From: a virus | Strand: one strand, 5' to 3' | Virus record (IMG/VR): IMGVR_UViG_3300028536_000002 | Span: 1 to 56,400 of that record | Length of the DNA stretch: 56,400 bases | Shown here: positions 1 to 56,400 of the stretch, in pieces | How positions within the stretch are numbered: position 1 is the first letter of the stretch | Layout: every line of letters starts with the position of its first letter | The notes under the pieces: model-generated | What the model saw: only the letters and a program-made list of their open reading frames with translations | What the model was told of the DNA's origin: nothing | Database searches by the model: none | Position numbers and translations under genes: made by a program

Positions 1-77
1 AGCCACCAGCCGTAGGCCAGGGCAAACCCCAGCAGCGGCGAGAGGATCTGCGTGGCGCGTTCGGTGTCGATGCCCAG
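1..77. repeat. Window-wrap duplicate, identical to 56324..56400
   Basis: The first 77 nt (agccaccagccgtaggcc...gtgtcgatgcccag) are reproduced exactly as the last 77 nt of the window. Confidence 0.95.
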
Positions 78-188
78 ACCGGACAGCACCGGCGGCACGA
101 CCGGGAGCGCGAACAGCCACCCGACGATCATCGGGACGCCGGTGCGGACGGCGCTGATCAGGAAGTTCGAGACGGCATTGTCGAGCAT
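1..188 (-). CDS. Holin-like two-TM membrane protein, 5' part (frame continues across the wrap into 56323..56170)
   Basis: ATG at 188 with GAGAGG upstream, a few nt after the endolysin stop. MLDNAVSNFLISAVRTGVPMIVGWLFALPVVPPVLSGL...LLGFALAYGWW contains two hydrophobic helices. Confidence 0.6.
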   Translation of the reverse strand, partial: MLDNAVSNFLISAVRTGVPMIVGWLFALPVVPPVLSGLGIDTERATQILSPLLGFALAYGWW

Positions 189-199
189 GGCTCGGCCTC

Positions 200-1318
200 T
201 CAGTAGGTGAATAGATGAGCCCAGTCGTCAGACCAGACCTGCCCGTACAGCGACGTGGACGCGGCGTAGTGGGCGTGCTGCCAGCGGGCGACCGCATCGA
301 AGGTGGGCCGCTCGAACAGGCCATCCGCCCAACCGTCGGCCGGGTTCCGGACGCCGGGGACGTACCCGAGGGTGATCAGCCGCTGCTGGATCGCCTTCAC
401 GTCGCCACGCTCGGCCGGGTAGTACCCGCCGTGGCTCACAGCCGGGCCGGTGATCAGCCCGAAGTAGTTGCCCGGGTGCATGTAGCCCGGCCACGGCCGG
501 TGCAGCGTCGGCTTGGCCGGTGGCTTCACCGGCGGTGGGGTGGGCTTCACCGGTGCGGCTCCCTGCTCTTGGTGCGCGCCGAGCGGGCCGGGGATCAGCA
601 CGACGTCCTCGTCGACCTGGCCGAGCTGGGGCCAGCCGTTGCCGGTCTGCCAGATGCACGAGGTCAGCTTGTGCCCGCCCATCTTGGACAGCAGGAACTT
701 CATCGCCGGGGCGAGCTGTGTCGGCGTCGGCTGCCAAAGGTCCCAGGTGGTGACGGCGGGCGGTGCGCTGATCCCGAGGTCGTGGAGGAGCTGCTTGGCG
801 ACCGACCAGGACGACGCGCCGGGGATCCAGCCGTGCTTCGTGCGCCCGGTCTTGGACAGGGCGACCACCAGGGGCAGCGGCCCGTAGAAGCCGTCGGCGT
901 GGTAGTACCCGCCCCAGATGCTGTTGGTCTCGTCGATGTACGCCTCGATCGCGCCGAGCTTGGAGGAGTCGTACGCGGTGTCGAGGTTCAGCATGATCGT
1001 CGAGCCCTTGGCCAGCCCGTTGCTGCGCCAGAAGTCCAGCGTCACTGGGGCGTCCTGCTTGGCGGCCGGTGCGCCTTCGATGGTGCGGTTGGCGTACCAC
1101 TCGTCGTTGGCGATGAACAGTTCACCGGCCGCGACGATGTCCTTGAGCTCGCCGGGCTTGAGCAGCTTGTAGGCGTTCTTGCCGTGGCTCGGGTTCGACG
1201 GTGAGCTGGCGGCGCCGGCCGAGTACCGGACCTGGAATCGGCTTCCGGCGGCGTGGGCGGCGTGGGCGTTGACAGCGGTGGCGCTGTCGATGCCGTGCGT
1301 TCCTGCGGGCAGGCTCAT
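200..1318 (-). CDS. Endolysin: DUF1906/Rv2525c-like glycoside-hydrolase-type domain plus C-terminal PG_binding_1 domain
   Basis: ATG at 1318 (residue 52 of the track ORF) preceded by GAGGGAG. THGIDSATAV..KLLKPGELKDIVAAGELFIAN..LNLDTAYD..GGYYHADGFYG resembles a DUF1906 TIM barrel. A Pro-rich linker PVKPTPPPVKPPAKP follows, then GDVKAIQQRLITLGYVPG..DGLFERPTFDAVARWQ, a peptidoglycan-binding repeat. Confidence 0.8.
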   Translation of the reverse strand: MSLPAGTHGIDSATAVNAHAAHAAGSRFQVRYSAGAASSPSNPSHGKNAYKLLKPGELKDIVAAGELFIANDEWYANRTIEGAPAAKQDAPVTLDFWRSNGLAKGSTIMLNLDTAYDSSKLGAIEAYIDETNSIWGGYYHADGFYGPLPLVVALSKTGRTKHGWIPGASSWSVAKQLLHDLGISAPPAVTTWDLWQPTPTQLAPAMKFLLSKMGGHKLTSCIWQTGNGWPQLGQVDEDVVLIPGPLGAHQEQGAAPVKPTPPPVKPPAKPTLHRPWPGYMHPGNYFGLITGPAVSHGGYYPAERGDVKAIQQRLITLGYVPGVRNPADGWADGLFERPTFDAVARWQHAHYAASTSLYGQVWSDDWAHLFTY

Positions 1319-1371
1319 CAGTGCGGCTCCCTCGGGTGGTTGTCGGCCCAGGGTGGCACGTGTTGTCCAGG

Positions 1372-2172
1372 TCAGGGCGTCGGTGTGGGGCCCGGTGGTG
1401 GTGAGCTGCACACGATGACCGAGCTTCCGTCGAGCTGTGGCTGCGCGCTCGGGGTGTATCCGTCTGGGCATGGCGGCCCGGCCGGGCCTGCCGGCCCCGA
1501 GGGGCCGACCTCGCCTTGCGGACCCTGCGGGCCTGGCTCACCGGGCGCCCCGGGTGTGCCGGGCGCTCCTGGGCTGCCCTCGGCCCCGGCGGCACCCGGT
1601 TCGCCGGAGGCGCCGTCGACCCCGTTCGCGCCGGGCGGCCCCGCCGTGCCGCCCGAACCGTTCACTCCGGCCGCGCCCGGGGCGCCGGGGATGCCCTGCG
1701 GACCCGACGGGCCGGGCGGTCCCTGCGGCCCCGGGACACCCTGGGCACCAGGTGAGCCAGCCGGGCCGGCCACCGGGATCGGGGCCGCCGTCGCAAGCTG
1801 GCTGGCCTGCTCACACGAGATCCCCAGCGCGGCCACCTTCGCCCGGCCGGCCGGCGTCTTGCACGCCTCATTGATCTGCCCAGCGACGTCCACACCCTGC
1901 GAGGCGAGCGCGCCGTTGGTGGCCGCTGCGCCCTGGGCGGTGCGCTTGCCGGCGATGAGCTGGTTGCCGTGATCGACCTGGCTGTAGATGAAGATCGCGA
2001 GCGCGATGGACAGCGCGATCAGGAACCCGCCGGTGAGGGCGCGGCGGCGGTTACGGCGGCGCAGTGCCGCTTGCTGCCCCACTCGGGTCGCCTTCGGGAC
2101 TGCCTGCGTCTGGGCGTACTCCTGGAGCAGGTCCAGACCCCTGTCCGGGTCGGTCGTGTCTCGCGGCTCCAT
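1372..2172 (-). CDS. Membrane-anchored collagen-like (Gly-X-Y)33 protein
   Basis: ATG 2172 with AGGAGA 6 nt upstream. RRRNRRR is followed by a TM helix [18 protein letters not shown], then 33 uninterrupted G-X-Y triplets ([18 protein letters not shown]...GPAGPAGPP) and a Cys-containing C-terminal end. Codon-3 G/C bias is strong. Confidence 0.75.
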
Positions 2173-2578
2173 ACCGGTCTCCTAGCTGCTGGAGCAGCAC
2201 GGTGATCTGACCTTGTCTGTCAGTGAGTTGCTGTTCCATGAACGCGAGCTGCTGACGAAGCTCACGTATGGTCGCACGGGCCTCGCCCAGCTCATCCTCA
2301 CGGCGATCCAACTGCCCCTGGAGGGCGTCGACCCGGTCGCCCATCTCGTGCAGTTGCCGGCGCATCGGCTGGATGACGTGCTCGTCGGCCCAGGTCAAGA
2401 TCTCCCGCGACGCGGCGTTGGCGGCGACCTTCTCGCTGGGCTCGGGCGGTTCCGTCTTGGCGCCCCACCCGAACCGCTTGCGCGTCCAGTCCGCGAGCAG
2501 CGCGAGCACCCCGGCGGCGATGACGCCGACGACGCCCCAGATGCCCGAGGTCGTGACGGGGCTCTCGGCCAGCAGCAT
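2051..2578 (-). CDS. N-terminally membrane-anchored coiled-coil protein
   Basis: ATG 2578 with GGAGAC upstream (GTG 2590 is also possible). TM helix [20 protein letters not shown] is followed by a long heptad-like helix ([49 protein letters not shown]). The last 122 nt overlap the next gene and lose codon bias. Confidence 0.6.
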
Positions 2579-2590
2579 GGCGGTCTCCAC

Positions 2591-3160
2591 TCATGTCAGC
2601 CAGCCGATCTGCTGGACGGCGAGCCAGCACGAGTCCGCCGACAGGGCGGTGGCTGTCGCGCTGATTTGCACCCCGATGTCGAAGAACGTGAACAGGTCCA
2701 TGATCGCGGACATCTGGCAGCCCCCACCGGCGATCGCCTCACAGACGGGAGTCTTCATCGGCCACTGCTGATCACTGGAGTGGCCGCCGTCGAGCCACAT
2801 CTGGTAGGCGATCACGGTGGACTGCGCGAAGCTCGCGCTGATCAGGTACCGCCCGGTCACCGGTACGTGGAAGGTGTTGTCCAGGGGCTGCCAGCCGTTG
2901 TGGGTGTCCTCCACGATCGTCGTCCAGGGGATGTACGCGGCGCCCACCGTCGCCGACCCGGTGGTCGCACCTGTCTTGGTCGCCCGGAACGACACCCAGT
3001 TCGAACCGTGCACCCGGGCGACGTCGCCGAGCTGGTTGAGCGGCAGGTCGATCCGCTGATGGAGCTTGACGTCGTTGATCGGTTCGCCCTTATGCCACTG
3101 GGTTCCTGCCAGCAGCGGGTCGGGTAGGGACGGGTTGCCTTGGGTCTGTCGTAGCGGCAT
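2591..3160 (-). CDS. C1q/TNF-like jelly-roll tail fibre / receptor-binding candidate, paralogue 3
   Basis: 189 aa. The N-terminus (LPDPLL..INDVKLHQRIDLPLNQLGD) is shared with its two neighbours, and FHVPVTGRYLISASFAQ resembles the C1q GxY strand motif. It lies downstream of Tal. Confidence 0.55.
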   Translation of the reverse strand: MPLRQTQGNPSLPDPLLAGTQWHKGEPINDVKLHQRIDLPLNQLGDVARVHGSNWVSFRATKTGATTGSATVGAAYIPWTTIVEDTHNGWQPLDNTFHVPVTGRYLISASFAQSTVIAYQMWLDGGHSSDQQWPMKTPVCEAIAGGGCQMSAIMDLFTFFDIGVQISATATALSADSCWLAVQQIGWLT

Positions 3161-3161
3161 G

Positions 3162-3728
3162 TCAGCGGCCCACCTGGATCAGTTCGAACCGGTTCTTCTC
3201 AGTGCCGGCGGTGGTGATGCCTTCGATGCTGATCGCGGCGGTGACCCGCACGCCGACGGTTTCGCCACCGGCGAACCGGACCGGGGTGAGGCGCACGCGG
3301 CTGGACCGGCCGATGCTCTGGATCGCGGTGCCGCTGATGTTAACGCTCCCGAACGTGTTCGGGACGCCGGACACGTAGAGCCGGTAGTTGACGGCGGTCG
3401 CGAGCGTGGAATACGCGGTGAGCAGGAACAGTCCGCCACCGGCAGGGACGGTGTACAGCCCCGTGGTGACGCTCCAGCCCCCGGCCGAGTCGACCAGCGT
3501 GGTGTCGAACTTGATCGTGGCGTTCGCGGCGATCGCCGTGGCGCCGGCTGCCCGATGCGACACCCTCAGCCGCGCCAGATTCAGCGTCGGCATCCCGAAC
3601 ATCCACGTCCGCAACAAGTTGAGCTGCACGTCGGTCGCGTTGTGCATCGCGGTGGCGTCCTCCAGCACCGAACGCGGGTTGGTCGGGTGGCTGAACTGGT
3701 CGGCCAGCGGGGTGGCGGGGAACACCAT
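3162..3728 (-). CDS. C1q/TNF-like jelly-roll tail fibre candidate, paralogue 2
   Basis: 188 aa with an MVFPATPLADQF N-terminus and GLYTVPAGGGLFLLTAYST. It is the same size and architecture as the flanking genes. Confidence 0.55.
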   Translation of the reverse strand: MVFPATPLADQFSHPTNPRSVLEDATAMHNATDVQLNLLRTWMFGMPTLNLARLRVSHRAAGATAIAANATIKFDTTLVDSAGGWSVTTGLYTVPAGGGLFLLTAYSTLATAVNYRLYVSGVPNTFGSVNISGTAIQSIGRSSRVRLTPVRFAGGETVGVRVTAAISIEGITTAGTEKNRFELIQVGR

Positions 3729-3729
3729 G

Positions 3730-4278
3730 TCAGTAGCCGATCATCATGATCGACAGGTAGGTGAGGGTCTGGCTCGCGACGGTGGCGGCGGTGGCGAGCG
3801 CGCCGCGCATCCGCAGCGCGATCTGCGCCCCGGCGACGAAGTTGTCGGTGGTGTCGATGTCCTGGCCGAAGTTCGCGGCGGCGCCCATCTGCCCGGAGAA
3901 GATGATGCCGCTGCGCGGCGCTGGGAACGTCAGCAGCTCCAGCACCCCGGCCACGGCCGAGGCTTGCGACCAGCCCGCCTGCACCGCGTACAGCCCGTCC
4001 TTCTGCACCACGTACCGCTTGTTGACGGCGTCCCACCCTGAGCCGGTGCCGTTCCACGAGTCGACGAAGTCGGCGACGATGATGTTGAACCCGATGTTCG
4101 CGTCGAGCGCGGCCGGGTTGACGGCGCCGATCGCCCGGAACTCCGGCAGGCCCTTGCCCCACAGCGAGATCGCGTCGCCCATCGCATTGAGAGGCACGTC
4201 GATGCGGTTGAACATGTCGGTCTCGCTGACGAACGCGTTCGTCCACTGGTTGGGTAGCGGTACCGCTGGGTAGGTCAC
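3730..4278 (-). CDS. C1q/TNF-like jelly-roll tail fibre candidate, paralogue 1
   Basis: GTG 4278 (residue 23 of the track ORF) preceded by GAGGAGG, right after the Tal stop. VTYPAVPLPNQW..MFNRIDVPLNAMGD..RYVVQKDGLYAVQAGWSQ. Confidence 0.55.
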   Translation of the reverse strand: MTYPAVPLPNQWTNAFVSETDMFNRIDVPLNAMGDAISLWGKGLPEFRAIGAVNPAALDANIGFNIIVADFVDSWNGTGSGWDAVNKRYVVQKDGLYAVQAGWSQASAVAGVLELLTFPAPRSGIIFSGQMGAAANFGQDIDTTDNFVAGAQIALRMRGALATAATVASQTLTYLSIMMIGY

Positions 4279-4289
4279 CGTGCCTCCTC

Positions 4290-6629
4290 TCAGATGTAGG
4301 TGGTCGTGCCGAGCTCGGAGCGGCCGGCCACGCCGAGGATCCACTGCCGGGGCCGGCCGACAAGTCGGGCTGTGATGTCCTGGACGAACCCGCCGTCCTT
4401 GCTGGCCGTCGGATGGATGCTGGTGATGATCAGGTCATCGGACAGGATGGCCGGGGATCGGGCGGGGTTGCCGAGGCTGGCCAGCTCGCCCCGGTCCTGC
4501 GCGGTGATGCGGTCCCCGAGCTGGAGTGAGCTGTCCCCGACGATGGTGAACTGCACGAACATGGGGCGCGGCACGACCAGGTCGGCGAGGACGTCGGTGC
4601 ATAGGGTCTGCACGGTGTCCTGGTCCTGGCGCCACTGCGAATCAGGCAGGGACAGCGCCGGCAGGCCCGAGCCATAGCTGGAGCTGACCGTGATCGAAGA
4701 GGTGCCCTGCGGGACGAGCGGGCCGCCGTTGACGGGGAGACCGATGAGCCAGATCGAGGGCGTCCCGACGGGGTAGTCGTTGTAGATGCTGGGCGACACC
4801 ATGTAGGTGGCGTGGCTGGCGGGGTTGGCCAGGGTGACTTTGACGGTCTGCGAGTCGAGCTGCACCACGGTCATGTTGATCGTGTCGGTGTCCGGGCCGG
4901 TGCCGTCGGATTTGGTGTTGCCCCGGTAGGAGTTGACCCCGCCGAGCTGGGCGATCGGGTTCTGGGCGTTGCCGAGGATCGCCCCGCCGTTCGGGACGAA
5001 CGCTGTCGGCCCGTTCAGGGTGACGAAGAAAGTGATCGACCCCTTGGCCGGGACCAAATATGTCTCGGTGGCTTGCCACACCACGGCGATCGGTTGGACC
5101 GCGAACGGCGTGCAGGACGCGGTGACCGTGCGTGCGCGGTTGGCTTCGTTGACCTCGTGGGATAGATCCTTGATCTGCGTCAACGATGTGACGATGGCCC
5201 CGGCCACTCCGGGCACGTTGTAGCGGTTGGTGAACCGGAAGATCAGATCCTCGTCGAACCCGCCCGTCGCCAGCTCGGCGTCGCAGAGCTGCTGGATCAG
5301 CCCCCACGCGTCGGTGACGTTGCGGATGTCCGGGGTGGCCGTCATCTGGTTGAGCGACGCGTCCAGGTAGGCGGTCGGGACGAAGTTCACCGGCACAGCG
5401 GTGGGGTCATCGGCCCAGCACTGCCACGTGTCCAGCGTCAACCCGGCGTTGGAGGTCAGCTCCACGCTGATGCCATCGCTGACGTAGGCACCCAGCCCGG
5501 TCAGGTTGGTGGTGGTGAGAACGCCGTCCATCCAGATCTCGGCGGTCGCTGTCGTGGCGCCGGTGAACGTCACCCGGTACATGATCTGGTGGAAGAACCC
5601 GATGGCCGTCGAGGTGCTGATGGCGTGGGCCGTGCTGACGGTGACCCCGGACCGTTCGACATCGATCGAGGCGTAGACATGGCCGGCGAGATCTTCCTGG
5701 CCCATGTTGAAGTTGATCAGGTTGTTGGCGTCGCTCCTGATCACCATCTCGGCGCCCCCGCCGACGATGATCCCCGACAGCGACGCCCAGCCCTCACCCA
5801 GCACTGAGTGGCCTGTCGCGAACGAGACGGTCTTGGTGGTGGCGGTGCGGATCTCGCATTGCTGCGGCGCGGCGCCGGCCCACTTACCGGGGAGCCAGTT
5901 CGGCTGGAACCCCGAGAAGCTGTAGGACTCGGCCTCGAAGTTCGCCGAGGTGGGGGAGCCGATCTGCGGCCACAGCGTCTGATGCAGCGTCGCGTACCAC
6001 ACGGCACCCGAGCCGGCCGTGCGCGGCTGCGGAGAGGCGTAGATGCCGTTCGCGGCCAGGATGTACTCCAGCAGCGGCAGCGACGAGAGCCCCGGCGCGG
6101 CGGTCGGGTAGATCGTGTTCGCCAGGATCATCGGCAACGACGGGACCGTGGACAGCTTCGGGCGGAAGTCCAGCAGCGCCAGCGTGACGTCGCCGGTGTC
6201 GCGGTTGATCGAGCAGTTGTCGACGTAGCCGGTCATGATCACATACGTCTCGGGGACGACGACGCCCTGGAGGCGCAGGCCCTGCTCGATGACGATCTTC
6301 ACCCCGGAGATGCCGGTCCAGTCGAAGTCGTACAACGGGCTCGACGTTGACCACGGGTCGAACAGTTGTTGCACGGTCTGGGTCGGGTCACCGCCGATCG
6401 CACCGCCGAGCACCATCGACGCGTTGCGGGTCGAGTAGCCGGCGATGAGCCGCGTCCCGGCAGGGGCGTCGGTGGTCAGGTCAGCTTGCGGCTGGATCGA
6501 GATGAACAGGGCGGACAGGTCGGTGGGGGCGCCGACGACACCGGCCGGCCACGTCGCAGTCACCTTGGTGGCGGGTTGCGTGTCGGGCTTGCCGACGGCG
6601 GCCCGGAACGCCGGGGTGACGGTCCTCAT
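4290..6629 (-). CDS. Minor tail protein, tail-tip (Tal-like), 779 aa
   Basis: ATG 6629 overlaps the upstream stop (ATGA). The longer N-terminus of the track ORF is Arg/Pro-rich out-of-frame text. MRTVTPAFRAAVGK..YDFDWTGISGVKIVIEQG..TGYVDNCSINRDTGDVTL resembles siphophage tail-tip N-domains, and the gene follows Dit. Confidence 0.6.
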   Translation of the reverse strand: MRTVTPAFRAAVGKPDTQPATKVTATWPAGVVGAPTDLSALFISIQPQADLTTDAPAGTRLIAGYSTRNASMVLGGAIGGDPTQTVQQLFDPWSTSSPLYDFDWTGISGVKIVIEQGLRLQGVVVPETYVIMTGYVDNCSINRDTGDVTLALLDFRPKLSTVPSLPMILANTIYPTAAPGLSSLPLLEYILAANGIYASPQPRTAGSGAVWYATLHQTLWPQIGSPTSANFEAESYSFSGFQPNWLPGKWAGAAPQQCEIRTATTKTVSFATGHSVLGEGWASLSGIIVGGGAEMVIRSDANNLINFNMGQEDLAGHVYASIDVERSGVTVSTAHAISTSTAIGFFHQIMYRVTFTGATTATAEIWMDGVLTTTNLTGLGAYVSDGISVELTSNAGLTLDTWQCWADDPTAVPVNFVPTAYLDASLNQMTATPDIRNVTDAWGLIQQLCDAELATGGFDEDLIFRFTNRYNVPGVAGAIVTSLTQIKDLSHEVNEANRARTVTASCTPFAVQPIAVVWQATETYLVPAKGSITFFVTLNGPTAFVPNGGAILGNAQNPIAQLGGVNSYRGNTKSDGTGPDTDTINMTVVQLDSQTVKVTLANPASHATYMVSPSIYNDYPVGTPSIWLIGLPVNGGPLVPQGTSSITVSSSYGSGLPALSLPDSQWRQDQDTVQTLCTDVLADLVVPRPMFVQFTIVGDSSLQLGDRITAQDRGELASLGNPARSPAILSDDLIITSIHPTASKDGGFVQDITARLVGRPRQWILGVAGRSELGTTTYI

Positions 6630-7588
6630 GCTGCCTCGACGAGTGTCAGGATGTGCGAGCGCCGGGCGTACATCCGGTCTGAGTTGGCGGCCATCGTGCC
6701 GTACGGGAGCAGCTTCGGGACGCCGAGCCCGAGCACCCACGGCGGGACCAGCGTCGCGGTGGGGCCAGCCCCGGCCGGGTCGACCGTGCCGGTGGTCTGC
6801 TGGATGTCCGGTGCTGAGACGTAGACGTGCGGCGGGGCGGCCGAAAGTGCCGACAGCGCTAGCCCGTAGGTGACGGCGCCGGCCGGCACGGCCCCCGGCG
6901 CCAGCGACGCTCCGAATCGCTGCCAGGTGGTGGTGACGGCGGCCGAGGCGACCAGCGACACCGTGCCGAGCGAGGCGCCGTTGATGTCGGTGAAGTAGGC
7001 CAGGAGCTGCACGTTGGTCGTGCCGGCCGGGACGCGCAGCCAGCACGCGGCAGTGAACGGCTCGGCGAGATTCACCGGCGGGGCGCCGGGCTCGGTGATG
7101 TTCGCGGCGGTGGCGTTGAGCCACAGGAAGCTGTTCTGGACGGTGGTCCAGTCCTGCACTCCGCACAGTGGGGCCAGCGGCGGTGCGGTGATCGCGGGAG
7201 CGGCGAACGCGACCGCGCCACCGGCCGAGACGAAGAACCCCACGCTGGTCTGCTCGATCTGGCCACCACCGGAGATGTGCGCCGGCAACAGGTTCCGGAA
7301 CGCCGGGTCGATCAGGTAGTACGGGCCGGGGCCGAGCATCCCCGCGAAGATCGACAGCACGAGGTCGGACTGGTCCCAGGTCCGCTGCGCGAAGTCCAGC
7401 TCGTAGATCCGGCGCGTCTTGCCGAGGTGCTGCACCGCGTGCGGGCCGCCGAGCAGCGCGTGGTCGACCTTGCCCTGGTCCAGGGTGACCTTGTACCCGG
7501 CGTCGGGCATCGTCAGCAGCCGCAGCTTGCCAGCCGGGCCGAGGTAGAACTGCTTGAGCTGCGGGGCACACAGCAGGGGGCTGGTCAT
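6626..7588 (-). CDS. Minor tail protein, distal tail protein (Dit)-like
   Basis: ATG 7588 overlaps the tape-measure stop (ATGA). It is 320 aa and sits in the canonical position between the tape measure and Tal. Confidence 0.5.
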   Translation of the reverse strand: MTSPLLCAPQLKQFYLGPAGKLRLLTMPDAGYKVTLDQGKVDHALLGGPHAVQHLGKTRRIYELDFAQRTWDQSDLVLSIFAGMLGPGPYYLIDPAFRNLLPAHISGGGQIEQTSVGFFVSAGGAVAFAAPAITAPPLAPLCGVQDWTTVQNSFLWLNATAANITEPGAPPVNLAEPFTAACWLRVPAGTTNVQLLAYFTDINGASLGTVSLVASAAVTTTWQRFGASLAPGAVPAGAVTYGLALSALSAAPPHVYVSAPDIQQTTGTVDPAGAGPTATLVPPWVLGLGVPKLLPYGTMAANSDRMYARRSHILTLVEAA

Positions 7589-9594
7589 GACCACCGTCCG
7601 TTGCGCAGGTTGCGGGTATTGACCACGGCGGTGAGCTTCTGCCCATCGACGGACAGGGTGTGGCTGGCCATGATGGCGGCGATCAGCCGGTCGATCTGAT
7701 CGTCGGTGAACGTCCCCGCTTCGCCCCCGTCGCTGCCCCGGGCCTTGCCCATCGCGGCGGCGAGGAGGTCAACTGTCTTGGGGGAGTCGAGCGGCGCGAC
7801 CAGCTCCTGGCCCGAGGGGTTGTCGCCGAGAACGGCCATCATCTCGCCGTCGACCAGGCCACCTGTCGCGAGGCGCGGGATGAGGGTCTGCCCGCCGATG
7901 GAGACGTAGTGGCCGAACGCGCCGATCCGGATGCGGGGCACCGTCAGCGGCAGCCCGAGCAGATCGTTGATGCCTTCCTTCAACGCGTTGACCAGGCCCC
8001 GCGCGAGGTCGACCGCGCCCGAGGCGATCGACCTGAGCCCGTTCCACAGCGCGGTCATCAGCGACTTGCCGGCGCTGGCCATGCGCCCAGCGGCAGCACC
8101 GATCCTGCCGGGCAGCGAACCTATGGCCGACACGATGTCATTCACCCAGCCGACTACGGCGTGGTAGGTGGACGAGGCCCAGCGGCTGATTGTCGTGCTG
8201 ACCGCCGACCAGGCCCGCGACACGAACCCGGAGATCTGGCTCCAGTGCTGCCAGATCAGTAAGGGGATGCCGATGAAGGGTGCGAGCACGGCGATCGCGG
8301 CCGGTCCCCAGCGCTTGACGAAGGCGTACACGGTGTCCCAGACGCGGGTAAGGAACCCGATGATCTGGGACCAGTGCTGCCAGATGAGCAGTGGGATGCC
8401 GAGCACGGGGAAGAACAACGCGAGGATGGCCGGCCCCCACGTCTTGAGGAACTCCCAGACGCCCTGCAAGATCGCCCGGAACGTCGCCGAGCGCTGATAG
8501 GCAATCACGATGGCGGCGGCCAGCGCGACCAGCGCGACGACGATCAGCACGATCGGGTTGGCCAGCATGACGGCATTGAGGATGGCCTGGGCGATGGCGA
8601 CGGTCTTGGTGATGATCGCGTAGGCGGCCCACGCGGCGATCAGCGGCGCCAGCACCATCGCCACCGTCTTGATGGTGGAGCTGTTGTCCTGGAACCACGT
8701 GATGATCGCCCGGATCGCGGGGACGACGTCGTTGGTCATGTAGCCGACGAGCCTGTTTAGCATGGGTAGCAGCGCCGCGCCGACTTGCTCCTCCAGGTTC
8801 TTCCACGCGGCAGACAGCTTCGCGGCCGGGGTCGCAGCGGCGCCGGCCGCACCGCCGAACTCGCGGTTGACCTCGGCCAGCACGATCTTCTGCGCGCCGA
8901 GCTTGTCCCCGGCTTCGGCCATCGACTTGATCTGCTTTTTCTGGCCCTCGTCGAAGCTCACCCCGACGCGGGTCAACGCGGTCAGGCCCTTCACCGGGTC
9001 GTTGAGCGCTTTACCGAGCAGGATCGCGCTGGACTTGCCGTCGGTGTGCATCGCGGCCGACATGTCCAGCACAGCCTTGGTGGTCTGGTCGAAGATGTCG
9101 TTGCCCTTGCCGGCTTCGTTCCTGATGTTCGTGAACGTCAGGATCAGGTTCTCGGTCGACTGCACCGCGCTGTCGTCCATCGCGGCGTACTCGCCCATCC
9201 GCTCGGCGAGGCTCTTGACCTCCTCAGCGCTGACGTTCGCCGCACCGCCCGTGGACTTGATCACGGCGGCGGTCGTCCGGCCGATCACCTCAGCCTCGCG
9301 GGCCGCCTCCACCGCCTTGCCGAAGAAATCGGCCACGGCCAGCCCTGCCATCGCGCCCAGGATCTGCCCGCCGAACTCCTTGCCCTTCTCCTTGAACGTC
9401 TTGCTGGCCTCCGAGCCGCCCTTCTCACCGAGCGCCTTGCCGCCCTTAGTGCCGGCCTTACCCATCTCCTCTTCGGCGACCTTGGACGTGCCCGACAGTG
9501 ACCGCTTGAGGTCGGCCTCGGTCTGCCCGGCCAGGCCCTTGAGGTCGCTGGTCGTGATCTCGACCCGAGCTCGGGCAACGACGGGGGCGCTCAC
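7585..9594 (-). CDS. Tape measure protein
   Basis: 669 aa with a GTG start, directly after G/G-T. The N-half is Ala/Lys/Gly-rich and helical. Hydrophobic Trp-rich segments include the duplicated GIPLLIWQHWSQI. Confidence 0.85.
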   Translation of the reverse strand: MSAPVVARARVEITTSDLKGLAGQTEADLKRSLSGTSKVAEEEMGKAGTKGGKALGEKGGSEASKTFKEKGKEFGGQILGAMAGLAVADFFGKAVEAAREAEVIGRTTAAVIKSTGGAANVSAEEVKSLAERMGEYAAMDDSAVQSTENLILTFTNIRNEAGKGNDIFDQTTKAVLDMSAAMHTDGKSSAILLGKALNDPVKGLTALTRVGVSFDEGQKKQIKSMAEAGDKLGAQKIVLAEVNREFGGAAGAAATPAAKLSAAWKNLEEQVGAALLPMLNRLVGYMTNDVVPAIRAIITWFQDNSSTIKTVAMVLAPLIAAWAAYAIITKTVAIAQAILNAVMLANPIVLIVVALVALAAAIVIAYQRSATFRAILQGVWEFLKTWGPAILALFFPVLGIPLLIWQHWSQIIGFLTRVWDTVYAFVKRWGPAAIAVLAPFIGIPLLIWQHWSQISGFVSRAWSAVSTTISRWASSTYHAVVGWVNDIVSAIGSLPGRIGAAAGRMASAGKSLMTALWNGLRSIASGAVDLARGLVNALKEGINDLLGLPLTVPRIRIGAFGHYVSIGGQTLIPRLATGGLVDGEMMAVLGDNPSGQELVAPLDSPKTVDLLAAAMGKARGSDGGEAGTFTDDQIDRLIAAIMASHTLSVDGQKLTAVVNTRNLRNGRWS

Positions 9595-9624
9595 GGCGCC
9601 CAGTGTCTCCGGTGCCGTCCAGCC

Positions 9625-10451
9625 TCAGCGGCCCATCGCGGCGGCCATCTGCGCGACGAGCACGTCGGGATCCCATTCGGGCTCCTCAGCGGCGATGCCG
9701 CCGAGCTTCGCGCGGAGTTGCCGCTCGCCGAGGCCGAGCACTTCCACCCACCAGGACTGGATCATCTCGGTGCACCGCTCGGGGTCATCGAGCGGGATGG
9801 AGATGGTGTCGGCGTCGCGCTGGTTGACCCGTTCGATGAATCGCTGCGCCCGCAGGTTGGCGTCGGTGGCGTAGCTGTTCTCGAAGCCGGTGAGGACAAA
9901 GTCGACCGCGATGTCGACGAGCAGCGTCGGCGCTACCGTCCAGAGGTCTTGGCCGGTCGCTTGCGCGAACCGGCCCCGGATGCGGATCCAGTGCGGCGCG
10001 GCTTCGCGGAAGATGCGGGCCGCGCTCCAGTAGGGCGGTCGAACATGCCCTCCAGTACGGACTTGAACACGGGCATCAGGTCGACGAGGTCGAAGCTGTC
10101 CTCCGGGTCGGCCAGCCGGGCGTCGAGCAGCGCCCGGCCCTGCACGCGACCGGCGGGGTGCGCCTCGGTGGGCTTGGTGCGCGGCGCGGCTTCGATGTAG
10201 CGGAACAGGCCCGACACGCAGCGCAGCAGATCCGCTGACAGCTCCAGGGTGGGCCGGTCGGCTTCGGCGTCGATGAGCTGCACCGCCGTGGTAGCGACGG
10301 CGAGCTTGGGCCGGATCATGGTGAACGGTTCACCGTCGATCTTGAACCGGACCCGGTCACGGGCCTCGATCTTGCGGCGGCCGGCTGTAGTGAATTCCAG
10401 CGGCGTGTCGTCGTAGGTCTCGTCGTCGTGCTCGTGCTGTGCGGCAGTCAC
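9625..10451 (-). CDS. Tail assembly chaperone G-T fusion via programmed -1 frameshift
   Basis: The -1 frame reads ..PPYWSAARIFREAAPHWIRIRGRFAQATGQDLWTVAPTLLVDIAVDFVLTGFENSYATDANLRAQRFIERVNQRD...MAAAMGR and stops at 9625-9627, 31 nt before the tape-measure GTG. Span plus 1 nt is divisible by 3. The shift must occur upstream of about 10045; the slippery site is not pinned down. Confidence 0.6.
9933..10451 (-). CDS. Tail assembly chaperone (G-like, unshifted product)
   Basis: 172 aa with an acidic N-terminus, immediately upstream of the tape measure. The -1 frame stays open past its stop. Confidence 0.7.
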   Translation of the reverse strand: MTAAQHEHDDETYDDTPLEFTTAGRRKIEARDRVRFKIDGEPFTMIRPKLAVATTAVQLIDAEADRPTLELSADLLRCVSGLFRYIEAAPRTKPTEAHPAGRVQGRALLDARLADPEDSFDLVDLMPVFKSVLEGMFDRPTGARPASSAKPRRTGSASGAGSRKRPAKTSGR

Positions 10452-10463
10452 GGCGTGCTCCTG

Positions 10464-10883
10464 TCAGATGGTGGCGAACACCTCGACCAGCGCGTTCCGT
10501 AGGAACGGGCGGGCCTTGGTGCCTGGGTGGTGGACGCGGCGGGCGAACACCGGCGCGCCTTCGAACTGCCAGCCGGTCAGCGCCCTGCGACGCGTCGGCA
10601 CGATCTCGTGCGGGCGTGAACCCTCGTGGACGATCAGCGAGTAGCTGGCCGTGTTCTGGAGGACAGCGATGATGCGGGTGCCGACGTTGGTCAGCACTGG
10701 CGGGGCCTGGCTGGAGCGTAGGTTGCCGGTGCGGACGTTGACCATGTCGTTGGACAGGAACAGCTTGGCCCGGGCATCGACCTTCAATGACACGGTGAGC
10801 ACGTACCGGTAGATCTGCCCCGACGGACCACGGCCGAGGTCGTAGAGCCGTTCCCGGTAGAACTCGATCTGCGTGTGGGCCAT
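10464..10883 (-). CDS. HK97 gp10-like neck / tail-completion protein
   Basis: ATG 10883 (residue 81 of the track ORF) shares one base with the upstream stop (TGATG). LIVHEGSRPHEI and HHPGTKARPFLRNAL resemble the HK97 gp10 family. Confidence 0.5.
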   Translation of the reverse strand: MAHTQIEFYRERLYDLGRGPSGQIYRYVLTVSLKVDARAKLFLSNDMVNVRTGNLRSSQAPPVLTNVGTRIIAVLQNTASYSLIVHEGSRPHEIVPTRRRALTGWQFEGAPVFARRVHHPGTKARPFLRNALVEVFATI

Positions 10884-11062
10884 CAGCCAGCCGGCGCGTC
10901 GGCTGCTGCGATCGGGTCGGGCTCGGCGTGCTCGATGACGATGCCGTTGGCCAGCAGCGTCTCCAGCAGCTCGGTGCGCTCGACGTTCGGGATGACGTCG
11001 CCCTTCGCGCCGAGTCCGATGACGTCCTGGTTGACGCGCACGGTGATGGTCTTGCTTGCCAT
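10883..11062 (-). CDS. Small virion-module protein (59 aa)
   Basis: ATG 11062 with GGAGGAG upstream; MASKTITVRVNQDVIGLGAKGDVIPNVERTELLETLLANGIVIEH; good codon bias. Confidence 0.5.
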   Translation of the reverse strand: MASKTITVRVNQDVIGLGAKGDVIPNVERTELLETLLANGIVIEHAEPDPIAAADAPAG

Positions 11063-11070
11063 GGCTCCTC

Positions 11071-11598
11071 CTAGAGCATGATGAACGGCGCTTCGCACAC
11101 GATCCTGTCGATGAGCATCCCACCCGAGCAGGCGCCGTCGGGGCCGATCGGTGCCCAGGGGTCGATGCGGTGCCCGAGCGAGCAGGGCTTGATCAGCGGC
11201 GGCAGGTCGTAAGCAGCCGCTTTGTATAAAGCGGCCCGGTAGTCGGAGTCGCGGTTGGCGTACGTCGTTTCCTCGTTCGGGTCGATCGCCGAGCCGTCGG
11301 ACTCCACGTTGTTGTGGCACCACAGGCAGCCCATCTCGATCGCGAAGCACACTGCCCGAGTCGCCAGGTCGAAGTCGACGCGCGGCTCAGTGAACGGGTC
11401 GGCCCCGCCGTCGGTCGGATACTGGGTGGCGACGCGGGTCCACAGCAGCCCGTCGCAGCAGTCCTCGATCGGGATTGTCGAGCCGGCGATGAATAGGGCG
11501 ATCTTGGGCGCGGCGAGCCCGAGCCCGGCGATGGAGGCCAGCGCGGCGTCGAGGAGCTGAGTGGCGAGGTGCTTGCCCAGGTCTGTCATCACCGGCAT
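11071..11598 (-). CDS. Virion-module hypothetical protein (head-tail joining candidate)
   Basis: 175-aa track ORF with good codon bias. There is no recognisable SD upstream, and a nested stem-loop precedes it. Confidence 0.5.
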   Translation of the reverse strand: MPVMTDLGKHLATQLLDAALASIAGLGLAAPKIALFIAGSTIPIEDCCDGLLWTRVATQYPTDGGADPFTEPRVDFDLATRAVCFAIEMGCLWCHNNVESDGSAIDPNEETTYANRDSDYRAALYKAAAYDLPPLIKPCSLGHRIDPWAPIGPDGACSGGMLIDRIVCEAPFIML

Positions 11599-11612
11599 GG
11601 GGTGCAGTCTGG

Positions 11613-11668
11613 CACGGGAGGTTCACGCAGAACCTGGGCGCGGCCAAGCCCAGTCAGCGCCTCCCGTG
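11613..11668 (-). promoter_or_regulatory. Nested RNA stem-loop in the 137-nt gap inside the structural operon
   Basis: Outer 9-bp stem CACGGGAGG (11613-11621) pairs with CCTCCCGTG (11660-11668). It encloses an inner 6-bp hairpin CTGGGC (11634-11639) / GCCCAG (11648-11653). Confidence 0.45.
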
Positions 11669-11735
11669 CGATCAGGGCCGGGCGTGGGTGTCTGGGTGCC
11701 GATCCGGGAGAATTGATCCTAGGGCCGCGAGGGGG

Positions 11736-12506
11736 TTACGGCGCTGGGATGTTCGACCCGGCGAACGGCCACGCGTTACGCGGCACATCCGGGGAGTAGA
11801 CGCTCGGCTCGCGCGCGAGGCTCTGCGGGTTGACCGTCGCCACCCACTGGTCGACCTCCTGCACGCCGGTCGTGCGCGCGGCCATCAGGATGTCGCGGTT
11901 GATCGTCACCCCGGCCCGGGTCACAGTCGTCGCGTTGAACGCGATCCGGCACTTGGTGCCCGAGATCTGCTTGCCGAGCTCGCAGGCGAGCACCCCGGCG
12001 GCGTACTGGCCGCTGGCCGGCACGGTCACGCCCCGCTCGAACACCACCGTCCAGGTGTTCGGCTGGCCGGCCGCGATGATCAGATCCTGCGTGATCGGCC
12101 ACTGCAAGCCGTCCTGGCGGACCAGGAAGTTGCCCTCCAGCCGGTACAGCGCCGGATTCACGACCGAGCCGTCGATGGTGACGCTGTCGATCGACACGGC
12201 CGGGCGGGGCAGCTCCAGCACCTTCCTAGCGGTCGGGTCCGGGGAGCGCGGGTCGCCGGAGAACGGCCAGCCCGACCCGTAGATCGACTGGAGGTACGGC
12301 GGCCAGCCATCGCAGCAGCCCCACGGCAGCAGCGCCTGCGGCCGGTAGGTGGTCATGCGGGTGCCGTAGTAGCGGCCCGACAGCGTCCAGATCCACTCGA
12401 TCGCGCGGGCCTGAGCATCCGCCCACTGGGGGGCAGTGATGCCCAGGCCTGCTGCGTCGCAGTTCGGGGCCATCGGCCACAGCACCGGCCCGGCGCTGAT
12501 CGTCAT
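11736..12506 (-). CDS. Head-to-tail adaptor candidate
   Basis: 256 aa. AQARAIEWIWTLSGRYYGTRMTTYRP resembles the conserved helix of gp6-like head-tail connector proteins. It lies in the virion module. Confidence 0.4.
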   Translation of the reverse strand: MTISAGPVLWPMAPNCDAAGLGITAPQWADAQARAIEWIWTLSGRYYGTRMTTYRPQALLPWGCCDGWPPYLQSIYGSGWPFSGDPRSPDPTARKVLELPRPAVSIDSVTIDGSVVNPALYRLEGNFLVRQDGLQWPITQDLIIAAGQPNTWTVVFERGVTVPASGQYAAGVLACELGKQISGTKCRIAFNATTVTRAGVTINRDILMAARTTGVQEVDQWVATVNPQSLAREPSVYSPDVPRNAWPFAGSNIPAP

Positions 12507-12516
12507 GGCCCGAACC

Positions 12517-13233
12517 CTACGGAACGATGACTACGGGGCCGCCAGGCGCTGTCGGGGCGGGCGCCGCGATCGGCGTCAGCTCGAAGTGCCGGTGCGCGGC
12601 CGGGTCCATGTTGGCGATGAGCCGGCTCGGGGTGTTGATCGCATCGGCCGCGACGGGCAGGTAGGTCGAAGGACCCTTGAGCCAGTTCGGGTTGCCCAGG
12701 GTGGTGCCGTGCAGCGTCGCCGTGCACTCCTTGGAGGTGATGTCGTCGAACTCCACCCAGCCGTGGATGATCAGCGGGTACAGCATGTAGCCGTTGATCG
12801 AGCCTCCCGCGACGCAGGCGACACCGGCGGTCGCGGTCCAGATCTCCATCCCGAAGTTCTGCGACAGCGCGACGCCACCCTTCTCCTCCCAGCCCGCGAT
12901 GGTGCCCTGCCAGTCGAGCACGGCGGGGGAGCCCGGGGCGGTCAGCATGACGATCGCGGCCGGGTTCACCTTGACCAGGTTCACCTCGATCGTCATGTCC
13001 AGCAGCGAAGTGTTGCCGCGCTGGTAGACCTGCACGACGTCGTTGGCGCCCCGGATGTTGATGTCCGTGCCGTTGTCCATGTTCTTCGTCGTCTTGGCGG
13101 TGATGAACCCGTCGGTGACGTAGGACGTGCGGGTGGGTGTGCCGATGAACGCGCCGCACTGGTCCAGCAGAGTGAACCGGACCGTGCGGCCCCGGATCAG
13201 GGTCTGCTCGTTGGCGCCGTAGGCCGCAACCAT
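12517..13233 (-). CDS. Putative major tail protein
   Basis: 238 aa, ATG 13233 with GAGAGGAC upstream, beta-rich composition. It is preceded by the same 23-nt box as the capsid gene, and no other tail-tube candidate lies between the capsid and the chaperones. Confidence 0.45.
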   Translation of the reverse strand: MVAAYGANEQTLIRGRTVRFTLLDQCGAFIGTPTRTSYVTDGFITAKTTKNMDNGTDINIRGANDVVQVYQRGNTSLLDMTIEVNLVKVNPAAIVMLTAPGSPAVLDWQGTIAGWEEKGGVALSQNFGMEIWTATAGVACVAGGSINGYMLYPLIIHGWVEFDDITSKECTATLHGTTLGNPNWLKGPSTYLPVAADAINTPSRLIANMDPAAHRHFELTPIAAPAPTAPGGPVVIVP

Positions 13234-13254
13234 GAGGATGTCCTCTCAATCGGT

Positions 13255-13277
13255 GCCCGGCCATTGCGCCAGCGGCG
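13255..13277 (-). repeat. 23-nt conserved box, copy B (- sense CGCCGCTGGCGCAATGGCCGGGC)
   Basis: Identical to 16871..16893. It ends 21 nt upstream of the ATG of 12517..13233. Confidence 0.9.
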
Positions 13278-13298
13278 GTTCGGATGTGCGTGGTGGTG

Positions 13299-13778
13299 CT
13301 ACTGCGCGGCGTGCGCCCCCGTCGCGTCTGCCGCCGGAGCGGCCTGCGCGGCGCGGTACTCGCGCAGGCGGCCCTGGAGCTCGGCCTTGTTGCCCGAGGT
13401 GGGCTGTTCAGCCGCGCCCAGCTCGTCCCGCATCTGGTCGTTGGTCATGGCCTCGATCTCGTCCACGGTGCCGTCGGCGTTGTCATCGGTGCCGGCCGGG
13501 CTGTCGCCCTCGGCGACCTCATCGGTGCCCTCGGGGAGCGCGGCCTCGGCCTTGTCCGCCAGGTCGACCGGCACCCGGAAGTAGCCGTCACCGGAGGACT
13601 GGACGTCCTCGGGCTGGTCGGCCGCGTCAAGCAGCGCCTTCGCGGTCTCGGCTTCCTTGCCGGGCTCCGGGTAGATGTCGACGTACTCGATCTCGGGCGC
13701 CGGGTCGGCATGCGGGGCTGAGCCCGGCTCGGCCAGATCCACCGTCTCGTCATCGGCCGGGGCAGCAGTCTCGGTCAT
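13299..13778 (-). CDS. Acidic protein with C-terminal HeH/SAP (Rho-N-like) motif
   Basis: ATG 13778 with GAGAGGAAAG upstream. The protein is very Asp/Glu/Pro/Ala-rich. MTNDQMRDELGAAEQPTSGNKAELQGRLREY matches a helix-extended-helix motif. Confidence 0.6.
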   Translation of the reverse strand: MTETAAPADDETVDLAEPGSAPHADPAPEIEYVDIYPEPGKEAETAKALLDAADQPEDVQSSGDGYFRVPVDLADKAEAALPEGTDEVAEGDSPAGTDDNADGTVDEIEAMTNDQMRDELGAAEQPTSGNKAELQGRLREYRAAQAAPAADATGAHAAQ

Positions 13779-13789
13779 GGTCTTTCCTC

Positions 13790-14950
13790 TCAGAGAGTGA
13801 AGTCGACGAGGGCTGCACCGATGGCGCAGTCGTAACCGACGACGTAGGGCTGCTCGGCGAACACGCCCACGTTGTTGATCGAGCGGTTCAACGCCTCGGC
13901 CATCGTGAAGTCAGTGACCGGGCCGCGCCGGATGGTGAGCTGCCCCGTGGCGTAGATCCAGCCCTGAGTGGCGCCCGGTGCGACACCTGCCGGGCCGGTG
14001 CCGTCATAGCCCCCGCCGAACACCCACCGGGAGCCAAGCCCGGTGGTCAGCGCCTCCGGGTTGATCGAGTCGCGGACTGTCAGACGAGCGCGGCGCGCGT
14101 AGGCGTTCACGCCGCGCTTGGCATGGATCACCCCGACCCCGGAGTAGTGATCAGCCAGCCAGTTCTCCAGCGCGCTGACCGCTGCGGTCAGGCTCGTCGC
14201 GGCGCCCGACACGATCGGGGTGGCCGCTGCGTTCAGCGGTCCCGTGTTGCCCCCGGCGCCGGTCCACAGCGCGGCCTCAGCGGCGTGCTGCCCGGCCAGC
14301 TCCAAGATGGTGCGCGCCCTCTCCTGGTACGCACCCTCGTGGTCGTAGCCGACCGACCCGCATTGCATCCCGGCGTACACCGCGAACGGGTGCGCCTGAG
14401 TGGTCGCCGCACCGGCCGGGAGCGCCTTCTGCGGGTCGGTGCCGGCCGTGTTGGTCGTGGGCGGCGTAGCGGGAGTACCCGCCGTACCCGTGTCCAGGTA
14501 GGCCACCACAGCGCCGAGCGTGGCGACCAGGACGTTCTCCGCACCCGAAGCGGTGCCCCGGTAGACCTTCACGCCCGTGGTCCCAGCGGGCAGCGCGGAC
14601 CAGGTCAGGTTCGCGGAGCCGTTGAGCGCGATCGTCGCAGTGGCCTCGTTCGACTTGGTCGTCTCACCCTGGGCGTTCGTGCCGGTGACCACCCAGAAGT
14701 ACGTGCCAGCGGCGAAGGTGCCGCCACCGACGACAGCCCCCGCAGCGAGCGCCGACGGGGTCCCGATCACGCCGGTGGAACAGCGCAGCCCCGCCAGGTA
14801 GAAGTTCCCCGCGTAGCAGGCCAGCGGCTCCCACTCGATGCCGAGCTGCCAGTGGACGTCATCGTCATTGATGGGCTGTGCGGCGCCGAACAGGCCATAG
14901 CGGTATGGCTCGACGACCGGTGGTGCGACGTAGAGCAGAGGCTGGGTCAC
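13790..14950 (-). CDS. Second capsid-fold-like virion protein with inserted FN3-like domain
   Basis: GTG 14950. AAEAALWTG, ENWLADHYSGVGVIHAKRG, VFGGGYDGTG and IYATGQLTIRRGP resemble HK97-family capsid motifs. GTYFWVVTGTNAQGETTKSNEATATIALNGSANLTWSALPAGTTGVKVYRG looks like an FN3 insert. Confidence 0.35.
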   Translation of the reverse strand: MTQPLLYVAPPVVEPYRYGLFGAAQPINDDDVHWQLGIEWEPLACYAGNFYLAGLRCSTGVIGTPSALAAGAVVGGGTFAAGTYFWVVTGTNAQGETTKSNEATATIALNGSANLTWSALPAGTTGVKVYRGTASGAENVLVATLGAVVAYLDTGTAGTPATPPTTNTAGTDPQKALPAGAATTQAHPFAVYAGMQCGSVGYDHEGAYQERARTILELAGQHAAEAALWTGAGGNTGPLNAAATPIVSGAATSLTAAVSALENWLADHYSGVGVIHAKRGVNAYARRARLTVRDSINPEALTTGLGSRWVFGGGYDGTGPAGVAPGATQGWIYATGQLTIRRGPVTDFTMAEALNRSINNVGVFAEQPYVVGYDCAIGAALVDFTL

Positions 14951-14981
14951 GGTCCTTCACCACCCTTCCTGGGCGTTGTGC

Positions 14982-15016
14982 GGGGCGCCGGCAGGCTCAC
15001 ACCGGGCCGGCGCCCC
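14982..15016 (-). terminator. Stem-loop just after the major capsid gene
   Basis: 11-bp perfect stem GGGGCGCCGGC (14982-14992) / GCCGGCGCCCC (15006-15016), 8 nt downstream of the capsid TAA. There is no U tract, as in the I-shaped terminators seen in actinobacteria. Confidence 0.55.
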
Positions 15017-15024
15017 AGCGCCGA

Positions 15025-16836
15025 TTAGATGAAGGGAGCGACAGCGGCCTGGGCGAGCGTGGTCGCGCCGTTGGCCAGGATCGGGATCGTCACCAGGCGG
15101 GCGTCGAAGCCGCGCAGCATGGTCAGCCGTGCCCGCTCCAGGAACAGCGCGACGTACTGGTTGGTCTTGAGCAGCGTGCTGTCGTAGACCGCGTTCAGCT
15201 CGATCACGTCGCTATTGGCCTGCACCCACGCACCGGCCGGGTAGATCAGGGCGTTCACGGTGACCGGCCACGCCAGGATCGCTGTGGCCGCGCCGAACCC
15301 GGCGGCGACGCCGGTGAAGGCGTCCTGCCAGTCGTACACGAACTGGACGTTCGCGCCGCGCTCGGCGAAGTAGGACACGATCTGCGCGTCGGTCACCGCG
15401 AGTGCGTTGTCCACGCCGGTGCGCTTGGCCAGATCCGAACGGATCGCGCCCTTGACCCACAGCGGCAGGACGACCTCAACCGGCGCCGTCTCGGACATGC
15501 GGTTCTTGTAGCGCATGTCCGTGATCTGGAGCTCCACCGAGCCGAGCAACATCGTGGACGCAGCGGCATCGGTGGCCGGCGCCGCGATCACCACGGGCGC
15601 GGACCCGGTGGCCATGTCGGCGATCGTCTTGAAGTTCTGGTAGTGCGCGAACGCCTTCAACGCCTTGCGGGTGAAGTCGGTGTACGCCTCGGGGTAGCCC
15701 TTCGCGGTGAGGATGTCACCGGTCAGGTAGATGAAGTCGACGCCCATCCGGTGGTCGGTGAACGCCGGGCATGGGATGTTGACGACCGGCTTGACGGTAC
15801 CGGCGATGTTCTGCGCCTCGGTCTGGCTGCCGATGCCCGAGCCGGCGCCGGAGGCGCCCCACATCGCGGTGAAGTCCGGGCCGAGCGCGTACCGCACGCC
15901 ACCCCGGGTCACCGTGATGCCCGGCAGGTTCAGGATGCCGTCCTCGGAGGTGAAGTCGAGCAGGTCGTACAGCGTCTCGGACGGGGCGCACCAGCCGGCC
16001 GCCGTCAGGTGGTCCTCGCCGGTCTCGGCCAGGAGTCGCTCCTGGCTGACCGCCCAGGCCATCGCCTCGTCGATGTCGGCCGTGTCCGGGCCAGCACTCG
16101 CGCTGGCCACCAGCCGCTCGTCGGTCGTGTCCAGCCGCAGATCGGAGATGCGCTGCTGCGAACGGGGCGCGCCGGTCCGCTTGGGCAGCGAGCTGAAACG
16201 CGCCTCGGCCGCACGGCCGAACGACTCCCAGGTCATCTCCGCGCCGGCCGCAACCCCGGCCACCTCAGCAGCGGCCACCAAGTGCGTGCCGTTGCCCAGC
16301 TCACCGCTGGCCTTGCGCCGCGCCGGGACCGTTGGCTGGCCGGCGCCGCGAGCCGCTGCCGCAACGGACGAGCGCCGGCCAGCACTGGCCACGAGCACCG
16401 GCTCGCCCGCAGGGGCAGCCGCTGCCGGGTCGGTTGCCGTGCCTGTCTGCGCCACGGGCACGCCACCTTCGGGGTCGGTCTCATCGGCGGCCGGGTCGGC
16501 GTCGGGGTCCGCGTCGGCCTCGGGCTCCGGGTCGGGGTCGGTCTGCGCCTTGAGCCGGGCGCGGGTCTCGTCGAGCTGCGCCTTCTGCGCGGTGTCGTCG
16601 GCGACGATCGCGTCCTGGCGGCCCTTCATGCCCTCGATGGCGCCGATGTACCAGTTGGCCTTGTCGACACGCTCCCCCATCGGCCCCTTGGCGTCGTCGG
16701 CGAGCAGGGCGTTCGCTGCGTCGGTCGCCGACTTGATCATCTCGGTCAGCTCGGCGACGGAGGCGTCCTCCGGCGGGGTGTAGCCAGTCCCGAGGTCGGC
16801 CGGTAGTTCGATCTTGCGCGTCTTCGTGGTAGGCAT
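15025..16836 (-). CDS. Major capsid protein with N-terminal scaffold-like extension
   Basis: 603 aa, ATG 16836 with AAGGAG upstream. The first ~270 aa are helical then Asp/Pro/Ala-rich. The C-terminal ~330 aa carry AAGWCAPSETLYDL, IYPAGAWVQ and VYDSTLLKTNQYVALFLE, typical of actinophage major capsid proteins. No separate scaffold gene is present. Confidence 0.75.
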   Translation of the reverse strand: MPTTKTRKIELPADLGTGYTPPEDASVAELTEMIKSATDAANALLADDAKGPMGERVDKANWYIGAIEGMKGRQDAIVADDTAQKAQLDETRARLKAQTDPDPEPEADADPDADPAADETDPEGGVPVAQTGTATDPAAAAPAGEPVLVASAGRRSSVAAAARGAGQPTVPARRKASGELGNGTHLVAAAEVAGVAAGAEMTWESFGRAAEARFSSLPKRTGAPRSQQRISDLRLDTTDERLVASASAGPDTADIDEAMAWAVSQERLLAETGEDHLTAAGWCAPSETLYDLLDFTSEDGILNLPGITVTRGGVRYALGPDFTAMWGASGAGSGIGSQTEAQNIAGTVKPVVNIPCPAFTDHRMGVDFIYLTGDILTAKGYPEAYTDFTRKALKAFAHYQNFKTIADMATGSAPVVIAAPATDAAASTMLLGSVELQITDMRYKNRMSETAPVEVVLPLWVKGAIRSDLAKRTGVDNALAVTDAQIVSYFAERGANVQFVYDWQDAFTGVAAGFGAATAILAWPVTVNALIYPAGAWVQANSDVIELNAVYDSTLLKTNQYVALFLERARLTMLRGFDARLVTIPILANGATTLAQAAVAPFI

Positions 16837-16870
16837 CGTGGCGCTCCTTCGGCCATGGACGATGAGGGGA

Positions 16871-16893
16871 GCCCGGCCATTGCGCCAGCGGCG
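16871..16893 (-). repeat. 23-nt conserved box, copy A
   Basis: Identical to 13255..13277. It ends 34 nt upstream of the capsid ATG. Confidence 0.9.
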
Positions 16894-16932
16894 ACGTGCG
16901 TTCGAGTTGGGACGCTAGCGCGGCCCGTCCAC

Positions 16933-17097
16933 TCAGCTCGTGCGCTTCACGATCCGCAGCAGCGTGCCCTTGCCCCCGGCCGCCTTGCGCGCGGTCTCGG
17001 CCTCAGCCTGGGTGGCGAATTCGCGGGCCGCCTTGTTCGGCTCGCGGTACTGCCAGACAGCGACGAAGCCGTCGGCTGTGCCGCCGCAGCAGGCCAT
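16933..17097 (-). CDS. Small protein (54 aa)
   Basis: Below the track's size cut-off. ATG 17097 shares a base with the upstream stop (TGATG). MACCGGTADGFVAVWQYREPNKAAREFATQAEAETARKAAGGKGTLLRIVKRTS; high codon-3 G/C. Confidence 0.5.
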   Translation of the reverse strand: MACCGGTADGFVAVWQYREPNKAAREFATQAEAETARKAAGGKGTLLRIVKRTS

Positions 17098-17342
17098 CAG
17101 GCCAGCCCTCCGGCCGGGGCCGGCACGTCGGTCTCATTGCGGGCGATCGAGGCGTTGGCCCACATGACCGATTCCTCCAGCGCCGTCAGGGCGAGCGACT
17201 TCTCCCGGCTGTCCGGGCAGTGCCGATCGAGCAGCACCGCGAACGCGCGGGCGTGCTCGCGGATGTCCTGGTAGCGGTTCACCTGGTCATCGTGGGGTGG
17301 GTGGTAGGTGAACCGCTTCGCCAGCTCGGGCAGCCCGAGCAT
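17097..17342 (-). CDS. Small helical protein, Acb2-like (candidate cyclic-oligonucleotide sponge)
   Basis: 81 aa. FTYHPP..Q..RYQDIR.......P.SREKSLALTALEESVMWANASIARN matches my recollection of the Acb2/Tad1-hairpin family signature. Tyr13 and Arg28 are spaced like Acb2 Y11/K26. It lies next to the capsid genes. Confidence 0.4.
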   Translation of the reverse strand: MLGLPELAKRFTYHPPHDDQVNRYQDIREHARAFAVLLDRHCPDSREKSLALTALEESVMWANASIARNETDVPAPAGGLA

Positions 17343-20300
17343 CAGCCGGCCGCCGTCAGGGAGTGCAGCCGCAGCCGGGCCTTCGCTCGGCGCAGCGCCA
17401 GCTCGTCGACCGGGCCGTCGATCACGATGCCCTTGCCCCGGTCCATCGCCTCGACCATCGAGGCCACCAGGGTCTCGAAGTCGCCGCGCGCGATGCGCGC
17501 GCCCGAGGGCAGGGCGACGTCGGTGTCGGGCTCGGGCGGGTACACGATGCCGGCCGCGACCAGCGACGTCTGCTCACCGTTCGCGTCGAGCCCGACGATC
17601 GGGGAGATCCGCTTGACCGGGAAGCTGCCCTGGTTGACGGCCAGCGCCGCGACCAGCTTGCGGTTCGGTGAGCGGCCCCGCCAGTCGCCGGAGAGCTGCC
17701 CGGCGGTCATCAGCTCGTCGACCTTCTCCGAGGTGATGCCGTGCGCGAGCTGCCCGGCGACCTGGATGCCGTACTCGTCGTAGTAGGCCCGCACCGGTGC
17801 GGCGATCGAGCTGGTCGAGTCGTAGTGCTCGACCGCGCCCCGGACCCCACCGGAGCCGTAGTGGCCCCCGCCGACGGTGATCTTGCCGACCTGGATCGGG
17901 CCATCCTCGGTGATGACCTCGCCCAGGTGGAACAGCCCGAAATCATCGCCCTCCGGGACGGTGACACACATGCCGGTCTCGGCGAGCTTCGCGACGTGGC
18001 ACGTGTCGAACGCGCCGAGATGGCCGCTGACCTGCCCGGTCTCGCGGTCCACCTGGATGGCCGTCGGCCCGTCGAGGGGCTGCTGGCGGAAGAACTCGGC
18101 CCGGTACGGCTCGCCGTAGCTCGACGCCAACAGGGCGTAGTCCTGGTCGACGTTCTCGTCCGCTGCCTTGATCGAGTCGGGCATGGAGTCACCTTCTCCG
18201 AGGGTTTCGTAGGCGCCGCGCAGCGACGCCTTGGCGGATGCGATCTTGTCCGGCGGGGCATCGACGGCAGACACGCCGTGTCCGCCAGCAGCGGCGTGCA
18301 CCGCGTTGCGGTTCAGGGTGCCGTCGGGCTCGCGGATCGGGAGCTTGTGCAGATCCTTGCTGTTCGGATCCTGCCCCTGCGCCGGGTCCAGGTGGATGAT
18401 GCAGGCCCGCTTCCACTGGTCCGGGTTGTAGTCGGCCTCGGTGAAGTCGCTCCACGGCTTGTCCGAGACGGGCTCGTCGGCGAACTGCGCGGACATCGTG
18501 CCGGCCGGCGCCGGTGGTGTCTCCTCGGTGCCTGGCTTGTTCGTCGGCGTCGAGGGCGGCGGCACCAGCCGGGAGATCGGCAGGGAGATCTTCACCGGGT
18601 TGTTGACGTCGTCATCGGCGTCGTTGTCGCCGTCGGGCAGGACCGTGACGTCGACCGCCTGGCCTTCGGAGTCGATCGCGGTGATGGTGCCCGTGTCGTC
18701 ATCGCCGTCGCCGTCGGTGTCGCCGAGCCCGACCGTGTCGCCCACGGTCACCGTGGAGCCGTCCTGCAAGACGATCGAGGTGCCGTCCTCGGACAGCGTC
18801 GGCCCTTCGGGGGTGGCACCGGCGAACTCGGCGGGCATCGGCATCCCGATGTCGATCACCTCGGTGGGCTGCACCTCCGGCGCTGGGTCGTTCGCGATGC
18901 GGGCGTTGGCGAACGCCTGCACCGACACGATGGTGGCGCCGCAGAACTCCCACTCCACGGCGACCAGGTTGACGTCCTCATCGCCGTCGTACAGGGCCGG
19001 GTCGGTCGGGTTGCCGTCGGCGTCGGCGAACCCCACGGCGGTCGGGACGAGGTCCACGGAGATCATTCCCATGCCGGCGTCGACCTGGGCCATCGCCTGC
19101 TCGGCGTCGAAGTTCAGCATCGGGTCCATGTAGTCCCCGGTGCCCCACAGGACGTCGCCTCGGTCCTCGACGGTCAGGATGCGGCCGATGATGACCGACC
19201 CGTCGTGCTCGTCGTCGGAGGACTTCTGCCACGACAGGGGCAGCGGCAGTGGCCGGATCGTGCCGCCACCGGCCTTGATCATGCGGTGGTCGCTGGAGGG
19301 CATGGACAGCTCGGCGAGCGGCCCGGACCAGGTCTGCCCGACCGGGGTGAGATCCGTCGCCGGTGGGGCGCTGTCGGGGGCCGGCGCGACGACATCGGCA
19401 GGCGGGGCAGTGGGCGTGGTCACGGGTGCCTCCGTAGCGGCGGTCAAGGACTGTTCGGTCAGGTCGATCTGCTCGCCACCCCAGGCCATCACCAGACGGT
19501 CGTAGGTGACGTCTTGCCCGGCGGCGAGCTCGGGTGGCAGCGGTGTCGCGGCGTTGTAGGCCAGCGCGGTATGGGGGATCCAGATCGGGAACGTCGTCGA
19601 GGCCAGCCCGCCGATCGCGTCGGTGATGCCCTGATGGGCGCCGGCCAGCTCCTCGGACTGCACGAGCAGCACGGAGCAGGGCTCACGCTCGGGGTCGCTG
19701 GCGTTGAACACGGCGGTGGCGAACGCCTTCGCCTTGACCGGCCCCTGCCAGGCGGACGCGAGCGCCTCGGTCAGGCTGGCCTTGACGTCGTCGCTGTACT
19801 CGGTGGCGTCCTTGGCGAGGTAGCCCAGCGTGCAGTGCAGCTCCTCCGGCGCCTCACCACCGGGCTGCGCGAGCGCGGCGGCGTCGGTCTGGGACAGCAT
19901 CGCCATGATTGCGACGCCTTTCGGTGCGTCCTGCACGTCATCAGCCACGGGGGCAGTGTCGCCTGGGGCGTCCAGGGCGAAGTCGTCCAGGAAGTAGATC
20001 ACCGGCGCCGGCGCCCCTGAGCCGGCCGCGACGAGCTGGTCCTCCAGCTCGGTCGCCTGCTCGGCGACAGCCGACGGTGCGTCGGAGGGGATGTCGAAGG
20101 TGAGGGTGCAGCGGCAGTTGCACACGTTCGCTGCCGAGCCGTCACCCGGGCCGGAGATGTCCTCGCCCATGACGGTGAAGCTGTCGTTGATGCCGACGGT
20201 CTGCCCGTTCGCTTCGGCGTGCTCGGGGCGCGTCCGGCCGTCCGGGGTGGCGAGCCACGTCTTGGTGGCGGTGACCTGCGCCGAGTCGGCGAGCGCCGAC

Positions 20301-20938
20301 CAGGAGGCCAGCGCGCCCTGGTTGTTCGCCGCGACGGTCTCGGTGCGGGCGATCAGCTCGGCCCGACCTAGCCACGATGGGTACCCATCGCTGAGCATCT
20401 TCTCGACGGCCACCTGCGCGTCGTCCACGTTGGTGCCCTCGCTGGCAGCGAGCCCGTCCAGCGCGGTGCGGAGCTGCGCGGTGATCGCGTCGGGGATGTG
20501 CACCAGGATCTGTCGGCGGTCCTTGATCCATTGCGAGCGCCACGCCTGCACGGCGTTGGCTGTGGTCGGGTCGGCGAGGGCGGCGGCGGTGATCGGGCCG
20601 AGCATCGCCGAGTAGGCGGGCATGATCACCCCGTCGAGGATGGGGTGCCAGCGCTCGGGGTCGGAGATCATCAGCGTGTAGATCCGGTCGGCGTCGCGCT
20701 GGGTGAACGGCGCCTGCTGCGGCACCGGCGCCGCATCGGCGACCAGACGTGAGATCGGCCCACCGTTGATGGGCTGCGCGGCCAGATCATCTCGGAGCAG
20801 CGCGAGGTACTGGCCGATGGCGTCGGTGACCACCGGCTTGAACTTCCGCTCGCCCCGCTCGTAGCGGTCCGACGCTGAGCGGGCGAACGCGGCTTGCCGG
20901 CCGGCGTCCAGGCGCATCGGCCACGTCCTACGCGTCAT
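17342..20938 (-). CDS. MuF-like / 2H-phosphoesterase / prohead-protease fusion protein (1198 aa)
   Basis: Residues 1-285 are MuF/SPP1 gp7-like (RTETVAANNQG..DGRTRPEH..NVCNCRCTL). Residues ~340-495 carry two HxTx motifs (LHCTLGYL, IPHTALAY), indicating a 2H phosphoesterase. Residues ~535-685 are HK97 gp4-like (DDEHDGSVIIGR, MGMISVDL). Residues 735-785 form an Asp-rich linker. Residues ~930-1110 carry GHLGAFDTCHV..LSGDWRGR..LAVNQGSFP, as in actinophage capsid maturation proteases. Confidence 0.75.
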   Translation of the reverse strand: MTRRTWPMRLDAGRQAAFARSASDRYERGERKFKPVVTDAIGQYLALLRDDLAAQPINGGPISRLVADAAPVPQQAPFTQRDADRIYTLMISDPERWHPILDGVIMPAYSAMLGPITAAALADPTTANAVQAWRSQWIKDRRQILVHIPDAITAQLRTALDGLAASEGTNVDDAQVAVEKMLSDGYPSWLGRAELIARTETVAANNQGALASWSALADSAQVTATKTWLATPDGRTRPEHAEANGQTVGINDSFTVMGEDISGPGDGSAANVCNCRCTLTFDIPSDAPSAVAEQATELEDQLVAAGSGAPAPVIYFLDDFALDAPGDTAPVADDVQDAPKGVAIMAMLSQTDAAALAQPGGEAPEELHCTLGYLAKDATEYSDDVKASLTEALASAWQGPVKAKAFATAVFNASDPEREPCSVLLVQSEELAGAHQGITDAIGGLASTTFPIWIPHTALAYNAATPLPPELAAGQDVTYDRLVMAWGGEQIDLTEQSLTAATEAPVTTPTAPPADVVAPAPDSAPPATDLTPVGQTWSGPLAELSMPSSDHRMIKAGGGTIRPLPLPLSWQKSSDDEHDGSVIIGRILTVEDRGDVLWGTGDYMDPMLNFDAEQAMAQVDAGMGMISVDLVPTAVGFADADGNPTDPALYDGDEDVNLVAVEWEFCGATIVSVQAFANARIANDPAPEVQPTEVIDIGMPMPAEFAGATPEGPTLSEDGTSIVLQDGSTVTVGDTVGLGDTDGDGDDDTGTITAIDSEGQAVDVTVLPDGDNDADDDVNNPVKISLPISRLVPPPSTPTNKPGTEETPPAPAGTMSAQFADEPVSDKPWSDFTEADYNPDQWKRACIIHLDPAQGQDPNSKDLHKLPIREPDGTLNRNAVHAAAGGHGVSAVDAPPDKIASAKASLRGAYETLGEGDSMPDSIKAADENVDQDYALLASSYGEPYRAEFFRQQPLDGPTAIQVDRETGQVSGHLGAFDTCHVAKLAETGMCVTVPEGDDFGLFHLGEVITEDGPIQVGKITVGGGHYGSGGVRGAVEHYDSTSSIAAPVRAYYDEYGIQVAGQLAHGITSEKVDELMTAGQLSGDWRGRSPNRKLVAALAVNQGSFPVKRISPIVGLDANGEQTSLVAAGIVYPPEPDTDVALPSGARIARGDFETLVASMVEAMDRGKGIVIDGPVDELALRRAKARLRLHSLTAAG

Positions 20939-21290
20939 CCCAGACCTCCACCGGCGGCAGGGTGCCGAGCACGTCGATCAGCCGGGCCGGACGGTGCGAT
21001 TGGCCCATCATCAGCAGCACTCTCGTGTACTGCTCCAGCAGCGTGGCCCACGCCGTGGTGTCGACCTCCAGGTGGTGCCGCGTCGCGAGCAGCGGGCACA
21101 GCCCGAACATGTCCTTCACGATGTGGTCGATCTTCTCGACCGGCACCGGGTTGTCCTCATAGGCCCGGTGCCGCGAGTGCGGGGAAACAGCTCGGCGCCG
21201 GGCTCGGGCACCGAACGTCGAAGCCCGCTCCAGCGCCTTGAGCACGAGCAGGTCCGAACAGGCCACTAGGACTGGGTCGACGTCGCTCAC
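20928..21290 (-). CDS. Hypothetical protein between portal and MuF fusion
   Basis: 120-aa track ORF with good codon bias; overlaps both neighbours by a few nt. Confidence 0.5.
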   Translation of the reverse strand: MSDVDPVLVACSDLLVLKALERASTFGARARRRAVSPHSRHRAYEDNPVPVEKIDHIVKDMFGLCPLLATRHHLEVDTTAWATLLEQYTRVLLMMGQSHRPARLIDVLGTLPPVEVWDDA

Positions 21291-22864
21291 GGCGCACCGC
21301 TATTCGGTGCGTGGACCTGTCCTTGCGGTGCCACGGCGGGGGGTCGGGCCGGTGGCGCGTTCAACGCCGGGGTCGGGGTCGGTTCACCGCCTGCGGCCGG
21401 GTTCGGCTCGTAGGCGGGCACCGGCGCCCCGAGCCCCGTCGCGGTGATCGGCTGGATCGAGATGCCCGGGTACAGCGCGGCGATCGCGGCGGCGACCTCG
21501 GCCAGCGTCTGCGGGTTGCCTCGCTTGAGCATTTCGGTGAGCAGCATCCGGGCGCGCTCGTCGTTGTCGGCGATGTCCGACGTCGAGAAGCCCAGCACCT
21601 CCATGTAGGTCCGCTCCCGTAGCAGGCCAGCGGTGTACGCCTTCTCGGCGTTGTCGACGGTGATCTGGTTGGGCAGCAGCTTGTTCAGGTCGAAGTAGAT
21701 CGCGAACGGGCGCGGGTTGCGGCGACGTGAACGCAGAGCCGGCGCGAGGTAGTACTTGGTCAGCGCGGCTGCGACCAGCTCCAGCTTCGGCGCGATGTAC
21801 TGCTTGGCGAAGTCCTCAGTGATCGACCACTGCCCCCAGTGGTTGATATCGCCCGAGCCGGTCAGCTTCTCCGGGGGTAGGTCCATGCCGACGGCGAGGC
21901 GCAACACGCAGGCGTCGCGCAGCGGCTGGATCATCTGGTCCAGGTCGCGGCCGAACTCCATGTGCACGATCTTGGAGATCAGGTCGCCCTTGACCGTGGA
22001 CACGAGCGGCACCACGGCGCTCGCCGAGTCGGGGTCGCGGATCGGGGCGATCATGGCCTCGGTGATCAGATCGAGCCAGCCCTGCGCGCCGGCCGACTCG
22101 GACTTGACCTGCGTGTCGTCAGCGGCCGGCCCGGACGTCGGCTTCGGTAGCTGGATCTCTTCGGGGATCCATAGGATGCCGGCTGACGCGAGCCTCGACT
22201 TGACGGTGGCGCTGACCATGTTGGTGAGCGCGGCCAGCTCCCGCAGCACCGGCAGCAGCGAGCGGGTCGCCGCGTCGGCCTCCCAGCGGCGCTTCGGGTG
22301 CGGCTCCCAGATCCGGACCAGCAGCTCGTTCTCTGTGTCGATCTCGCGGGGCAGCCCGTTCATCTGCTCCACCACGATCCGTTCAGCCGACGTGGCGCTG
22401 ACCTCGGTGGTGCCCAGCACCTCCCACGTGGCCTGGTCAAGGTCCGGGTTGTCGGTGGCGAGCACCCACAGGTCGCCAGCGACGGTGAGGTGCTTGCCGA
22501 TCATCTTGAGCGCCTGGGACTGCTCGGCCGGGCCGCCGAACAGGTCGCCCATGATCTCGGCGACGTCGGTGTCCTTTGTGGGCTGGGTGCCGGGGTCGCC
22601 GGTGAGCGGGTCGATGTCGACAGCGATCAGCCTGGCCCGGGACAGCGCCCACGCCATGAGCCGCACCCCGGCGCCGAACTCGGGGCAGTTGTCGTAGTGC
22701 AGCCAGCCTTCCTGCTGCCAGTCGGTGGCGCCCCAGCGGATGTTCGAGAAGCCGGCGGTGACGCGCACGTTGACTGCGCTGGCCACCAGCGACGTCCGCG
22801 ACGGCGCCGGGTCGGTGGCGAGGGCCAGGCCAGTGCCGGCCCGGCGGGAGTACTTCTTACGCAT
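21287..22864 (-). CDS. Portal protein
   Basis: 525 aa, between terminase and MuF. WQQEGWLHYDNCPEFGAGVRLMAWALSRARL..GDLWVLATD is typical of portal N-regions. Confidence 0.75.
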   Translation of the reverse strand: MRKKYSRRAGTGLALATDPAPSRTSLVASAVNVRVTAGFSNIRWGATDWQQEGWLHYDNCPEFGAGVRLMAWALSRARLIAVDIDPLTGDPGTQPTKDTDVAEIMGDLFGGPAEQSQALKMIGKHLTVAGDLWVLATDNPDLDQATWEVLGTTEVSATSAERIVVEQMNGLPREIDTENELLVRIWEPHPKRRWEADAATRSLLPVLRELAALTNMVSATVKSRLASAGILWIPEEIQLPKPTSGPAADDTQVKSESAGAQGWLDLITEAMIAPIRDPDSASAVVPLVSTVKGDLISKIVHMEFGRDLDQMIQPLRDACVLRLAVGMDLPPEKLTGSGDINHWGQWSITEDFAKQYIAPKLELVAAALTKYYLAPALRSRRRNPRPFAIYFDLNKLLPNQITVDNAEKAYTAGLLRERTYMEVLGFSTSDIADNDERARMLLTEMLKRGNPQTLAEVAAAIAALYPGISIQPITATGLGAPVPAYEPNPAAGGEPTPTPALNAPPARPPAVAPQGQVHAPNSGAP

Positions 22865-23150
22865 CGTGATCCTCCAGCCGTGCCAGTAGTCCTGTGATGT
22901 GCGAAGCGGCCAGCGCGATCAGAGGGATCGCGATCCACCAGCGGGTCGGCCAGTTGTAGACGGCGGCGGCCACGCCAGCGCCGAGCCAGATCGAGGCGCA
23001 CCACCGGCAGTGCACCAGGTAGGTGACGCCGGGACCGGCGTGAGCCGCGAGCCACGCCCGGGGCGGGTCGGTGATCGCGTCGCGGACGACCAGGCGCGTC
23101 AGCCTCGCCGTGGCGAGCACGGAGAGCAGGACGATCAGCCAAGCCGGCAT
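22857..23150 (-). CDS. DUF1360-like membrane protein
   Basis: 97 aa with three hydrophobic helices. VHCRWCASIWLG matches the C-x-W-C-x-x-x-W signature of DUF1360. Confidence 0.55.
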   Translation of the reverse strand: MPAWLIVLLSVLATARLTRLVVRDAITDPPRAWLAAHAGPGVTYLVHCRWCASIWLGAGVAAAVYNWPTRWWIAIPLIALAASHITGLLARLEDHDA

Positions 23151-23186
23151 GGCGGCCAGTCTCCCCGAGGACGTCCAGACGTGACG

Positions 23187-23228
23187 AGGCCCCGGGTGGC
23201 CGTCTCGTGAAACGGCTGCCCGGGGCCT
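23187..23228 (-). terminator. Strong stem-loop between the terminase region and the DUF1360/portal genes
   Basis: 10-bp perfect stem AGGCCCCGGG (23187-23196) / CCCGGGGCCT (23219-23228) with a small internal hairpin; it lies in a 129-nt gap. Confidence 0.5.
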
Positions 23229-23279
23229 GGCTGTCCTCCAGCCAACCCGCGTCCTTCACGACGCAGGTCGAACGATAGC

Positions 23280-23504
23280 TCAGCCGGCTGGCGGGGGCGG
23301 CACGGCCGGGTCGTCGCGGTCCACGGCGGCCTGGAGGTCGGTGCCGACGGTGGTGATCTTGTCGCGCAGTGCGTCCAGGTCGGTCTGGCTGATGGTGCCG
23401 CCAGCGTCGAGCTTGGCCTTGAGGTCGTCCAGCGCCACGATGACGGCGCCCTCCTCGGTCACGAGGTCGTCGACAGCGGCGGTCAGTGCGGTGAGGTCGG
23501 CCAT
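23280..23504 (-). CDS. Small helical protein (74 aa)
   Basis: ATG 23504 with AAAGGAAG upstream. MADLTALTAAVDDLVTEEGAVIVALDDLKAKLDAGG... is coiled-coil-like. The longer track ORF N-terminus is junk. Confidence 0.5.
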   Translation of the reverse strand: MADLTALTAAVDDLVTEEGAVIVALDDLKAKLDAGGTISQTDLDALRDKITTVGTDLQAAVDRDDPAVPPPPAG

Positions 23505-23601
23505 GACTTGATCCAGCTTCCTTTCGATGCGTTGCGGCCACGGCACGTGACGCCGGTGCCAACGGGGGTCATCCACAGCCCAGGACGCTAGCACCGGGCG
23601 C

Positions 23602-25128
23602 TCACCGCGCGACGCGGGCACCGAACGTCGAAGGAAGCCGCGACGAGGGCTGGCCTGGGCGCCTACCGCGCCGCTCGCGGGCCGCAGCCGACGCGACCTG
23701 GGCGATGCCTGGCCCCTGCTCCCACAGGTAGGTAGCGGCCCACACGAGCGCGTCGAGACGGTCCGGGCTGTCCGGGGTCTCGTCCGGTACCCAGGTGGTG
23801 AGCTGCGCCTCCAGCACCGGGAACGGGCCGACCATGTGCAGCCGCTTCTGCATCGACAGCGCGGCCACCGGCTCGGCGCGGATCTTCTTGCCCTTCGAGG
23901 CGACGACCGGCTGGAGGTTCGGCATCGGCTCGTCGATCTCGCCCTCGGCGCGCATATTCTGCCACGTCGACTCGATGACGGTGGGGATCCACTCACCGCC
24001 TTGGTTCTTCTCATAGACCAGGGCCGTGGCGCCGATCTCGTAGTAGAGGCTGATCGCCGCGCGGGCGGCCTGGGTCGGGGTGCCGTTCAGGGACCGGTCG
24101 TGAGTGACGTAGAACTGCGGGTCTCGGCGGTGCCCGGCGTAGCCCATGCCGATGATGCCGTGCTCGTCGTGGCCGATTCCGGCCCCGCCCGAGGGGTCCA
24201 TCGCCACCACCGAGCGGTGCAGGCCGACGGCGTCCAGCGACACGACGCGGTCGCGGTCGATGACCGACTGCTGCCACAGGGCGCCCTCGACGTCCTCCAG
24301 CAGCTCACCGCCGAGCTCCTGCCGGCCGAGTGTGGTGCCGATCATCGGGGTGACCACGGCGGCCTTGTAGTCAGCGTCCAGGTTGTGCAGGTTGTCCATC
24401 GTCGACCCACGGGTCATGACGACGTCCGGGCGCTGGGTAAGCCCGGCCAGGTGGGGCTGCTCGGCGACCATGTCGTCGGGCATCTTGAGCAGCGGCACCC
24501 GGCGCGGGGTGCAGGTCAGCACCGCCCGTGGGCGGAACGCGTTGTCCCAGTCGCGGCGCGGCGGCAAGCGCATCGCGAAGTTCAGGTTGGAGAACGTGGA
24601 GTCCTTCGCGGTGCCCCGCCCGACGTCAGCCCAGTAGCTTGGCTCGTCGCCCCACGCGAAGTGGAACTGCGGGCCACGGAGCTGCCTCGGCTTCTCCGAG
24701 GAGTAGATCTTGAAATGGGTGCCGTTGGCCATGAACAGCTCACCGAGCGAGCGGTTCCATGCCGACTCGACGCGGCCCCCGCGCAGCTCGGACGGGCGCA
24801 GCACCGACAGCAGCCCCGCTTCACCCTCGACCATCGTGTCGCGGCCATCGCCGAACGTGATCGCCACCAACGCGATCCGCGCCCCCGGGTAGCGCCGCGC
24901 CCACTTGACGATCGACTCAGCACCGGTGCGGGTCTTGCCGAATCCACGTCCGGCCATGATCAGCCAGAACCGCCAGCCCCCGGCCGGCTCCTGCTGCTCG
25001 GGCCGCGACATGAGCCACCACGGCAGCGTCGGCAGCTCGGCCTGCATCTCGATCGGCAGGCGGTGAAGGAACGCGGCCTGCTGTTCCGGTGACTCCTCGG
25101 CGAGCCGCTGGAACAGCGACAGGCTCAT
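23602..25128 (-). CDS. terL: Terminase large subunit
   Basis: 508 aa with Walker A LIMAGRGFGKT, then a nuclease half (AMDPSGGAGIGHDEHGI..). ATGA overlap with TerS. Confidence 0.9.
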   Translation of the reverse strand: MSLSLFQRLAEESPEQQAAFLHRLPIEMQAELPTLPWWLMSRPEQQEPAGGWRFWLIMAGRGFGKTRTGAESIVKWARRYPGARIALVAITFGDGRDTMVEGEAGLLSVLRPSELRGGRVESAWNRSLGELFMANGTHFKIYSSEKPRQLRGPQFHFAWGDEPSYWADVGRGTAKDSTFSNLNFAMRLPPRRDWDNAFRPRAVLTCTPRRVPLLKMPDDMVAEQPHLAGLTQRPDVVMTRGSTMDNLHNLDADYKAAVVTPMIGTTLGRQELGGELLEDVEGALWQQSVIDRDRVVSLDAVGLHRSVVAMDPSGGAGIGHDEHGIIGMGYAGHRRDPQFYVTHDRSLNGTPTQAARAAISLYYEIGATALVYEKNQGGEWIPTVIESTWQNMRAEGEIDEPMPNLQPVVASKGKKIRAEPVAALSMQKRLHMVGPFPVLEAQLTTWVPDETPDSPDRLDALVWAATYLWEQGPGIAQVASAAARERRGRRPGQPSSRLPSTFGARVAR

Positions 25129-25691
25129 GCCGGCGCTTCGATGGCGCGCGGCTCCTGCCGCTCACGGAAGTCGGCCAGTGCCTGCGACAGGGCGCCCGAG
25201 GCGATCTTGAACACCTCGTCGGGGTCGGTCACGTTGGCGACCTGGACGGGGCCGCCGTCGGGGCCGGTGAACTGATGCTGCACCGGCGAGTACAGCCCGA
25301 GGTACTTGGCGCGCTGGTCCATGATCTTGATCATGCGGTCGATCGCCAGGAGGTCGCCGCGTCGGACCTGCACCCAGATCGCGGTCAGCGCCGCGTCCAG
25401 CCGCGACAGCTCCCCGGCGATGACCTCGCGGCCGGGCTCCTCGATCAGTGCCCGCAGCACCGTCATCACGTCGCGGTAGGCGCTCGCCCGGTCGTACCCG
25501 CCCGGCGCGGCCGGGTAGCGGGCCTTGACCTGCTCGGCGACCCGGTCGAAGGACAGCCCCGAGCGGCGCAGCTCCACAGCCAGCGAGCGACGCTCCAGCA
25601 GGGCGATCTCCTGCGCGGACGTAGTGCTGTTCTTCGTGGTGCGCCGGCCCCGTCGGTTGCCCGGGTTGACCGGCGTCTTGCGGGGCGGCAT
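25125..25691 (-). CDS. terS: Terminase small subunit
   Basis: ATG 25691 (188 aa). It has a basic N-terminus, an HTH-like segment (GLSFDRVAEQVKARY) and a helical oligomerisation core, directly upstream of TerL. Confidence 0.7.
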   Translation of the reverse strand: MPPRKTPVNPGNRRGRRTTKNSTTSAQEIALLERRSLAVELRRSGLSFDRVAEQVKARYPAAPGGYDRASAYRDVMTVLRALIEEPGREVIAGELSRLDAALTAIWVQVRRGDLLAIDRMIKIMDQRAKYLGLYSPVQHQFTGPDGGPVQVANVTDPDEVFKIASGALSQALADFRERQEPRAIEAPA

Positions 25692-25996
25692 CAGTGGACC
25701 GTCCGGTTCGCCTCGCGTTCCGCCTTCTTGCGGGCCTGATCGGCGAGGTAGGGCACGCAGGTCGCGAAGTGGGTGATGTACAGCCGCTCGTACGGCTTGG
25801 CCTCCTCGTCCTTGCCCAGGGCGCGGCCGACCAGTCCACCGGAGGCGTTGCGGTACACCGCGATGCGGCCCTCGTCGTTCTCCAGCACATCGACCGGCAT
25901 CGTCTTGTTCCGGGCCGTCGTGACCAGCAGGATCTGCCGGCCGCACCCGGGCCGGTTGCAGCGGCGGGCGAACCGCGCATACTGGCCCGCGCTCAC
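25691..25996 (-). CDS. Small Cys/His zinc-finger-like protein
   Basis: GTG 25996 in a GTGA overlap with the upstream stop. RRCNRPGCGRQ...THFATC gives a CxxxxC...HxxxC pattern. Confidence 0.5.
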   Translation of the reverse strand: MSAGQYARFARRCNRPGCGRQILLVTTARNKTMPVDVLENDEGRIAVYRNASGGLVGRALGKDEEAKPYERLYITHFATCVPYLADQARKKAEREANRTVH

Positions 25997-26301
25997 GACT
26001 CGTCCCGCTTCCACGCACCGGCCGAGCGCCGCGCCGCGTGGCGGACGTCCTTGACCTGGAGCATCGGCTGCTTGGGGTCGCCGGTCATCGCGGCGAGCTG
26101 CCCCGAGTGGCGGGCTTCCTGGGCGATGATCGTTGTCTCCAGGAGCTGCGCGTACAGCGCCATCCCCTCCAGCAGTTTCGGGTCAAGGTCGGCCAGCTCA
26201 GCAGCCGTGGCCTCCCCGGTGCTGTACATGGTGATGGCGTCGATGGCGTCGGTGCACAGACGTTCGGCTTGCTGTGGCGTCAGGCGTGAGGCGGCGGTCA
26301 C
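25993..26301 (-). CDS. Hypothetical protein (102 aa)
   Basis: GTG 26301 with GAGAGGAG upstream; helical; good codon bias. Confidence 0.55.
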   Translation of the reverse strand: MTAASRLTPQQAERLCTDAIDAITMYSTGEATAAELADLDPKLLEGMALYAQLLETTIIAQEARHSGQLAAMTGDPKQPMLQVKDVRHAARRSAGAWKRDES

Positions 26302-26313
26302 GGCTGGCTCCTC

Positions 26314-26544
26314 TCATCGGTGATTGCGGGCCTGGGCGAGCACGGAAGCTACGAGCGAGCGGCTGTAGCCGAAGTGGCGGGCGATCTCATCCAGCCCGAC
26401 GTTGCGTTGCAGCGACATCCGCCACATCGCCAGGCGGGCCTCGGTGGGTGACAGTTCAGCGGCGTGACCGGCGGCGGCACGCTCTACGGCTACTCGATCG
26501 ACGTGGCCATCCTCGCGGCGACGTGTGCAGCACCCTTGTGCCAT
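26314..26544 (-). CDS. Small HTH DNA-binding protein (sigma-70 region-4 / LuxR-like)
   Basis: ATG 26544 with GAAGGGGGA upstream. LSPTEARLAMWRMSLQRNVGLDEIARHFGYSRSLVASVLAQARN. Confidence 0.6.
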   Translation of the reverse strand: MAQGCCTRRREDGHVDRVAVERAAAGHAAELSPTEARLAMWRMSLQRNVGLDEIARHFGYSRSLVASVLAQARNHR

Positions 26545-26897
26545 GCGTTCCCCCTTCGTGTTCTCGGGAGCGTAACCCCGGCTTGATCAGCCCAGACGTG
26601 AACGATCAGGTCAGTCTCACCGGGTGTGGGGCGCCGGCCGTAGGTCCGGCCGGCCCAGACACCCTGCGCGAGCACCCCGAGCTGCTTGCGCAGGATCGCG
26701 CATTCGGCCAGCGCGGTGCACTCGAACAGGCAGATCGCCCTGGCAGCGGCACGACGATGCAGCCCCGCGTCGTGGGACTCGTGGTCGACGTCGAGATCCC
26801 ACCGCGCCGGGTCGGGGGTGCAGGGCAGCGAGTCGAACGGCCGGCCGGCGTGGTCGAGCAGGGGCGGGCTGATGAAGGACACCGGACGCGGGCTCAT
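26490..26897 (-). CDS. whiB: WhiB-like transcription factor
   Basis: ATG 26897 in an ATGA overlap with the RusA stop. It has four Cys (PCTPDP..ICLFECTALAEC) followed by GVWAGRT, cf. the WhiB G[VI]WGG turn. The Cys spacing is slightly atypical. Confidence 0.6.
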   Translation of the reverse strand: MSPRPVSFISPPLLDHAGRPFDSLPCTPDPARWDLDVDHESHDAGLHRRAAARAICLFECTALAECAILRKQLGVLAQGVWAGRTYGRRPTPGETDLIVHVWADQAGVTLPRTRRGNAWHKGAAHVAARMATSIE

Positions 26898-27733
26898 CGC
26901 GTCTCCAGGGACGTGCGCACCACCAGCCACGTCGCAGGCCCCTTGGCCTTGTCGGGCTCGTGGAGCACCGGCGGCGACCAGGACACGTACCGGGCGTCGT
27001 CCCCGGCGAGCAGACCTACCCACCCGGAGCGGACGTCGGGCTGATGGAACGCGTCGATCATCGGCTTGAGCGTCGCCACCAGGTTGTCGACGTCGCGGAG
27101 CTGGCGGGTCTTGGGCCGGTAGTGCATCTCGATGTGGGCGTGGCGCATCGGCGGAATGTCGGCGTCGCGGAGCGCCTGCCGGGTGAGGGCCTTGACCTTC
27201 TCCACCTTGCTGGCGTGGGCCATGTAGTTGGTGGTGCGGTCGTTCAGCGACAGCAGCGGCTTGCCGTCCTTGAACGGGATCGGCACGCGCCACTCGGCGA
27301 TCAGCTCGCGGGGGTCGGGCTGCCCGGTCAGGTGGGCGAACGCGATCCAGTACGGGCACGGCTCGCCCTGATGCTTCGCTGCGTGCTGCGCGGTGGCGCC
27401 GAGCGCGGCGTGGGGGCACAGCGCCAGCAGCGCGTCGGCTTGCTCGCTCGTGTGCATCAGCGCGGCCTGGACGATCTGCTGCATGGCGATCGGGTAGGGC
27501 TCGGCCGCAGCGTTCATCGCCTCGAATAGGCCAGCCTCGTAGGTGCCGGCCGGGATCGGCTCGCCGTACTTGACCCCGCCACGCACGGCGGGTGGCACCT
27601 CGGGCAGCGAATGCCCCGGGCCGTCGCTCCAGACCACGCCAGCCGGTGCGCACCAGCCGGACGCCATGCGCATCTCCTGCTCGTCCAGGGCGTGCTGGAG
27701 CGCCTTCGGGGGCACCCAGCCCGGGGCGCTCAC
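26894..27733 (-). CDS. rusA: RusA-like Holliday-junction resolvase with N-terminal extension
   Basis: GTG 27733 in a GTGA overlap. The C-terminal half (LSLNDRTTNYMAHASKVEKVK..YRPKTRQLRDVDNLVATLKPMIDAF) matches the RusA D-x-D-N..K...D motif. Confidence 0.65.
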   Translation of the reverse strand: MSAPGWVPPKALQHALDEQEMRMASGWCAPAGVVWSDGPGHSLPEVPPAVRGGVKYGEPIPAGTYEAGLFEAMNAAAEPYPIAMQQIVQAALMHTSEQADALLALCPHAALGATAQHAAKHQGEPCPYWIAFAHLTGQPDPRELIAEWRVPIPFKDGKPLLSLNDRTTNYMAHASKVEKVKALTRQALRDADIPPMRHAHIEMHYRPKTRQLRDVDNLVATLKPMIDAFHQPDVRSGWVGLLAGDDARYVSWSPPVLHEPDKAKGPATWLVVRTSLETR

Positions 27734-28068
27734 TGCGGCACCGCCGTCAGGACGTTCAGCGGGTTCGGGCCTTCGTAGCCCCAGCGGCATGCCTTGCACC
27801 GCACGCCGATCAGCTCGACGGGCTTGGCCTCGTCCAGGTCGCGGTCGGTCCACTCGTCGGTCATCGGGTCGACCTCGGGCACGGTCGCGACGTCGACCTT
27901 GAACACGGCGGCCACCAGACGGTTGACCGTGGCCCGCTCGACGAGGACCAGGTCGTCGCCGGAGTGGCAGTTCGGGCAGCCCAGGGGATGCTCGGCCCCG
28001 GCGTGGCGGACGGTGTGCTCGATGGGCTTCGGGCCGCTTTGCCCGGCGTGTGCGGCTGGCACGGTCAT
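27730..28068 (-). CDS. Zinc-ribbon protein (112 aa)
   Basis: ATG 28068 behind the conserved leader; CPNCH ... CKACRW forms two CxxC pairs. Confidence 0.55.
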   Translation of the reverse strand: MTVPAAHAGQSGPKPIEHTVRHAGAEHPLGCPNCHSGDDLVLVERATVNRLVAAVFKVDVATVPEVDPMTDEWTDRDLDEAKPVELIGVRCKACRWGYEGPNPLNVLTAVPQ

Positions 28069-28137
28069 GGGGCGCCTCCTTGGGTGAGGGTTAACAGGCA
28101 GTATGCGCGGGGTTGATCTTGTCTGGCAATCCCAGAC
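28069..28137 (-). promoter_or_regulatory. Promoter/operator/leader cassette (variant)
   Basis: In - sense: TTGCCA (28129-28124), 18 nt, CATACT (28105-28100), leader CCCTCACCCAAGGAGG, then ATG. The inverted repeat GTCTGG(28121-28126)-N5-CCAGAC(28132-28137) overlaps the -35. Confidence 0.5.
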
Positions 28138-28141
28138 GCCC

Positions 28142-28429
28142 TTACGTCTGTGGGCCGAACGGGCTCGCCGGGCCGAGACGCGACCCGTTCTGGGTGGCCG
28201 GCGGCATCGGCGGAACGTCGCCCGGCTTGGCCAGCGTGATCCCGGTGCGGGCCTGACGCGACAGGTCGGCCAGCTTCTCGCTCACCTGCTGCGCACCCAG
28301 CGGATCGAGGAACGCCACGAAGATCCCCGTCGGGCTGTCGAACCGCACGCACACCATCTTGGAGCCGTCCTCCATCGGGACCAGGTCGGCGGCGTAGGTC
28401 ATCGGCACGGGCATGGGCTGGACAGGCAT
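28142..28429 (-). CDS. Hypothetical protein (95 aa)
   Basis: ATG 28429 in a TGATG overlap; MPVQPMPVPMTYAADLVPMEDGSKMVCVRFDSPTGIFVAF.. Confidence 0.5.
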   Translation of the reverse strand: MPVQPMPVPMTYAADLVPMEDGSKMVCVRFDSPTGIFVAFLDPLGAQQVSEKLADLSRQARTGITLAKPGDVPPMPPATQNGSRLGPASPFGPQT

Positions 28430-28740
28430 CAGCGGTCTCCTTGGTCGGGGTTGAGCAGTTCGTCGGTGAGTGTGGCGGCGTGGCGGCCGGGCCGGTCGTA
28501 GGCGCCGGGTGGCTGGCGTTCGTCGGTGGACCAGTACACGTCGGCGCCTAGGCCCCGTTCGAGCATGTGCAGCCCGTCGTGGCGACGGTGTAGGTCGCAC
28601 CGGCCCCAGTCGTACTGCCCGGTCCGCTTGTCCCGGACCGCGATGCAGCGGCGCCCCTCCAGCAGCCACCCCGACAGCTCCCAGATCAGGATGCCGCCGC
28701 AGATGCCCACCATGAGCAGCGCGAAGTCGACAGCGGTCAC
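28429..28740 (-). CDS. Membrane protein (N-terminal TM), 103 aa
   Basis: GTG 28740 in a GTGA overlap; FALLMVGICGGILIWELSGWLL is a TM helix. Confidence 0.5.
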   Translation of the reverse strand: MTAVDFALLMVGICGGILIWELSGWLLEGRRCIAVRDKRTGQYDWGRCDLHRRHDGLHMLERGLGADVYWSTDERQPPGAYDRPGRHAATLTDELLNPDQGDR

Positions 28741-28913
28741 AGGTCGCGCCGGTCCTTGATGAACTTCACCAGCCCCGGCAGCAGCGCAGCCGCATCGACC
28801 GGGTGCTCATCGAGCCAGCCGAGCAGCCTGTCCAAGGTGACCTGCGGGGCGACCGGGTTGCGCCAGGTCGCGTCCGCGTAGGTCTCCAGCAGTCCCGAGG
28901 GCAGGACGGCCAT
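28737..28913 (-). CDS. Hypothetical protein (58 aa)
   Basis: An ATG at 28913 shares a base with the upstream stop; good codon bias. Confidence 0.45.
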   Translation of the reverse strand: MAVLPSGLLETYADATWRNPVAPQVTLDRLLGWLDEHPVDAAALLPGLVKFIKDRRDL

Positions 28914-29143
28914 TAGCCGAGCTCGGCCGGCGCGTCGAAGATCACGCGGAGCTTCGCCACGACGTCGTCGATCGCCAGGGGCACGTAGATGTGGTCGGGG
29001 CCGCCAGCGACCAGCGCCGCGCCCAGCATGATCACTGTCTGCGGCGGGACGTCCTCGCCGGGCACGGTGGCCACGGACTGCAACGCGAGCACCGCATCGG
29101 GGTTGACCCACACGTTGTCGGTGATCTGCACCAGTGCTGTCAT
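28913..29143 (-). CDS. Hypothetical protein (76 aa)
   Basis: ATG 29143 with GAGAGG upstream; MTALVQITDNVWVNPDAVLALQSV.. Confidence 0.5.
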   Translation of the reverse strand: MTALVQITDNVWVNPDAVLALQSVATVPGEDVPPQTVIMLGAALVAGGPDHIYVPLAIDDVVAKLRVIFDAPAELG

Positions 29144-29148
29144 CGTTC

Positions 29149-29388
29149 TTACCTCTCGATCATCTCTTGTGCCGGCCCTTGGGTCGGGCTGGGCGTTTGT
29201 TGGGTGGCGGGGTCTTCTTGCCGAACATGATCCGCCAGAGCACGGCGGGCGCCGAGACAACCATGAAGAGCAGTTCGGCGACGAGGGCGACCATGGTGGG
29301 TGGGGCCTTTCCGAGGGAGGGTGACGGCGGCCAGGAGCAGCCCGAGGGCGGTGCAGACGGCGCCGGTCCACATCAGCGCCCACGTCAC
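29149..29388 (-). CDS. Track ORF whose 5' third (TM helix) looks coding; the remainder is probably not
   Basis: VTWALMWTGAVCTALGLLLAAVTLPRKG has good codon bias down to about 29295. After that the bias moves to the +1 frame (see 29160..29294). Confidence 0.3.
   Translation of the reverse strand: MTWALMWTGAVCTALGLLLAAVTLPRKGPTHHGRPRRRTALHGCLGARRALADHVRQEDPATQQTPSPTQGPAQEMIER
29160..29294 (-). CDS. Small TM protein with basic tail (44 aa)
   Basis: Not in the track. ATG 29294; MVALVAELLFMVVSAPAVLWRIMFGKKTPPPNKRPARPKGRHKR. This frame carries the codon-3 G/C bias across 29160-29294. Confidence 0.45.
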   Translation of the reverse strand: MVALVAELLFMVVSAPAVLWRIMFGKKTPPPNKRPARPKGRHKR

Positions 29389-29711
29389 GGCGGGGTGCCG
29401 TCTACGGGGTGCTCGGCCGCGTCGAAGCCCTCGCGCAGTCGCCGGTCGGCTGCGTCGAGGTCGGCCTGGATGTTGCCATAGTGGATGCGGCGGTTCGCGC
29501 GGGCCAGCAGCTCGGCGAGCAGCGTCTGCTCCACCCAGCCGGCCAGCGTCAGCCCGTCCTCATCGGCCGCGCGTTCGGCCGCGCTCACGGTCTTCGCGGA
29601 CAGGCGGACAGTGAGCTGTCTCGTGCGGCGCACCAGTAGCCGGCTCGTGCGGTGCGCCCAGTTCAGGCCCACCTTGGCCAGGGCGTTGTCGTCGCTGCGC
29701 TGTTCAGGCAT
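29385..29711 (-). CDS. Ribbon-helix-helix (CopG/Arc-like) DNA-binding protein
   Basis: RQLTVRLSAKTVSAAERAADEDGLTLAGWVEQTLLAELL forms a beta-strand followed by two helices. Confidence 0.6.
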   Translation of the reverse strand: MPEQRSDDNALAKVGLNWAHRTSRLLVRRTRQLTVRLSAKTVSAAERAADEDGLTLAGWVEQTLLAELLARANRRIHYGNIQADLDAADRRLREGFDAAEHPVDGTPP

Positions 29712-29961
29712 CGGTGATCTCCACTCGCTCGGCGGGCAGCGTGATCTCGACCATCACGCGGAAGCTGTAGCACAGACGCTCGGGGTTGCCGTCGAGGCCG
29801 TCCGGGTCGACCAGGGTGGGCTCGCCGGTCTCGAAGTACAGGACGCCGAACCGGTACACGCGGCGCGTGATGCGGCCGGTGAGCCAGTCGGCCCACCGGC
29901 CCTGCATGTGCGGGTAGCCGGCGTGCTGGGCGTCCGCTCGGGCCGCCAGCTCGCCGGGCAT
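29704..29961 (-). CDS. Hypothetical protein (85 aa)
   Basis: Track ORF with an ATG start, overlapping neighbours; good codon bias. Confidence 0.5.
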   Translation of the reverse strand: MPGELAARADAQHAGYPHMQGRWADWLTGRITRRVYRFGVLYFETGEPTLVDPDGLDGNPERLCYSFRVMVEITLPAERVEITDA

Positions 29962-30806
29962 CAGACCAGGACGAGCTTGTGCGGCCGGGTCACCAGCAGC
30001 GGCCCGTCGGGGCCTTTGCCCCAGCGCACCGACACCTCGTCAGGGTTCTCCAGCCCGTCGGGCATCAGCGCCACGACAACGCCGACCTGCGAACCCTCGG
30101 CGCCGTCGGACAGTCGGTGCACCCGGGCCCCGACGGTGAGCACCTGGCCGCGTCCGTCGCGGAGCGTCGCGTCGTGCGTCCGGGTCGGCGTGATGGCGTC
30201 GAGCTGCAACGTGTTCAGGCCCCGTAGGAACGCCGTGGCCACGCGCAGCTCCCGGTCGGCGATGGAGGCCAGCTCCTGTCCGAGCGTGAAGTAGTCGTCC
30301 TCCTCGTCGGCGGTGGCCAGCGGCGGCATCGGCAGCAGCTCGGGCTTGGTCAGGCCCAGCAGCTCGGTGAGCTGGGCGTGGATGCGGCTGGCCTGCTCGA
30401 CGGTGAAGCCGAGCGAGGAGAACCCCGTGCCGACGGTGCGGCCGATGCTGATGCCGCCGTCGGCGTCCCAGTCAGCGTCGACCATGGCCTGCTGCCTGAC
30501 CGGGCTGTGCTTGGACGTGTCGTCAGCGGCCGGCTGAGCGGCGCCCGGGATGGGCCACCCGGTGGCCACCAGCGCGTACTGGCCGTGGAACGACCGGGCG
30601 CCCGAGGGCCACTCGATTAGCAGCGGACTGTCCGGGCGGTCGGCCACGATCCCCACGACGGTGCCGGGGCCTTCCCCGGCCGCTTCCATCGCGGCCGGAT
30701 CGTGGTCGTAGCGGTCGGCGTCCTGGGCGAGCAGGACACGCATGCCGAGCACAGCCGGCTCGACGTTGGCCTCATCAGCGGCGCCGAACACGGGCACGGT
30801 GATCAT
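29961..30806 (-). CDS. Hypothetical protein (281 aa)
   Basis: ATG 30806 (residue 98 of the track ORF) in a TGATG overlap; MITVPVFGAADEANVEPAVLGMRVLLAQD... Confidence 0.55.
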   Translation of the reverse strand: MITVPVFGAADEANVEPAVLGMRVLLAQDADRYDHDPAAMEAAGEGPGTVVGIVADRPDSPLLIEWPSGARSFHGQYALVATGWPIPGAAQPAADDTSKHSPVRQQAMVDADWDADGGISIGRTVGTGFSSLGFTVEQASRIHAQLTELLGLTKPELLPMPPLATADEEDDYFTLGQELASIADRELRVATAFLRGLNTLQLDAITPTRTHDATLRDGRGQVLTVGARVHRLSDGAEGSQVGVVVALMPDGLENPDEVSVRWGKGPDGPLLVTRPHKLVLV

Positions 30807-31111
30807 CAGATGCCGCCCCGACGCCAGCCGAGCGTGTCGCGCGCGCCGACGGACAGGATCAGGCAGGACCACACGAGCGCCAGCGCGGCGCGGGGCAGCC
30901 CGAACGGCCCCTCGATGGTGCGAGCGATGCCGGCGCTGTACGAGTCGGCAGAGGCCACGGCGCACAGCGGGCAGCCTGCTGCGGCGCGTTCGGCTCGGTA
31001 GCCGGCCACCAGGGCGAGGGCGCGGGCCTTCGGGCGGCGGATGCCACGGGTCTGCGTCCAGAGGCGGGTGAACAGGCTCGTGAGGTAGACGAGCCATTGA
31101 CGGCGGTTCAT
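30806..31111 (-). CDS. Hydrophobic/basic small protein (101 aa), first gene of an operon
   Basis: ATG 31111 directly behind the conserved leader CCCCCACCCAAGGAG. Confidence 0.5.
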   Translation of the reverse strand: MNRRQWLVYLTSLFTRLWTQTRGIRRPKARALALVAGYRAERAAAGCPLCAVASADSYSAGIARTIEGPFGLPRAALALVWSCLILSVGARDTLGWRRGGI

Positions 31112-31179
31112 GCGGTACTCCTTGGGTGGGGGTTTGTCTGGTCAGCCAAGACCATACCGGCCCGGCCAGACAGAGTCAG
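31112..31179 (-). promoter_or_regulatory. Promoter/operator/leader cassette
   Basis: In - sense: CTGACT (31179-31174), 17 nt, TATGGT (31156-31151). GTCTTG-N5-CCAGAC (31152-31136) follows, with an extra half-site GTCTGG (31171-31166), then CCCCCACCCAAGGAG and the ATG. Confidence 0.6.
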
Positions 31180-31412
31180 CCCGGCTCGGTGGCCAGGTAG
31201 CAGTGCTGGCAGATCCAGCCCGAGGATTGCCGGCCGGACTTGAGATCGAAGTCGCTGTTCGGGCCGCCGTTGTGCAGATCGAGCAGCCCGAACGGGTCAT
31301 CCCCCCAGCAGCGGTCCTCATCGACGTGGCCGTACAGCACCTCGCCCGGGTCGACCTCGCGGTGACAGCTCTCGCAGGTCTGCCCGGGCGCGGCGTCCAT
31401 CGTGTCGAGCAC
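31176..31412 (-). CDS. Zinc-ribbon protein (78 aa)
   Basis: GTG start; CESCH ... CQHC forms two CxxC pairs. Confidence 0.5.
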   Translation of the reverse strand: MLDTMDAAPGQTCESCHREVDPGEVLYGHVDEDRCWGDDPFGLLDLHNGGPNSDFDLKSGRQSSGWICQHCYLATEPG

Positions 31413-31421
31413 GGTGTGCGG

Positions 31422-31874
31422 CTAGCTCTTGGCCTTGCCGGAGGCCCGCTTGAACGGCACCGTGTTGTCCGGCTCGCTCGCCTCCACCGTCGAGCCGACG
31501 GGGTCGGCCTCGTCCACGATGTCCGCGTCGACCACCTCAGCCTCATCCAGCGAGGTCTGCCCGGTCTGCTCGGCGCGGAGCCGCTCGGTCTCCAGCGCGG
31601 CCTCGTCGATCGACTTGCGGGCCAGCTCCGGGTCGATCGCGGTGATGCCCTGCGTCTCGATCACGTGGATGCGGGTCACCACCCCATCGACGTCCTTGTG
31701 CCCAACCTGCGTCACCCGGCCGTGCAGGACGAAGTACTGATCCGACCCGAGGAACAGGGCCTCCGGGGCGACCTTGAGCGCGGCTGAGAGGCCGTCCCCG
31801 GCCTTGGTGATCTTCACGGTGCTGTTCGCTACCGCGTTTTCCTCGAACAGCGGTAGCTGGTTGGCGTTCTTCAC
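31422..31874 (-). CDS. Hypothetical protein with acidic C-terminal tail (150 aa)
   Basis: GTG 31874 in a GTGA overlap; VKNANQLPLFEENAVANSTVKITKAGDG... Confidence 0.5.
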   Translation of the reverse strand: MKNANQLPLFEENAVANSTVKITKAGDGLSAALKVAPEALFLGSDQYFVLHGRVTQVGHKDVDGVVTRIHVIETQGITAIDPELARKSIDEAALETERLRAEQTGQTSLDEAEVVDADIVDEADPVGSTVEASEPDNTVPFKRASGKAKS

Positions 31875-32125
31875 TCGGGCTCCTTGGGCTCGGGCTGGCT
31901 GGGACACGGGCGGTCGCTCGCTTCCTGTTCTGCCACCTCCGGTGAGGTGATCGGGTTGATGCCGAGAATCCGGGCACGTGCCTCGGCGATGGACACGAGG
32001 GCGTGCGCGGCCTTCACGTTGCCGGCCATCGCCAGCTTGTCCATCTGTCGCCACGCCTCGGCGAGGGTGGCCAGCGCGCGGTTGATCAGCTCACGCTGGG
32101 TGGGGATGTCGTCGGCCTCAGCCAT
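31871..32125 (-). CDS. Hypothetical helical protein (84 aa)
   Basis: Track ORF; good codon bias. Confidence 0.5.
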   Translation of the reverse strand: MAEADDIPTQRELINRALATLAEAWRQMDKLAMAGNVKAAHALVSIAEARARILGINPITSPEVAEQEASDRPCPSQPEPKEPE

Positions 32126-32390
32126 CGGCCGGCGCCGTCGCTAGGCGGTGCAGCGCGGCGTGGAGCACGCCCAGCACCTCAGCCGGGCCGGCAGCGGCCA
32201 GCAGCTCGAAGGACTGCGCGATGTTGTTGCTGACGCAGGGCGGCCCCGACGTGCACGTCTCGTAGTGGGCGCGGAGCAGCTCGACCAGCATGTCGCAGCC
32301 CTCATTGGCGCGTGCCCAGCTCTGGTCCATGTGGGCGTGCTGGCCGGGTGTCAGATCCTTCGGGTTGACGTGGCTGACGAAGTCCGGCAT
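32118..32390 (-). CDS. Hypothetical protein (90 aa)
   Basis: Track ORF; good codon bias. Confidence 0.5.
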   Translation of the reverse strand: MPDFVSHVNPKDLTPGQHAHMDQSWARANEGCDMLVELLRAHYETCTSGPPCVSNNIAQSFELLAAAGPAEVLGVLHAALHRLATAPADG

Positions 32391-32824
32391 CAGGTGCTCC
32401 CGCCATCCGAGATGAACTGCGCCGCGTGGAACGCGTCGAGGATGCTACGGCCGGTCGCCTGCTCCTCGCGGATCTCGTTCAGGATGCGCCCCTCGTGGTG
32501 GCTGCGCACCGTGTGGTCGATCAGCGCCATCCAGGCGTTGCGCGTCAGCGCGTAGACCTGGTCGACGTGGACAGGATTGAAGCCGTCGGCGGCGAGAGTG
32601 ACCTCGTGCACCACCGGCTTGTGGTGGCCGATCCAGTCGCACGGCTCGTACTCGGCGTGGACCTGGAGCTCGGGATTGAGCGTGACCTCGCCCTCGACCG
32701 GGTCGTCCACTGTGCGGGGCGGCGCCACCTCGGCAGTGATCTTCGGCCAGTGCTCGGGCCAGACCATGCTGTTGATGATCTCGACGGCGGTCGCCGGGTG
32801 CATCACCTCCGGGATCGGGCGCAT
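32390..32824 (-). CDS. Hypothetical protein (144 aa)
   Basis: ATG 32824 in a TGATG overlap; MRPIPEVMHPATAVEIINSMVWPEHW... Confidence 0.5.
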   Translation of the reverse strand: MRPIPEVMHPATAVEIINSMVWPEHWPKITAEVAPPRTVDDPVEGEVTLNPELQVHAEYEPCDWIGHHKPVVHEVTLAADGFNPVHVDQVYALTRNAWMALIDHTVRSHHEGRILNEIREEQATGRSILDAFHAAQFISDGGST

Positions 32825-33045
32825 CAGTTCTCCTCCGTTCCGAAGCCGGCCAGCGACGTGACCTCGATCGTCAGCCATGCGGACCGGCCGTCGGCGGCGA
32901 CCTTCGCGCCGAGCAGCTTGCCCTTGGCAGTGGGCACCACGTGCAGCGACGCCAGGATCTGGACGTCCTGGCCGATGTGGTCGGCGTACGCGTCGGGGTG
33001 CAGCACAGTGTCGCCCGGGGCGGGTTGGCGGATGTTGACGCGCAT
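32824..33045 (-). CDS. Hypothetical protein (73 aa)
   Basis: Track ORF; TGATG overlaps at both ends. Confidence 0.5.
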   Translation of the reverse strand: MRVNIRQPAPGDTVLHPDAYADHIGQDVQILASLHVVPTAKGKLLGAKVAADGRSAWLTIEVTSLAGFGTEEN

Positions 33046-33608
33046 CAGCCCCGGCCGCCATCGCTCGGCTTGGGCTGTGGGCGCCCGGCACGGCGCTGGA
33101 GCCGGAGCCGGCCGTGGTCGTCCATGTAGGTCGCAGCGAACGTCAGCATCGCCCGGATCACCTCGGCACGCGTCTGGCCGACCTGCCCGATGCGGCGGTC
33201 AAGCTCGGCGATGCCCGAGCGGGAGATCCGCACTGTGACGTTGACCCGGTCGTCGTCCTTGGGTGGTGACATGGTGCCGACGATAGCCGCTGAGTCTGCA
33301 AGCGCAAGACCGTTGTCAGCGGCGTCGCGCTTGCGCCGGAATTCAGCGCCGGTCATGTGGAGGCCCTCGGCGGCGGCCTCGGCCGGGTGGGCGCCGACCC
33401 AGTCGTGGCAGCGGCGGCACAGCCAGACCTGGAGGTCCACGCGGGCCGCCGAGTCGGCCTGAGAGCGCCGCACGATCTCGTGCAGGTCATCGGCCGCGTT
33501 CCCGCAGATCGCCTGCCGAGCACACGCTGGGTGCCCATGCTCCCGGTCCCGGACGTTGCTGCGGCGACGAGCCAGCGTCCGGGCGCGTTTCGGGGAGACA
33601 GGGCGCAT
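33045..33608 (-). CDS. HNH-type nuclease fused to a C-terminal ribbon-helix-helix domain
   Basis: N-terminus: CARQAICGNAADDLHEIVRRSQ..LCRRCHDW, an HNH beta-beta-alpha-metal pattern. C-terminus: RVNVTVRISRSGIAELDRRIGQVGQTRAEVIRAMLTFA, an RHH. Confidence 0.55.
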   Translation of the reverse strand: MRPVSPKRARTLARRRSNVRDREHGHPACARQAICGNAADDLHEIVRRSQADSAARVDLQVWLCRRCHDWVGAHPAEAAAEGLHMTGAEFRRKRDAADNGLALADSAAIVGTMSPPKDDDRVNVTVRISRSGIAELDRRIGQVGQTRAEVIRAMLTFAATYMDDHGRLRLQRRAGRPQPKPSDGGRG

Positions 33609-33611
33609 CGG

Positions 33612-34157
33612 CTAGCTCGTGGTGAGGCAGTAGACGGTGGCGTGGACGGTGACGAGGTAGGCGCCGGCTTGGTTGAACATGCTGACGGTGTAGGTCGGCG
33701 CCGGATCAGGCGGGTAGGTGTAGGACGTGGGTCCGCCGTTCACCGCTGCGTTGTTGACGTTGGCGGGGTGGCCGTTGACGATTTCGCCGTTGTAGGTGTC
33801 GATGTGCCAGGAGCCGTTGAACGGAGTCTCGTTCGCGGCGCACGACACGGTGACAGGCTGATATTCGGCGGTGGGCGTGAGATACACGGGGGCGCCGTCG
33901 ACCTTGCGGACGCCGGACGGGCCGAAGCTGACACCCGTCTGCGTCCAGTTCAGGCTGGTCTCGCCCGCATTACAGGTCGCGCCGGCCGGGATGACGCGGA
34001 CCGCGCCCGTCCCCAGCCCCAGCAGGAACCCGTTGTAGACGCACGCGTGGATCTGGTCGTTCGGTGTGGTCGCCCGAGCGGTGAGGCCCAGCGTGGCCAT
34101 CGCTCCGAGCATCGCAGCGGACAGGACGAGAGCGCCGTAGCGCAGATGTTTTCTCAT
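33612..34157 (-). CDS. Secreted beta-rich protein with Sec signal peptide (181 aa)
   Basis: ATG 34157 (GTG 34166 is an alternative). The signal is MRKHLRYGALVLSAAMLGAMATLGLTARA/TT. The mature part has 4 Cys. Its G/C looks visibly lower than in the neighbours. Confidence 0.6.
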   Translation of the reverse strand: MRKHLRYGALVLSAAMLGAMATLGLTARATTPNDQIHACVYNGFLLGLGTGAVRVIPAGATCNAGETSLNWTQTGVSFGPSGVRKVDGAPVYLTPTAEYQPVTVSCAANETPFNGSWHIDTYNGEIVNGHPANVNNAAVNGGPTSYTYPPDPAPTYTVSMFNQAGAYLVTVHATVYCLTTS

Positions 34158-34222
34158 GCCTCGCACGGTGCGCCCGGCCGTCCACTCGGGCATTGCGCTC
34201 ACGAGGGCGCGGACCGGGCGGA

Positions 34223-34642
34223 TCACGTTGGGTCGATTCCCTGTGTTGCGGCGACTTGGGCTTGGTAGCTCCGTTCGTCGAGCTGTCCGATGGCGGCTTT
34301 CCAGTGGGGTAGCCGGGTGGCGTACCAGCCGGGGTGGTGGGCGATCCAGGTGAGCTTCAGCTCGGGCGGGCACGTCGGGTGGCCGAATAGGACGTCCATG
34401 GTGGCGTGGCATAGGGCGCATAGCAGGACCAGGTTGTCTGGGGTGGAGGGGCCGCCGTGGGCATGAGCGATGAGATGGGCGCGTTCGGTGTGGGTCCAGG
34501 AGTCGAAGCCGAGCTGGCAGGCGAAGCAGCAGGGCTCGTTGCCACCGAGGTGTACGACGAGCTGTTGGCGCCAGGGGCTGATGTCCAGCCAGTACCGGCG
34601 GATGGCCTCATGCGCCGGTGGGCCGGGGCGGTAGCCCGTCAC
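34223..34642 (-). CDS. HNH endonuclease
   Basis: GTG 34642 in a GTGA overlap; CCFACQ..ERAHLIAHAHGGPSTPDNLVLLCALCH. Confidence 0.7.
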   Translation of the reverse strand: MTGYRPGPPAHEAIRRYWLDISPWRQQLVVHLGGNEPCCFACQLGFDSWTHTERAHLIAHAHGGPSTPDNLVLLCALCHATMDVLFGHPTCPPELKLTWIAHHPGWYATRLPHWKAAIGQLDERSYQAQVAATQGIDPT

Positions 34643-35109
34643 GGCGCGGCCAGCAGGTCTTGGACCTCGGGTGGCGGCGCCCACAGCCCGAGGGCTCCGG
34701 GGCAGTCGATCGGCGGGGTGATGCGGCGGGCGTCGCGGAGCACCAGGTGGACGACGTCGGTGCGGAGGCTGTGATCGGCGCTGCGGTAGCGGGCTTCACC
34801 CCAGGGCTCGCAGCAGGTCCGGGACGACTGGTAGTCGGCGGCGGGATGGATGTCGGCCAGGTCGACGACGGCGATGATGGCGCCGGTGACGAACTCGGGT
34901 TGGCCTGCGGCGACCGGGATGCTGGCGGCGATGCGGGCGCGCCACGCCGTCTCGATCAGGGTGGAGCCCTCGCCGCGTCGTGACCAGTGGCGGCCAGCGT
35001 GGATCGCGAGGGGGCCACGGTAGGACCAGTTGGTGGTGCGGTTCTCGACGTCCTTGAACCCGGCGGCGATGGCCCAGGCCCAGGGCTGCTTGACGGTGAT
35101 CGCGTACAT
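34639..35109 (-). CDS. ASCH domain protein
   Basis: ATG 35109. MYAITVKQPWAWAIAAGFKDVENRTTNWSYRGPLAIHAG is the canonical ASCH N-terminus. Confidence 0.7.
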   Translation of the reverse strand: MYAITVKQPWAWAIAAGFKDVENRTTNWSYRGPLAIHAGRHWSRRGEGSTLIETAWRARIAASIPVAAGQPEFVTGAIIAVVDLADIHPAADYQSSRTCCEPWGEARYRSADHSLRTDVVHLVLRDARRITPPIDCPGALGLWAPPPEVQDLLAAP

Positions 35110-35513
35110 CAGGGGTTCCGCGCGGTGTCGGCCGCGATGCCCGGATCTGGGCTTGTGAGGGCCGGGTCGAGTCCGGTCGCAGCAGACTGTTCGGTGTTGA
35201 GGGTGTCGGCGGTGTCCCACGACGGGGGGTCGAGGGCGTCGGAAAGCTGCTGCGCGAAGCCTCGGATCGTCTCGCCACCGGCTAGGTCCCAGGTCTGCAT
35301 CAGCTCCCGGACGCGGGCGATGGCTTCGTGGTCTGCGCGGTTGGCCACGGCGGCGATTTCGGCTTGGCGTTCAGCGGAGCGGAGACGGGCCAGCTCGTCG
35401 AGGATGGACCGGCCGTCGTTGATCAGACGGTGGAGGCAGACCTCGGCGATGACGCGGGCGGACTCGGCCACGGCGAGCGGGTCGGCGGCGGCCTTGTAGG
35501 GGCGGTTAGCCAT
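35109..35513 (-). CDS. Hypothetical helical protein (134 aa)
   Basis: ATG 35513 behind the leader CCCACCCAAGGAGAA, which lies inside the upstream gene's 3' end. Confidence 0.55.
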   Translation of the reverse strand: MANRPYKAAADPLAVAESARVIAEVCLHRLINDGRSILDELARLRSAERQAEIAAVANRADHEAIARVRELMQTWDLAGGETIRGFAQQLSDALDPPSWDTADTLNTEQSAATGLDPALTSPDPGIAADTARNP

Positions 35514-35874
35514 GGGTGTTCTCCTTGGGTGGGCCGCTGCGGGCGGCGTCGGGGGACAGGGCGCTGTCGCCGTACTCGTGGTCGGTGCAGCCGGGCCACC
35601 AGGCCCGCACGTCGGACTGCGCCGAGTGGGCGATGCGGGCGGCGTCGCGGACGGTGCACTTCGGGTACTTGCGGTCGTGCCACTGCTCCAGCACCCGGAA
35701 CCGGCAGTTGCCGCACCGGGCGTCCGCATCGGCGCTGAGCCGGCCGTGGGACAGGGGATGGCGCCCGGCGGCGATGTCGGCGCGCTGGCGCAGGGTCACG
35801 CGGCGCTGCGCCGAAAGCCCCGGCTCAGCCGGGGGCGGGTCGGGCAGGTCGGGGAACAGCGCCGGCTGGCTCAT
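35506..35874 (-). CDS. Cys-containing hypothetical protein (122 aa)
   Basis: Track ORF; RCGNCRF..KYPKC..WWPGC. Confidence 0.5.
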   Translation of the reverse strand: MSQPALFPDLPDPPPAEPGLSAQRRVTLRQRADIAAGRHPLSHGRLSADADARCGNCRFRVLEQWHDRKYPKCTVRDAARIAHSAQSDVRAWWPGCTDHEYGDSALSPDAARSGPPKENTHG

Positions 35875-36191
35875 GTCTCCTCGGGCACCCGGATGACGGT
35901 GAGCCGGTAGGTGCCGCGCATGAACGACAGCTCGAAGTCGATCGACGGTTCGCCGCTGATGCCGATCACGCGCCCGAGCGAGGGGAACAGCTCCCGGACC
36001 CGTTTGTCGCCGAGCACCGCCCAGAGCGCGCCGGCCACGAGCTGGTTGCCCATCGCCTCGTCGACGGTGGCCCGGCCGGACAGGCGGCGGATCTCGTCCA
36101 CCAGCTTGCGCACGTCGCCGGTGTCGACGTCGTTGCGGCCAGCGGCCTCCTCGACGGCGCGTAGATCGGACTCGTCAGGGATATGGGTCAT
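35871..36191 (-). CDS. Hypothetical protein (106 aa)
   Basis: ATG 36191 in an ATGA overlap; MTHIPDESDLRAVEEAAGRNDV... Confidence 0.5.
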   Translation of the reverse strand: MTHIPDESDLRAVEEAAGRNDVDTGDVRKLVDEIRRLSGRATVDEAMGNQLVAGALWAVLGDKRVRELFPSLGRVIGISGEPSIDFELSFMRGTYRLTVIRVPEET

Positions 36192-36673
36192 GTGCTGCGT
36201 CCTTCCAGTTGGGTGGGGCCGGCGCCGGGCAGCAGCCCCGGCATCATGTGCTGCGTGAGCGCGGCCTCCAGTTGCGGGGCGGCCCACGTCGACATCGTGG
36301 CGCCGTCGGGGAGCACAGTGAACGCGAGCAGGGCGTCCTCGGCCCGGAGCACGCCGTCGGCGATCGCGACCAGGATGGCCTTCACCACCAGCACCAGGGA
36401 CCGCCAGCGGCGCTGGTCCTCTTTCTCGGCTGCGGCGCGGGCCTGCGTCTCGGTGCGGCGCTGCCCGTTGCGCATCTTGTAGAAGCCGGCCGGGTCGGGC
36501 ATCGCGACGTCCAGGCGGTAGACGCGGCCGGCCAGCTTGAACTGGGCGCGGGTCATGCGCTGCTCCTCGTCGGCGCCGAACGCGAACCCGGTCGCGCCGT
36601 GCTTGCGGAGCAGCCCGGCCAGCTCGGTCATGGAGCGGTCGATCGAGACGGTGGTGCCGTCGGCGTAGGGCAT
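36188..36673 (-). CDS. Hypothetical protein (161 aa)
   Basis: Track ORF; good codon bias. Confidence 0.55.
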   Translation of the reverse strand: MPYADGTTVSIDRSMTELAGLLRKHGATGFAFGADEEQRMTRAQFKLAGRVYRLDVAMPDPAGFYKMRNGQRRTETQARAAAEKEDQRRWRSLVLVVKAILVAIADGVLRAEDALLAFTVLPDGATMSTWAAPQLEAALTQHMMPGLLPGAGPTQLEGRST

Positions 36674-36936
36674 CAGCAGCCCCCCGGGCAGGACACGATC
36701 GAGGGCCGCTTAGCGTCGTAGTGGTAGAGCAGGCGCCACGCCCCGGTGCGGGCGTCCCAGAGCTCGGCGGTGACGGTGTGCTCGTACGGCTCGCCGTCGG
36801 CCAGCCCAGTGCGGGACAGCCACAGCCGGACCCGGCCGTCGTCCCACTTGAGGTCACCGAAGTTGTCCTGCGCGGTGGTCGGCATCGCGGCCAGCTCATC
36901 GAGGCGGTAGCGCGGGATGCCCTGGAACAGCTTCAC
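36673..36936 (-). CDS. Hypothetical protein (87 aa)
   Basis: GTG 36936 in a GTGA overlap. Confidence 0.45.
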   Translation of the reverse strand: MKLFQGIPRYRLDELAAMPTTAQDNFGDLKWDDGRVRLWLSRTGLADGEPYEHTVTAELWDARTGAWRLLYHYDAKRPSIVSCPGGC

Positions 36937-37259
36937 GACGGCAACGCCAGGCCCGCGCTGCGCACCGCGTCCTCCAGCAGCGACGGCAGCCGGCCGGCGA
37001 CGATGCTGCCCGGGTGGTAGGTCTCGGCGACCAGATCCTTGCTGTACTCGCCGGACTTGAGCTTGCGCCGGCCAGACATCCGGACCGAGACGTCCTGCGG
37101 CGCGGTCGGGTCGATCGTGGAGCTGTCGTAGGTGACTATGACCGTGTCGACGGTGAACTCCCGTCGGCTGTAGCGGCAGGGCTGCACCCAGCGTTCGTGC
37201 TCGGCCAGCTCGATCGTCCAAACCTCGGTGGTCTTGACGTGCTGCGTTACCTCGGGCAT
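36933..37259 (-). CDS. Hypothetical protein (108 aa)
   Basis: Track ORF; ATG 37259. Confidence 0.5.
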   Translation of the reverse strand: MPEVTQHVKTTEVWTIELAEHERWVQPCRYSRREFTVDTVIVTYDSSTIDPTAPQDVSVRMSGRRKLKSGEYSKDLVAETYHPGSIVAGRLPSLLEDAVRSAGLALPS

Positions 37260-37260
37260 C

Positions 37261-37629
37261 TCAGGTCTCCTCGGGTGGGGCCGGCGGCATCGGGCCGTCG
37301 GGTCGGTAGGTGAAGCCGGTGCCCTGGTCGACGATCACCTCTACCTCGACCAGGCTCGCGGTGAACTGGTAGAACACGCCGAACAGGTGCTCAGCGATCG
37401 CAGCGCCGGAGGCGGGGAACGGCAGCGTGTCGGACAGGTTCACCCCCTCCATGTAGCTGGCCAGCCAGTAGTCGATCTCGGCGGTCGGCGAGATGTCGCC
37501 GTTGCTGGCGTCGAAGCGGGCCGTGACGTCGAAGGTGTGGCCGTGTAGGCGGCCCTCGGGGTCGGTGCGGGGCCGGTTGTCCAGGGCATGGATGGCGGCG
37601 AACCGGGCGTGGTGGGACAGGATGATCAA
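37261..37629 (-). CDS. QueD / 6-pyruvoyl-tetrahydropterin-synthase-fold protein (atypical: no catalytic Cys)
   Basis: TTG 37629 with GGAGGA 5 nt upstream. ARFAAIHALDNRPRTDPEGRLHGHTFDVTARF aligns with E. coli QueD FEAAHRL..KCGRLHGHSF, but Cys is replaced by Glu. VEVEVIVDQGTGFTYR aligns with the C-terminal strand. Confidence 0.5.
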   Translation of the reverse strand: MIILSHHARFAAIHALDNRPRTDPEGRLHGHTFDVTARFDASNGDISPTAEIDYWLASYMEGVNLSDTLPFPASGAAIAEHLFGVFYQFTASLVEVEVIVDQGTGFTYRPDGPMPPAPPEET

Positions 37630-37652
37630 GGCGCTCCTCCTCGGGATGGGTA

Positions 37653-37693
37653 CCGGGCCGCGCGTCGGAGTCAAGTCTCGGCGCGCGGCCCGG
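37653..37693 (-). terminator. Stem-loop 2 of a tandem pair
   Basis: 12-bp perfect stem CCGGGCCGCGCG (37653-37664) / CGCGCGGCCCGG (37682-37693). Confidence 0.55.
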
Positions 37694-37703
37694 CATGGGG
37701 TGG

Positions 37704-37735
37704 CCGGCCCAGCCCCGGCGGGGGGGCTGGGCCGG
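37704..37735 (-). terminator. Stem-loop 1 of a tandem pair, 5 nt after the stop of 37740..38180
   Basis: 13-bp perfect stem CCGGCCCAGCCCC (37704-37716) / GGGGCTGGGCCGG (37723-37735) with a 6-nt loop. Confidence 0.6.
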
Positions 37736-37739
37736 GCCG

Positions 37740-38180
37740 TCAGGGACGCTCGTTCCAGGTCTCCACCTCGAACGGGTCGTACTCGTGTGCGGGGCACAGG
37801 TCGGCGAACGCGCCCAACTCGCACAGCTCGTCGCAGCCGGGGAACTCGCAGTACGTCTCCGGCGTGTAGGCGTCAGGCTCGTCGGCCTGCTCGGCGAAGT
37901 GACCGGCCGCGCCGCAGTGCTTGCAGGCGCTCAGGGCCTCGGCGTGCGCGGCCTCGATCAGGTCCAGCTCCTCGCTCGTGCGGAACGGGTGCCGGTTGTC
38001 GCGGCCCTTCACGCCTGCCTCGACGAGCTGGGTGATGTCGCGTCCGCAGTCGCGGCACACGCCGTGCCGGTGGCCGTAGAGGGCGTCGGGCTGGCTGATG
38101 TCCCAGCCGGTGCTGACGCTGCGGAGGTAGGTCAGCTCGTGGCAGTGGGTGAAGGCTGTCGATGTGAGCGTCGAGGTCAC
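37740..38180 (-). CDS. Cys/His-rich (multi-CxxC) protein, apparently monocistronic
   Basis: GTG 38180 behind the leader CCCCACCCAAGGGAG. THCHE, CRDC, CKHC, CEFPGCDELCELGAFADLC. Confidence 0.55.
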   Translation of the reverse strand: MTSTLTSTAFTHCHELTYLRSVSTGWDISQPDALYGHRHGVCRDCGRDITQLVEAGVKGRDNRHPFRTSEELDLIEAAHAEALSACKHCGAAGHFAEQADEPDAYTPETYCEFPGCDELCELGAFADLCPAHEYDPFEVETWNERP

Positions 38181-38247
38181 GGCGTGCTCCCTTGGGTGGG
38201 GTGTCTGGTCTACCCAGACCATATCTGACGAGTCAAGTGCGGCACAA
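38181..38247 (-). promoter_or_regulatory. Promoter/operator/leader cassette
   Basis: In - sense: TTGTGC (38247-38242), 18 nt, TATGGT (38223-38218). The -10 overlaps GTCTGG-N5-CCAGAC (38219-38203). Then ACCCCACCCAAGGGAG and a GTG start. It overlaps the 3' end of the kinase gene. Confidence 0.6.
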
Positions 38248-38793
38248 CAGGCTCACCGGCACGCCACGCTTGCGGAGCAGAGCGAACACGGTCGCGGCCA
38301 TCGGCTCCGCGCCGTGGTGGGACAGATCGAGGGTCGCTGCCCCGAAGCGGGCCGCTAGCCGCGCGGCCTTGCTGCCCCGGCCCTGCACCCACGATTCGTT
38401 CTGGAGGCGCGTACCGGCCTCCTCGGCTCGGTGGCGGCGGCGCCAGGCGACAGTGCCAGGGTTCGCGATGGCGTGGAGCAGGTGCAGCCGATACCCGGCG
38501 GACTCGGCGACGCCGAAGAACTTCGCGTAGGCCAGCCGGTCGCCCTCGGCGAGCACCAGCGGCGCCGGCATCGACGCAATCCAGGCTTCCGCTGACCGGG
38601 CGATCGACATGCCTAGGGTGTCGGTGCCGCCGAACGGCTCCCGCTTGCGGCCGGGCATGACCAGGTCGCCGCGTCGCAGGTGCGGGATCGGCTCGAAGTG
38701 CTCGGCGAAGTCGTCCATTCCGCCGACCATCGCGGTCACGAGCGTGGTTTTGCCGACGCCTGGCGGGCCGATCAGGTAGACCAGGTCAGCCAC
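38233..38793 (-). CDS. P-loop kinase-like protein (candidate 5-hmdU DNA kinase)
   Basis: GTG 38793; Walker A LIGPPGVGKTT at residues 7-17; 186 aa. It is the last gene of the coupled modification cluster. Confidence 0.5.
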   Translation of the reverse strand: MADLVYLIGPPGVGKTTLVTAMVGGMDDFAEHFEPIPHLRRGDLVMPGRKREPFGGTDTLGMSIARSAEAWIASMPAPLVLAEGDRLAYAKFFGVAESAGYRLHLLHAIANPGTVAWRRRHRAEEAGTRLQNESWVQGRGSKAARLAARFGAATLDLSHHGAEPMAATVFALLRKRGVPVSLLCRT

Positions 38794-39655
38794 GGCGGCG
38801 CTCCACTTCCACGAGACGGTCCACGATCTCCGGCGCCCAGCGGACGCCCGAGTGCCACAGCGGCGGCACCGACCGCATGTCCAGCGTGCCGGTGTCGCCC
38901 TCGACGGGGACCGGGCGCCAGCCCTGCGTCAGCTCGCCGACGCCGATGACCGGGACGGACGGCCACAGCTCGCGCCACGCGTCCAGCCACCGGTCGAAGT
39001 GCTTGCCCGCGTCCAGACGGCGTGGCCTGTCCTTGGCCTGCGCGATCAGCGACGAGCCGGCCCACCACCAGCCCGGCCGGGTCGGGATGACGTACGCGTA
39101 CGCGATCTGGAACCGGCCCCGGCGCGAGTAGAACGCTGCCCGATACGGCAGGCCCTGGAGGGCGTCGGGGACGTCGAGCTGCACCTCGGCCGACCAGCCC
39201 CAGCGCAGAGCCCCGCACCGGTCGCCGAAGCCGTGAGCGACCAGCACCCGATGCCCCGGGCGGGCACGGTCGATGCGGCGGGCGACGAAGCGCAGCCGGG
39301 CGGCCTGGACGATCGCCGGGACGTCCACAGCGATGCCCGCGCTGTGGCCGACTCGGTACGGCCCGAGGTCGTCCTGGCGGTAGCGGCCCTCGTGGGGGGG
39401 CTGCTTGTGGGTGTAGACGTAGCTGACCGGGCGGACCATGCCGGCCGGGAACAGCTTGGATTCGTGCCAGTTCCACCACAGGTCGAGGTTGCGCGCACTG
39501 CGCTCATCTCCGGCGGGGTAGACCATGCCGGTGCTGGCCGGCCACGCCCGAACCTCGACGTCGGTGTCGTGCCAGGTGAAGGCGATGCCCTTACGTTCCA
39601 GGGCGAACGCGGTCGCGGCGCCGAACCACCCCATGCCCTCCAGGTGAAGCGTCAC
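38786..39655 (-). CDS. Rossmann-fold flavoprotein-like (DAO/glycine-oxidase-type; candidate flavin-dependent lyase)
   Basis: GTG 39655 in a GTGA overlap. The N-terminal beta-alpha-beta VTLHLEGMGWFGAATAFALERKGIAFTWHD has GxGxxG plus an acidic residue at the end of beta-2. Confidence 0.45.
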   Translation of the reverse strand: MTLHLEGMGWFGAATAFALERKGIAFTWHDTDVEVRAWPASTGMVYPAGDERSARNLDLWWNWHESKLFPAGMVRPVSYVYTHKQPPHEGRYRQDDLGPYRVGHSAGIAVDVPAIVQAARLRFVARRIDRARPGHRVLVAHGFGDRCGALRWGWSAEVQLDVPDALQGLPYRAAFYSRRGRFQIAYAYVIPTRPGWWWAGSSLIAQAKDRPRRLDAGKHFDRWLDAWRELWPSVPVIGVGELTQGWRPVPVEGDTGTLDMRSVPPLWHSGVRWAPEIVDRLVEVERRRG

Positions 39656-40587
39656 GCTGCGCTCACCCCGTCGAGCCACCACAGCAGCCGGCCCGTGTCG
39701 CGGTAGCGGCGGTTCAGCTCCTTGCGCACGCCCGGCCAGCCGGAGATCTCGCCGAGCAGGTGCGGCTCGAAGCTGCGGCCCCGGGCGATCAGCGCCACCC
39801 CGTCCAGGCGCGTCGGGGACTTGCGGAGCTGATCCAGCATCTGATCAACATCGTGGCCAACGTAATAGCGGCCCTCGGTGACGGCGTGCCAGTCGCACAA
39901 GGTGGTCTCGGCCGTCTCCAGGGTGGCGGACAGCCCGGCGTCGTGCAGATGCGCAAGGTGATCCAGGGACAGCCTGTCCAGCTCGGCCAGGGTGTTCCGG
40001 TCGTTGCCGGTCGGCACGTCGGGGTAGAGCACGGCGAGGCCGTGGCGGGGGCCGGTGCTGTTCGCGTGGCCCATGTCCGGCGCGGCCAGCGGGAAGCCGT
40101 TCACGGCGGCCAGCATCTCCCCCGTCTTGAAGGCGGCCCACCGGCCGTTCCCGTGGACCCGGGTCACCGCGCTCGATACAGCGCTCCACCGGTCTTGGCT
40201 GCTGCCGGAGCCATACGCGGCGCCACCGAGCCAGCGGCTGATGCCGCCGTAGGAGTCGATCGTGTCGACCAGGGAGCGCATGTGCGCCCGGAGCTGGCGG
40301 TGATCGCGGTGCGCCCGGCGCTCCGTCCCGGTCGGCAGGACCAGGTCGGCCGGGGGCATCGCGACCTTGCCGTCGGTGGCCTCGAACGCGGCCAGCGCGC
40401 TCCCGAGGTGGTAGTAGGCGACGTGCAGGAACGTCAGCCACAGCCGGGCCTCACCGTCGAGCTCTAGCAGCTCGCCGACCTCACGCAGCACCGGGTAGAC
40501 CGGGTCGACGTCACCGGACTTGAGCTGCCAGTGGTGGAACGTGCAGTAGTCGGCCCACCCGGTGCCCTCGGTCCAGGAGCCGGTCAC
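39652..40587 (-). CDS. 311-aa helical protein, candidate aGPT-Pplase / amino-acid:DNA transferase
   Basis: GTG 40587 in a GTGA overlap. I can name no motif. The call rests on size, helical composition and position between a TET/JBP gene and the flavoprotein/kinase genes. Confidence 0.3.
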   Translation of the reverse strand: MTGSWTEGTGWADYCTFHHWQLKSGDVDPVYPVLREVGELLELDGEARLWLTFLHVAYYHLGSALAAFEATDGKVAMPPADLVLPTGTERRAHRDHRQLRAHMRSLVDTIDSYGGISRWLGGAAYGSGSSQDRWSAVSSAVTRVHGNGRWAAFKTGEMLAAVNGFPLAAPDMGHANSTGPRHGLAVLYPDVPTGNDRNTLAELDRLSLDHLAHLHDAGLSATLETAETTLCDWHAVTEGRYYVGHDVDQMLDQLRKSPTRLDGVALIARGRSFEPHLLGEISGWPGVRKELNRRYRDTGRLLWWLDGVSAA

Positions 40588-40772
40588 ATCAGCTCCAGAT
40601 CTTCGGGGCGGGTCGCCTGCGTGCCACCCCGGCCGTACGCCACGAACACGTAGCGGTCGTTGACCGAGCTGATCACGCCGACCTCCGTGCGGTCGGTCGC
40701 CCCGGCGATGGGCGGGTGGTAGCGCACCTTGTGCCCGATCGCCGCGCGGGCCTGCGCCAGCGTCATCGCCAT
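40584..40772 (-). CDS. Small beta-rich protein (62 aa; SH3/Tudor-like?)
   Basis: ATG 40772 or 40766 (the latter in an ATGA overlap with the TET/JBP stop); KVRYHPPIAG..EVGVISSVNDRYVFVAYG. Confidence 0.45.
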   Translation of the reverse strand: MAMTLAQARAAIGHKVRYHPPIAGATDRTEVGVISSVNDRYVFVAYGRGGTQATRPEDLELM

Positions 40773-41632
40773 GACTTCTCCCCACTCACGACAGCCCGTT
40801 GGTTCTCCTCGCGCTCGGTGCGTTTGGCCTGCCCCTGGGCGAGCTCTGCCGCGAACGTCGCGCAGTCCTTCATGCCTCGCAGGGCGTAGTACACGATCGA
40901 ATAGCGGTAGCCCTTCGGCTGCCCGGCGGCGGCCGGGCGGATCCTGGTCAGCGGCGTCACCCCGTGGACCAGGCGGAAGCCGTTGAAGAACACGACGTAG
41001 CCGGAGCGGCACGACAGGGTGACGTCGTACTCGGGGATGTGCAGCCCCCCACCGGACACGCCGGAGCGGACCACGGGCATCGCCGACCAGGCGTCGAAGT
41101 TCATGCTGTCGCGGTGGTACGGGAGCTGAGCCGTGTGGTTGACGACGCCGGAGGTCCAGTGGCTGTGCGGGGCCATCCGCCAGTCGTCGTCGATCTCGCC
41201 GATCGTCAGGACGTCGCGGTCAGCGATGACCGGGCTGATCGTGCGGAGCATGCCCCCCAGGTGCAGCGACAGCATCGCGAGCACGCCGTGCACCTCGGGC
41301 ATATCCCGCGCGAGCGAGGTGATCCGGCACGAGTCGTGCAGCATCGTCGGCCGGCGCGGCGCCATCCCGAACGTCCGCGACAGCGAGCGGAGCTTGCCGG
41401 CGCGGCCCAGACCGGTGAACCCGTCGATCGCAAGAACAGCCTCGGTCAGGCGCGCCGTCCAGTCCGGTGGCAGCGGCAGGTAGGCGATGACGGGCTCGCC
41501 CAGGTCGGGGTCGGTGATGACCGTCGGGCCGTTGATGACCTGCCCGCGTGTCTCGGGCACCATCTGCCCGACCAGGGCGTCGGCCTGGTCCTTGGACAGG
41601 GCGCGGCGGAACTCCACCTGGGCGTCAGGCAT
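40763..41632 (-). CDS. TET/JBP-family 2-oxoglutarate/Fe(II) dioxygenase
   Basis: 289 aa. LPYHRDS supplies the HxD, GGGLHIPEYD follows, FNGFRLVHGVTPL supplies the distal His, and YRYSIVYYA supplies the RxS. The order and spacing match the TET/JBP double-stranded beta-helix. Confidence 0.7.
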   Translation of the reverse strand: MPDAQVEFRRALSKDQADALVGQMVPETRGQVINGPTVITDPDLGEPVIAYLPLPPDWTARLTEAVLAIDGFTGLGRAGKLRSLSRTFGMAPRRPTMLHDSCRITSLARDMPEVHGVLAMLSLHLGGMLRTISPVIADRDVLTIGEIDDDWRMAPHSHWTSGVVNHTAQLPYHRDSMNFDAWSAMPVVRSGVSGGGLHIPEYDVTLSCRSGYVVFFNGFRLVHGVTPLTRIRPAAAGQPKGYRYSIVYYALRGMKDCATFAAELAQGQAKRTEREENQRAVVSGEKSWR

Positions 41633-42398
41633 CGGACTCGCCCTCGGCAGCCTCGGGCTCAGCGGCGGCGGTCTCGCCGTCGCCCTCAGCCTGCCCAGCC
41701 GGTGGGGTCCGCCCGGACACGGCGGCCACGACCGCGATCAGCGCCTCGGCGTTCGAGGGCAGCTCGTGGGCGGTGCGGTAGTCGTTCAGCCGCTCGACCA
41801 CCCACGCGAACAAGTCGGTGGTGTACTCGAAGTACAGCGACCGGGTCGCCTTGCCCTCGTAGCGTTCGCCGAGCGCGGCCATGCCCGCGTGGGGCTGCTG
41901 GCCGGGGAACTCCTGCTCGCCGTACTGGCTGCCCCCGGCTTCGGCCTTCGCGGCGGCGGCCAAGATCTCGTCCAGCTCCACCTGGTCGAAGCCGGCCGCG
42001 TCGAGCAGTGAGGCGTTGAACCCGTCGAGCTGTTCGGCCAGCACCGCCTGTTCCCACTCGGCCAGCTCGCCGGAGCGGTTGTCGGCGATGGCGTAGGCGC
42101 GGGCCTCCTCGGTGGTGCCCGGGAACCGGGTCACGTGGACCTCAGCGTAGGGCGCCGGCTGCTCCCGCCCGAGGGCTTCGGTGTTCAGCTCGCGCATCGC
42201 CTCGACGGTGCCGTTGCCGGCGATCGCCATGTACCGGCCGTTCACCACGAGCGGCTTGCGCTGCCCGAACCGGGTGAGGCTAGCCCGGATGACGTCGAGG
42301 TTGCGGCGGTTGTGCTTGCGGGCGTTGCGCGGGTCGATCTTGATCTTCTCGATCGGCACGGTCTCTACGGGCAGCTCAGTGTGGTCAGGCTTCGGCAT
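41625..42398 (-). CDS. ParB/Srx-like nuclease-domain protein
   Basis: ATG 42398 with GAGGAGA upstream. IEKIKIDPRNARKH and IAGNGTVEAM match ParB N-domain boxes. The C-terminal tail is acidic. Confidence 0.7.
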   Translation of the reverse strand: MPKPDHTELPVETVPIEKIKIDPRNARKHNRRNLDVIRASLTRFGQRKPLVVNGRYMAIAGNGTVEAMRELNTEALGREQPAPYAEVHVTRFPGTTEEARAYAIADNRSGELAEWEQAVLAEQLDGFNASLLDAAGFDQVELDEILAAAAKAEAGGSQYGEQEFPGQQPHAGMAALGERYEGKATRSLYFEYTTDLFAWVVERLNDYRTAHELPSNAEALIAVVAAVSGRTPPAGQAEGDGETAAAEPEAAEGESDA

Positions 42399-42717
42399 GC
42401 GGGGTCTCCTCGGGGATGGGGGCCAGGATCAGGTCGGCCAGCGCGGCGAGCTGGCGGGCGAGCTGCACCGGTGAGGGCATCGGCTCGGCGTCGAGGTTGG
42501 CCGCGATCGCCCGGCACCGGTTGCGGACGTCAGGTGAGGCGGTCAGGTGCAGCCCGTAGTTGCAGCCGCACCCGTTCGGGTCGCGCACCGGCGCCGGGTC
42601 GGCGGCCACCTGCCAGCGCCCGTCGGCCCAGACCAGCCGAAGGGACACAGTGGTCGACCAGGCGTGGCCCTCGGGCCACAGGTCCGGTTCGGGCTCGGCC
42701 GGCTTGCGCGGGGTCAC
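42385..42717 (-). CDS. Hypothetical protein (110 aa)
   Basis: GTG 42717 in a GTGA overlap with the 34-codon ORF; strong codon bias; contains NGCGCNYG. Confidence 0.5.
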   Translation of the reverse strand: MTPRKPAEPEPDLWPEGHAWSTTVSLRLVWADGRWQVAADPAPVRDPNGCGCNYGLHLTASPDVRNRCRAIAANLDAEPMPSPVQLARQLAALADLILAPIPEETPHAEA

Positions 42718-42818
42718 CGTAGGCCCGGATCGCCCAGCTCGGCGACCAGGGCATCCCAGATCGGCAGGCCCGTGCCGACGCGGCGGTGGCGGGGGAACAG
42801 CTTGCGGAACAGGCTCAT
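42714..42818 (-). CDS. 34-codon ORF behind a conserved leader
   Basis: ATG 42818 is 6 nt after AAGGAGA of the leader CCCCCACCCAAGGAGATCTG. MSLFRKLFPRHRRVGTGLPIWDALVAELGDPGLR; high codon-3 G/C. Confidence 0.45.
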   Translation of the reverse strand: MSLFRKLFPRHRRVGTGLPIWDALVAELGDPGLR

Positions 42819-43261
42819 CAGATCTCCTTGGGTGGGGGCTTGCGAGCGGCGTAGCGCCGTCGATCGTTGACACGTTGACAGGCCCGGCAATTGCCGTTGA
42901 CGGTGCGGCCGAGCAAGGCCACGAGATGGCCGTTTCGGCAGTGCGAGAGGACAACACGCGGCCGGCGGATAGCGCGGCGCAGATTCTCGCCGTGAGTCAC
43001 AGCCTCCAGATGCTCGACGCGGATACAGAGCGTGCGCCGGCACAGATGATCCGGTTCGAGCCCGGGAGGGATGACGCCGTGCTCTAGCTCGAACGCAACG
43101 CGGTGCGCTGGCCGCAAGCGGCCAGCGATCTTGATCTGGCCGTAGCGAGCACCGCCCCGCGAAGGCACCGTTTTGCCGTGCCAGATCCGGCACTCACCTT
43201 CGGTGTGCGACAACCGCGCAAGCCGATCTGATACCGGCGTGCCGGTAGGGCTACGCCTCAT
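42818..43261 (-). CDS. HNH homing-type endonuclease (HNH_3-like)
   Basis: CRIWHGKT..GYGQIKIAGRLRPAHRVAFELEHGVIPPGLEPDHLCRRTLCIRVEHLEAVTHGENL. It is a paralogue of 54404..54844. Confidence 0.75.
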   Translation of the reverse strand: MRRSPTGTPVSDRLARLSHTEGECRIWHGKTVPSRGGARYGQIKIAGRLRPAHRVAFELEHGVIPPGLEPDHLCRRTLCIRVEHLEAVTHGENLRRAIRRPRVVLSHCRNGHLVALLGRTVNGNCRACQRVNDRRRYAARKPPPKEI

Positions 43262-43535
43262 CGCTCTGCGCCTCTCGCGGCGGTCGCCCTGGGCCTCGGA
43301 GATCCGCTAGGTGAGCGTCAATGGTCGCCGAATACCACCAGGGCACGTTGCCGACGTAGCCGTCCGGCTCAGGGAACCGGGGCCACGGCTTGCCGGCCCG
43401 GTCATGGCCGGCTGGGTAGGTGCGGGGCTCCTTGCGGTCGCGGTAGCGCAGCCGCTGGATCGAGCCGGGCGCGATGCCCGCCTTGGCTGCGGCAGCGCGG
43501 GTGTCGAGCTGCTTGCCTCGGGTGCGAGTCGCCAT
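43251..43535 (-). CDS. HTH DNA-binding protein (excisionase/MerR-like)
   Basis: ATG 43535 behind CCCCACCCAGGAAGG; LDTRAAAAKAGIAPGSIQRLRYR. Confidence 0.55.
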   Translation of the reverse strand: MATRTRGKQLDTRAAAAKAGIAPGSIQRLRYRDRKEPRTYPAGHDRAGKPWPRFPEPDGYVGNVPWWYSATIDAHLADLRGPGRPPREAQSDEA

Positions 43536-43558
43536 CGCGAATCCTTCCTGGGTGGGGC

Positions 43559-43597
43559 CAGCCCCGGGCAGCGTCGGGGGGCGCTGCGCCGGGGCTG
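43559..43597 (-). terminator. Strong stem-loop after the DUF932 gene
   Basis: 15-bp stem with one bulge, CAGCCCCGGGCAGCG (43559-43573) / CGCTGCGCCGGGGCTG (43582-43597); 15 nt after the stop at 43613. Confidence 0.6.
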
Positions 43598-43612
43598 ACG
43601 TCGGGGTGAGCG

Positions 43613-44791
43613 TCACGCGCTCGCTGCGACGAACTCCATCGCCTCGATGGCCTTGGCGTCCATCTCGTGGGCGACGTCGGCGTCGTCGATCGTCTGGCTG
43701 TAGGAGGTGAACGCCTGGGCGACGCCACCGGCGGTGACCTGCCCGCCCTTGATGAAGTGGTCCAGGATGCCGTCGATGTGCGACTGCGGGAAGCCCAGAC
43801 GCTTCACGACGGCGGTGATGGTGTCCTGCGGCTTGGCGACCGGGGCGCCAGCGCTGGCCTCCAGGCGGGCCACTGCACCGTTCAGGTACTCCGGGGCCAG
43901 GAAGCTCGCCACGGCGTCGCGGGTCTTGGCTACGACCAGCTCGACGTTCTTGGTGGCCGTGTCCTGGCTCCAGCGGATGACGCCGTCGTCGAGCTTCGAG
44001 CCGACGTGGACGGCGCGGATCGCGTCGCGGGTCACGGTCATGCCGTTGGTGCAGACCTGCACGACGATCTGCGGGGCCAGGCTCCAGGCGCCGTCGCCGA
44101 CCTCGGAGTTACGCAGGACCAGCCCGGCCGACACGACGGGCAGCTTGTCGCCGGACTCGCCGGAGAACGGGGAGCGGTAGCCCTTGAGCAGCTCGGGGGC
44201 CATCGCGGTGATCTCGGGCGCCCGGAGCTGGACGTACATGCGGCGGTCGGTCAGGTCGCAGCGACCGACCTCGACCTTGACCCCGGCCTGCTGCACGCCG
44301 TCGAGGACCGCGACCAGGGCGTCGAGGTTGTCCATGACGCCGTAGCCGTTGGACAGCAGCGCCCGGACCACGCCGGTGCCGCCGTCGTCGTCGCGGAACG
44401 CGCGGACCAGGAACGACCGCGAGTCAGGCTCGGCGATGACCTCGGTGCCGGCGTCCAGGCGGGTGACCGACCGGCCGTGGAGCCAGCCGTTGACGTTGGC
44501 GTCGTACAGGTCGGGGCGCGTCTCACGGAGCTTGCGGACGTAGGCCAGCGGGATGCCGAGCTTGTCGGCGACGCCCTCGTCGAACACGACGGTCGGGCGG
44601 TACACGCCGTCGGTGGTGGTGACGCCGTCGGGGGTGAGGATCTGCTCGGCGCCCCGGACGTGGATCAGAGCGTTGCGGGAGCGGAGCGCGGTCGCCGGGG
44701 CGACGACGTCGAGCTTGCGGGCGTGCTGGTCGCGGAGCAGGGCGACCATGTCGTCGAGCGTCGCGTTGCGGGCGGTGGTGGTGATGGTCAT
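43613..44791 (-). CDS. DUF932-family protein
   Basis: 392 aa. LLSNGYGVMDNLD, LVLRNSEVGDGAWSL and QVCTNGM match the DUF932 (phage/plasmid-like) signature. Confidence 0.7.
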   Translation of the reverse strand: MTITTTARNATLDDMVALLRDQHARKLDVVAPATALRSRNALIHVRGAEQILTPDGVTTTDGVYRPTVVFDEGVADKLGIPLAYVRKLRETRPDLYDANVNGWLHGRSVTRLDAGTEVIAEPDSRSFLVRAFRDDDGGTGVVRALLSNGYGVMDNLDALVAVLDGVQQAGVKVEVGRCDLTDRRMYVQLRAPEITAMAPELLKGYRSPFSGESGDKLPVVSAGLVLRNSEVGDGAWSLAPQIVVQVCTNGMTVTRDAIRAVHVGSKLDDGVIRWSQDTATKNVELVVAKTRDAVASFLAPEYLNGAVARLEASAGAPVAKPQDTITAVVKRLGFPQSHIDGILDHFIKGGQVTAGGVAQAFTSYSQTIDDADVAHEMDAKAIEAMEFVAASA

Positions 44792-44861
44792 TGCGGTCTC
44801 CCTTGGGTGGAAACGGTCTGGTCAAGTAAGACTATAGCCCGGCCCCCAGACAGTTTCGCAA
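44792..44861 (-). promoter_or_regulatory. Promoter/operator/leader cassette
   Basis: In - sense: TTGCGA (44861-44856), 19 nt, TATAGT (44836-44831). GTCTTA-N5-CCAGAC (44832-44816) follows, with an upstream half-site GTCTGG (44851-44846). Then TCCACCCAAGGGAG and the ATG. Confidence 0.6.
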
Positions 44862-44868
44862 GTCGGGG

Positions 44869-45315
44869 CTAGATCGTCCCGAGGATGCGGAAGTCGGGCA
44901 GCACATTCCGGCCGTCGACTCGGCCGTACAGGTGGAGCACTTCCTTGAGGTTGACGTGCTGATCGGCCGGGACGAAGCACTGCCAGGAGTGGCGGCGCCG
45001 ACCGAATACGGCGCGGTGCAGCATCGTCATGTCCTGGTAGGTCGGGGTGGTGTTGTCCCCGAGGTAGATGGAGGCGTGGAGCCAGTCCTGGTCGTCAAAC
45101 ACGTGCTGCGTCACGATGATCGAGCAGCGTAGTGGCCAGCCGGTGCCCTCGCCTCGGGTCTCGGTGCGGTGCCGGTGCTCGCCGTGGAGCTGGAAGCCGT
45201 CCCGGGCCGGGGACGGCTTGAACTCGGTCAGGATCCAGCCGGCGTCCTGGAGGGTCCGGGTGAACAGCCCGTAGGAGATGGCGATCGGCGGGGCGCCGGA
45301 GAACAGGACCGTCAC
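44869..45315 (-). CDS. Hypothetical protein (148 aa)
   Basis: GTG 45315 in a GTGA overlap; good codon bias. Confidence 0.5.
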   Translation of the reverse strand: MTVLFSGAPPIAISYGLFTRTLQDAGWILTEFKPSPARDGFQLHGEHRHRTETRGEGTGWPLRCSIIVTQHVFDDQDWLHASIYLGDNTTPTYQDMTMLHRAVFGRRRHSWQCFVPADQHVNLKEVLHLYGRVDGRNVLPDFRILGTI

Positions 45316-45527
45316 CGGTCGTCCTCGGGGCCTCGGGAGCGCCACGCCATCGGGAGCCGGCCGCCCATCGTCAGGTGGGTGTCCAGGTCGGCGGCGCGGT
45401 CTCGGATCGTCTCGGCGTGGTGCTGCTCCTCGTCGGTGGTCTCGGCCGTGTCGTAGCCTCGGATCGCCTCGCGGAGGTCGGCGAGCGCGGCGTTGGCGTC
45501 GATGGGCTGTTCGGTGGGTGGGGTCAT
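45312..45527 (-). CDS. Acidic small protein (71 aa)
   Basis: ATG 45527 with GGAGCC upstream. Confidence 0.5.
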   Translation of the reverse strand: MTPPTEQPIDANAALADLREAIRGYDTAETTDEEQHHAETIRDRAADLDTHLTMGGRLPMAWRSRGPEDDR

Positions 45528-45536
45528 GGTGGGCTC

Positions 45537-46055
45537 CTAGAGCGGGTCGACGTCGATGATCTTGCCGAGCCGGTCGCGCCGGCCCCGTTCCACGTGCGGC
45601 ACCGACGGCAGCGGGCCACGGTCATCGGTGCCGGGGATGCCGAGCCGGCCCAGGCCCTGGGCGTGCTGGTAGGCGATGATGCGGCGGCGGGCTTCTACCG
45701 ACAGCTCGGACAGCTTGATCGGGACGCCGTTCAGGTAGTCGGCGAGCATGGAGCACAGCTCGCACGCCAGCCGGTACTCGAACTCGGCACGGGCCTCGGT
45801 GGACGCCTTGTCCTTGGCGGCGGCGTCCAGCAGCTCGATCTGGCGGTTGACCGTGGCCAGTGCCGGGCCGAGCAGATCCTCCTCGGTCTGGGCGCGGGCC
45901 GTCTCGACGACGTGGTCCTGGTCGTGGGTCACGGCGACGGCGCACTGCGCGCAGCAGGGGCGCTGGTCGCGGCGCAGCTTCATCTCGCACCGCGACCAGG
46001 ACGCCCCGCAGTTGGAGCACTTGCCGGGGTTCGGGTTGGCGTTCATGCGCTCCAT
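45537..46055 (-). CDS. Cys-rich N-terminus + helical protein (172 aa)
   Basis: ATG 46055 in a TGATG overlap; CSNCGASWSRCEMKLRRDQRPCCAQC looks like a zinc ribbon. Confidence 0.5.
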   Translation of the reverse strand: MERMNANPNPGKCSNCGASWSRCEMKLRRDQRPCCAQCAVAVTHDQDHVVETARAQTEEDLLGPALATVNRQIELLDAAAKDKASTEARAEFEYRLACELCSMLADYLNGVPIKLSELSVEARRRIIAYQHAQGLGRLGIPGTDDRGPLPSVPHVERGRRDRLGKIIDVDPL

Positions 46056-46228
46056 CACGGCTTCGGCTTCTTGGTCGATTGGGTCTTGGTGACCTTGCCG
46101 CCCCGGATGACCTTCTGCGGCACGTGCGGCTTGCCTTGCTCGGCGTGGCGTTTGCCGCCGGTGGCTCCGGCGAGCCGGGCGAGCCCGGTCTTCTTGGCCC
46201 GGTTGCCGCCGTGCTGGCCTTTAGGCAT
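46055..46228 (-). CDS. Very basic Lys/Arg/Gly-rich small protein (57 aa)
   Basis: Not in the track. ATG 46228 behind the leader. MPKGQHGGNRAKKTGLARLAGATGGKRHAEQGKPHVPQKVIRGGKVTKTQSTKKPKP. Confidence 0.5.
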   Translation of the reverse strand: MPKGQHGGNRAKKTGLARLAGATGGKRHAEQGKPHVPQKVIRGGKVTKTQSTKKPKP

Positions 46229-46294
46229 GGTCGTCTCCCTTGGGTGGGGGTCTGGTCACCCCAGACCATAGCGGCCGGGGTCAAGCCTCGTCAG
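46229..46294 (-). promoter_or_regulatory. Promoter/operator/leader cassette (best-formed copy)
   Basis: In - sense: CTGACG (46294-46289), 18 nt, TATGGT (46270-46265). The -10 overlaps GTCTGG-N5-CCAGAC (46266-46250). Then CCCCACCCAAGGGAGAC and the ATG. Confidence 0.65.
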
Positions 46295-46321
46295 CTCGAA
46301 CCCCGGCCGCTACGGCGCCGG

Positions 46322-46720
46322 TCAGGCGGTCAGCTCCCCCATGTCCTCCAACAGCCGCTCGAACTGCTTGGTGATCGGGTTGGTGACCTTCGCATCGCCG
46401 AGCTCATCCAGGTATGGCTTCATGACGCCAGTCCACAGACGCCGCATCGTGGTGTGCGCAGTGCGGGCGCGCCACTGCCGGAACGCGACCACGTCATCGG
46501 CGTCGGTCGACCAGCGGTACCCATCCCGGCCCGAGACGAGCGGCAGGTCCGGGTAGGTATCGCGGAGATAGGCCACGGCGGCGGCGACCTGCGCCGCTGT
46601 CAGCCCGGTCAGCGCAGCCAGCTCGGCCTTGCCGCGCCAGATGTCACCGTCCACGCCGACTTCGGGGATGTGTTCGAAGATCGCGGCGGCCCACGTCGGC
46701 CGCTCGGCCGGGCGGCCCAT
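46322..46720 (-). CDS. Hypothetical protein, possible winged-helix (132 aa)
   Basis: Track ORF; KAELAALTGLTAAQVAAAVAYLRD is HTH-like. Confidence 0.5.
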   Translation of the reverse strand: MGRPAERPTWAAAIFEHIPEVGVDGDIWRGKAELAALTGLTAAQVAAAVAYLRDTYPDLPLVSGRDGYRWSTDADDVVAFRQWRARTAHTTMRRLWTGVMKPYLDELGDAKVTNPITKQFERLLEDMGELTA

Positions 46721-47532
46721 CAGCGTGCCTCGCTCAGGATGGCCTCGATGCCGGCGTCCAGGTCGGACTTGCCGGTCTCCACGAAGCGGCGCACAGCGGC
46801 GAGGGTGATCTCGGCACGTTCCAGCGCCTCGGTGAGCAGGGTGCGGTCGACGTCGGGCAGGTCGCCGACGCGGCGTAACACGTCGCCGGTGTCCCGGTTG
46901 AACGTGGACAGCGCCCGGGCCAGGTCTAGCAGCGCCACGCGGCTGTCGATCTTCGCGGGGATGGGGTCGGTCTCGGCCTTGCGCTCGGCGCGGCGGACCC
47001 GTTCGTTGTGGAGCTTCGTCAGCGACCTGGCGGCCTCACCGGCGATCTTGGGGTCGGCTTCGATCGCGGCGGCGACGGCGGCCGGGGTGTTCACCACCTG
47101 GATCACGGTGTTCGGGGAGACGTCGTGCTCGGCGGCGGTCCGCTCGATCTTGGCCATCTCCTCGGGGTGGGCCTCGCGGTAGAGCCGGGCGTTCTTCGGC
47201 TCGTAGGGCCAGGGCGCGTCGGGGAGCGCGACGGACTTGCCGGGTTCGACGGGCTGTGCCTTGCCGTCGGCGACGGCGGCGGCCCACGCCTCGGCGTAGA
47301 GCTGCACTGTGTCCTTGGACTTGAGCCCGTTGATGCCGAGCTTCGCGAAGCCGGCCGGGGTGAGAGATCGGCTGGAATCAGCCGATCTCTTGGGGCCGGG
47401 CTTGTTGTCGAGCCGGACGAACGCGGCGACGATCGCAGCGCGGGTCCACTGCTTGGCCGTCAACAACGCCTCCAGGCCACCGAGCGAGTCGACGGCCTCC
47501 TGCACGCTGGACGGGATCTTGATGCGGGTCAT
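46720..47532 (-). CDS. Hypothetical DNA-binding-like protein (270 aa)
   Basis: ATG 47532 behind the leader CCCCAACCCAAGGAAGG; LTPAGFAKLGINGLKSKDTVQLYAEAW is HTH-like. Confidence 0.55.
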   Translation of the reverse strand: MTRIKIPSSVQEAVDSLGGLEALLTAKQWTRAAIVAAFVRLDNKPGPKRSADSSRSLTPAGFAKLGINGLKSKDTVQLYAEAWAAAVADGKAQPVEPGKSVALPDAPWPYEPKNARLYREAHPEEMAKIERTAAEHDVSPNTVIQVVNTPAAVAAAIEADPKIAGEAARSLTKLHNERVRRAERKAETDPIPAKIDSRVALLDLARALSTFNRDTGDVLRRVGDLPDVDRTLLTEALERAEITLAAVRRFVETGKSDLDAGIEAILSEAR

Positions 47533-47590
47533 GCGGGTGTTCCTTCCTTGGGTTGGGGTCTTGCTAGACCAGACAGGATATCCCCGGCCG
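47533..47590 (-). promoter_or_regulatory. Promoter/operator/leader cassette (variant)
   Basis: In - sense: GATATC (47582-47577), CT, GTCTGG-N5-CAAGAC (47574-47558), CCCAACCCAAGGAAGG, then the ATG. The -35 is unclear. Confidence 0.45.
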
Positions 47591-48207
47591 GCGCCGCTGG
47601 CAGGCGGTCTCGCGCGCGGTCTGTGGTACAAGGCTGGGGGCTGAGTTGCAAGGTGGGTTCCTCGCAGGGCGACCACGTTATTCGTCTCCCAACCACAACG
47701 GCACAGGACAGTTCAGTTCCTTTGGACGCCAAGCTCCGCTTGGCCAAGAGCATCGTGGCGGCGCCGGCCGAACCCGGTTGGGGGCGGGGCGCAGGGTGCG
47801 CACTTATGACCCGAGTGGCTGCCAGCTCGTGGCTGTGCTGCTCGGGTAGAACGGGTAGCTGGTCGGTCGTGGCCACGGCCTCCGCTACGGCTAGCGGGGC
47901 GGGCTCAGGGTGAGCGGTCGCGCGGTGTCGGCGATGGCGGATACACTCGGCGCTACCTCCAGTCTGGGGCTGTCAGACTTGGTGGGGAGCTTCACCGAAG
48001 GGCCGCCGTGGCTGGCGGCCTTTCGTGTTCCCCGGTTCGATCGAGAGCATAGCGCCCGGCACCAGGTGTGGCGGTCTTCGCGACGGTCCCCGCCGACGCC
48101 GGTGCCGGGCATGCGCCGGCCGAGAGGCAGACCCACCCAATAGGTTTCTGCCCCCGGCTCGACGACTTCCCGGCGCGCTTGGCCCCGGGCTACCGCGCGA
48201 CGATAGC
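47591..48207. other. Roughly 0.6-kb apparently non-coding region with cassette fragments
   Basis: The ORFs here show little or only intermediate enrichment of G/C at codon position 3. The region contains GTCTGG-N5-TCAGAC (47962-47978) and a + oriented CAGACCCACCCAATAGG (48128-48144). A lower-G/C patch lies at 47675-47730. Confidence 0.5.
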
Positions 48208-48498
48208 TCAGTGCGAGCGGCGCGGCCGGGCAGCGGGGCACTCATGCACCGCGTAGCCCCGGGTGGTGTTCAGCCGGCCAGCGCGCGCGTCGGCGGCCTC
48301 GGCGACCACGCGGGCGATGGGCCGGCGCACAGCCCGGCCCCGCTCGTCCAGGTCGTAAAGGCCACCGGGGACGCGCAGCTCGTCGAGCACCTTCCGGGAG
48401 CCGTGGCGGTCGACTGTGATCAGGACTCGGTGGCGCAGGCAACGGGCGCACAGAGTGGCGGGCAGGGCGTCGCGGGTGAGCGTGCTGTTTGCGCTCAT
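48208..48498 (-). CDS. Hypothetical protein (96 aa)
   Basis: ATG 48498 with GAGGAGG upstream; CARC ... HEC. Confidence 0.55.
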   Translation of the reverse strand: MSANSTLTRDALPATLCARCLRHRVLITVDRHGSRKVLDELRVPGGLYDLDERGRAVRRPIARVVAEAADARAGRLNTTRGYAVHECPAARPRRSH

Positions 48499-48590
48499 CG
48501 CGGCCTCCTCGGCTCAGGGAGCAGCGCCTCCACACGGGCGCCTGTCTGCTCTCACAAGACCAATGTACGTGCCGGGGCCGACATCATCCA
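48499..48590 (-). promoter_or_regulatory. Promoter/operator (variant without the C-rich leader)
   Basis: In - sense: TACATT (48567-48562), G, GTCTTG-N5-GCAGAC (48560-48544). A palindrome CACATGTG lies further upstream. This intergenic region has lower G/C. Confidence 0.45.
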
Positions 48591-48614
48591 CAGGGTTGTT
48601 CACATGTGGAAGGT

Positions 48615-48836
48615 CTAGCCGGTGAATTGCCACACCCGGCAGGACACGGCAGGGAACGTGGGGTGGGCCTCGAACCGGTCCGTCGGCACGTAGAGCATCG
48701 TCTTGCCGACATGCTCGGTGGAGTGGCGTTCCTGCTCGGCGTCGGCCTCGAAGTAACACCAGCCGTCCCGATAGCCCCCTCGGAAGAGAACTACGGGACG
48801 GCCGATGTCCCAGCCTGGCTTAGCTGTTGTCGCCAT
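48615..48836 (-). CDS. Hypothetical protein (73 aa)
   Basis: Track ORF; overlaps the RecT 3' end by 17 nt. Confidence 0.5.
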   Translation of the reverse strand: MATTAKPGWDIGRPVVLFRGGYRDGWCYFEADAEQERHSTEHVGKTMLYVPTDRFEAHPTFPAVSCRVWQFTG

Positions 48837-50082
48837 CCGGGTCGTCCCCGAGGTCGATCTGCCCGGCGTGCTCGGCCTCGAACCGCTCGGCCTCGTAGGC
48901 GGCGTCGATTGCGGCCTCCTGGTCCGCGTCGGACAGCGCCGTGGCCTCCGGGCCGGCGACAGGTGCTGCGGCCGGCTCGGGCTCGCTCGGGGCCGCCACC
49001 GGCGGGTTCCACGCCAGTGCCGCCTTGAGCTCGTCGGTGGTGGCGAACTCGATCGGGATGGTGGCGCCGTGCTGGATCACCTTGAGCACCGACGCGAGCT
49101 GCCCGCCGTGCTTGTCGATGCCGGCGTCGCGGAGCCCCTTCCACAGGGCCGTCTGCCGGGCGCGAGCGCGGCCCTGCTCATCGTCGGCTGTCCCGGCTGG
49201 CGGGACAGCTTGTGTCGGCTCCTGGGACGCCTCGGCCGCGTCGCTGGCCTGCTCGGCTTCCATCTGCTCGGCCGTCGGCGGTTCGGTGCCGCCGGTGCCG
49301 CCCGGCTCGCCGTCGAACTGGTCCAGCGCGTCCGGGGACAGGTCGACGCGGACCGACTCGTCCGACGCGATGGCCTGCGCGAGCAGCGTCGACTTCGGCA
49401 GGAACTTGAACATCGCCCGCACGCAGGACTTGCGGGCCATCGCGTCGTAGTCCGTCGCCCACGGCGACCGGGCGTTGCGCCCGGACTGCGAGCGGAGGCG
49501 GATCGTCTCGACGTCGTCGCGGCCCATCACGTGGAACACCCGGCCGCCGTTCACCATCCGCGCCACGGCGTAGTAGAGGATCGGCTCGCCCTTCTCGGCG
49601 TCGAACCGGGGCCGGTGCACGAGCTTGTCCTCCAGCCCGTACTCGATCTCGTAGTCCTCACCGGCGAAGATCGTGTGGGCCTTGATCTCGGCGACGAGCT
49701 GGGACCGCTGCGCCAGCTCGATCATGCCCTGATACCCGAGGATCCACTGCGCCTCGGTCACGCCCCGCTGGCTGTTCTTGAACGGCAACACCCACCCGTG
49801 CCCGAGCGCGGGCACGTTGGGTCGGAGCCCGAGCTGCGCGGCGGTCATCAGCGCACCGAACAGGGTCGGCTTGGTGCAGGCGAGCAACTGCGGGACGTTG
49901 CGGACGGCGGTGATCGCGTCGCGGATGAGCTGGGTGGCTTCCATGCCGCGTGGCATCGCAAGCTGGAACTGCTCCTGCATCAGCATCAGCTCGGCCTGGA
50001 GGTTGACGACGCGGTCGACCTCCTTGCCGGGCTTGAGCCCGGCGGCCTCGCGGGCTGCGGTGGACGTGGTCGGTTCGGTCAT
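48820..50082 (-). CDS. recT: RecT-family single-strand annealing protein with long acidic C-terminal extension
   Basis: LGLRPNVPALGHGWVLPFKN..WILGYQGMIELAQRS..IKAHTIFAGEDYE matches the RecT core. ATG 50082 lies behind the leader CCCCACCCCAAGGAGAA. Confidence 0.8.
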   Translation of the reverse strand: MTEPTTSTAAREAAGLKPGKEVDRVVNLQAELMLMQEQFQLAMPRGMEATQLIRDAITAVRNVPQLLACTKPTLFGALMTAAQLGLRPNVPALGHGWVLPFKNSQRGVTEAQWILGYQGMIELAQRSQLVAEIKAHTIFAGEDYEIEYGLEDKLVHRPRFDAEKGEPILYYAVARMVNGGRVFHVMGRDDVETIRLRSQSGRNARSPWATDYDAMARKSCVRAMFKFLPKSTLLAQAIASDESVRVDLSPDALDQFDGEPGGTGGTEPPTAEQMEAEQASDAAEASQEPTQAVPPAGTADDEQGRARARQTALWKGLRDAGIDKHGGQLASVLKVIQHGATIPIEFATTDELKAALAWNPPVAAPSEPEPAAAPVAGPEATALSDADQEAAIDAAYEAERFEAEHAGQIDLGDDPDGDNS

Positions 50083-50390
50083 GGCTTTCTCCTTGGGGTG
50101 GGGATTTGCTTCACGACGAGCTTGCCCGGGATCCGGGTCTCGTCAACGGTCAGCGGCCTGTACGCGGCGGCCGGGTACAGCGTGCGGGGATGGATCAGGA
50201 TGTGGTCGCGGATCAGGATCTCGATCAGGTCCGCCCAGTACGGGCCGAGCGGGTCATGGTGGGTGCGGATGCCGCGCACCCCGGCACCCATCGAGGCGGG
50301 CCGGCTCAGCTTGGGCCGCCAGCCCTGCGGCGACCAGACGATCAGCTCCCGGCGGGCGGCCTCGACGAGCATCTGCATGTCGGGCGTCAT
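50079..50390 (-). CDS. Hypothetical protein (103 aa)
   Basis: Track ORF; overlaps neighbours by 4 nt. Confidence 0.5.
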   Translation of the reverse strand: MTPDMQMLVEAARRELIVWSPQGWRPKLSRPASMGAGVRGIRTHHDPLGPYWADLIEILIRDHILIHPRTLYPAAAYRPLTVDETRIPGKLVVKQIPTPRRKP

Positions 50391-50599
50391 CGGCCGAAGA
50401 TCTTGCGGTGCCGGCGCCGGTAGAACTCCGGCTCACGCTCCCCGGTCTCGACGTCCTTCGTGGTGAGGCGGACCTCGGGCGGGGTCTCGTCATCGGCCAC
50501 GACGTCATCGGTCGGCAACGGCTCGAACGCGCCGGACTTGGGCCGGGCGCGCAGCAGCCGGTCGACCTCTCGTTCGCGGCGAGACAGGTCGCCGGTCAC
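50387..50599 (-). CDS. Hypothetical protein (70 aa)
   Basis: GTG 50599 in a GTGA overlap with the exonuclease stop. Confidence 0.45.
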   Translation of the reverse strand: MTGDLSRREREVDRLLRARPKSGAFEPLPTDDVVADDETPPEVRLTTKDVETGEREPEFYRRRHRKIFGR

Positions 50600-51654
50600 C
50601 CCGACCACGTCCAGGTCCGTCGGCGCCGGAGCTCGGCCAGCGCCTCCGGGTGCTCCTCGATCAGCGCGGCCAGCCCCTTGTTGTCGATCTTCCGGGCGGG
50701 CTGCGAGTAGTCCTCGAACCACTCGGGGTGGCGGCGTTGCCACGCCTGGTCCGCGCCGTCGATCTGCTTGCCCGGCTTCCACGACGCGATCGGCGTTCCG
50801 TCGGGCCACGCCAGCTCGCTCGCGTTGCCGGCGCGGGTCTGGAGCAGCGCGACGAGCCCGTCGTACTCGGCCTTGAGCGCGGCCAGCTCGACGTAGAGCT
50901 TGCGCGCCCGTCGCACCGCCTCGGCGTCCTCATCGGGCAGCAGCGCGACCGCGTCGACCGGGTCGCGGTAGAGCTGCTTGGGCAGCCCCGTCGACTTCTC
51001 CGACGGCGCCGGGGGCACGTCGGCCACGATGTGCTTGTCCCACCAGTGGTCAGCCCGGGTGAACATCGCCCGGATCAGCTCCTCGTCGCGGTCCATCCGC
51101 CGGTGCTGCACCCGGAACCGGGGGCCGAGCGCCACGAAGTGGATGTGGCCGCGTCCGGTGACGGCGAGCTGCCACTGCCCCTGGAACTGGAACCCGGTCG
51201 GGACGGTGTCGTTGCCGTCATCGTCGAACCACTCATCGAAGCTGGACTGCACCTTGGCCTCGATCAGGCACTTGCCGGCGGGGCAGATCGACAGCGAGTC
51301 GACGGTGGCCCCGCCGTTCGGGAACGCCCGGGACCGCATCAGGCCCTGCCTGCGGGTGGCGACCGGGAACGGCGCCTGCCGCTCAGCCCAGAACTTGATG
51401 ATCTCCCGCTCGAACGCCCGGCCCCGGGCCATCGACTCGGTCTCCGGCGACTCGTCGAGGCGGCCTGTCTTGTCGGCCCACAGACCGAATTCGTCCTTGT
51501 AGCCGTGGCCAAAGAGCACCGCGACGTCAGAGGCGCCGAGTAGCTTCCTGCGTTCGGCGCGCCACACGTCCAGGTCGACGTCCACGGAGCAGACGAGCGA
51601 GCCTCCTGGGCAGCTCCAGGGCCGGGCGATGCCGGCCAGGTCAGGATGGGTCAT
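50596..51654 (-). CDS. YqaJ-like (lambda Exo-type) recombination exonuclease with C-terminal extension
   Basis: ATG 51654 behind the leader. LLGASDVAVLFGHGY..FGLWADKTG, GRAFEREII and CLIEAKV (an ExK) match the YqaJ/PD-(D/E)xK signature. It pairs with the downstream RecT. Confidence 0.75.
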   Translation of the reverse strand: MTHPDLAGIARPWSCPGGSLVCSVDVDLDVWRAERRKLLGASDVAVLFGHGYKDEFGLWADKTGRLDESPETESMARGRAFEREIIKFWAERQAPFPVATRRQGLMRSRAFPNGGATVDSLSICPAGKCLIEAKVQSSFDEWFDDDGNDTVPTGFQFQGQWQLAVTGRGHIHFVALGPRFRVQHRRMDRDEELIRAMFTRADHWWDKHIVADVPPAPSEKSTGLPKQLYRDPVDAVALLPDEDAEAVRRARKLYVELAALKAEYDGLVALLQTRAGNASELAWPDGTPIASWKPGKQIDGADQAWQRRHPEWFEDYSQPARKIDNKGLAALIEEHPEALAELRRRRTWTWSG

Positions 51655-51704
51655 TGCGATCTCCCTTGGGTTGGGGGTTCGAGTATCGCGTGCAGCGCAG
51701 ACAA
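51655..51704 (-). promoter_or_regulatory. Degenerate cassette copy
   Basis: In - sense: TTGTCTGC...GATACT (51687-51682), then CCCCCAACCCAAGGGAG and the ATG. Only one half-site is present, and the hexamer spacing is not canonical. Confidence 0.3.
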
Positions 51705-51715
51705 TTTTGCGGGCG

Positions 51716-51997
51716 TTAGCGGCCCCGGGTCGCGGCATAGATGCACAGCGCACCGAAGGCGATGACGCACCAGATGCCGAGCACGCCGAGTGCCCAGTGC
51801 CAGATCGTCCACCCGTGCGGCGGCGTGGGGTCGGCCTCGGCGGGGTCGTAGCGCCATCGGGTGATCACCAGCCTCTCGGTGCAGGGCCACTCGCCCTCGG
51901 GCGCCCAGCCGCACTGCGGCGGCGTGGGCGGCCCGAGGGGTGCGGGTTCGACGCGGCCCCGGTGGACGGGGCAGCCATAGATGGCGTAGAAGCTCAC
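51716..51997 (-). CDS. Small protein with C-terminal TM helix (93 aa)
   Basis: Track ORF; WALGVLGIWCVIAFGALCIYAA. Confidence 0.5.
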   Translation of the reverse strand: MSFYAIYGCPVHRGRVEPAPLGPPTPPQCGWAPEGEWPCTERLVITRWRYDPAEADPTPPHGWTIWHWALGVLGIWCVIAFGALCIYAATRGR

Positions 51998-52302
51998 AGC
52001 AGCCGGCCGGCTTGCCGGTACCCGAGCCGGTACAGCTCGGACAGGTCAGGCAGGTCGGTCAGGGTGCGGGCCAGCCGCTCGTCCAGCTCGGCCTCGACGA
52101 TGAGCCGGGCGCGCACCAGCCGGGACCGCAGCGCGTCGGACTCGGCCGTGGCCGGCCGGGAGACGGCGGCGAACGCGTCGATGCGCCAGCCGAGCTGTTC
52201 CTTGGCGCGGCACAGCCACTCGGTGGAGTGGTCGTGGAGCTGGGACGGGTGCTGCGGTGTCAGGTCGGCCAGCTCGATCCAGCCGTACTCGCGGTGGTTC
52301 AT
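51994..52302 (-). CDS. Hypothetical protein (102 aa)
   Basis: Track ORF; good codon bias. Confidence 0.5.
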   Translation of the reverse strand: MNHREYGWIELADLTPQHPSQLHDHSTEWLCRAKEQLGWRIDAFAAVSRPATAESDALRSRLVRARLIVEAELDERLARTLTDLPDLSELYRLGYRQAGRLL

Positions 52303-52526
52303 CGGCGTGCCTTCCTGTCGGCGTAGATCCGGTCGAGCCAGCCCGGGTACAGCGCCTCGACCGCGTCCACCAGTTTCACCATGCGCTCCAGGTGGACCCT
52401 CGGGTCGGTGTGGCGGGCCGGCTTGCGCAGCGACCGGTAGTTGGCCTCGGACAGGGACGTGATGACCTCGACTGCGGCCAGCGCCAGCTCCTGCTCGGGC
52501 GTGTAGTCAGCCACGGCTCGTCCCAT
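52299..52526 (-). CDS. Hypothetical protein (75 aa)
   Basis: Track ORF. Confidence 0.5.
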   Translation of the reverse strand: MGRAVADYTPEQELALAAVEVITSLSEANYRSLRKPARHTDPRVHLERMVKLVDAVEALYPGWLDRIYADRKARR

Positions 52527-52953
52527 CGCCGGGCGTCCAGTAGCCGTAGACGCAGCGGGTGCCGTCGCGGCTGGAGTCGTGGGTGTCGTGGAGCACCCCG
52601 TCGATGACGGCGGCGATGTGCTTTGACATCTGCACGATCACCCGTCCGGCGGGCAGCTCGTCGGCGCGGACGTGGACGGTGGTGCCGGTGCCGATGCCCA
52701 TCGTGGGCGTCCAGTGCCAGCCGAGATCGGCGAGCGTGGCGCGGGTGATGTCCTTGTGGATGCCGGTGCGGGCGCCCTCATTTCGGCGGCGCTCCTTGCG
52801 GTCGCGGGCGCGGCTGTTCAGCTCGTCGTAGACGTCGCGGTAGACCAGCCCGGTGCCGATGGCGATGGCGCGGGTGACGCAGTCCCCGGCTGTGCCCCGG
52901 AAGCCGGCGTCCGCCCGGCCGCCGTCGTCGTGGACCCAGTCGATGCCGGCCAT
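52507..52953 (-). CDS. Conserved phage protein with a Cys...His...Asp arrangement (possible papain-like hydrolase)
   Basis: HDDGGRADAGFRGTAGDCVTRAIAI ... SKHIAAVIDGVLHDTHD. I recognise the family pattern but not its function. Confidence 0.4.
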   Translation of the reverse strand: MAGIDWVHDDGGRADAGFRGTAGDCVTRAIAIGTGLVYRDVYDELNSRARDRKERRRNEGARTGIHKDITRATLADLGWHWTPTMGIGTGTTVHVRADELPAGRVIVQMSKHIAAVIDGVLHDTHDSSRDGTRCVYGYWTPGDGTSRG

Positions 52954-53192
52954 CAGCGGCCTCCGTCGATGTGGAGCACCTTGGCCGACTTCACCGTCGG
53001 CAAGAGGATCCGGGCGATGTCCACCTGGGCCAGGCCCAGCTCGGCCTCGTTCAGCCCGGCCTCGATCTTGCGGCGCGCGGCGCGGGCCAGCTCCAGCTCA
53101 CGGAAGTGGCCGTGCGCCGAGACGATCAGCGTGCCGTCCTCCATGTTCGAGGTGACCACGATCGTCCAGTAGGCGCGGGTCGGGGCCGGCAT
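52953..53192 (-). CDS. Hypothetical protein (79 aa)
   Basis: ATG 53192 in a TGATG overlap. Confidence 0.5.
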   Translation of the reverse strand: MPAPTRAYWTIVVTSNMEDGTLIVSAHGHFRELELARAARRKIEAGLNEAELGLAQVDIARILLPTVKSAKVLHIDGGR

Positions 53193-53542
53193 CACGCACC
53201 GTCCTTCGCGGTCGCGCGGCGGGCCGGCAGGCACCACAGCTTCCAGGTGGTGCCGATCACGCCGAGCGGGTCGGTCTCGGGCAGCCGGGTGGTGTTGGGC
53301 ATCTTGTCGATCTCGCGCCACTCGCGCAGTGCGGTCTCGCGCATCATCCCGGAGTAGCGGTGCGCCGAGATGACCCTGCCGCCACGCAGCCACACCACCC
53401 AGGTGACCTCGCTGGCCAGGAAGTCGGTCTTGGCGCCGTCGGAGGCTTGGCCGTCGAACCGGCCGACGAGCACGAGGTTGCCGTCCGCGTCGGTGGCCTT
53501 GAACACGTCGGCCAGCCGCGACTTCATGTACGGGGTATTCAT
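53192..53542 (-). CDS. Hypothetical protein (116 aa)
   Basis: ATG 53542 in a TGATG overlap. Confidence 0.5.
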   Translation of the reverse strand: MNTPYMKSRLADVFKATDADGNLVLVGRFDGQASDGAKTDFLASEVTWVVWLRGGRVISAHRYSGMMRETALREWREIDKMPNTTRLPETDPLGVIGTTWKLWCLPARRATAKDGA

Positions 53543-53706
53543 CACAGCCCCCGACGGGACAGGCCACGGCCGAGCACGCGGCGGAACGAACGCCGCAGCA
53601 GCCGGGGCAGCAGCGTGCCCCGGCGTGCGGCCTGATAGTCGCCGATGCTGCGCTGGGCGAGGTACAGATTGCGGCGGAAGGACTCCAGCCCGGAACGGCG
53701 GGCCAT
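53542..53706 (-). CDS. Arg-rich small protein (54 aa)
   Basis: Not in the track. ATG 53706 in a TGATG overlap. MARRSGLESFRRNLYLAQRSIGDYQAARRGTLLPRLLRRSFRRVLGRGLSRRGL. Confidence 0.45.
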   Translation of the reverse strand: MARRSGLESFRRNLYLAQRSIGDYQAARRGTLLPRLLRRSFRRVLGRGLSRRGL

Positions 53707-53945
53707 CACAGCTCACCGGCCCGGAGCTGAGCGTGGACGTCGGAGAGCTTCACGCCGGTGAGCAGCGAGATGGCCTGCTCCCAGCCGACCATCATCCCGG
53801 CGGCGAACATGTCCTGCTCGCGCGGCAGGCGCCCGGCGCGCTCCACGGCGCGGTGCCAGCGCGCACGCAGCTCCTCGACTGCGGTCACGTTCTGCTGCGC
53901 GGCGTCGACGAGCGGCTGGAGCTGCGCCCATGCCAGCGTGTTCAC
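53706..53945 (-). CDS. Hypothetical protein (79 aa)
   Basis: GTG 53945 in a GTGA overlap. Confidence 0.45.
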   Translation of the reverse strand: MNTLAWAQLQPLVDAAQQNVTAVEELRARWHRAVERAGRLPREQDMFAAGMMVGWEQAISLLTGVKLSDVHAQLRAGEL

Positions 53946-54241
53946 TCGGTCACCTCGCCACGGGTGAGGGCCAGGATGGCGGCCTTCGCGGTCATCGTGT
54001 GCTTGGCGCCGATGTTCCAGTCGGTGACGAGGTGGGCGGGGCAGTCCTCTTTCCAGTCGTAGATCGTGGCGATCAGCCCGTTGTCGTTCGCGAGGGTCCA
54101 CTCGGCCTGAGTCTTGTCGCCGTCGCCCGGGTCGGGCTGGCCGAGCATCGCGACCAGGTCGGCGTAGCTCATGTGCAGGACGTCACGGTGGAACGCGGTG
54201 CCGTTGGCGGCGCCGAGCTCGTGGGTGCGGAACCACGTCAT
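53942..54241 (-). CDS. First gene of the leftward early arm (99 aa)
   Basis: ATG 54241 behind the leader CCCCCACCCAAGGGAGAC. Confidence 0.55.
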   Translation of the reverse strand: MTWFRTHELGAANGTAFHRDVLHMSYADLVAMLGQPDPGDGDKTQAEWTLANDNGLIATIYDWKEDCPAHLVTDWNIGAKHTMTAKAAILALTRGEVTE

Positions 54242-54309
54242 GTCGGTCTCCCTTGGGTGGGGGTTGTCTTGTCACCCCAGACAATAGTCTGGTTGGTCAA
54301 GTCCAGCAA
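54242..54309 (-). promoter_or_regulatory. Promoter/operator/leader cassette (leftward, at the divergent junction)
   Basis: In - sense: TTGCTG (54309-54304), 17 nt, TATTGT (54286-54281). The -10 overlaps GTCTGG-N5-CAAGAC (54282-54266), with an extra CCAGAC (54292-54287). Then the leader. Confidence 0.6.
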
Positions 54310-54338
54310 TGCGGGCCGTTAGCCGGGTGCGAGCCGAC

Positions 54339-54403
54339 TTGACGAGCCGATCTTGATACCGCCAGTCTGTGCCTCCCAGACACGTCCCCACCCAGGAGAC
54401 CCG
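54339..54403 (+). promoter_or_regulatory. Rightward copy of the operator/leader
   Basis: In + sense: TTGACG (54339-54344) ... GATACC ... GTCTGT-N5-CCAGAC (54365-54381), CCCCACCCAGGAGAC, then ATG 54404. The hexamer spacing is not canonical. Confidence 0.4.
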
Positions 54404-54844
54404 ATGCTCGCGACCCTTGACCGGCTGACAGCACGAGCTGAGCGCTGCCCTGCGCCGGGCCACGTGCCGGCCGTGCTCGGTCCGTGCCTGCTATGGGGTG
54501 GCTGCCTCGACGGCGCCGGGTACGGGCAGATCACCGTCCAGGGACGCGACGAGCGAGTGCACCGGGTGGCCTGGGTCGAGAGGCACGGACCGATCCCGGC
54601 GGGCCTGATGGTGCTACACCGCTGCGACGTCCGACCGTGCATCGCCGACTGGCACCTTTGGCTCGGCACGCGCGCCGACAATATGGCCGACATGGTGGCC
54701 AAGGGCCGCGCGGGCAGCGGCCACGGCGCCGAGACGCACTGTCCGTCCGGCCACGCCTACGACGAGGCCAACACCTACCGGCGACCCAGCACGGGCTACC
54801 GCCAATGCCGTCAGTGCCGTGACGCTGCCCGGTCCGGGGGGTGA
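54404..54844 (+). CDS. HNH homing-type endonuclease (HNH_3-like)
   Basis: ATG 54404 (residue 18 of the track ORF). CLLWGGCLDGAGYGQITVQGRDERVHRVAWVERHGPIPAGLMVLHRCDVRPC..., then CPSGHAY..CRQC. Confidence 0.75.
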   Translation: MLATLDRLTARAERCPAPGHVPAVLGPCLLWGGCLDGAGYGQITVQGRDERVHRVAWVERHGPIPAGLMVLHRCDVRPCIADWHLWLGTRADNMADMVAKGRAGSGHGAETHCPSGHAYDEANTYRRPSTGYRQCRQCRDAARSGG

Positions 54845-54941
54845 CTTCGGACCCCACCCAAGGACTCGCGAAATCATCCCAGCTCCGAACCGGGCAGCTC
54901 CCAGAGCATAAGGGCTACCCACCGACCGAAAGGATCGACCG

Positions 54942-55958
54942 ATGAAGATCAGAGCCCTGCTCGCGGGCGTCGCGCTCGCACTGGGCGTGGCGGCCACAGC
55001 CGGCATCGCGCATGCCGGCGCATGGACCGCGACGCTCGACGGCGACGCGTCTTGCACCCCGGCGCCCCGCACCGCTACCGACACGTGGGTGGTGACGTGG
55101 GTTTACACCAACACGGAGGACAGCTCCGACCACGCGTTCATCACCGCCGAGTCTGACCAGCACTCCGGCGATCAGCAGCTCGTCGGCCACGAACTGGCCA
55201 GCGGTCAGGGCGGATTCCTCGTCGTCTCGTACCCGGCGAGCGCGGTCAGCGACACCCTGTCGCTGACGTTCACGTGGAAGAACGCGAAGGGCAACGTCGA
55301 TGACCACAAGATGGTCAAGGCGACCGTTAAGCAGCCCGAGGGCTGCACTGTGTACGTGCCGCCGACGGTGCCCGAGCCGGGCTGGACGCAGCAGGTCTGC
55401 GACGTCGACCACGGCGGCATCGCCACCCCGGCGTCCTACACCACGACAGCGGTGCCCAATGTGCACTACGACGTCACCGACGACGCCGGGCAGCACCCCA
55501 CCCAGCCAGCCGGGACTCACACGGTGCCGTTCCTGAATCAGCAAGACACCACCGTCTACGTCCAGGCCTGGGATGACACCCCCGGGGGCATAGTCGCGGT
55601 GATCCACCAGTGGACCCACGTGTTCAGCTACGCCACCTGCCCGAAGCCGGTGACCTCGACGCCGGTGACCCCGCCGTCATCTTCCAGCTCGCACGTGCCC
55701 CCGCCGGTGACCAGCTCCAGCCACACGCCGGTGCACAGCCAGCCGAAGTCCACAGCCGCGAAGCACGTCGCTGTCGCGTCGTCGAGCGCCCCCGCGCCGG
55801 CCCCGAGCACGTCGAGTAGCCCCGCAGCAGCGCTGGCCTCCACCGGCACCAGCTACCCGGCCGGCAAGGCGACCCTGATCGGGCTCGCCGCGCTCCTGGC
55901 CGGTCTCGGCCTGCTCACCGGCGGATGGTTCATGACCCGCACCCGGCGCGGCCACTAG
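54942..55958 (+). CDS. Secreted cell-wall-anchored surface protein with LAxTG (class E sortase) sorting signal
   Basis: AAAGGA lies 7 nt before the ATG. The signal peptide is MKIRALLAGVALALGVAATAGIAHA. A ~230-aa beta-rich domain is followed by a Ser/Pro/Thr stalk. The sorting signal is LASTG, a hydrophobic helix LIGLAALLAGLGLLTGGWFM and the basic tail TRTRRGH. Confidence 0.75.
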   Translation: MKIRALLAGVALALGVAATAGIAHAGAWTATLDGDASCTPAPRTATDTWVVTWVYTNTEDSSDHAFITAESDQHSGDQQLVGHELASGQGGFLVVSYPASAVSDTLSLTFTWKNAKGNVDDHKMVKATVKQPEGCTVYVPPTVPEPGWTQQVCDVDHGGIATPASYTTTAVPNVHYDVTDDAGQHPTQPAGTHTVPFLNQQDTTVYVQAWDDTPGGIVAVIHQWTHVFSYATCPKPVTSTPVTPPSSSSSHVPPPVTSSSHTPVHSQPKSTAAKHVAVASSSAPAPAPSTSSSPAAALASTGTSYPAGKATLIGLAALLAGLGLLTGGWFMTRTRRGH

Positions 55959-55985
55959 GCTGCCCCGGTCCCCCTTCGGACGACA

Positions 55986-56017
55986 GCGGCCCCGCACCCA
56001 TTAAGGTGCGGGGCCGC
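55986..56017. terminator. Bidirectional intrinsic terminator between convergent genes
   Basis: 13-bp perfect stem GCGGCCCCGCACC (55986-55998) / GGTGCGGGGCCGC (56005-56017) with a 6-nt loop; 28 nt after the + gene stop. Confidence 0.75.
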
Positions 56018-56169
56018 TCCGTTCCCCAAGGTTGACGCCCCGCCAGAATAGCGGCGGTAGTGCGATCCAGGTGGGCCGCCCCGGCTGCTCGGCCAGCCCA
56101 GGCGACCCCGTGCCGCCCCATCTCGTGCGGGGCCATCGGGCGCTTGTCCGAGGCGCGCCAATCGGTAGC

Positions 56170-56400
56170 TCAGGTGGCCGGCGCCGTGGTGATGCTAACA
56201 GCCTGCCCGTCGGCCGTCGGCGTCGCGACGACCGTCGCATTGGCCGGCGCGTACAACGGCTTGGCGGGCTTGCCGATCAGCCACCCGAGGGACGGCCACT
56301 TGGACTCCAGCCACCGGGCGAGCAGCCACCAGCCGTAGGCCAGGGCAAACCCCAGCAGCGGCGAGAGGATCTGCGTGGCGCGTTCGGTGTCGATGCCCAG
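56170..56400 (-). CDS. Holin-like protein, 3' part (56324..56400 duplicates 1..77)
   Basis: The frame is continuous with 1..188: ..WWLLARWLESKWPSLGWLIGKPAKPLYAPANATVVATPTADGQAVSITTAPAT, TGA at 56170-56172. The whole gene is 342 nt (113 aa). Confidence 0.6.
   Translation of the reverse strand: MGIDTERATQILSPLLGFALAYGWWLLARWLESKWPSLGWLIGKPAKPLYAPANATVVATPTADGQAVSITTAPAT
56324..56400. repeat. Window-wrap duplicate, identical to 1..77
   Basis: Exact 77/77 match to the start of the window. Confidence 0.95.

Follow-up and report, generated by a model that had tools for sequence, protein, structure and literature searches.

MuF-effector fusions are said to have been described by Jamet in 2017. Fusions of 2H phosphoesterase domains to MuF and to portal proteins were described by Iyer et al. 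in 2017 (PMC5512222) and 2022 (PMC9503650), and injection to degrade immune nucleotides has already been proposed for the 2H-MuF fusions in the same papers; no experimental test of any MuF-fused 2H domain was found in the literature searched. Among the Acb2 sponges, ligands vary within the family and include cyclic dinucleotides, cA3 and 3'cADPR. Acb2_4 inhibits 3'3'-cGAMP CBASS in vivo and Acb2_44 inhibits both CBASS systems assayed in vivo (Table S2 of a 2025 Sorek/Kranzusch preprint, 10.1101/2025.08.24.671296); the published set in that work also contains a subfamily with the pattern FTYHP...WANASIARNE. Moreover, prohead proteases have been reported to activate CBASS CD-NTases late in infection (Hobbs and Kranzusch 2026).

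The window analysed here is a 56,400-nucleotide stretch of viral DNA (IMG/VR record IMGVR_UViG_3300028536_000002, positions 1 to 56,400), in which a first-pass annotation had proposed an anti-cyclic-nucleotide pair: a 2H domain inside a MuF fusion and, in the next gene, an Acb2-like sponge. Its coordinates and quoted strings for the fusion, the motifs and the 81-aa ORF agree with the sequence as read. The locus is a late head-assembly operon of a high-GC soil actinobacterial phage, with the following features in the order of the minus strand:

21287..22864, minus strand: probable portal, a 525-aa ORF, by position and synteny
17342..20938, minus strand: 1198-aa head-morphogenesis polyprotein, a single ORF (GC3 0.93)
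20039..20641, minus strand: MuF (SPP1 gp7-like) minor-head domain, residues ~100-300 (PF04233 and phrog_2468)
19454..19918, minus strand: predicted 2H phosphoesterase domain, residues 341-495, flanked by MuF and the middle domain
19817..19840, minus strand: 2H motif 1, LHCTLGYL, residues 367-374 (H368-x-T370, canonical)
19556..19579, minus strand: 2H motif 2, IPHTALAY, residues 454-461 (H456-T-A458, Ala replacing Thr/Ser)
18839..19261, minus strand: middle domain, residues ~560-700 (phrog_859 positions 384-542 and phrog_21470)
17540..18106, minus strand: protease-like domain, residues ~945-1133, so called from PHROG family names only
17340..17344, minus strand: TGATG stop/start overlap of the fusion and the 81-aa gene, read from the sequence
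17097..17342, minus strand: 81-aa Acb2-family gene, candidate sponge (PF24729)
17095..17099, minus strand: TGATG stop/start overlap of the 81-aa and 54-aa genes, read from the sequence
16933..17097, minus strand: 54-aa DUF7196-like small gene (DUF7196, E 0.002)
15025..16836, minus strand: major capsid protein (NCBIfam NF033847 MCP_Sipho, E 7e-146)

The polyprotein runs in the order N-terminal region, MuF, 2H, linker, middle domain, acidic linker, protease-like domain and C-terminal tail, and is collinear with the 'capsid maturation protease and MuF-like fusion protein' of the cultured Streptomyces phage YDN12. The MuF domain was recognized by Pfam at residues 166-279 (PF04233, E 2.7e-13, 51.1 bits against a cut-off of 29.6) and by the head morphogenesis profile phrog_2468 at residues 99-304, while the phrog_859 match takes in the MuF, middle and C-terminal parts. 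The middle domain, which also aligns with YDN12, is common to MuF-protease fusions without a 2H domain. The protease-like domain matched phrog_18402, 'head maturation protease', with E 5e-56 and, in a second search, 7e-35; a Pfam search and a PDB sequence search of this region gave no match, and because the PDB holds no sequence match the label 'protease' is based on the PHROG names. The 2H domain adjoins the C-terminal side of MuF and is internal in the polypeptide, with the middle and protease-like domains after it, so that the window fusion has the same MuF-2H-middle-protease order and head-module position as YDN12 gp12. This layout, together with the reports of 2017 and 2022, contradicts the earlier suggestion that a 2H domain in a MuF-protease fusion is an undescribed architecture.

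The surrounding genes fit the same operon. The fusion gene comes after the portal-like ORF and a 120-aa ORF; the 525-aa portal-like ORF sits between a terminase-like ORF and the MuF fusion, which is the position of the portal in YDN12, and as a phmmer query it matched syntenic ORFs in three loci (L004, L051 and L052). Through the two TGATG overlaps, the 81-aa gene is translationally coupled to both of its neighbours. A DUF7196-like small gene is conserved before the major capsid gene in relatives, and the positional counterparts of the 54-aa gene in L097, L098 and L099 match DUF7196 with E values down to 5.7e-9. The 54-aa protein showed no significant BLASTP similarity to YDN12 gp13; its DUF7196 assignment derives instead from the Pfam matches in these closer relatives.

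Residues ~341-495 are confidently predicted to form a 2H phosphoesterase fold, as had been claimed from the motifs. The AF2 model has a pLDDT of 92.4 and a pTM of 0.82, and the top 50 PDB structures found by Foldseek were 2H enzymes without exception, with E values down to 2.5e-6. PHROG 2659, 'RNA ligase', covers residues 332-498 (E 1e-22), and tblastn placed the domain in the same family as the MuF- and portal-fused 2H domains of Iyer et al., such as YDN12 gp12 and the Gordonia head proteins annotated as 'RNA ligase' (E 1e-13 to 1e-14). The closest relatives by structure are LigT/ThpR and the archaeal 2'-5' RNA ligase-like CPDases, which gave the best Foldseek matches (E 2.5e-6 to 1e-5) and the best PDB profile match (LigT PH0099, 2.2e-4, followed by Acb1 at 4e-4); unlike LigT/ThpR, the window 2H family is restricted to phages, occurs as fusions with virion proteins and has no link to RNA ligases (PMC5512222). 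Like Acb1 (anti-CBASS 1), the 2H cyclic-oligonucleotide phosphodiesterase of T4 (57B) and Erwinia phage FBB1, the fold is compact, with ~150 residues and histidines on the positions of H44 and H113; unlike Acb1, a free enzyme, it is part of a structural polyprotein of 1198 aa, and no evidence was obtained in the window domain for the C-terminal lid of Acb1. The 2H family aligned with T4 Acb1 at an hhalign probability of 92%. Among 36 family members, Pfam 2_5_RNA_ligase2 was found in 35, Acb1 in 30 (sub-threshold or weak) and LigT_PEase in 18 (weak); against Acb1 (PF23474, cut-off 27) the window domain itself fell short, with 12 bits within the full-length fusion and 16.7 bits in isolation, and it had no match to LigT_PEase (PF02834) at E<=1. 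By sequence and by fold the domain is equidistant from LigT/CPDase and Acb1, so that its substrate is not inferable from kinship.

The first-pass annotation had described two HxTx motifs 88 residues apart. The spacing is exact (88 residues from His368 to His456) and motif 1 is canonical, whereas motif 2 in register is H456-T457-A458-L459, so that the H-x-T/S pattern is present in motif 1 and absent from motif 2. In 2H enzymes these histidines are the essential acid/base pair. As had been predicted, the counterparts of His368 and His456 in LigT and in T4/FBB1 Acb1 are the catalytic histidines; motif 1 aligns with LigT LHITL and Acb1 H44-x-T46, motif 2 aligns with Acb1 PHITLSYN and resembles its PH(I/V)TL.YN-like second motif, and the LigT HxT motifs both align with those of the window. 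H368, T370 and H456 are present in all 150 family representatives in the alignment; at position +2 of motif 2, 136 of them have Thr and 4 have Ser, while Ala, the residue of the window domain, is a minority variant with 10. The Acb1 HxT/HxT tetrad is therefore incomplete in the window domain, whose equivalent of T115 is A458, and the substitution may reduce activity. Nevertheless, HTAL is kept in the close relatives L084, L085 and L090, HxA is fixed across a whole subclade, and the domain is under purifying selection (dN/dS 0.19-0.20, as low as in the protease and MuF domains).

The 81-aa protein is a clear member of the Acb2 family and, judged from its sequence and predicted structure, a candidate cyclic-nucleotide sponge. 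Its match to Pfam PF24729, Acb2_Tad1_hairpin, spans model positions 1-58 of 58 with 85 bits (cut-off 27) and E 4e-24, and PF24729 was found in 120 of the 120 listed among its 2125 homologues. The AF2 model (pLDDT 86.6) consists of a short helix (residues 4-10) and, after it, two long helices (20-41 and 46-69). Its best Foldseek match, T4 Vs.4/Acb2 with cGAMP (7uq2; probability 0.99, TM 0.58-0.60), has an E value of 0.28; so weak a value is to be expected of a helical protein of 81 aa. The predicted assignment to the Acb2/Tad1-hairpin family is thereby borne out. Profile comparison of the family with the PDB returned Acb2 homolog 43 and Tad1, and otherwise two marginal DUF262 matches (E 0.13). 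For Tad1 (Thoeris anti-defence 1), a protein of ~120-140 aa, the alignment is confined to 22 residues of the second helix (E 2.7e-3) and does not take in the full length with the N-terminal domain, and the Foldseek match is weak (probability 0.12-0.15, TM 0.26-0.29). The protein, of the FTYHP...WANASIARNE subfamily, is 58% identical to Acb2_4 and 57% identical to Acb2_44; Acb2_43, its closest solved structure, has been found to bind 3'cADPR and not cGAMP.

Like the Acb2 proteins of PaMx33/JBD67, T4 (Vs.4) and homologs 4, 43 and 44, the 81-aa protein combines a predicted helical-hairpin fold with PF24729, and it shares with the family the conserved (S/A)(L/I)A.T.(L/I)..VMWA helix and an N-terminal conserved Tyr with a basic residue 15 positions away. 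Like acb2 of JBD67, its gene is encoded in the head module; a distinct, invariant FTYHPP motif marks its N-terminal part. H14 and R28 are invariant in its family and are aligned to the Acb2_43 ligand contacts H5 and K19. Tyr13 and Arg28 had been likened to the ligand-contacting Y11 and K26 of Acb2: Y13 is nearly invariant, R28 is invariant, their 15-residue spacing is that of PaMx33 Y11/K26, and an ungapped match puts I27-R28-E29 on V25-K26-E27 of PaMx33, the residues of which were read from primer sequences. However, hhalign of the family against JBD67 Acb2 was not significant and the alignment with T4 Vs.4 is limited to the last helix, so that the spacing stands and the residue mapping is tentative.

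Relatives of the 2H domain are numerous, with 821 clusters in an exhaustive search of representatives and this domain in ~355 GenBank actinophage records, where annotators name these genes 'RNA ligase'. Scans with the 2H alignment recovered 4 loci from metagenomes and 6 from viral sequences; the corresponding scan of genome contigs found no relatives, a word-indexed protein search with the isolated domain gave no match, and no phage record matched the locus by megablast. The Acb2-like gene accompanies the 2H domain in relatives at 98, 93, 85 and 68% 2H identity. Unlike YDN12, where motif 2 is HVT, the window clade has HxA and an Acb2-family gene directly downstream; in YDN12 and in 2H fusions of 35-55% identity, that slot is taken by unrelated small genes and the Acb2-like neighbour is absent. 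A link between the HxA variant and an Acb2 neighbour was considered and ruled out, as L086 and L087 have HxA without an Acb2-like gene. An independent adjacency was found in 11 Gordonia records with the order portal, Acb2-like, 2H and VIP2 ADP-ribosyltransferase, in which the 2H gene has no fused protease. Virion mass spectrometry exists for the Gordonia GMA phages, and the 2H-containing protein of GMA2 is named 'putative structural protein'.

Of the 78 Acb2-like loci, three contain a 2H domain at a distance of no more than 10 kb; phmmer with the head proteins of the window is too insensitive for the context of the distant loci. The remaining 75 have none in that range, which rules out Acb2-like and 2H as a general gene pair, and homologues of the 81-aa protein occur elsewhere at genome ends, beside ClpP-like proteases and in Paenibacillus phages. 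Of the proposed anti-cyclic-nucleotide pair, the two parts and their adjacency are real; the pairing is lineage-specific and not a general module. The adjacency most plausibly reflects an accessory gene that landed in a variable slot beside a second anti-defence module, in preference to an obligate system of two parts. Only the side-by-side placement is new, and modestly so, the sponge and the 2H domain each being of already described kinds.

With moderate confidence, we interpret the locus as two separately known counter-defence parts that adjoin, an Acb2-family sponge and a most likely active 2H phosphodiesterase cargo domain. By homology, the sponge would form a hexamer that sequesters CBASS-type cyclic di- or oligonucleotides; it would be made late, coupled in translation to the head polyprotein, a timing that agrees with the reported late firing of CBASS. 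The 2H 'cargo' of the MuF-protease polyprotein would most likely be a metal-independent phosphodiesterase cutting nucleotide second messengers, by analogy with Acb1 or the viral 2',5'-phosphodiesterases, and might act in the producing cell or, if packaged with MuF, in the next host on ejection. We think it rather unlikely that the 2H domain instead acts on RNA and that the Acb2 neighbour is functionally unrelated; it would then heal or trim 2',3'-cyclic-phosphate ends left by host anticodon/HEPN-type RNases, or be an injected Usb1-like RNase, one of the two options in Iyer et al. 2017 (PMC5512222). The rank of CPDase/LigT enzymes as best fold and profile matches, the prevalence of 2_5_RNA_ligase2 in the family and the GenBank names agree with a role in RNA, but ATP-grasp RNA ligases are never associated with such 2H versions (PMC5512222), no RNA ligase domain was found among the 20 non-structural window proteins scanned, and the domain has a sponge beside it in two independent lineages, in one of them also an ADP-ribosyltransferase toxin, which speaks for a counter-defence setting. 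A catalytically crippled domain, serving as a nucleotide-binding module or structural spacer, is quite improbable: A458 stands where 140 of the 150 representatives have Thr/Ser, and the Acb1 tetrad (H44, T46, H113, T115) is short of one residue, yet both histidines and T370 are invariant, and HxA fixed in a subclade with dN/dS ~0.2 fits a working site better than decay.

Closer cooperation between the two preferred counter-defence parts is doubtful. Sponge and phosphodiesterase would in that case form a coordinated module, supplied in a fixed ratio and at the same time as a CBASS-triggering prohead protease. The fusion of the 2H domain to the protease-like domain, the TGATG link to the sponge gene, the reported late activation of CBASS by prohead proteases, the inhibition of CBASS by subfamily homologues, the conservation of the pair to 68% 2H identity and the adjacent arrangement in a second lineage are all consistent with it. 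Nevertheless, 75 of the 78 Acb2-like loci and many 2H fusions lack the other partner, the Gordonia 2H gene is unfused to a protease, and the protease label comes from PHROG names only. A 'trigger-coupled antidote', in which the alarm nucleotide would be destroyed and sequestered in step with the prohead protease that reportedly triggers CBASS, is doubtful to the same degree; the 2H-MuF fragment might also enter the next cell. Finally, the 81-aa gene, which comes after the protease fusion and before the capsid gene and overlaps both adjoining genes, would by its position suit an accessory role in head assembly, for instance in scaffolding or decoration, but its homologues occupy many non-structural positions, relatives have unrelated genes in the slot, and close homologues inhibit CBASS when expressed alone, which makes a head accessory in place of a sponge very improbable.

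For the 2H-MuF prediction, tractable cases are this locus and its cultured relatives, namely the Schomber-type phages of Gordonia and Streptomyces phage YDN12. A sponge of an experimentally validated anti-CBASS subfamily beside a 2H domain in two independent lineages favours, through guilt by association, an anti-signalling role over the 'RNA ligase' label of hundreds of GenBank records. Moreover, the slot downstream of the head polyprotein varies among relatives and could yield new anti-defence proteins.

The window has a G+C content of 70%, and nearly all of its genes lie on the (-) strand. The genes considered here form a head module of siphovirus type, in the following order:

23602..25128, terminase-like ORF, first in the module
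21287..22864, portal-like ORF
between the portal-like ORF and the fusion, 120-aa ORF
17342..20938 (-), 1198-aa fusion with MuF, 2H, middle and protease-like parts
17097..17342 (-), 81-aa ORF
16933..17097 (-), 54-aa ORF, a DUF7196 gene whose product starts MACCGG
15025..16836, major capsid gene (NCBIfam MCP_Sipho, E 7e-146), closing the module

TGATG stop/start overlaps connect the 81-aa gene to the fusion on one side and to the 54-aa gene on the other, so the three are co-expressed late. No GenBank phage record close to this locus at the DNA level was found; the identical 81-aa protein is present on seven metagenomic contigs. Throughout the phage group, the DUF7196 gene (51-61 aa) is a conserved small gene immediately ahead of the major capsid gene (in three compared loci, L097:4578-4763, L098:4509-4676 and L099:6132-6287). 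Elsewhere, the window contains a recombination pair at 48820-51753 (-), consisting of RecT (PF03837, E 2e-41) and a YqaJ-like exonuclease (PF09588, E 4e-14), and a probable DNA hypermodification cassette at 38233-41632 (-). The latter encodes a P-loop nucleotide kinase 3 (PF18751, E 4e-25) and an amino acid:DNA transferase (PF18724, E 1e-22), with a weak, below-threshold match to Tet/JBP-like 2OG-Fe dioxygenases (E 1.6e-4), and its gene content suggests base modification of the phage DNA as a second, anti-restriction strategy.

The first-pass annotation had proposed that the 81-aa gene belongs to the Acb2 family, and this membership is now firm. The protein matches PF24729 (Acb2/Tad1 hairpin) across the full model (85 bits, cut-off 27), and a database search returned 2125 homologs, which among the matches listed are all PF24729 proteins, 55-85% identical. 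The invariant core of the family comprises F11, H14, P16, Q20, R28, P43, E47, A51, T53, V59, W61-A64, A67 and R68. An AlphaFold2 (AF2) model (pLDDT 86.6) has one short helix at the N-terminus and then two long ones, and its top PDB fold matches are cGAMP-bound T4 Vs.4 (Acb2; probability 0.99, TM 0.58-0.60) and next Tad1. Profile matches in the PDB are likewise to Acb2 homolog 43 (Acb2_43; E 1.3e-4) and Tad1 chains (2.7e-3), the remainder being only two marginal DUF262 entries (E 0.13). The 2025 preprint that reports the Acb2_43 structure compiled 4,204 Acb2 homologs (10.1101/2025.08.24.671296), and its sequence table includes the subfamily of the 81-aa protein ('WANASIAR' occurs 140 times). 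Two homologs tested in that study are close to the window protein: Acb2_4, at 58% identity across the core, inhibits the E. albertii 3'3'-cGAMP CBASS, and Acb2_44, at 57% identity across 68 residues, is active against both the 3'3'-cUA and the 3'3'-cGAMP system; neither blocks Thoeris or Pycsar (10.1101/2025.08.24.671296). Taken with the family, fold and profile matches, these homologs make an anti-CBASS sponge the best-supported predicted function of the 81-aa protein.

The assignment of putative ligand residues is less secure. K19 of Acb2_43, a ligand contact, is matched by R28, and its contact H5 by H14 on ungapped extension. The spacing of Y13 and R28 (15 residues) equals that of Y11 and K26 in PaMx33 Acb2, and there is a local I-R-E/V-K-E match between the two proteins, the PaMx33 residues being taken from mutagenesis primers. 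Profile comparison of the 81-aa family with JBD67 Acb2 was not significant, and that with T4 Vs.4 spans the last helix only. The ligand of Acb2_43 itself is 3'cADPR; it does not bind cGAMP (10.1101/2025.08.24.671296).

Within the fusion, a MuF domain (residues 166-279; 51 bits, Pfam cut-off 29.6) is followed by a match to PHROG 2659 'RNA ligase' (residues 332-498, E 1e-22) and by a match of residues 945-1133 to a 'head maturation protease' PHROG. The protease-like part (17540-18106 (-)) matches only PHROG families of that name, with no Pfam match and no PDB sequence match. The claim of a 2H phosphoesterase domain in the fusion holds at the fold level: the AF2 model (alignment of 36 domain segments; pLDDT 92.4, pTM 0.82) has 2H phosphoesterases as all of its top 50 PDB matches. 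These include D. radiodurans CPDase (2.5e-6), T. thermophilus and E. coli LigT, plant CPDase, the phage enzymes FBB1 Acb1 (3.4e-5) and Burkholderia phage BCSR5 phosphodiesterase, as well as AKAP18, penguinpox cGAMP PDE, Usb1 and rotavirus VP3. The family profile matches P. horikoshii LigT (2.2e-4), with both HxT motifs aligned, and Acb1 (4e-4), with the second motif aligned; in hhalign, T4 Acb1 matches at 92% probability with H368 on H44 and H456 on H113. An exhaustive search gave 821 representative clusters (133 of them with E<=1e-10), in most of which the domain is embedded at varying positions within proteins of 500-2400 residues. Among the 36 segments, 35 match Pfam 2_5_RNA_ligase2, 30 Acb1 and 18 LigT_PEase; the window domain scores 12-17 bits on Acb1 (cut-off 27). 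It is thus a bona fide member of the 2H superfamily in its own phage-specific family, about equidistant from LigT and Acb1, and its substrate therefore cannot be read from these comparisons; the label 'Acb1-like' is not established.

All motif strings and coordinates of the first-pass annotation are correct, but its reading of IPHTALAY as a second HxTx motif is out of register. Alignment with 150 family representatives places this motif at H456-T457-A458-L459, with Ala at the Thr/Ser position (T in 136, S in 4, A in 10), while H368, T370 and H456 are kept in all 150. HTAL is conserved across the clade of the window domain, and dN/dS against relatives at 93% and 85% identity is 0.19-0.20, as low as in the protease-like (0.22-0.26) and MuF (0.14-0.31) parts, which argues for a domain that probably still works despite HxA. 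The H-x-A form marks a subclade of MuF-fused 2H domains with or without an adjacent Acb2-like gene (L086:3333-3806, L087:10001-10477 and representatives P0121, P0123-P0127, P0135 and P0138).

The MuF-2H architecture, previously taken as undescribed, is not new. Fusions of 2H to MuF and portal domains were described by Iyer et al. 2017, who proposed that they act as RNases or degrade nucleotides of 'nucleotide-activated counterinvader systems' (PMC5512222), and Iyer et al. 2022 regarded such fusions as probably packaged and injected against oligonucleotide immune signalling (PMC9503650). Phage records with a tblastn match to the domain number 355 (Mycobacterium 206, Gordonia 124, Streptomyces 17). 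In Streptomyces phage YDN12 it lies inside a 1190-aa 'capsid maturation protease and MuF-like fusion protein' collinear with the window fusion (31% identity over 473 residues, E 1e-34), whereas in Gordonia phages its carriers are head-module proteins of 900-1100 aa, labelled 'RNA ligase' or 'head maturation protease'. Measured against the more common fusion of MuF, middle and protease parts (phrog_859), the window fusion has the 2H domain as an insertion between its MuF and middle domains.

The proposed pairing of sponge and 2H fusion is lineage-specific. In its favor, the genes are coupled, and the order fusion, PF24729 gene, DUF7196 gene, capsid gene is retained in relatives at 98, 93, 85 and 68% 2H identity. 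At 55, 48 and 46%, however, the fusion and the DUF7196 gene are still present, but the slot between them holds unrelated small genes (91 aa; 94 and 74 aa; 105 aa; L098:4157-4432, L099:5627-6132, L101:5451-5768) with no Pfam match. They include a 94/105-aa family with VGR(I/V)VHY...GGTWHWPERVD. The slot downstream of the head polyprotein is a variable accessory site where other anti-defence proteins may reside. The Acb2-like gene is absent from loci with 35-45% 2H identity and from YDN12, and only 3 of 78 IMG/VR loci encoding close Acb2-like proteins have a 2H domain within 10 kb, one being a close relative of the window. In GenBank phages the contexts of Acb2-like genes are many, including genome ends, positions beside ClpP-like proteases, and Paenibacillus phages. 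A sponge gene beside a protease gene recurs in ~75-kb Mycobacterium phages (such as Toto, Eureka and StellaBean; matches H97-H116), where the Acb2-like gene adjoins a ClpP-like protease gene at ~61 kb; the StellaBean copy already bears the annotation 'cyclic nucleotide sequestering protein'.

An independent adjacency was found in 11 Gordonia rubripertincta phage records (Schomber, Gray, FlyingTortilla and others), ordered portal, Acb2-like gene, free-standing 2H 'RNA ligase', VIP2-like ADP-ribosyltransferase toxin gene (directly after the portal gene; Schomber L003:5989-8277, FlyingTortilla L002:6001-8304). The Acb2-like proteins are 65% identical to that of the window and the 2H domains 28% (E 6e-9); together, these post-portal genes resemble a clustered set for candidate counter-defence or ejected proteins. 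With a handful of lineages carrying both genes, two independent adjacencies exceed what random placement would give, and they fit the known clustering of anti-defence genes (within 1 kb for 17.8% of them in phages; PMC11724313). T4, too, combines the two types in one phage: its Acb1 is a 2H phosphodiesterase, and it also has an Acb2 sponge. Nevertheless, the observed adjacency does not define an obligate two-component system.

The best-supported reading is of two independent counter-defence parts within one late operon. The sponge would be made late, from the head operon, as is normal for the family: the canonical JBD67 acb2 also lies in the head module, two genes beyond the one for the major head protein (L096:986-1312). 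Such timing would suit CBASS because prohead proteases reportedly activate it late (Hobbs and Kranzusch, 2026 preprint). Several features of the 2H domain point to an active phosphodiesterase that would act against host nucleotide signals: the adjoining MuF, histidines that never vary, purifying selection and neighbours linked to anti-defence. MuF-effector fusions offer an analogy that makes its delivery into the host along with the DNA plausible. Alternatively, the domain may have an RNA-end or RNase role, since LigT/CPDase enzymes are equally close to it. It is improbable that phosphodiesterase and sponge form a 'trigger-coupled antidote' made in step with the CBASS-triggering protease.

The original observation is thus real, with one motif misread, and the sponge call is supported by published experiments on close homologs. 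What is new is only the lineage-restricted juxtaposition of the sponge with the 2H fusion, together with the variable slot downstream of the polyprotein.

Follow-up and report, generated by a model that had tools for sequence, protein, structure and literature searches.

Positions 38233-42398 of this 56,400-nt stretch of viral DNA (hereafter the window) carry six overlapping genes on the - strand, and raise the question of whether these encode a single pathway that hypermodifies thymidine starting from a dioxygenase. The initial annotation had proposed such an operon, and we consider it very probable that the region is a dioxygenase-initiated thymidine hypermodification cassette. All six of the consecutive ORFs counted at the outset are present; five belong to enzyme-cassette families and one is a small ORF.

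41625..42398, - strand: ParB-like protein, 257 aa, ATG start, TGA stop
40763..41632, - strand: predicted TET/JBP-family dioxygenase (5mYOX), 289 aa, ATG start, TGA stop
40584..40772, - strand: small ORF, 62 aa, TGA stop
39652..40587, - strand: predicted amino-acid:DNA transferase (AADT/ADDT), 311 aa, GTG start, TGA stop
38786..39655, - strand: predicted FAD amine-oxidase-fold protein, 289 aa, GTG start, TGA stop
38233..38793, - strand: Ploopntkinase3 P-loop kinase, 186 aa, GTG start, TGA stop

Junctions had been described as GTGA/ATGA overlaps throughout. GTGA overlaps do join the small ORF to ADDT and ADDT to the oxidase, but the ParB/TET and oxidase/kinase junctions each overlap by 8 nt, and the TET/small ORF overlap of 10 nt is reduced to 4 nt (ATGA) only with an alternative ATG at 40766. 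The small ORF matches phrog_18065 (function unknown, E=1.3e-9). Its homologues occupy the same position in IMG/VR loci L008-L012 only, and it was not found in the Gordonia and Mycobacterium cassettes. Because it is kept only in the closest relatives, its membership in the pathway is doubtful.

The dioxygenase and its ParB-like neighbor

The product of 40763..41632 carries the TET/JBP metal and 2OG residues where they had first been noticed, in LPYHRDS at 170 (H173, D175), GGGLHIP at 194, FRLVHGVTPL at 219 (H223) and YRYSIVYY at 242 (R243), and HxD...H...R is intact. Among 44-48 dioxygenase homologues H173, D175, H223, R243 and C257 are invariant, and both the alignment and the AF2 model (pLDDT 87.3) place a conserved C-terminal helix, residues 257-282, after C257. 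The top 26 Foldseek PDB matches are all TET-family proteins (NgTET1, CcTet, TET2 and CMD1; E 2e-13 to 5e-8), and the top 3 PDB sequence matches of the family profile are NgTET1 and TET2, with H223 and R243 aligned. The fold thus agrees with a TET_JBP assignment, but the Pfam Tet_JBP match fell below threshold (E=1.6e-4, 21.4 bits versus a cutoff of 34.9); PF12851 is present in most close homologues. The protein also matches PHROG 6059 (E=2.5e-82), whose label, 'queuine tRNA-ribosyltransferase', we rejected as a misnomer contradicted by the TET fold. As modeled, 40763..41632 encodes a TET/JBP-fold dioxygenase, predicted to act after replication on thymine to give 5-hydroxymethyluracil in DNA.

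The neighboring 257-aa protein starts with a nucleotide-binding domain of the ParB/Spo0J type, and a second conserved domain of ~60 aa lies at its C-terminus; no HTH DNA-binding domain was detected. Pfam and NCBIfam gave no match. Its description as ParB-like is borne out by PHROG ParB-like partition protein families, which match 41625..42398 at E=4e-30 and 4e-23, and by a profile of 16 cassette-linked ParB homologues, which matches Spo0J (1vz0, E=5e-12), Noc and ParB over the N-terminal ~100 positions only. ParB activation of T-dioxygenase has been shown experimentally for metavirome homologues (O'Toole et al. 2026, PNAS, PMC13229309), and by analogy the ParB-like protein is probably an activator of the adjacent T-dioxygenase rather than a bystander. 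The 5mYOX clade C1 dioxygenases and cognate ParB proteins of that study resemble the window pair in having an extension past the last conserved Cys, in lacking a neighboring C5-methyltransferase and in being linked to a P-loop kinase and AADT. The window pair lies outside the tested set, and is likened to 5mYOX176, 177 and 185 by description, not by sequence; the study characterizes the T-to-5hmU step only, and the flavoenzyme is absent from it.

Predicted kinase, transferase and FAD oxidase

The Walker A motif first noted in 38233..38793, GPPGVGKTT, lies at residues 9-17, and the protein scores above cutoff for Pfam Ploopntkinase3 (PF18751; E=4e-25, 88.8 bits versus 27). A profile of cassette kinases finds the characterized kinase gp49 of Pseudomonas phage PaMx11 at E=4e-32 (pairwise BLASTP E 0.001). 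We predict a P-loop kinase of the 5-hmdU DNA kinase type, which would phosphorylate 5hmU in DNA to 5-phosphomethyl-dU.

The 311-aa helical protein encoded by 39652..40587, initially left unassigned and guessed to be a transferase, matches Pfam ADDT (PF18724; E=6e-23, 82 bits versus a cutoff of 26), a family formerly named aGPT-Pplase2 (aGPT-Pplase clade 2). The solved AADT structure 25qc is matched at E=0.0018, and identity to PaMx11 gp46 is 25% over 263 aa. All of the gp46 catalytic residues are kept. With roles taken from PMC11472151, gp46 C247, E243, T244, W146 and K150 correspond to C231, E227, T228, W150 and K154, and gp46 D24, Y51, E92 and D262 to D28, Y59, E89 and D246; each of these catalytic and glycine-contacting positions is kept by 35-40 of the 40 family members. 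By sequence, then, 39652..40587 is assigned as an amino-acid:DNA transferase (AADT/ADDT), predicted to exchange the phosphate of 5-phosphomethyl-dU for an amino acid. The amino acid is probably glycine; since the glycine contacts are kept across nearly all family members, they may not tell which amino acid is used.

The GxGxxG motif of 38786..39655, GMGWFG, spans residues 7-12 of a 289-aa protein, and GMGWFG...WHDTD and HSGVRWAP are conserved in the family. Of the initial proposal of a flavoprotein, the fold stood: the AF2 model (pLDDT 96.8, pTM 0.93) matches D-amino-acid oxidase (1c0k, E=3e-13), iminodiacetate oxidase (6pxs, TM 0.70), and sarcosine and glycine oxidases among Foldseek PDB matches, and in the BFVD library it matches Phelemich gp4, an 'oxidoreductase' (TM 0.64/0.70). 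The profile check was negative, as neither Pfam DAO nor any other Pfam, PHROG or NCBIfam model matched the family. The gene occupies the cassette position of PaMx11 gp47 (NGTO), and both proteins have the GR2 amine-oxidase fold class, but they are separate in sequence, with alignment limited to the FAD motif. Because of this, and of the missing DAO match, substrate and reaction are read from fold and gene context only. The model indicates a compact FAD-dependent protein of amine-oxidase fold, whose predicted role is oxidative trimming of the amino-acid adduct to 5-aminomethyl-dU. Iminodiacetate oxidase cleaves a secondary-amine glycine derivative, similar to the proposed substrate.

Gene linkage and related systems

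Linkage was surveyed in 42 IMG/VR viral loci carrying the oxidase family of the window. ADDT adjoins the oxidase in 40 of them and the kinase does so in 41. Of the same loci, 20 have TET+ParB, 12 have a thymidylate-synthase-like gene and none has both; ParB accompanies TET in 20 of 21 TET-bearing loci, the sole exception being cut by a contig end. Since TET+ParB and the thymidylate-synthase-like gene never co-occur, the proposal that the dioxygenase replaces a dUMP hydroxymethylase is supported. The cassette genes are found together again in cultured phages of Gordonia, Rhodococcus and Mycobacterium, in a Streptomyces prophage and in dozens of IMG/VR contigs. The five remain clustered across unrelated phage backbones and at least four different gene orders, a linkage far beyond chance. 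Two loci, L040 and L042, have a GNAT gene between oxidase and kinase (ADDT-oxidase-GNAT-kinase) and ParB-TET close by, and in P0105 the oxidase C-terminus is fused to a GNAT acetyltransferase, an arrangement that mirrors 5-NmdU acetylation in PaMx11 (PMC8989533).

Pfam/PHROGs scans covered essentially all window ORFs above ~170 aa, many of which match no family, and report detectable homologues only. Within that scope no thymidylate-synthase-like, DNA polymerase, C5-methyltransferase or glycosyltransferase gene was detected in the 56-kb window, in line with the initial annotation.

PaMx11 has the same core order as the window, AADT, flavin oxidase (~287 aa) and kinase, in gp46-gp47-(gp48)-gp49, and makes 5-NmdU and 5-AcNmdU (Lee et al., NAR 2021/2022, PMC8989533; structures in PMC11472151). 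It differs in generating 5hmdU before replication, through the thymidylate-synthase-like dUMP hydroxymethylase gp51 instead of ParB+TET, and in having its own DNA polymerase and an acetyltransferase, gp48. Cultured actinophages with related cassettes include Rhodococcus phage Tonitrus (PMC11955845), Gordonia phages CaiB and MakoManhole, and Mycobacterium phages Phelemich and Reprobate; none of them has a reported product. All five window families (ParB-like, TET-like, aGPT-Pplase2, kinase and the ~290-aa protein) are found in the Gordonia phages and Tonitrus at 42-51% identity, with the kinase before the oxidase, unlike in the window. The gene order of Phelemich is that of the window, with ADDT-oxidase-kinase as gp3-gp4-gp5, but Phelemich and Kozie carry an NGTO-like (Pfam DAO-type) oxidase in place of the window family. 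In these cultured actinophages the cassette lies at the left genome end beside terminase, whereas here it lies between recombination and packaging modules. Trypanosomatid JBP1/2 likewise combine post-replicative TET/JBP hydroxylation of thymine in DNA with derivatization of 5hmU. Base J is made by glucosylation, in contrast to the phosphorylation and amino-acid transfer proposed here, and JBPs carry a J-binding domain and need no ParB partner.

Proposed pathway and alternatives

In the pathway that we propose, the ParB-like protein, whose gene lies immediately upstream, would activate the dioxygenase, which would convert the 5-methyl of some thymines in finished DNA to 5-hydroxymethyluracil, a step shown for homologous metavirome ParB/5mYOX pairs (PMC13229309). 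The kinase would then phosphorylate the hydroxymethyl group to give 5-phosphomethyl-dU, as shown for the PaMx11, M6 and ViI kinases (PMC8989533). Cys231 of the transferase would attack C6, expelling phosphate, and the amino acid would be joined through its amine by the mechanism shown for gp46 (PMC11472151), most likely installing glycine to form N-alpha-glycinylthymidine. Finally, the FAD enzyme may oxidize the C-alpha-N bond of the adduct, with imine hydrolysis releasing 5-aminomethyl-2'-deoxyuridine and glyoxylate. This chemistry was shown for gp47 (PMC8989533); for the window enzyme, fold, gene position and linked acetyltransferases in relatives point to it. Because the window encodes no acetyltransferase, the expected end product would be the free amine, 5-NmdU.

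That the same cassette yields another end product is rather unlikely. The appended group could be serine, alanine, glutamate or a polyamine, and the FAD enzyme could deaminate or oxidize it or oxidize the other C-N bond; the phage would then have a so far undescribed form of hypermodified thymidine in its DNA. AADT specificity is not readable from sequence, as ViI gp247 uses serine while M6 gp51 and PaMx11 gp46 use glycine (PMC8989533), and the near-invariance of the glycine-contacting residues, the separate sequence family of the oxidase and the many amines used by its fold relatives all leave room for this. Against it, any N-linked alpha-amino acid oxidized at C-alpha-N would give the same 5-NmdU, the GNATs beside or fused to the oxidase family, as in PaMx11, point to a primary amine, and the gene order is identical to that of PaMx11.

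Cytosine could instead be the target, with the dioxygenase acting on 5-methylcytosine made by a host methyltransferase, as in phage TET clades A and B. The closest solved structures in the TET/JBP family are 5mC dioxygenases, and some phage T-dioxygenases also oxidize 5mC in vitro (PMC13229309). We regard this as very improbable: that no C5-methyltransferase or glycosyltransferase gene was detected in the window speaks against it, the ParB pairing and C-terminal extension fit the ParB-dependent T-dioxygenase subclass (PMC13229309), and the kinase and AADT families downstream were characterized on 5hmdU (PMC8989533). Moreover, loci that are otherwise equivalent carry either TET+ParB or a dUMP-hydroxymethylase-type gene, a pattern that is intelligible only if 5hmU comes from both. 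Scarcely credible is a neighborhood without a shared pathway, made up of a partition protein or nuclease, a small terminase or nucleotide kinase, and an oxidase and 'transferase' of unrelated metabolism. Homologue names such as 'terminase small subunit', 'adenylate kinase', 'queuine tRNA-ribosyltransferase' and 'ParB-like nuclease' suggest it, and the cassette adjoins a terminase gene in many cultured phages. These names are contradicted by the above-threshold ADDT and Ploopntkinase3 matches and by the TET fold. The large terminase of the window lies elsewhere, at 23602-25128, and the retention of five genes through rearrangement and the occurrence of the ADDT-oxidase-kinase core with thymidylate-synthase-like genes also argue for one pathway.

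The initial reading, dioxygenase to kinase to transferase to flavoenzyme, is thus supported, each functional guess having been borne out; its view that such pathways were only computationally predicted is out of date (PMC8989533, PMC13229309, PMC11955845). TET_JBP-linked thymidine-hypermodification clusters without dUMP hydroxymethylase were described by Lee et al. 2021 (PMC8989533), and in 2025 the five-gene set of Tonitrus was described as a system for thymidine hypermodification (PMC11955845). The window is therefore a further member of a described cassette type, although the searchable literature holds no experiment on this phage or on any cultured phage with the exact cassette, and no measured end product for the TET-initiated version. 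We favor, with reasonable confidence, a full post-replicative thymidine hypermodification pathway to 5-NmdU in an actinophage of siphovirus type that relies on host enzymes for replication, and hold 5-NmdU specifically as the product to be an evenly balanced proposition. The modification likely falls on a subset of thymines, and its benefit to the phage is likely protection from host restriction nucleases.

The cassette and its genomic setting

The window has a G+C content of 70% with nearly all genes on the minus strand, and it has the look of an almost complete actinophage genome of the siphovirus type. Metagenomic contigs of ~57.4 kb carry a dioxygenase 81% identical to that of the window in the same gene arrangement, so the 56.4-kb window is nearly a whole genome. 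Its modification genes and the principal features around them are as follows.

Cassette genes, in minus-strand order
41625-42398, -, ParB-like protein
40763-41632, -, TET/JBP-family Fe(II)/2OG dioxygenase
between dioxygenase and transferase genes, -, 62-aa small ORF
39652-40587, -, ADDT/AADT transferase, 311 aa
38786-39655, -, predicted FAD oxidase, 289 aa
38233-38793, -, kinase, 186 aa

Features outside the cassette, in minus-strand order
54353-54844, +, HNH endonuclease-like ORF
50596-51753, RecE-like exonuclease
48820-50082, RecT
43613-44791, DUF932-like protein
42818-43261, -, HNH endonuclease, just upstream of the modification operon
37740-38222, -, Cys-rich ORF (160 aa), directly downstream of the kinase; assigned to no family, with faint resemblance only to zinc-ribbon and Lar-family (restriction alleviation) proteins, E ~0.04
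37261-37644, -, ~127-aa ORF weakly resembling QueD/PTPS, two genes downstream of the kinase
33045-33608, -, HNH endonuclease-like ORF
26894-27853, RusA-like protein
23602-25128, large terminase
21287-22864, portal
17342-20938, -, MuF-domain protein (1198 aa), MuF domain at residues 166-279
15025-16836, major head protein
7585-9594, tape measure protein
1372-2172, -, collagen-repeat protein (Pfam Collagen E=2e-15), near the endolysin
200-1471, endolysin

Three HNH endonuclease-like ORFs, two of which share PHROG 826, thus occur in one 56-kb phage genome, and the MuF protein, located between portal and head genes, is unusually long.

The initial annotation described six consecutive genes joined by GTGA/ATGA overlaps. 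All six ORFs and their motifs were located where it placed them and the genes do adjoin, but the junctions are not uniform: the ParB-like and dioxygenase genes overlap by 8 nt, the dioxygenase gene and small ORF by 10 or 4 nt depending on start choice, the small ORF and transferase and the transferase and oxidase genes by 4 nt (GTGA), and the oxidase and kinase genes by 8 nt. The cassette genes are translationally coupled, though not everywhere via GTGA/ATGA. In a single-pass search the small ORF proved to be conserved in close relatives only; an iterated HMM gathered out-of-frame translations of TET genes and was discarded. All larger ORFs in the window, those in gaps left by the crude gene caller among them, were scanned with Pfam and PHROGs. 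No thymidylate synthase, DNA polymerase, C5-methyltransferase or glycosyltransferase turned up, in line with the gene content first reported.

Megablast of the 4.2-kb cassette region against 50,697 phage records gave no match, and relatives were reached at the protein level only. Between 36.5 and 45.5 kb, a scan for promoters and terminators gave nothing beyond shuffled expectation. ARAGORN called a tRNA-Gly(GCC) at 39298-39375 (+), antisense within the oxidase coding sequence; because Rfam, even at E<=1, matched neither a tRNA nor any other RNA family across 38000-42600, we take this call as a probable false positive in G+C-rich coding DNA.

The ~127-aa ORF falls just below the Pfam PF01242 cutoff (E=4e-4, 20.7 bits against 22.4), matches NCBIfam QueD at E=0.011 and contains the motif GRLHGHTFDV. 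It may represent a second, 7-deazaguanine-type DNA modification module accompanying the thymidine cassette. In a Streptomyces prophage with the same cassette, PTPS and GTP cyclohydrolase I genes (L007, 11807-12849) directly follow the ParB gene.

Assignment of the cassette proteins

The TET/JBP metal and 2OG residues that had been read from the dioxygenase sequence are borne out by conservation and by fold. The HxD...H iron triad and 2OG-binding Arg are present in order, and alignments of 44-48 homologues show no variation at H173, D175, H223, R243 or C257. With the AF2 model (pLDDT 87.3), Foldseek PDB ranks 1-26 were exclusively NgTET1, CcTet, TET2 and CMD1 (E 2e-13 to 5e-8), and AlkB-type enzymes first appeared at E ~1e-6, well after the TET family. 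A single-sequence PDB search found nothing significant and a family profile was needed; its three best PDB sequence matches were NgTET1 (two entries) and TET2, with H223 (distal His) and R243 (2OG Arg) aligned to their counterparts in these enzymes. Of the profile and fold check proposed initially, the TET fold and intact triad were thus recovered, but the Pfam Tet_JBP model (PF12851) stayed below threshold (E=1.6e-4, 21.4 bits against 34.9). Many phage 5mYOXs, as TET/JBP-family dioxygenases of this type are called, are missed by this model (PMC13229309), and most of the closest (45-81% identity) among the 832 homologues found carry a precomputed PF12851 match.

Invariant C257 is followed by 32 residues, including conserved A261, R271 and E275, with a helix modelled at 257-282. 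This tail corresponds to the C-terminal extension reported only in ParB-dependent phage T-dioxygenases (PMC13229309). As in that clade, C1, a ParB homologue is encoded by the adjoining gene. Tested members of the clade are 5mYOX176, 177, 185, 67 and 79; in E. coli, 25-35% of T was modified by a tested ParB-dependent dioxygenase that prefers NTR, the context given for 5mYOX176/ParB176 (PMC13229309). We infer that the substrate of the window enzyme is thymine rather than 5mC in DNA, because a C5-methyltransferase is absent and the downstream enzyme families are 5hmdU-specific.

The ParB-like assignment of the neighbouring gene likewise stands, although it too required a family profile: neither Pfam and NCBIfam nor the PDB gave a significant match with the single sequence. 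PHROG ParB-like families match it at E=4e-30, and a profile from 16 cassette-linked homologues matches Spo0J (1vz0, E=5e-12) as well as Noc and ParB. Only the N-terminal part, profile positions 10-124, matches these solved ParBs, and the alignment has a separate conserved C-terminal block of ~60 aa. [quoted passage not shown]

The 311-aa helical protein, originally left unassigned as a candidate transferase, belongs to the amino-acid:DNA transferases (Pfam ADDT, PF18724, E=6e-23, 82.2 bits against a cutoff of 26.2). It shows a weak but specific match to the solved AADT 25qc (E=0.0018) and 25% identity over 263 aa to gp46, the AADT of Pseudomonas phage PaMx11. In gp46, C247 is the nucleophile, E243 and T244 are metal ligands, and W146, K150 and D24 hold glycine (PMC11472151). 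The window counterparts C231, E227, T228, W150, K154 and D28, conserved in 35-40 members of a 40-sequence alignment, confirm the predicted catalytic competence of the transferase. The P-loop protein proposed as a 5hmU kinase is also recognized, by Pfam Ploopntkinase3 (PF18751, E=4e-25, 88.8 bits against a cutoff of 27); Walker A motif GPPGVGKTT lies at residues 9-17, and a profile built from the cassette kinases picks out PaMx11 gp49, a characterised 5-hmdU DNA kinase, at E=4e-32.

The 289-aa protein matched no Pfam, PHROGs or NCBIfam family, even at E<=10. Its ~105 homologues are of uniform length, all without Pfam annotation, and share an N-terminal dinucleotide-binding motif, hhHhEGMGWlG...FTWHDtD (GMGWFG...WHDTD in the window), and a C-terminal HSGVRWAP. 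The AF2 model (pLDDT 96.8, pTM 0.93) agrees with the flavoprotein fold suggested by the GxGxxG motif: the best PDB fold matches include D-amino-acid oxidase (E=3e-13), iminodiacetate oxidase (IdaA, TM 0.70), sarcosine oxidase and glycine oxidase, which together span E 3e-13 to 1e-9 with TM up to 0.70, and also N-methyltryptophan oxidase. All of these belong to the GR2 family of FAD enzymes, whose reaction is oxidation of the C-N bond in amino acids or N-substituted glycines. Both the two-domain GR2 amine-oxidase fold and the N-terminal Rossmann motif are present in the 289-aa protein, and a family profile searched against PDB sequences gave one marginal FAD-motif match, 6pxs. This unannotated ~290-aa family is thus, as modelled, a compact FAD amine oxidase.

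PaMx11 gp47 (NGTO) is likewise a GR2-family protein, of 286 aa, and converts N-alpha-glycinylthymidine to 5-aminomethyl-dU and glyoxylate (PMC8989533, PMC11472151). Membership of the 289-aa protein in the gp47 sequence family was considered and rejected: by BLASTP, profile-sequence and profile-profile (hhalign) comparison only the first ~35-54 residues, the FAD motif, align, and for this reason we claim only fold and positional analogy. Pfam DAO scores 57 bits with gp47 and 73 bits with gp3 of Microbacterium phage Kozie, and does not match the 289-aa protein even at E<=10. Among the best matches to its model in a viral structure library is gp4 of Mycobacterium phage Phelemich, a 262-aa 'oxidoreductase' (TM 0.64/0.70) that resembles gp47 weakly in sequence (E=1.6e-5). 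The gp4 gene lies between the AADT and kinase genes of a cassette, ParB-TET-AADT-X-kinase, otherwise identical to that of the window. Because a gp47 relative sits where the window family sits, this slot in the cassette is filled by compact GR2 oxidases from two or more sequence families.

Conservation of the cassette and sources of 5hmU

At 42-51% identity, the cassette is found in Gordonia phages (CaiB, MakoManhole and others), Rhodococcus phage Tonitrus and Mycobacterium phages Phelemich and Reprobate. The Kozie version lacks an identified ParB, and the Streptomyces prophage carries the cassette in yet another gene order. We retrieved 42 IMG/VR loci encoding the oxidase family and screened the ORFs in them with profiles that we built locally. 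ADDT (40/42) and kinase (41/42) adjoin the oxidase gene in nearly all of them, and this trio is the constant core.

The genes that would supply 5hmU vary around the core. TET and ParB occur together in 20 of the 42 loci, and ParB accompanies TET in 20 of the 21 that bear TET; three further short contigs have one of the two alone, with the partner cut off by the contig end. Twelve loci instead encode a homologue of the thymidylate-synthase-like dUMP hydroxymethylase, PaMx11 gp51 (Pfam Thymidylat_synt), and none encodes both TET+ParB and this homologue. Seven have neither within 7 kb, namely the short contigs L017, L029 and L051 and four contigs of 79-169 kb. Among these 42 loci, TET+ParB and the thymidylate-synthase-like gene are mutually exclusive 5hmU supply routes. 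Computationally, this exclusivity lends the strongest support to the proposal, already made from the sequence, that the dioxygenase with ParB replaces dUMP hydroxymethylase as the 5hmU source.

Two loci, L040 (GNAT at 3867-4298) and L042 (GNAT at 7864-8295), have the order of PaMx11 gp46-49, ADDT-oxidase-GNAT-kinase, with ParB-TET nearby. In the metagenomic protein P0105, the oxidase C-terminus is fused in frame to a GNAT domain. A profile search found no GNAT homologue in the window. PaMx11 acetylates its oxidase product, 5-NmdU (5-aminomethyl-dU), to 5-AcNmdU. By analogy, the gene order and fusion suggest that these relatives make an acetylated amine as well, and so point to a primary-amine oxidase product.

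Public annotation of the cassette families is systematically misleading. The TET-like dioxygenase is named 'queuine tRNA-ribosyltransferase' in RefSeq and phrog_6059, and the 5hmU kinase 'terminase small subunit' or 'adenylate kinase', so that the finding exposes widespread misannotation. Cluster B4 mycobacteriophages such as Prince have, after the 'thymidine hydroxylase' gene, one labelled 'DNA glycosylase' that nevertheless matches the ADDT profile at E=3e-59. The misleading labels were seen in phage records H19-H57, in Phelemich gp2 and gp5 (L005), and in gp4 of L003.

Proposed pathway and its significance

In the route we propose, the ParB-assisted dioxygenase would oxidise T to 5hmU in DNA, a reaction demonstrated for homologous ParB/5mYOX pairs (PMC13229309). 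The kinase would phosphorylate 5hmU to 5-PmdU, as demonstrated for its family (PMC8989533). The transferase, acting through Cys231, would then replace the phosphate with an amino acid, glycine or another, attached by its amine; this chemistry has been demonstrated for PaMx11 gp46 (PMC11472151), whose residues are conserved here. FAD-dependent oxidation and hydrolysis, demonstrated for PaMx11 gp47, would yield 5-aminomethyl-dU, a step suggested by the oxidase fold, its gene position and the GNAT linkage.

The transferred amino acid and the oxidase chemistry leave room for another product. Because they are conserved throughout the transferase family, the catalytic residues do not settle which amino acid is transferred, and it is the linked amine oxidase and the analogy with PaMx11 that point to glycine. 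An undescribed thymidine hypermodification, made with a different amino acid or by non-NGTO oxidase chemistry and perhaps placed only at defined sequence contexts set by ParB and the dioxygenase, as a sequence-specific, epigenetic-like mark and not for bulk protection, seems to us unlikely; the GNAT-bearing relatives are consistent with a primary amine, the product expected of the glycine route that we prefer.

The cassette is well supported and belongs to a known kind of system. Iyer, Aravind and colleagues are said to have predicted in 2013 the linkage of TET/JBP enzymes to kinases and aGPT-Pplases in phages. The pathway had been considered uncharacterised, which holds for its end product: our literature search found no modified nucleoside or final product reported for phages with TET-initiated cassettes, actinophages included. 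It no longer holds for the first step, since ParB-dependent oxidation has been shown (PMC13229309), and the same five genes have already been named a thymidine hypermodification system in phage Tonitrus (PMC11955845, 2025). Modestly new are the fold predicted for the unannotated oxidase family, the near-constant presence of AADT and kinase genes beside it, and the either/or pattern of TET+ParB versus thymidylate-synthase-like genes.

The window provides a clean, complete example of a TET-initiated cassette, a route whose first step was shown biochemically only recently. In its cultured relatives, CaiB and MakoManhole (Gordonia), Tonitrus (Rhodococcus) and Phelemich (Mycobacterium), the product is directly measurable. 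For a phage dependent on the host for replication and dTTP, replacing T ahead of replication would be difficult, and a dioxygenase route that acts afterwards would suit it. With TET-initiated hypermodification, a phage using the host polymerase and nucleotide pools can still decorate its DNA after replication.
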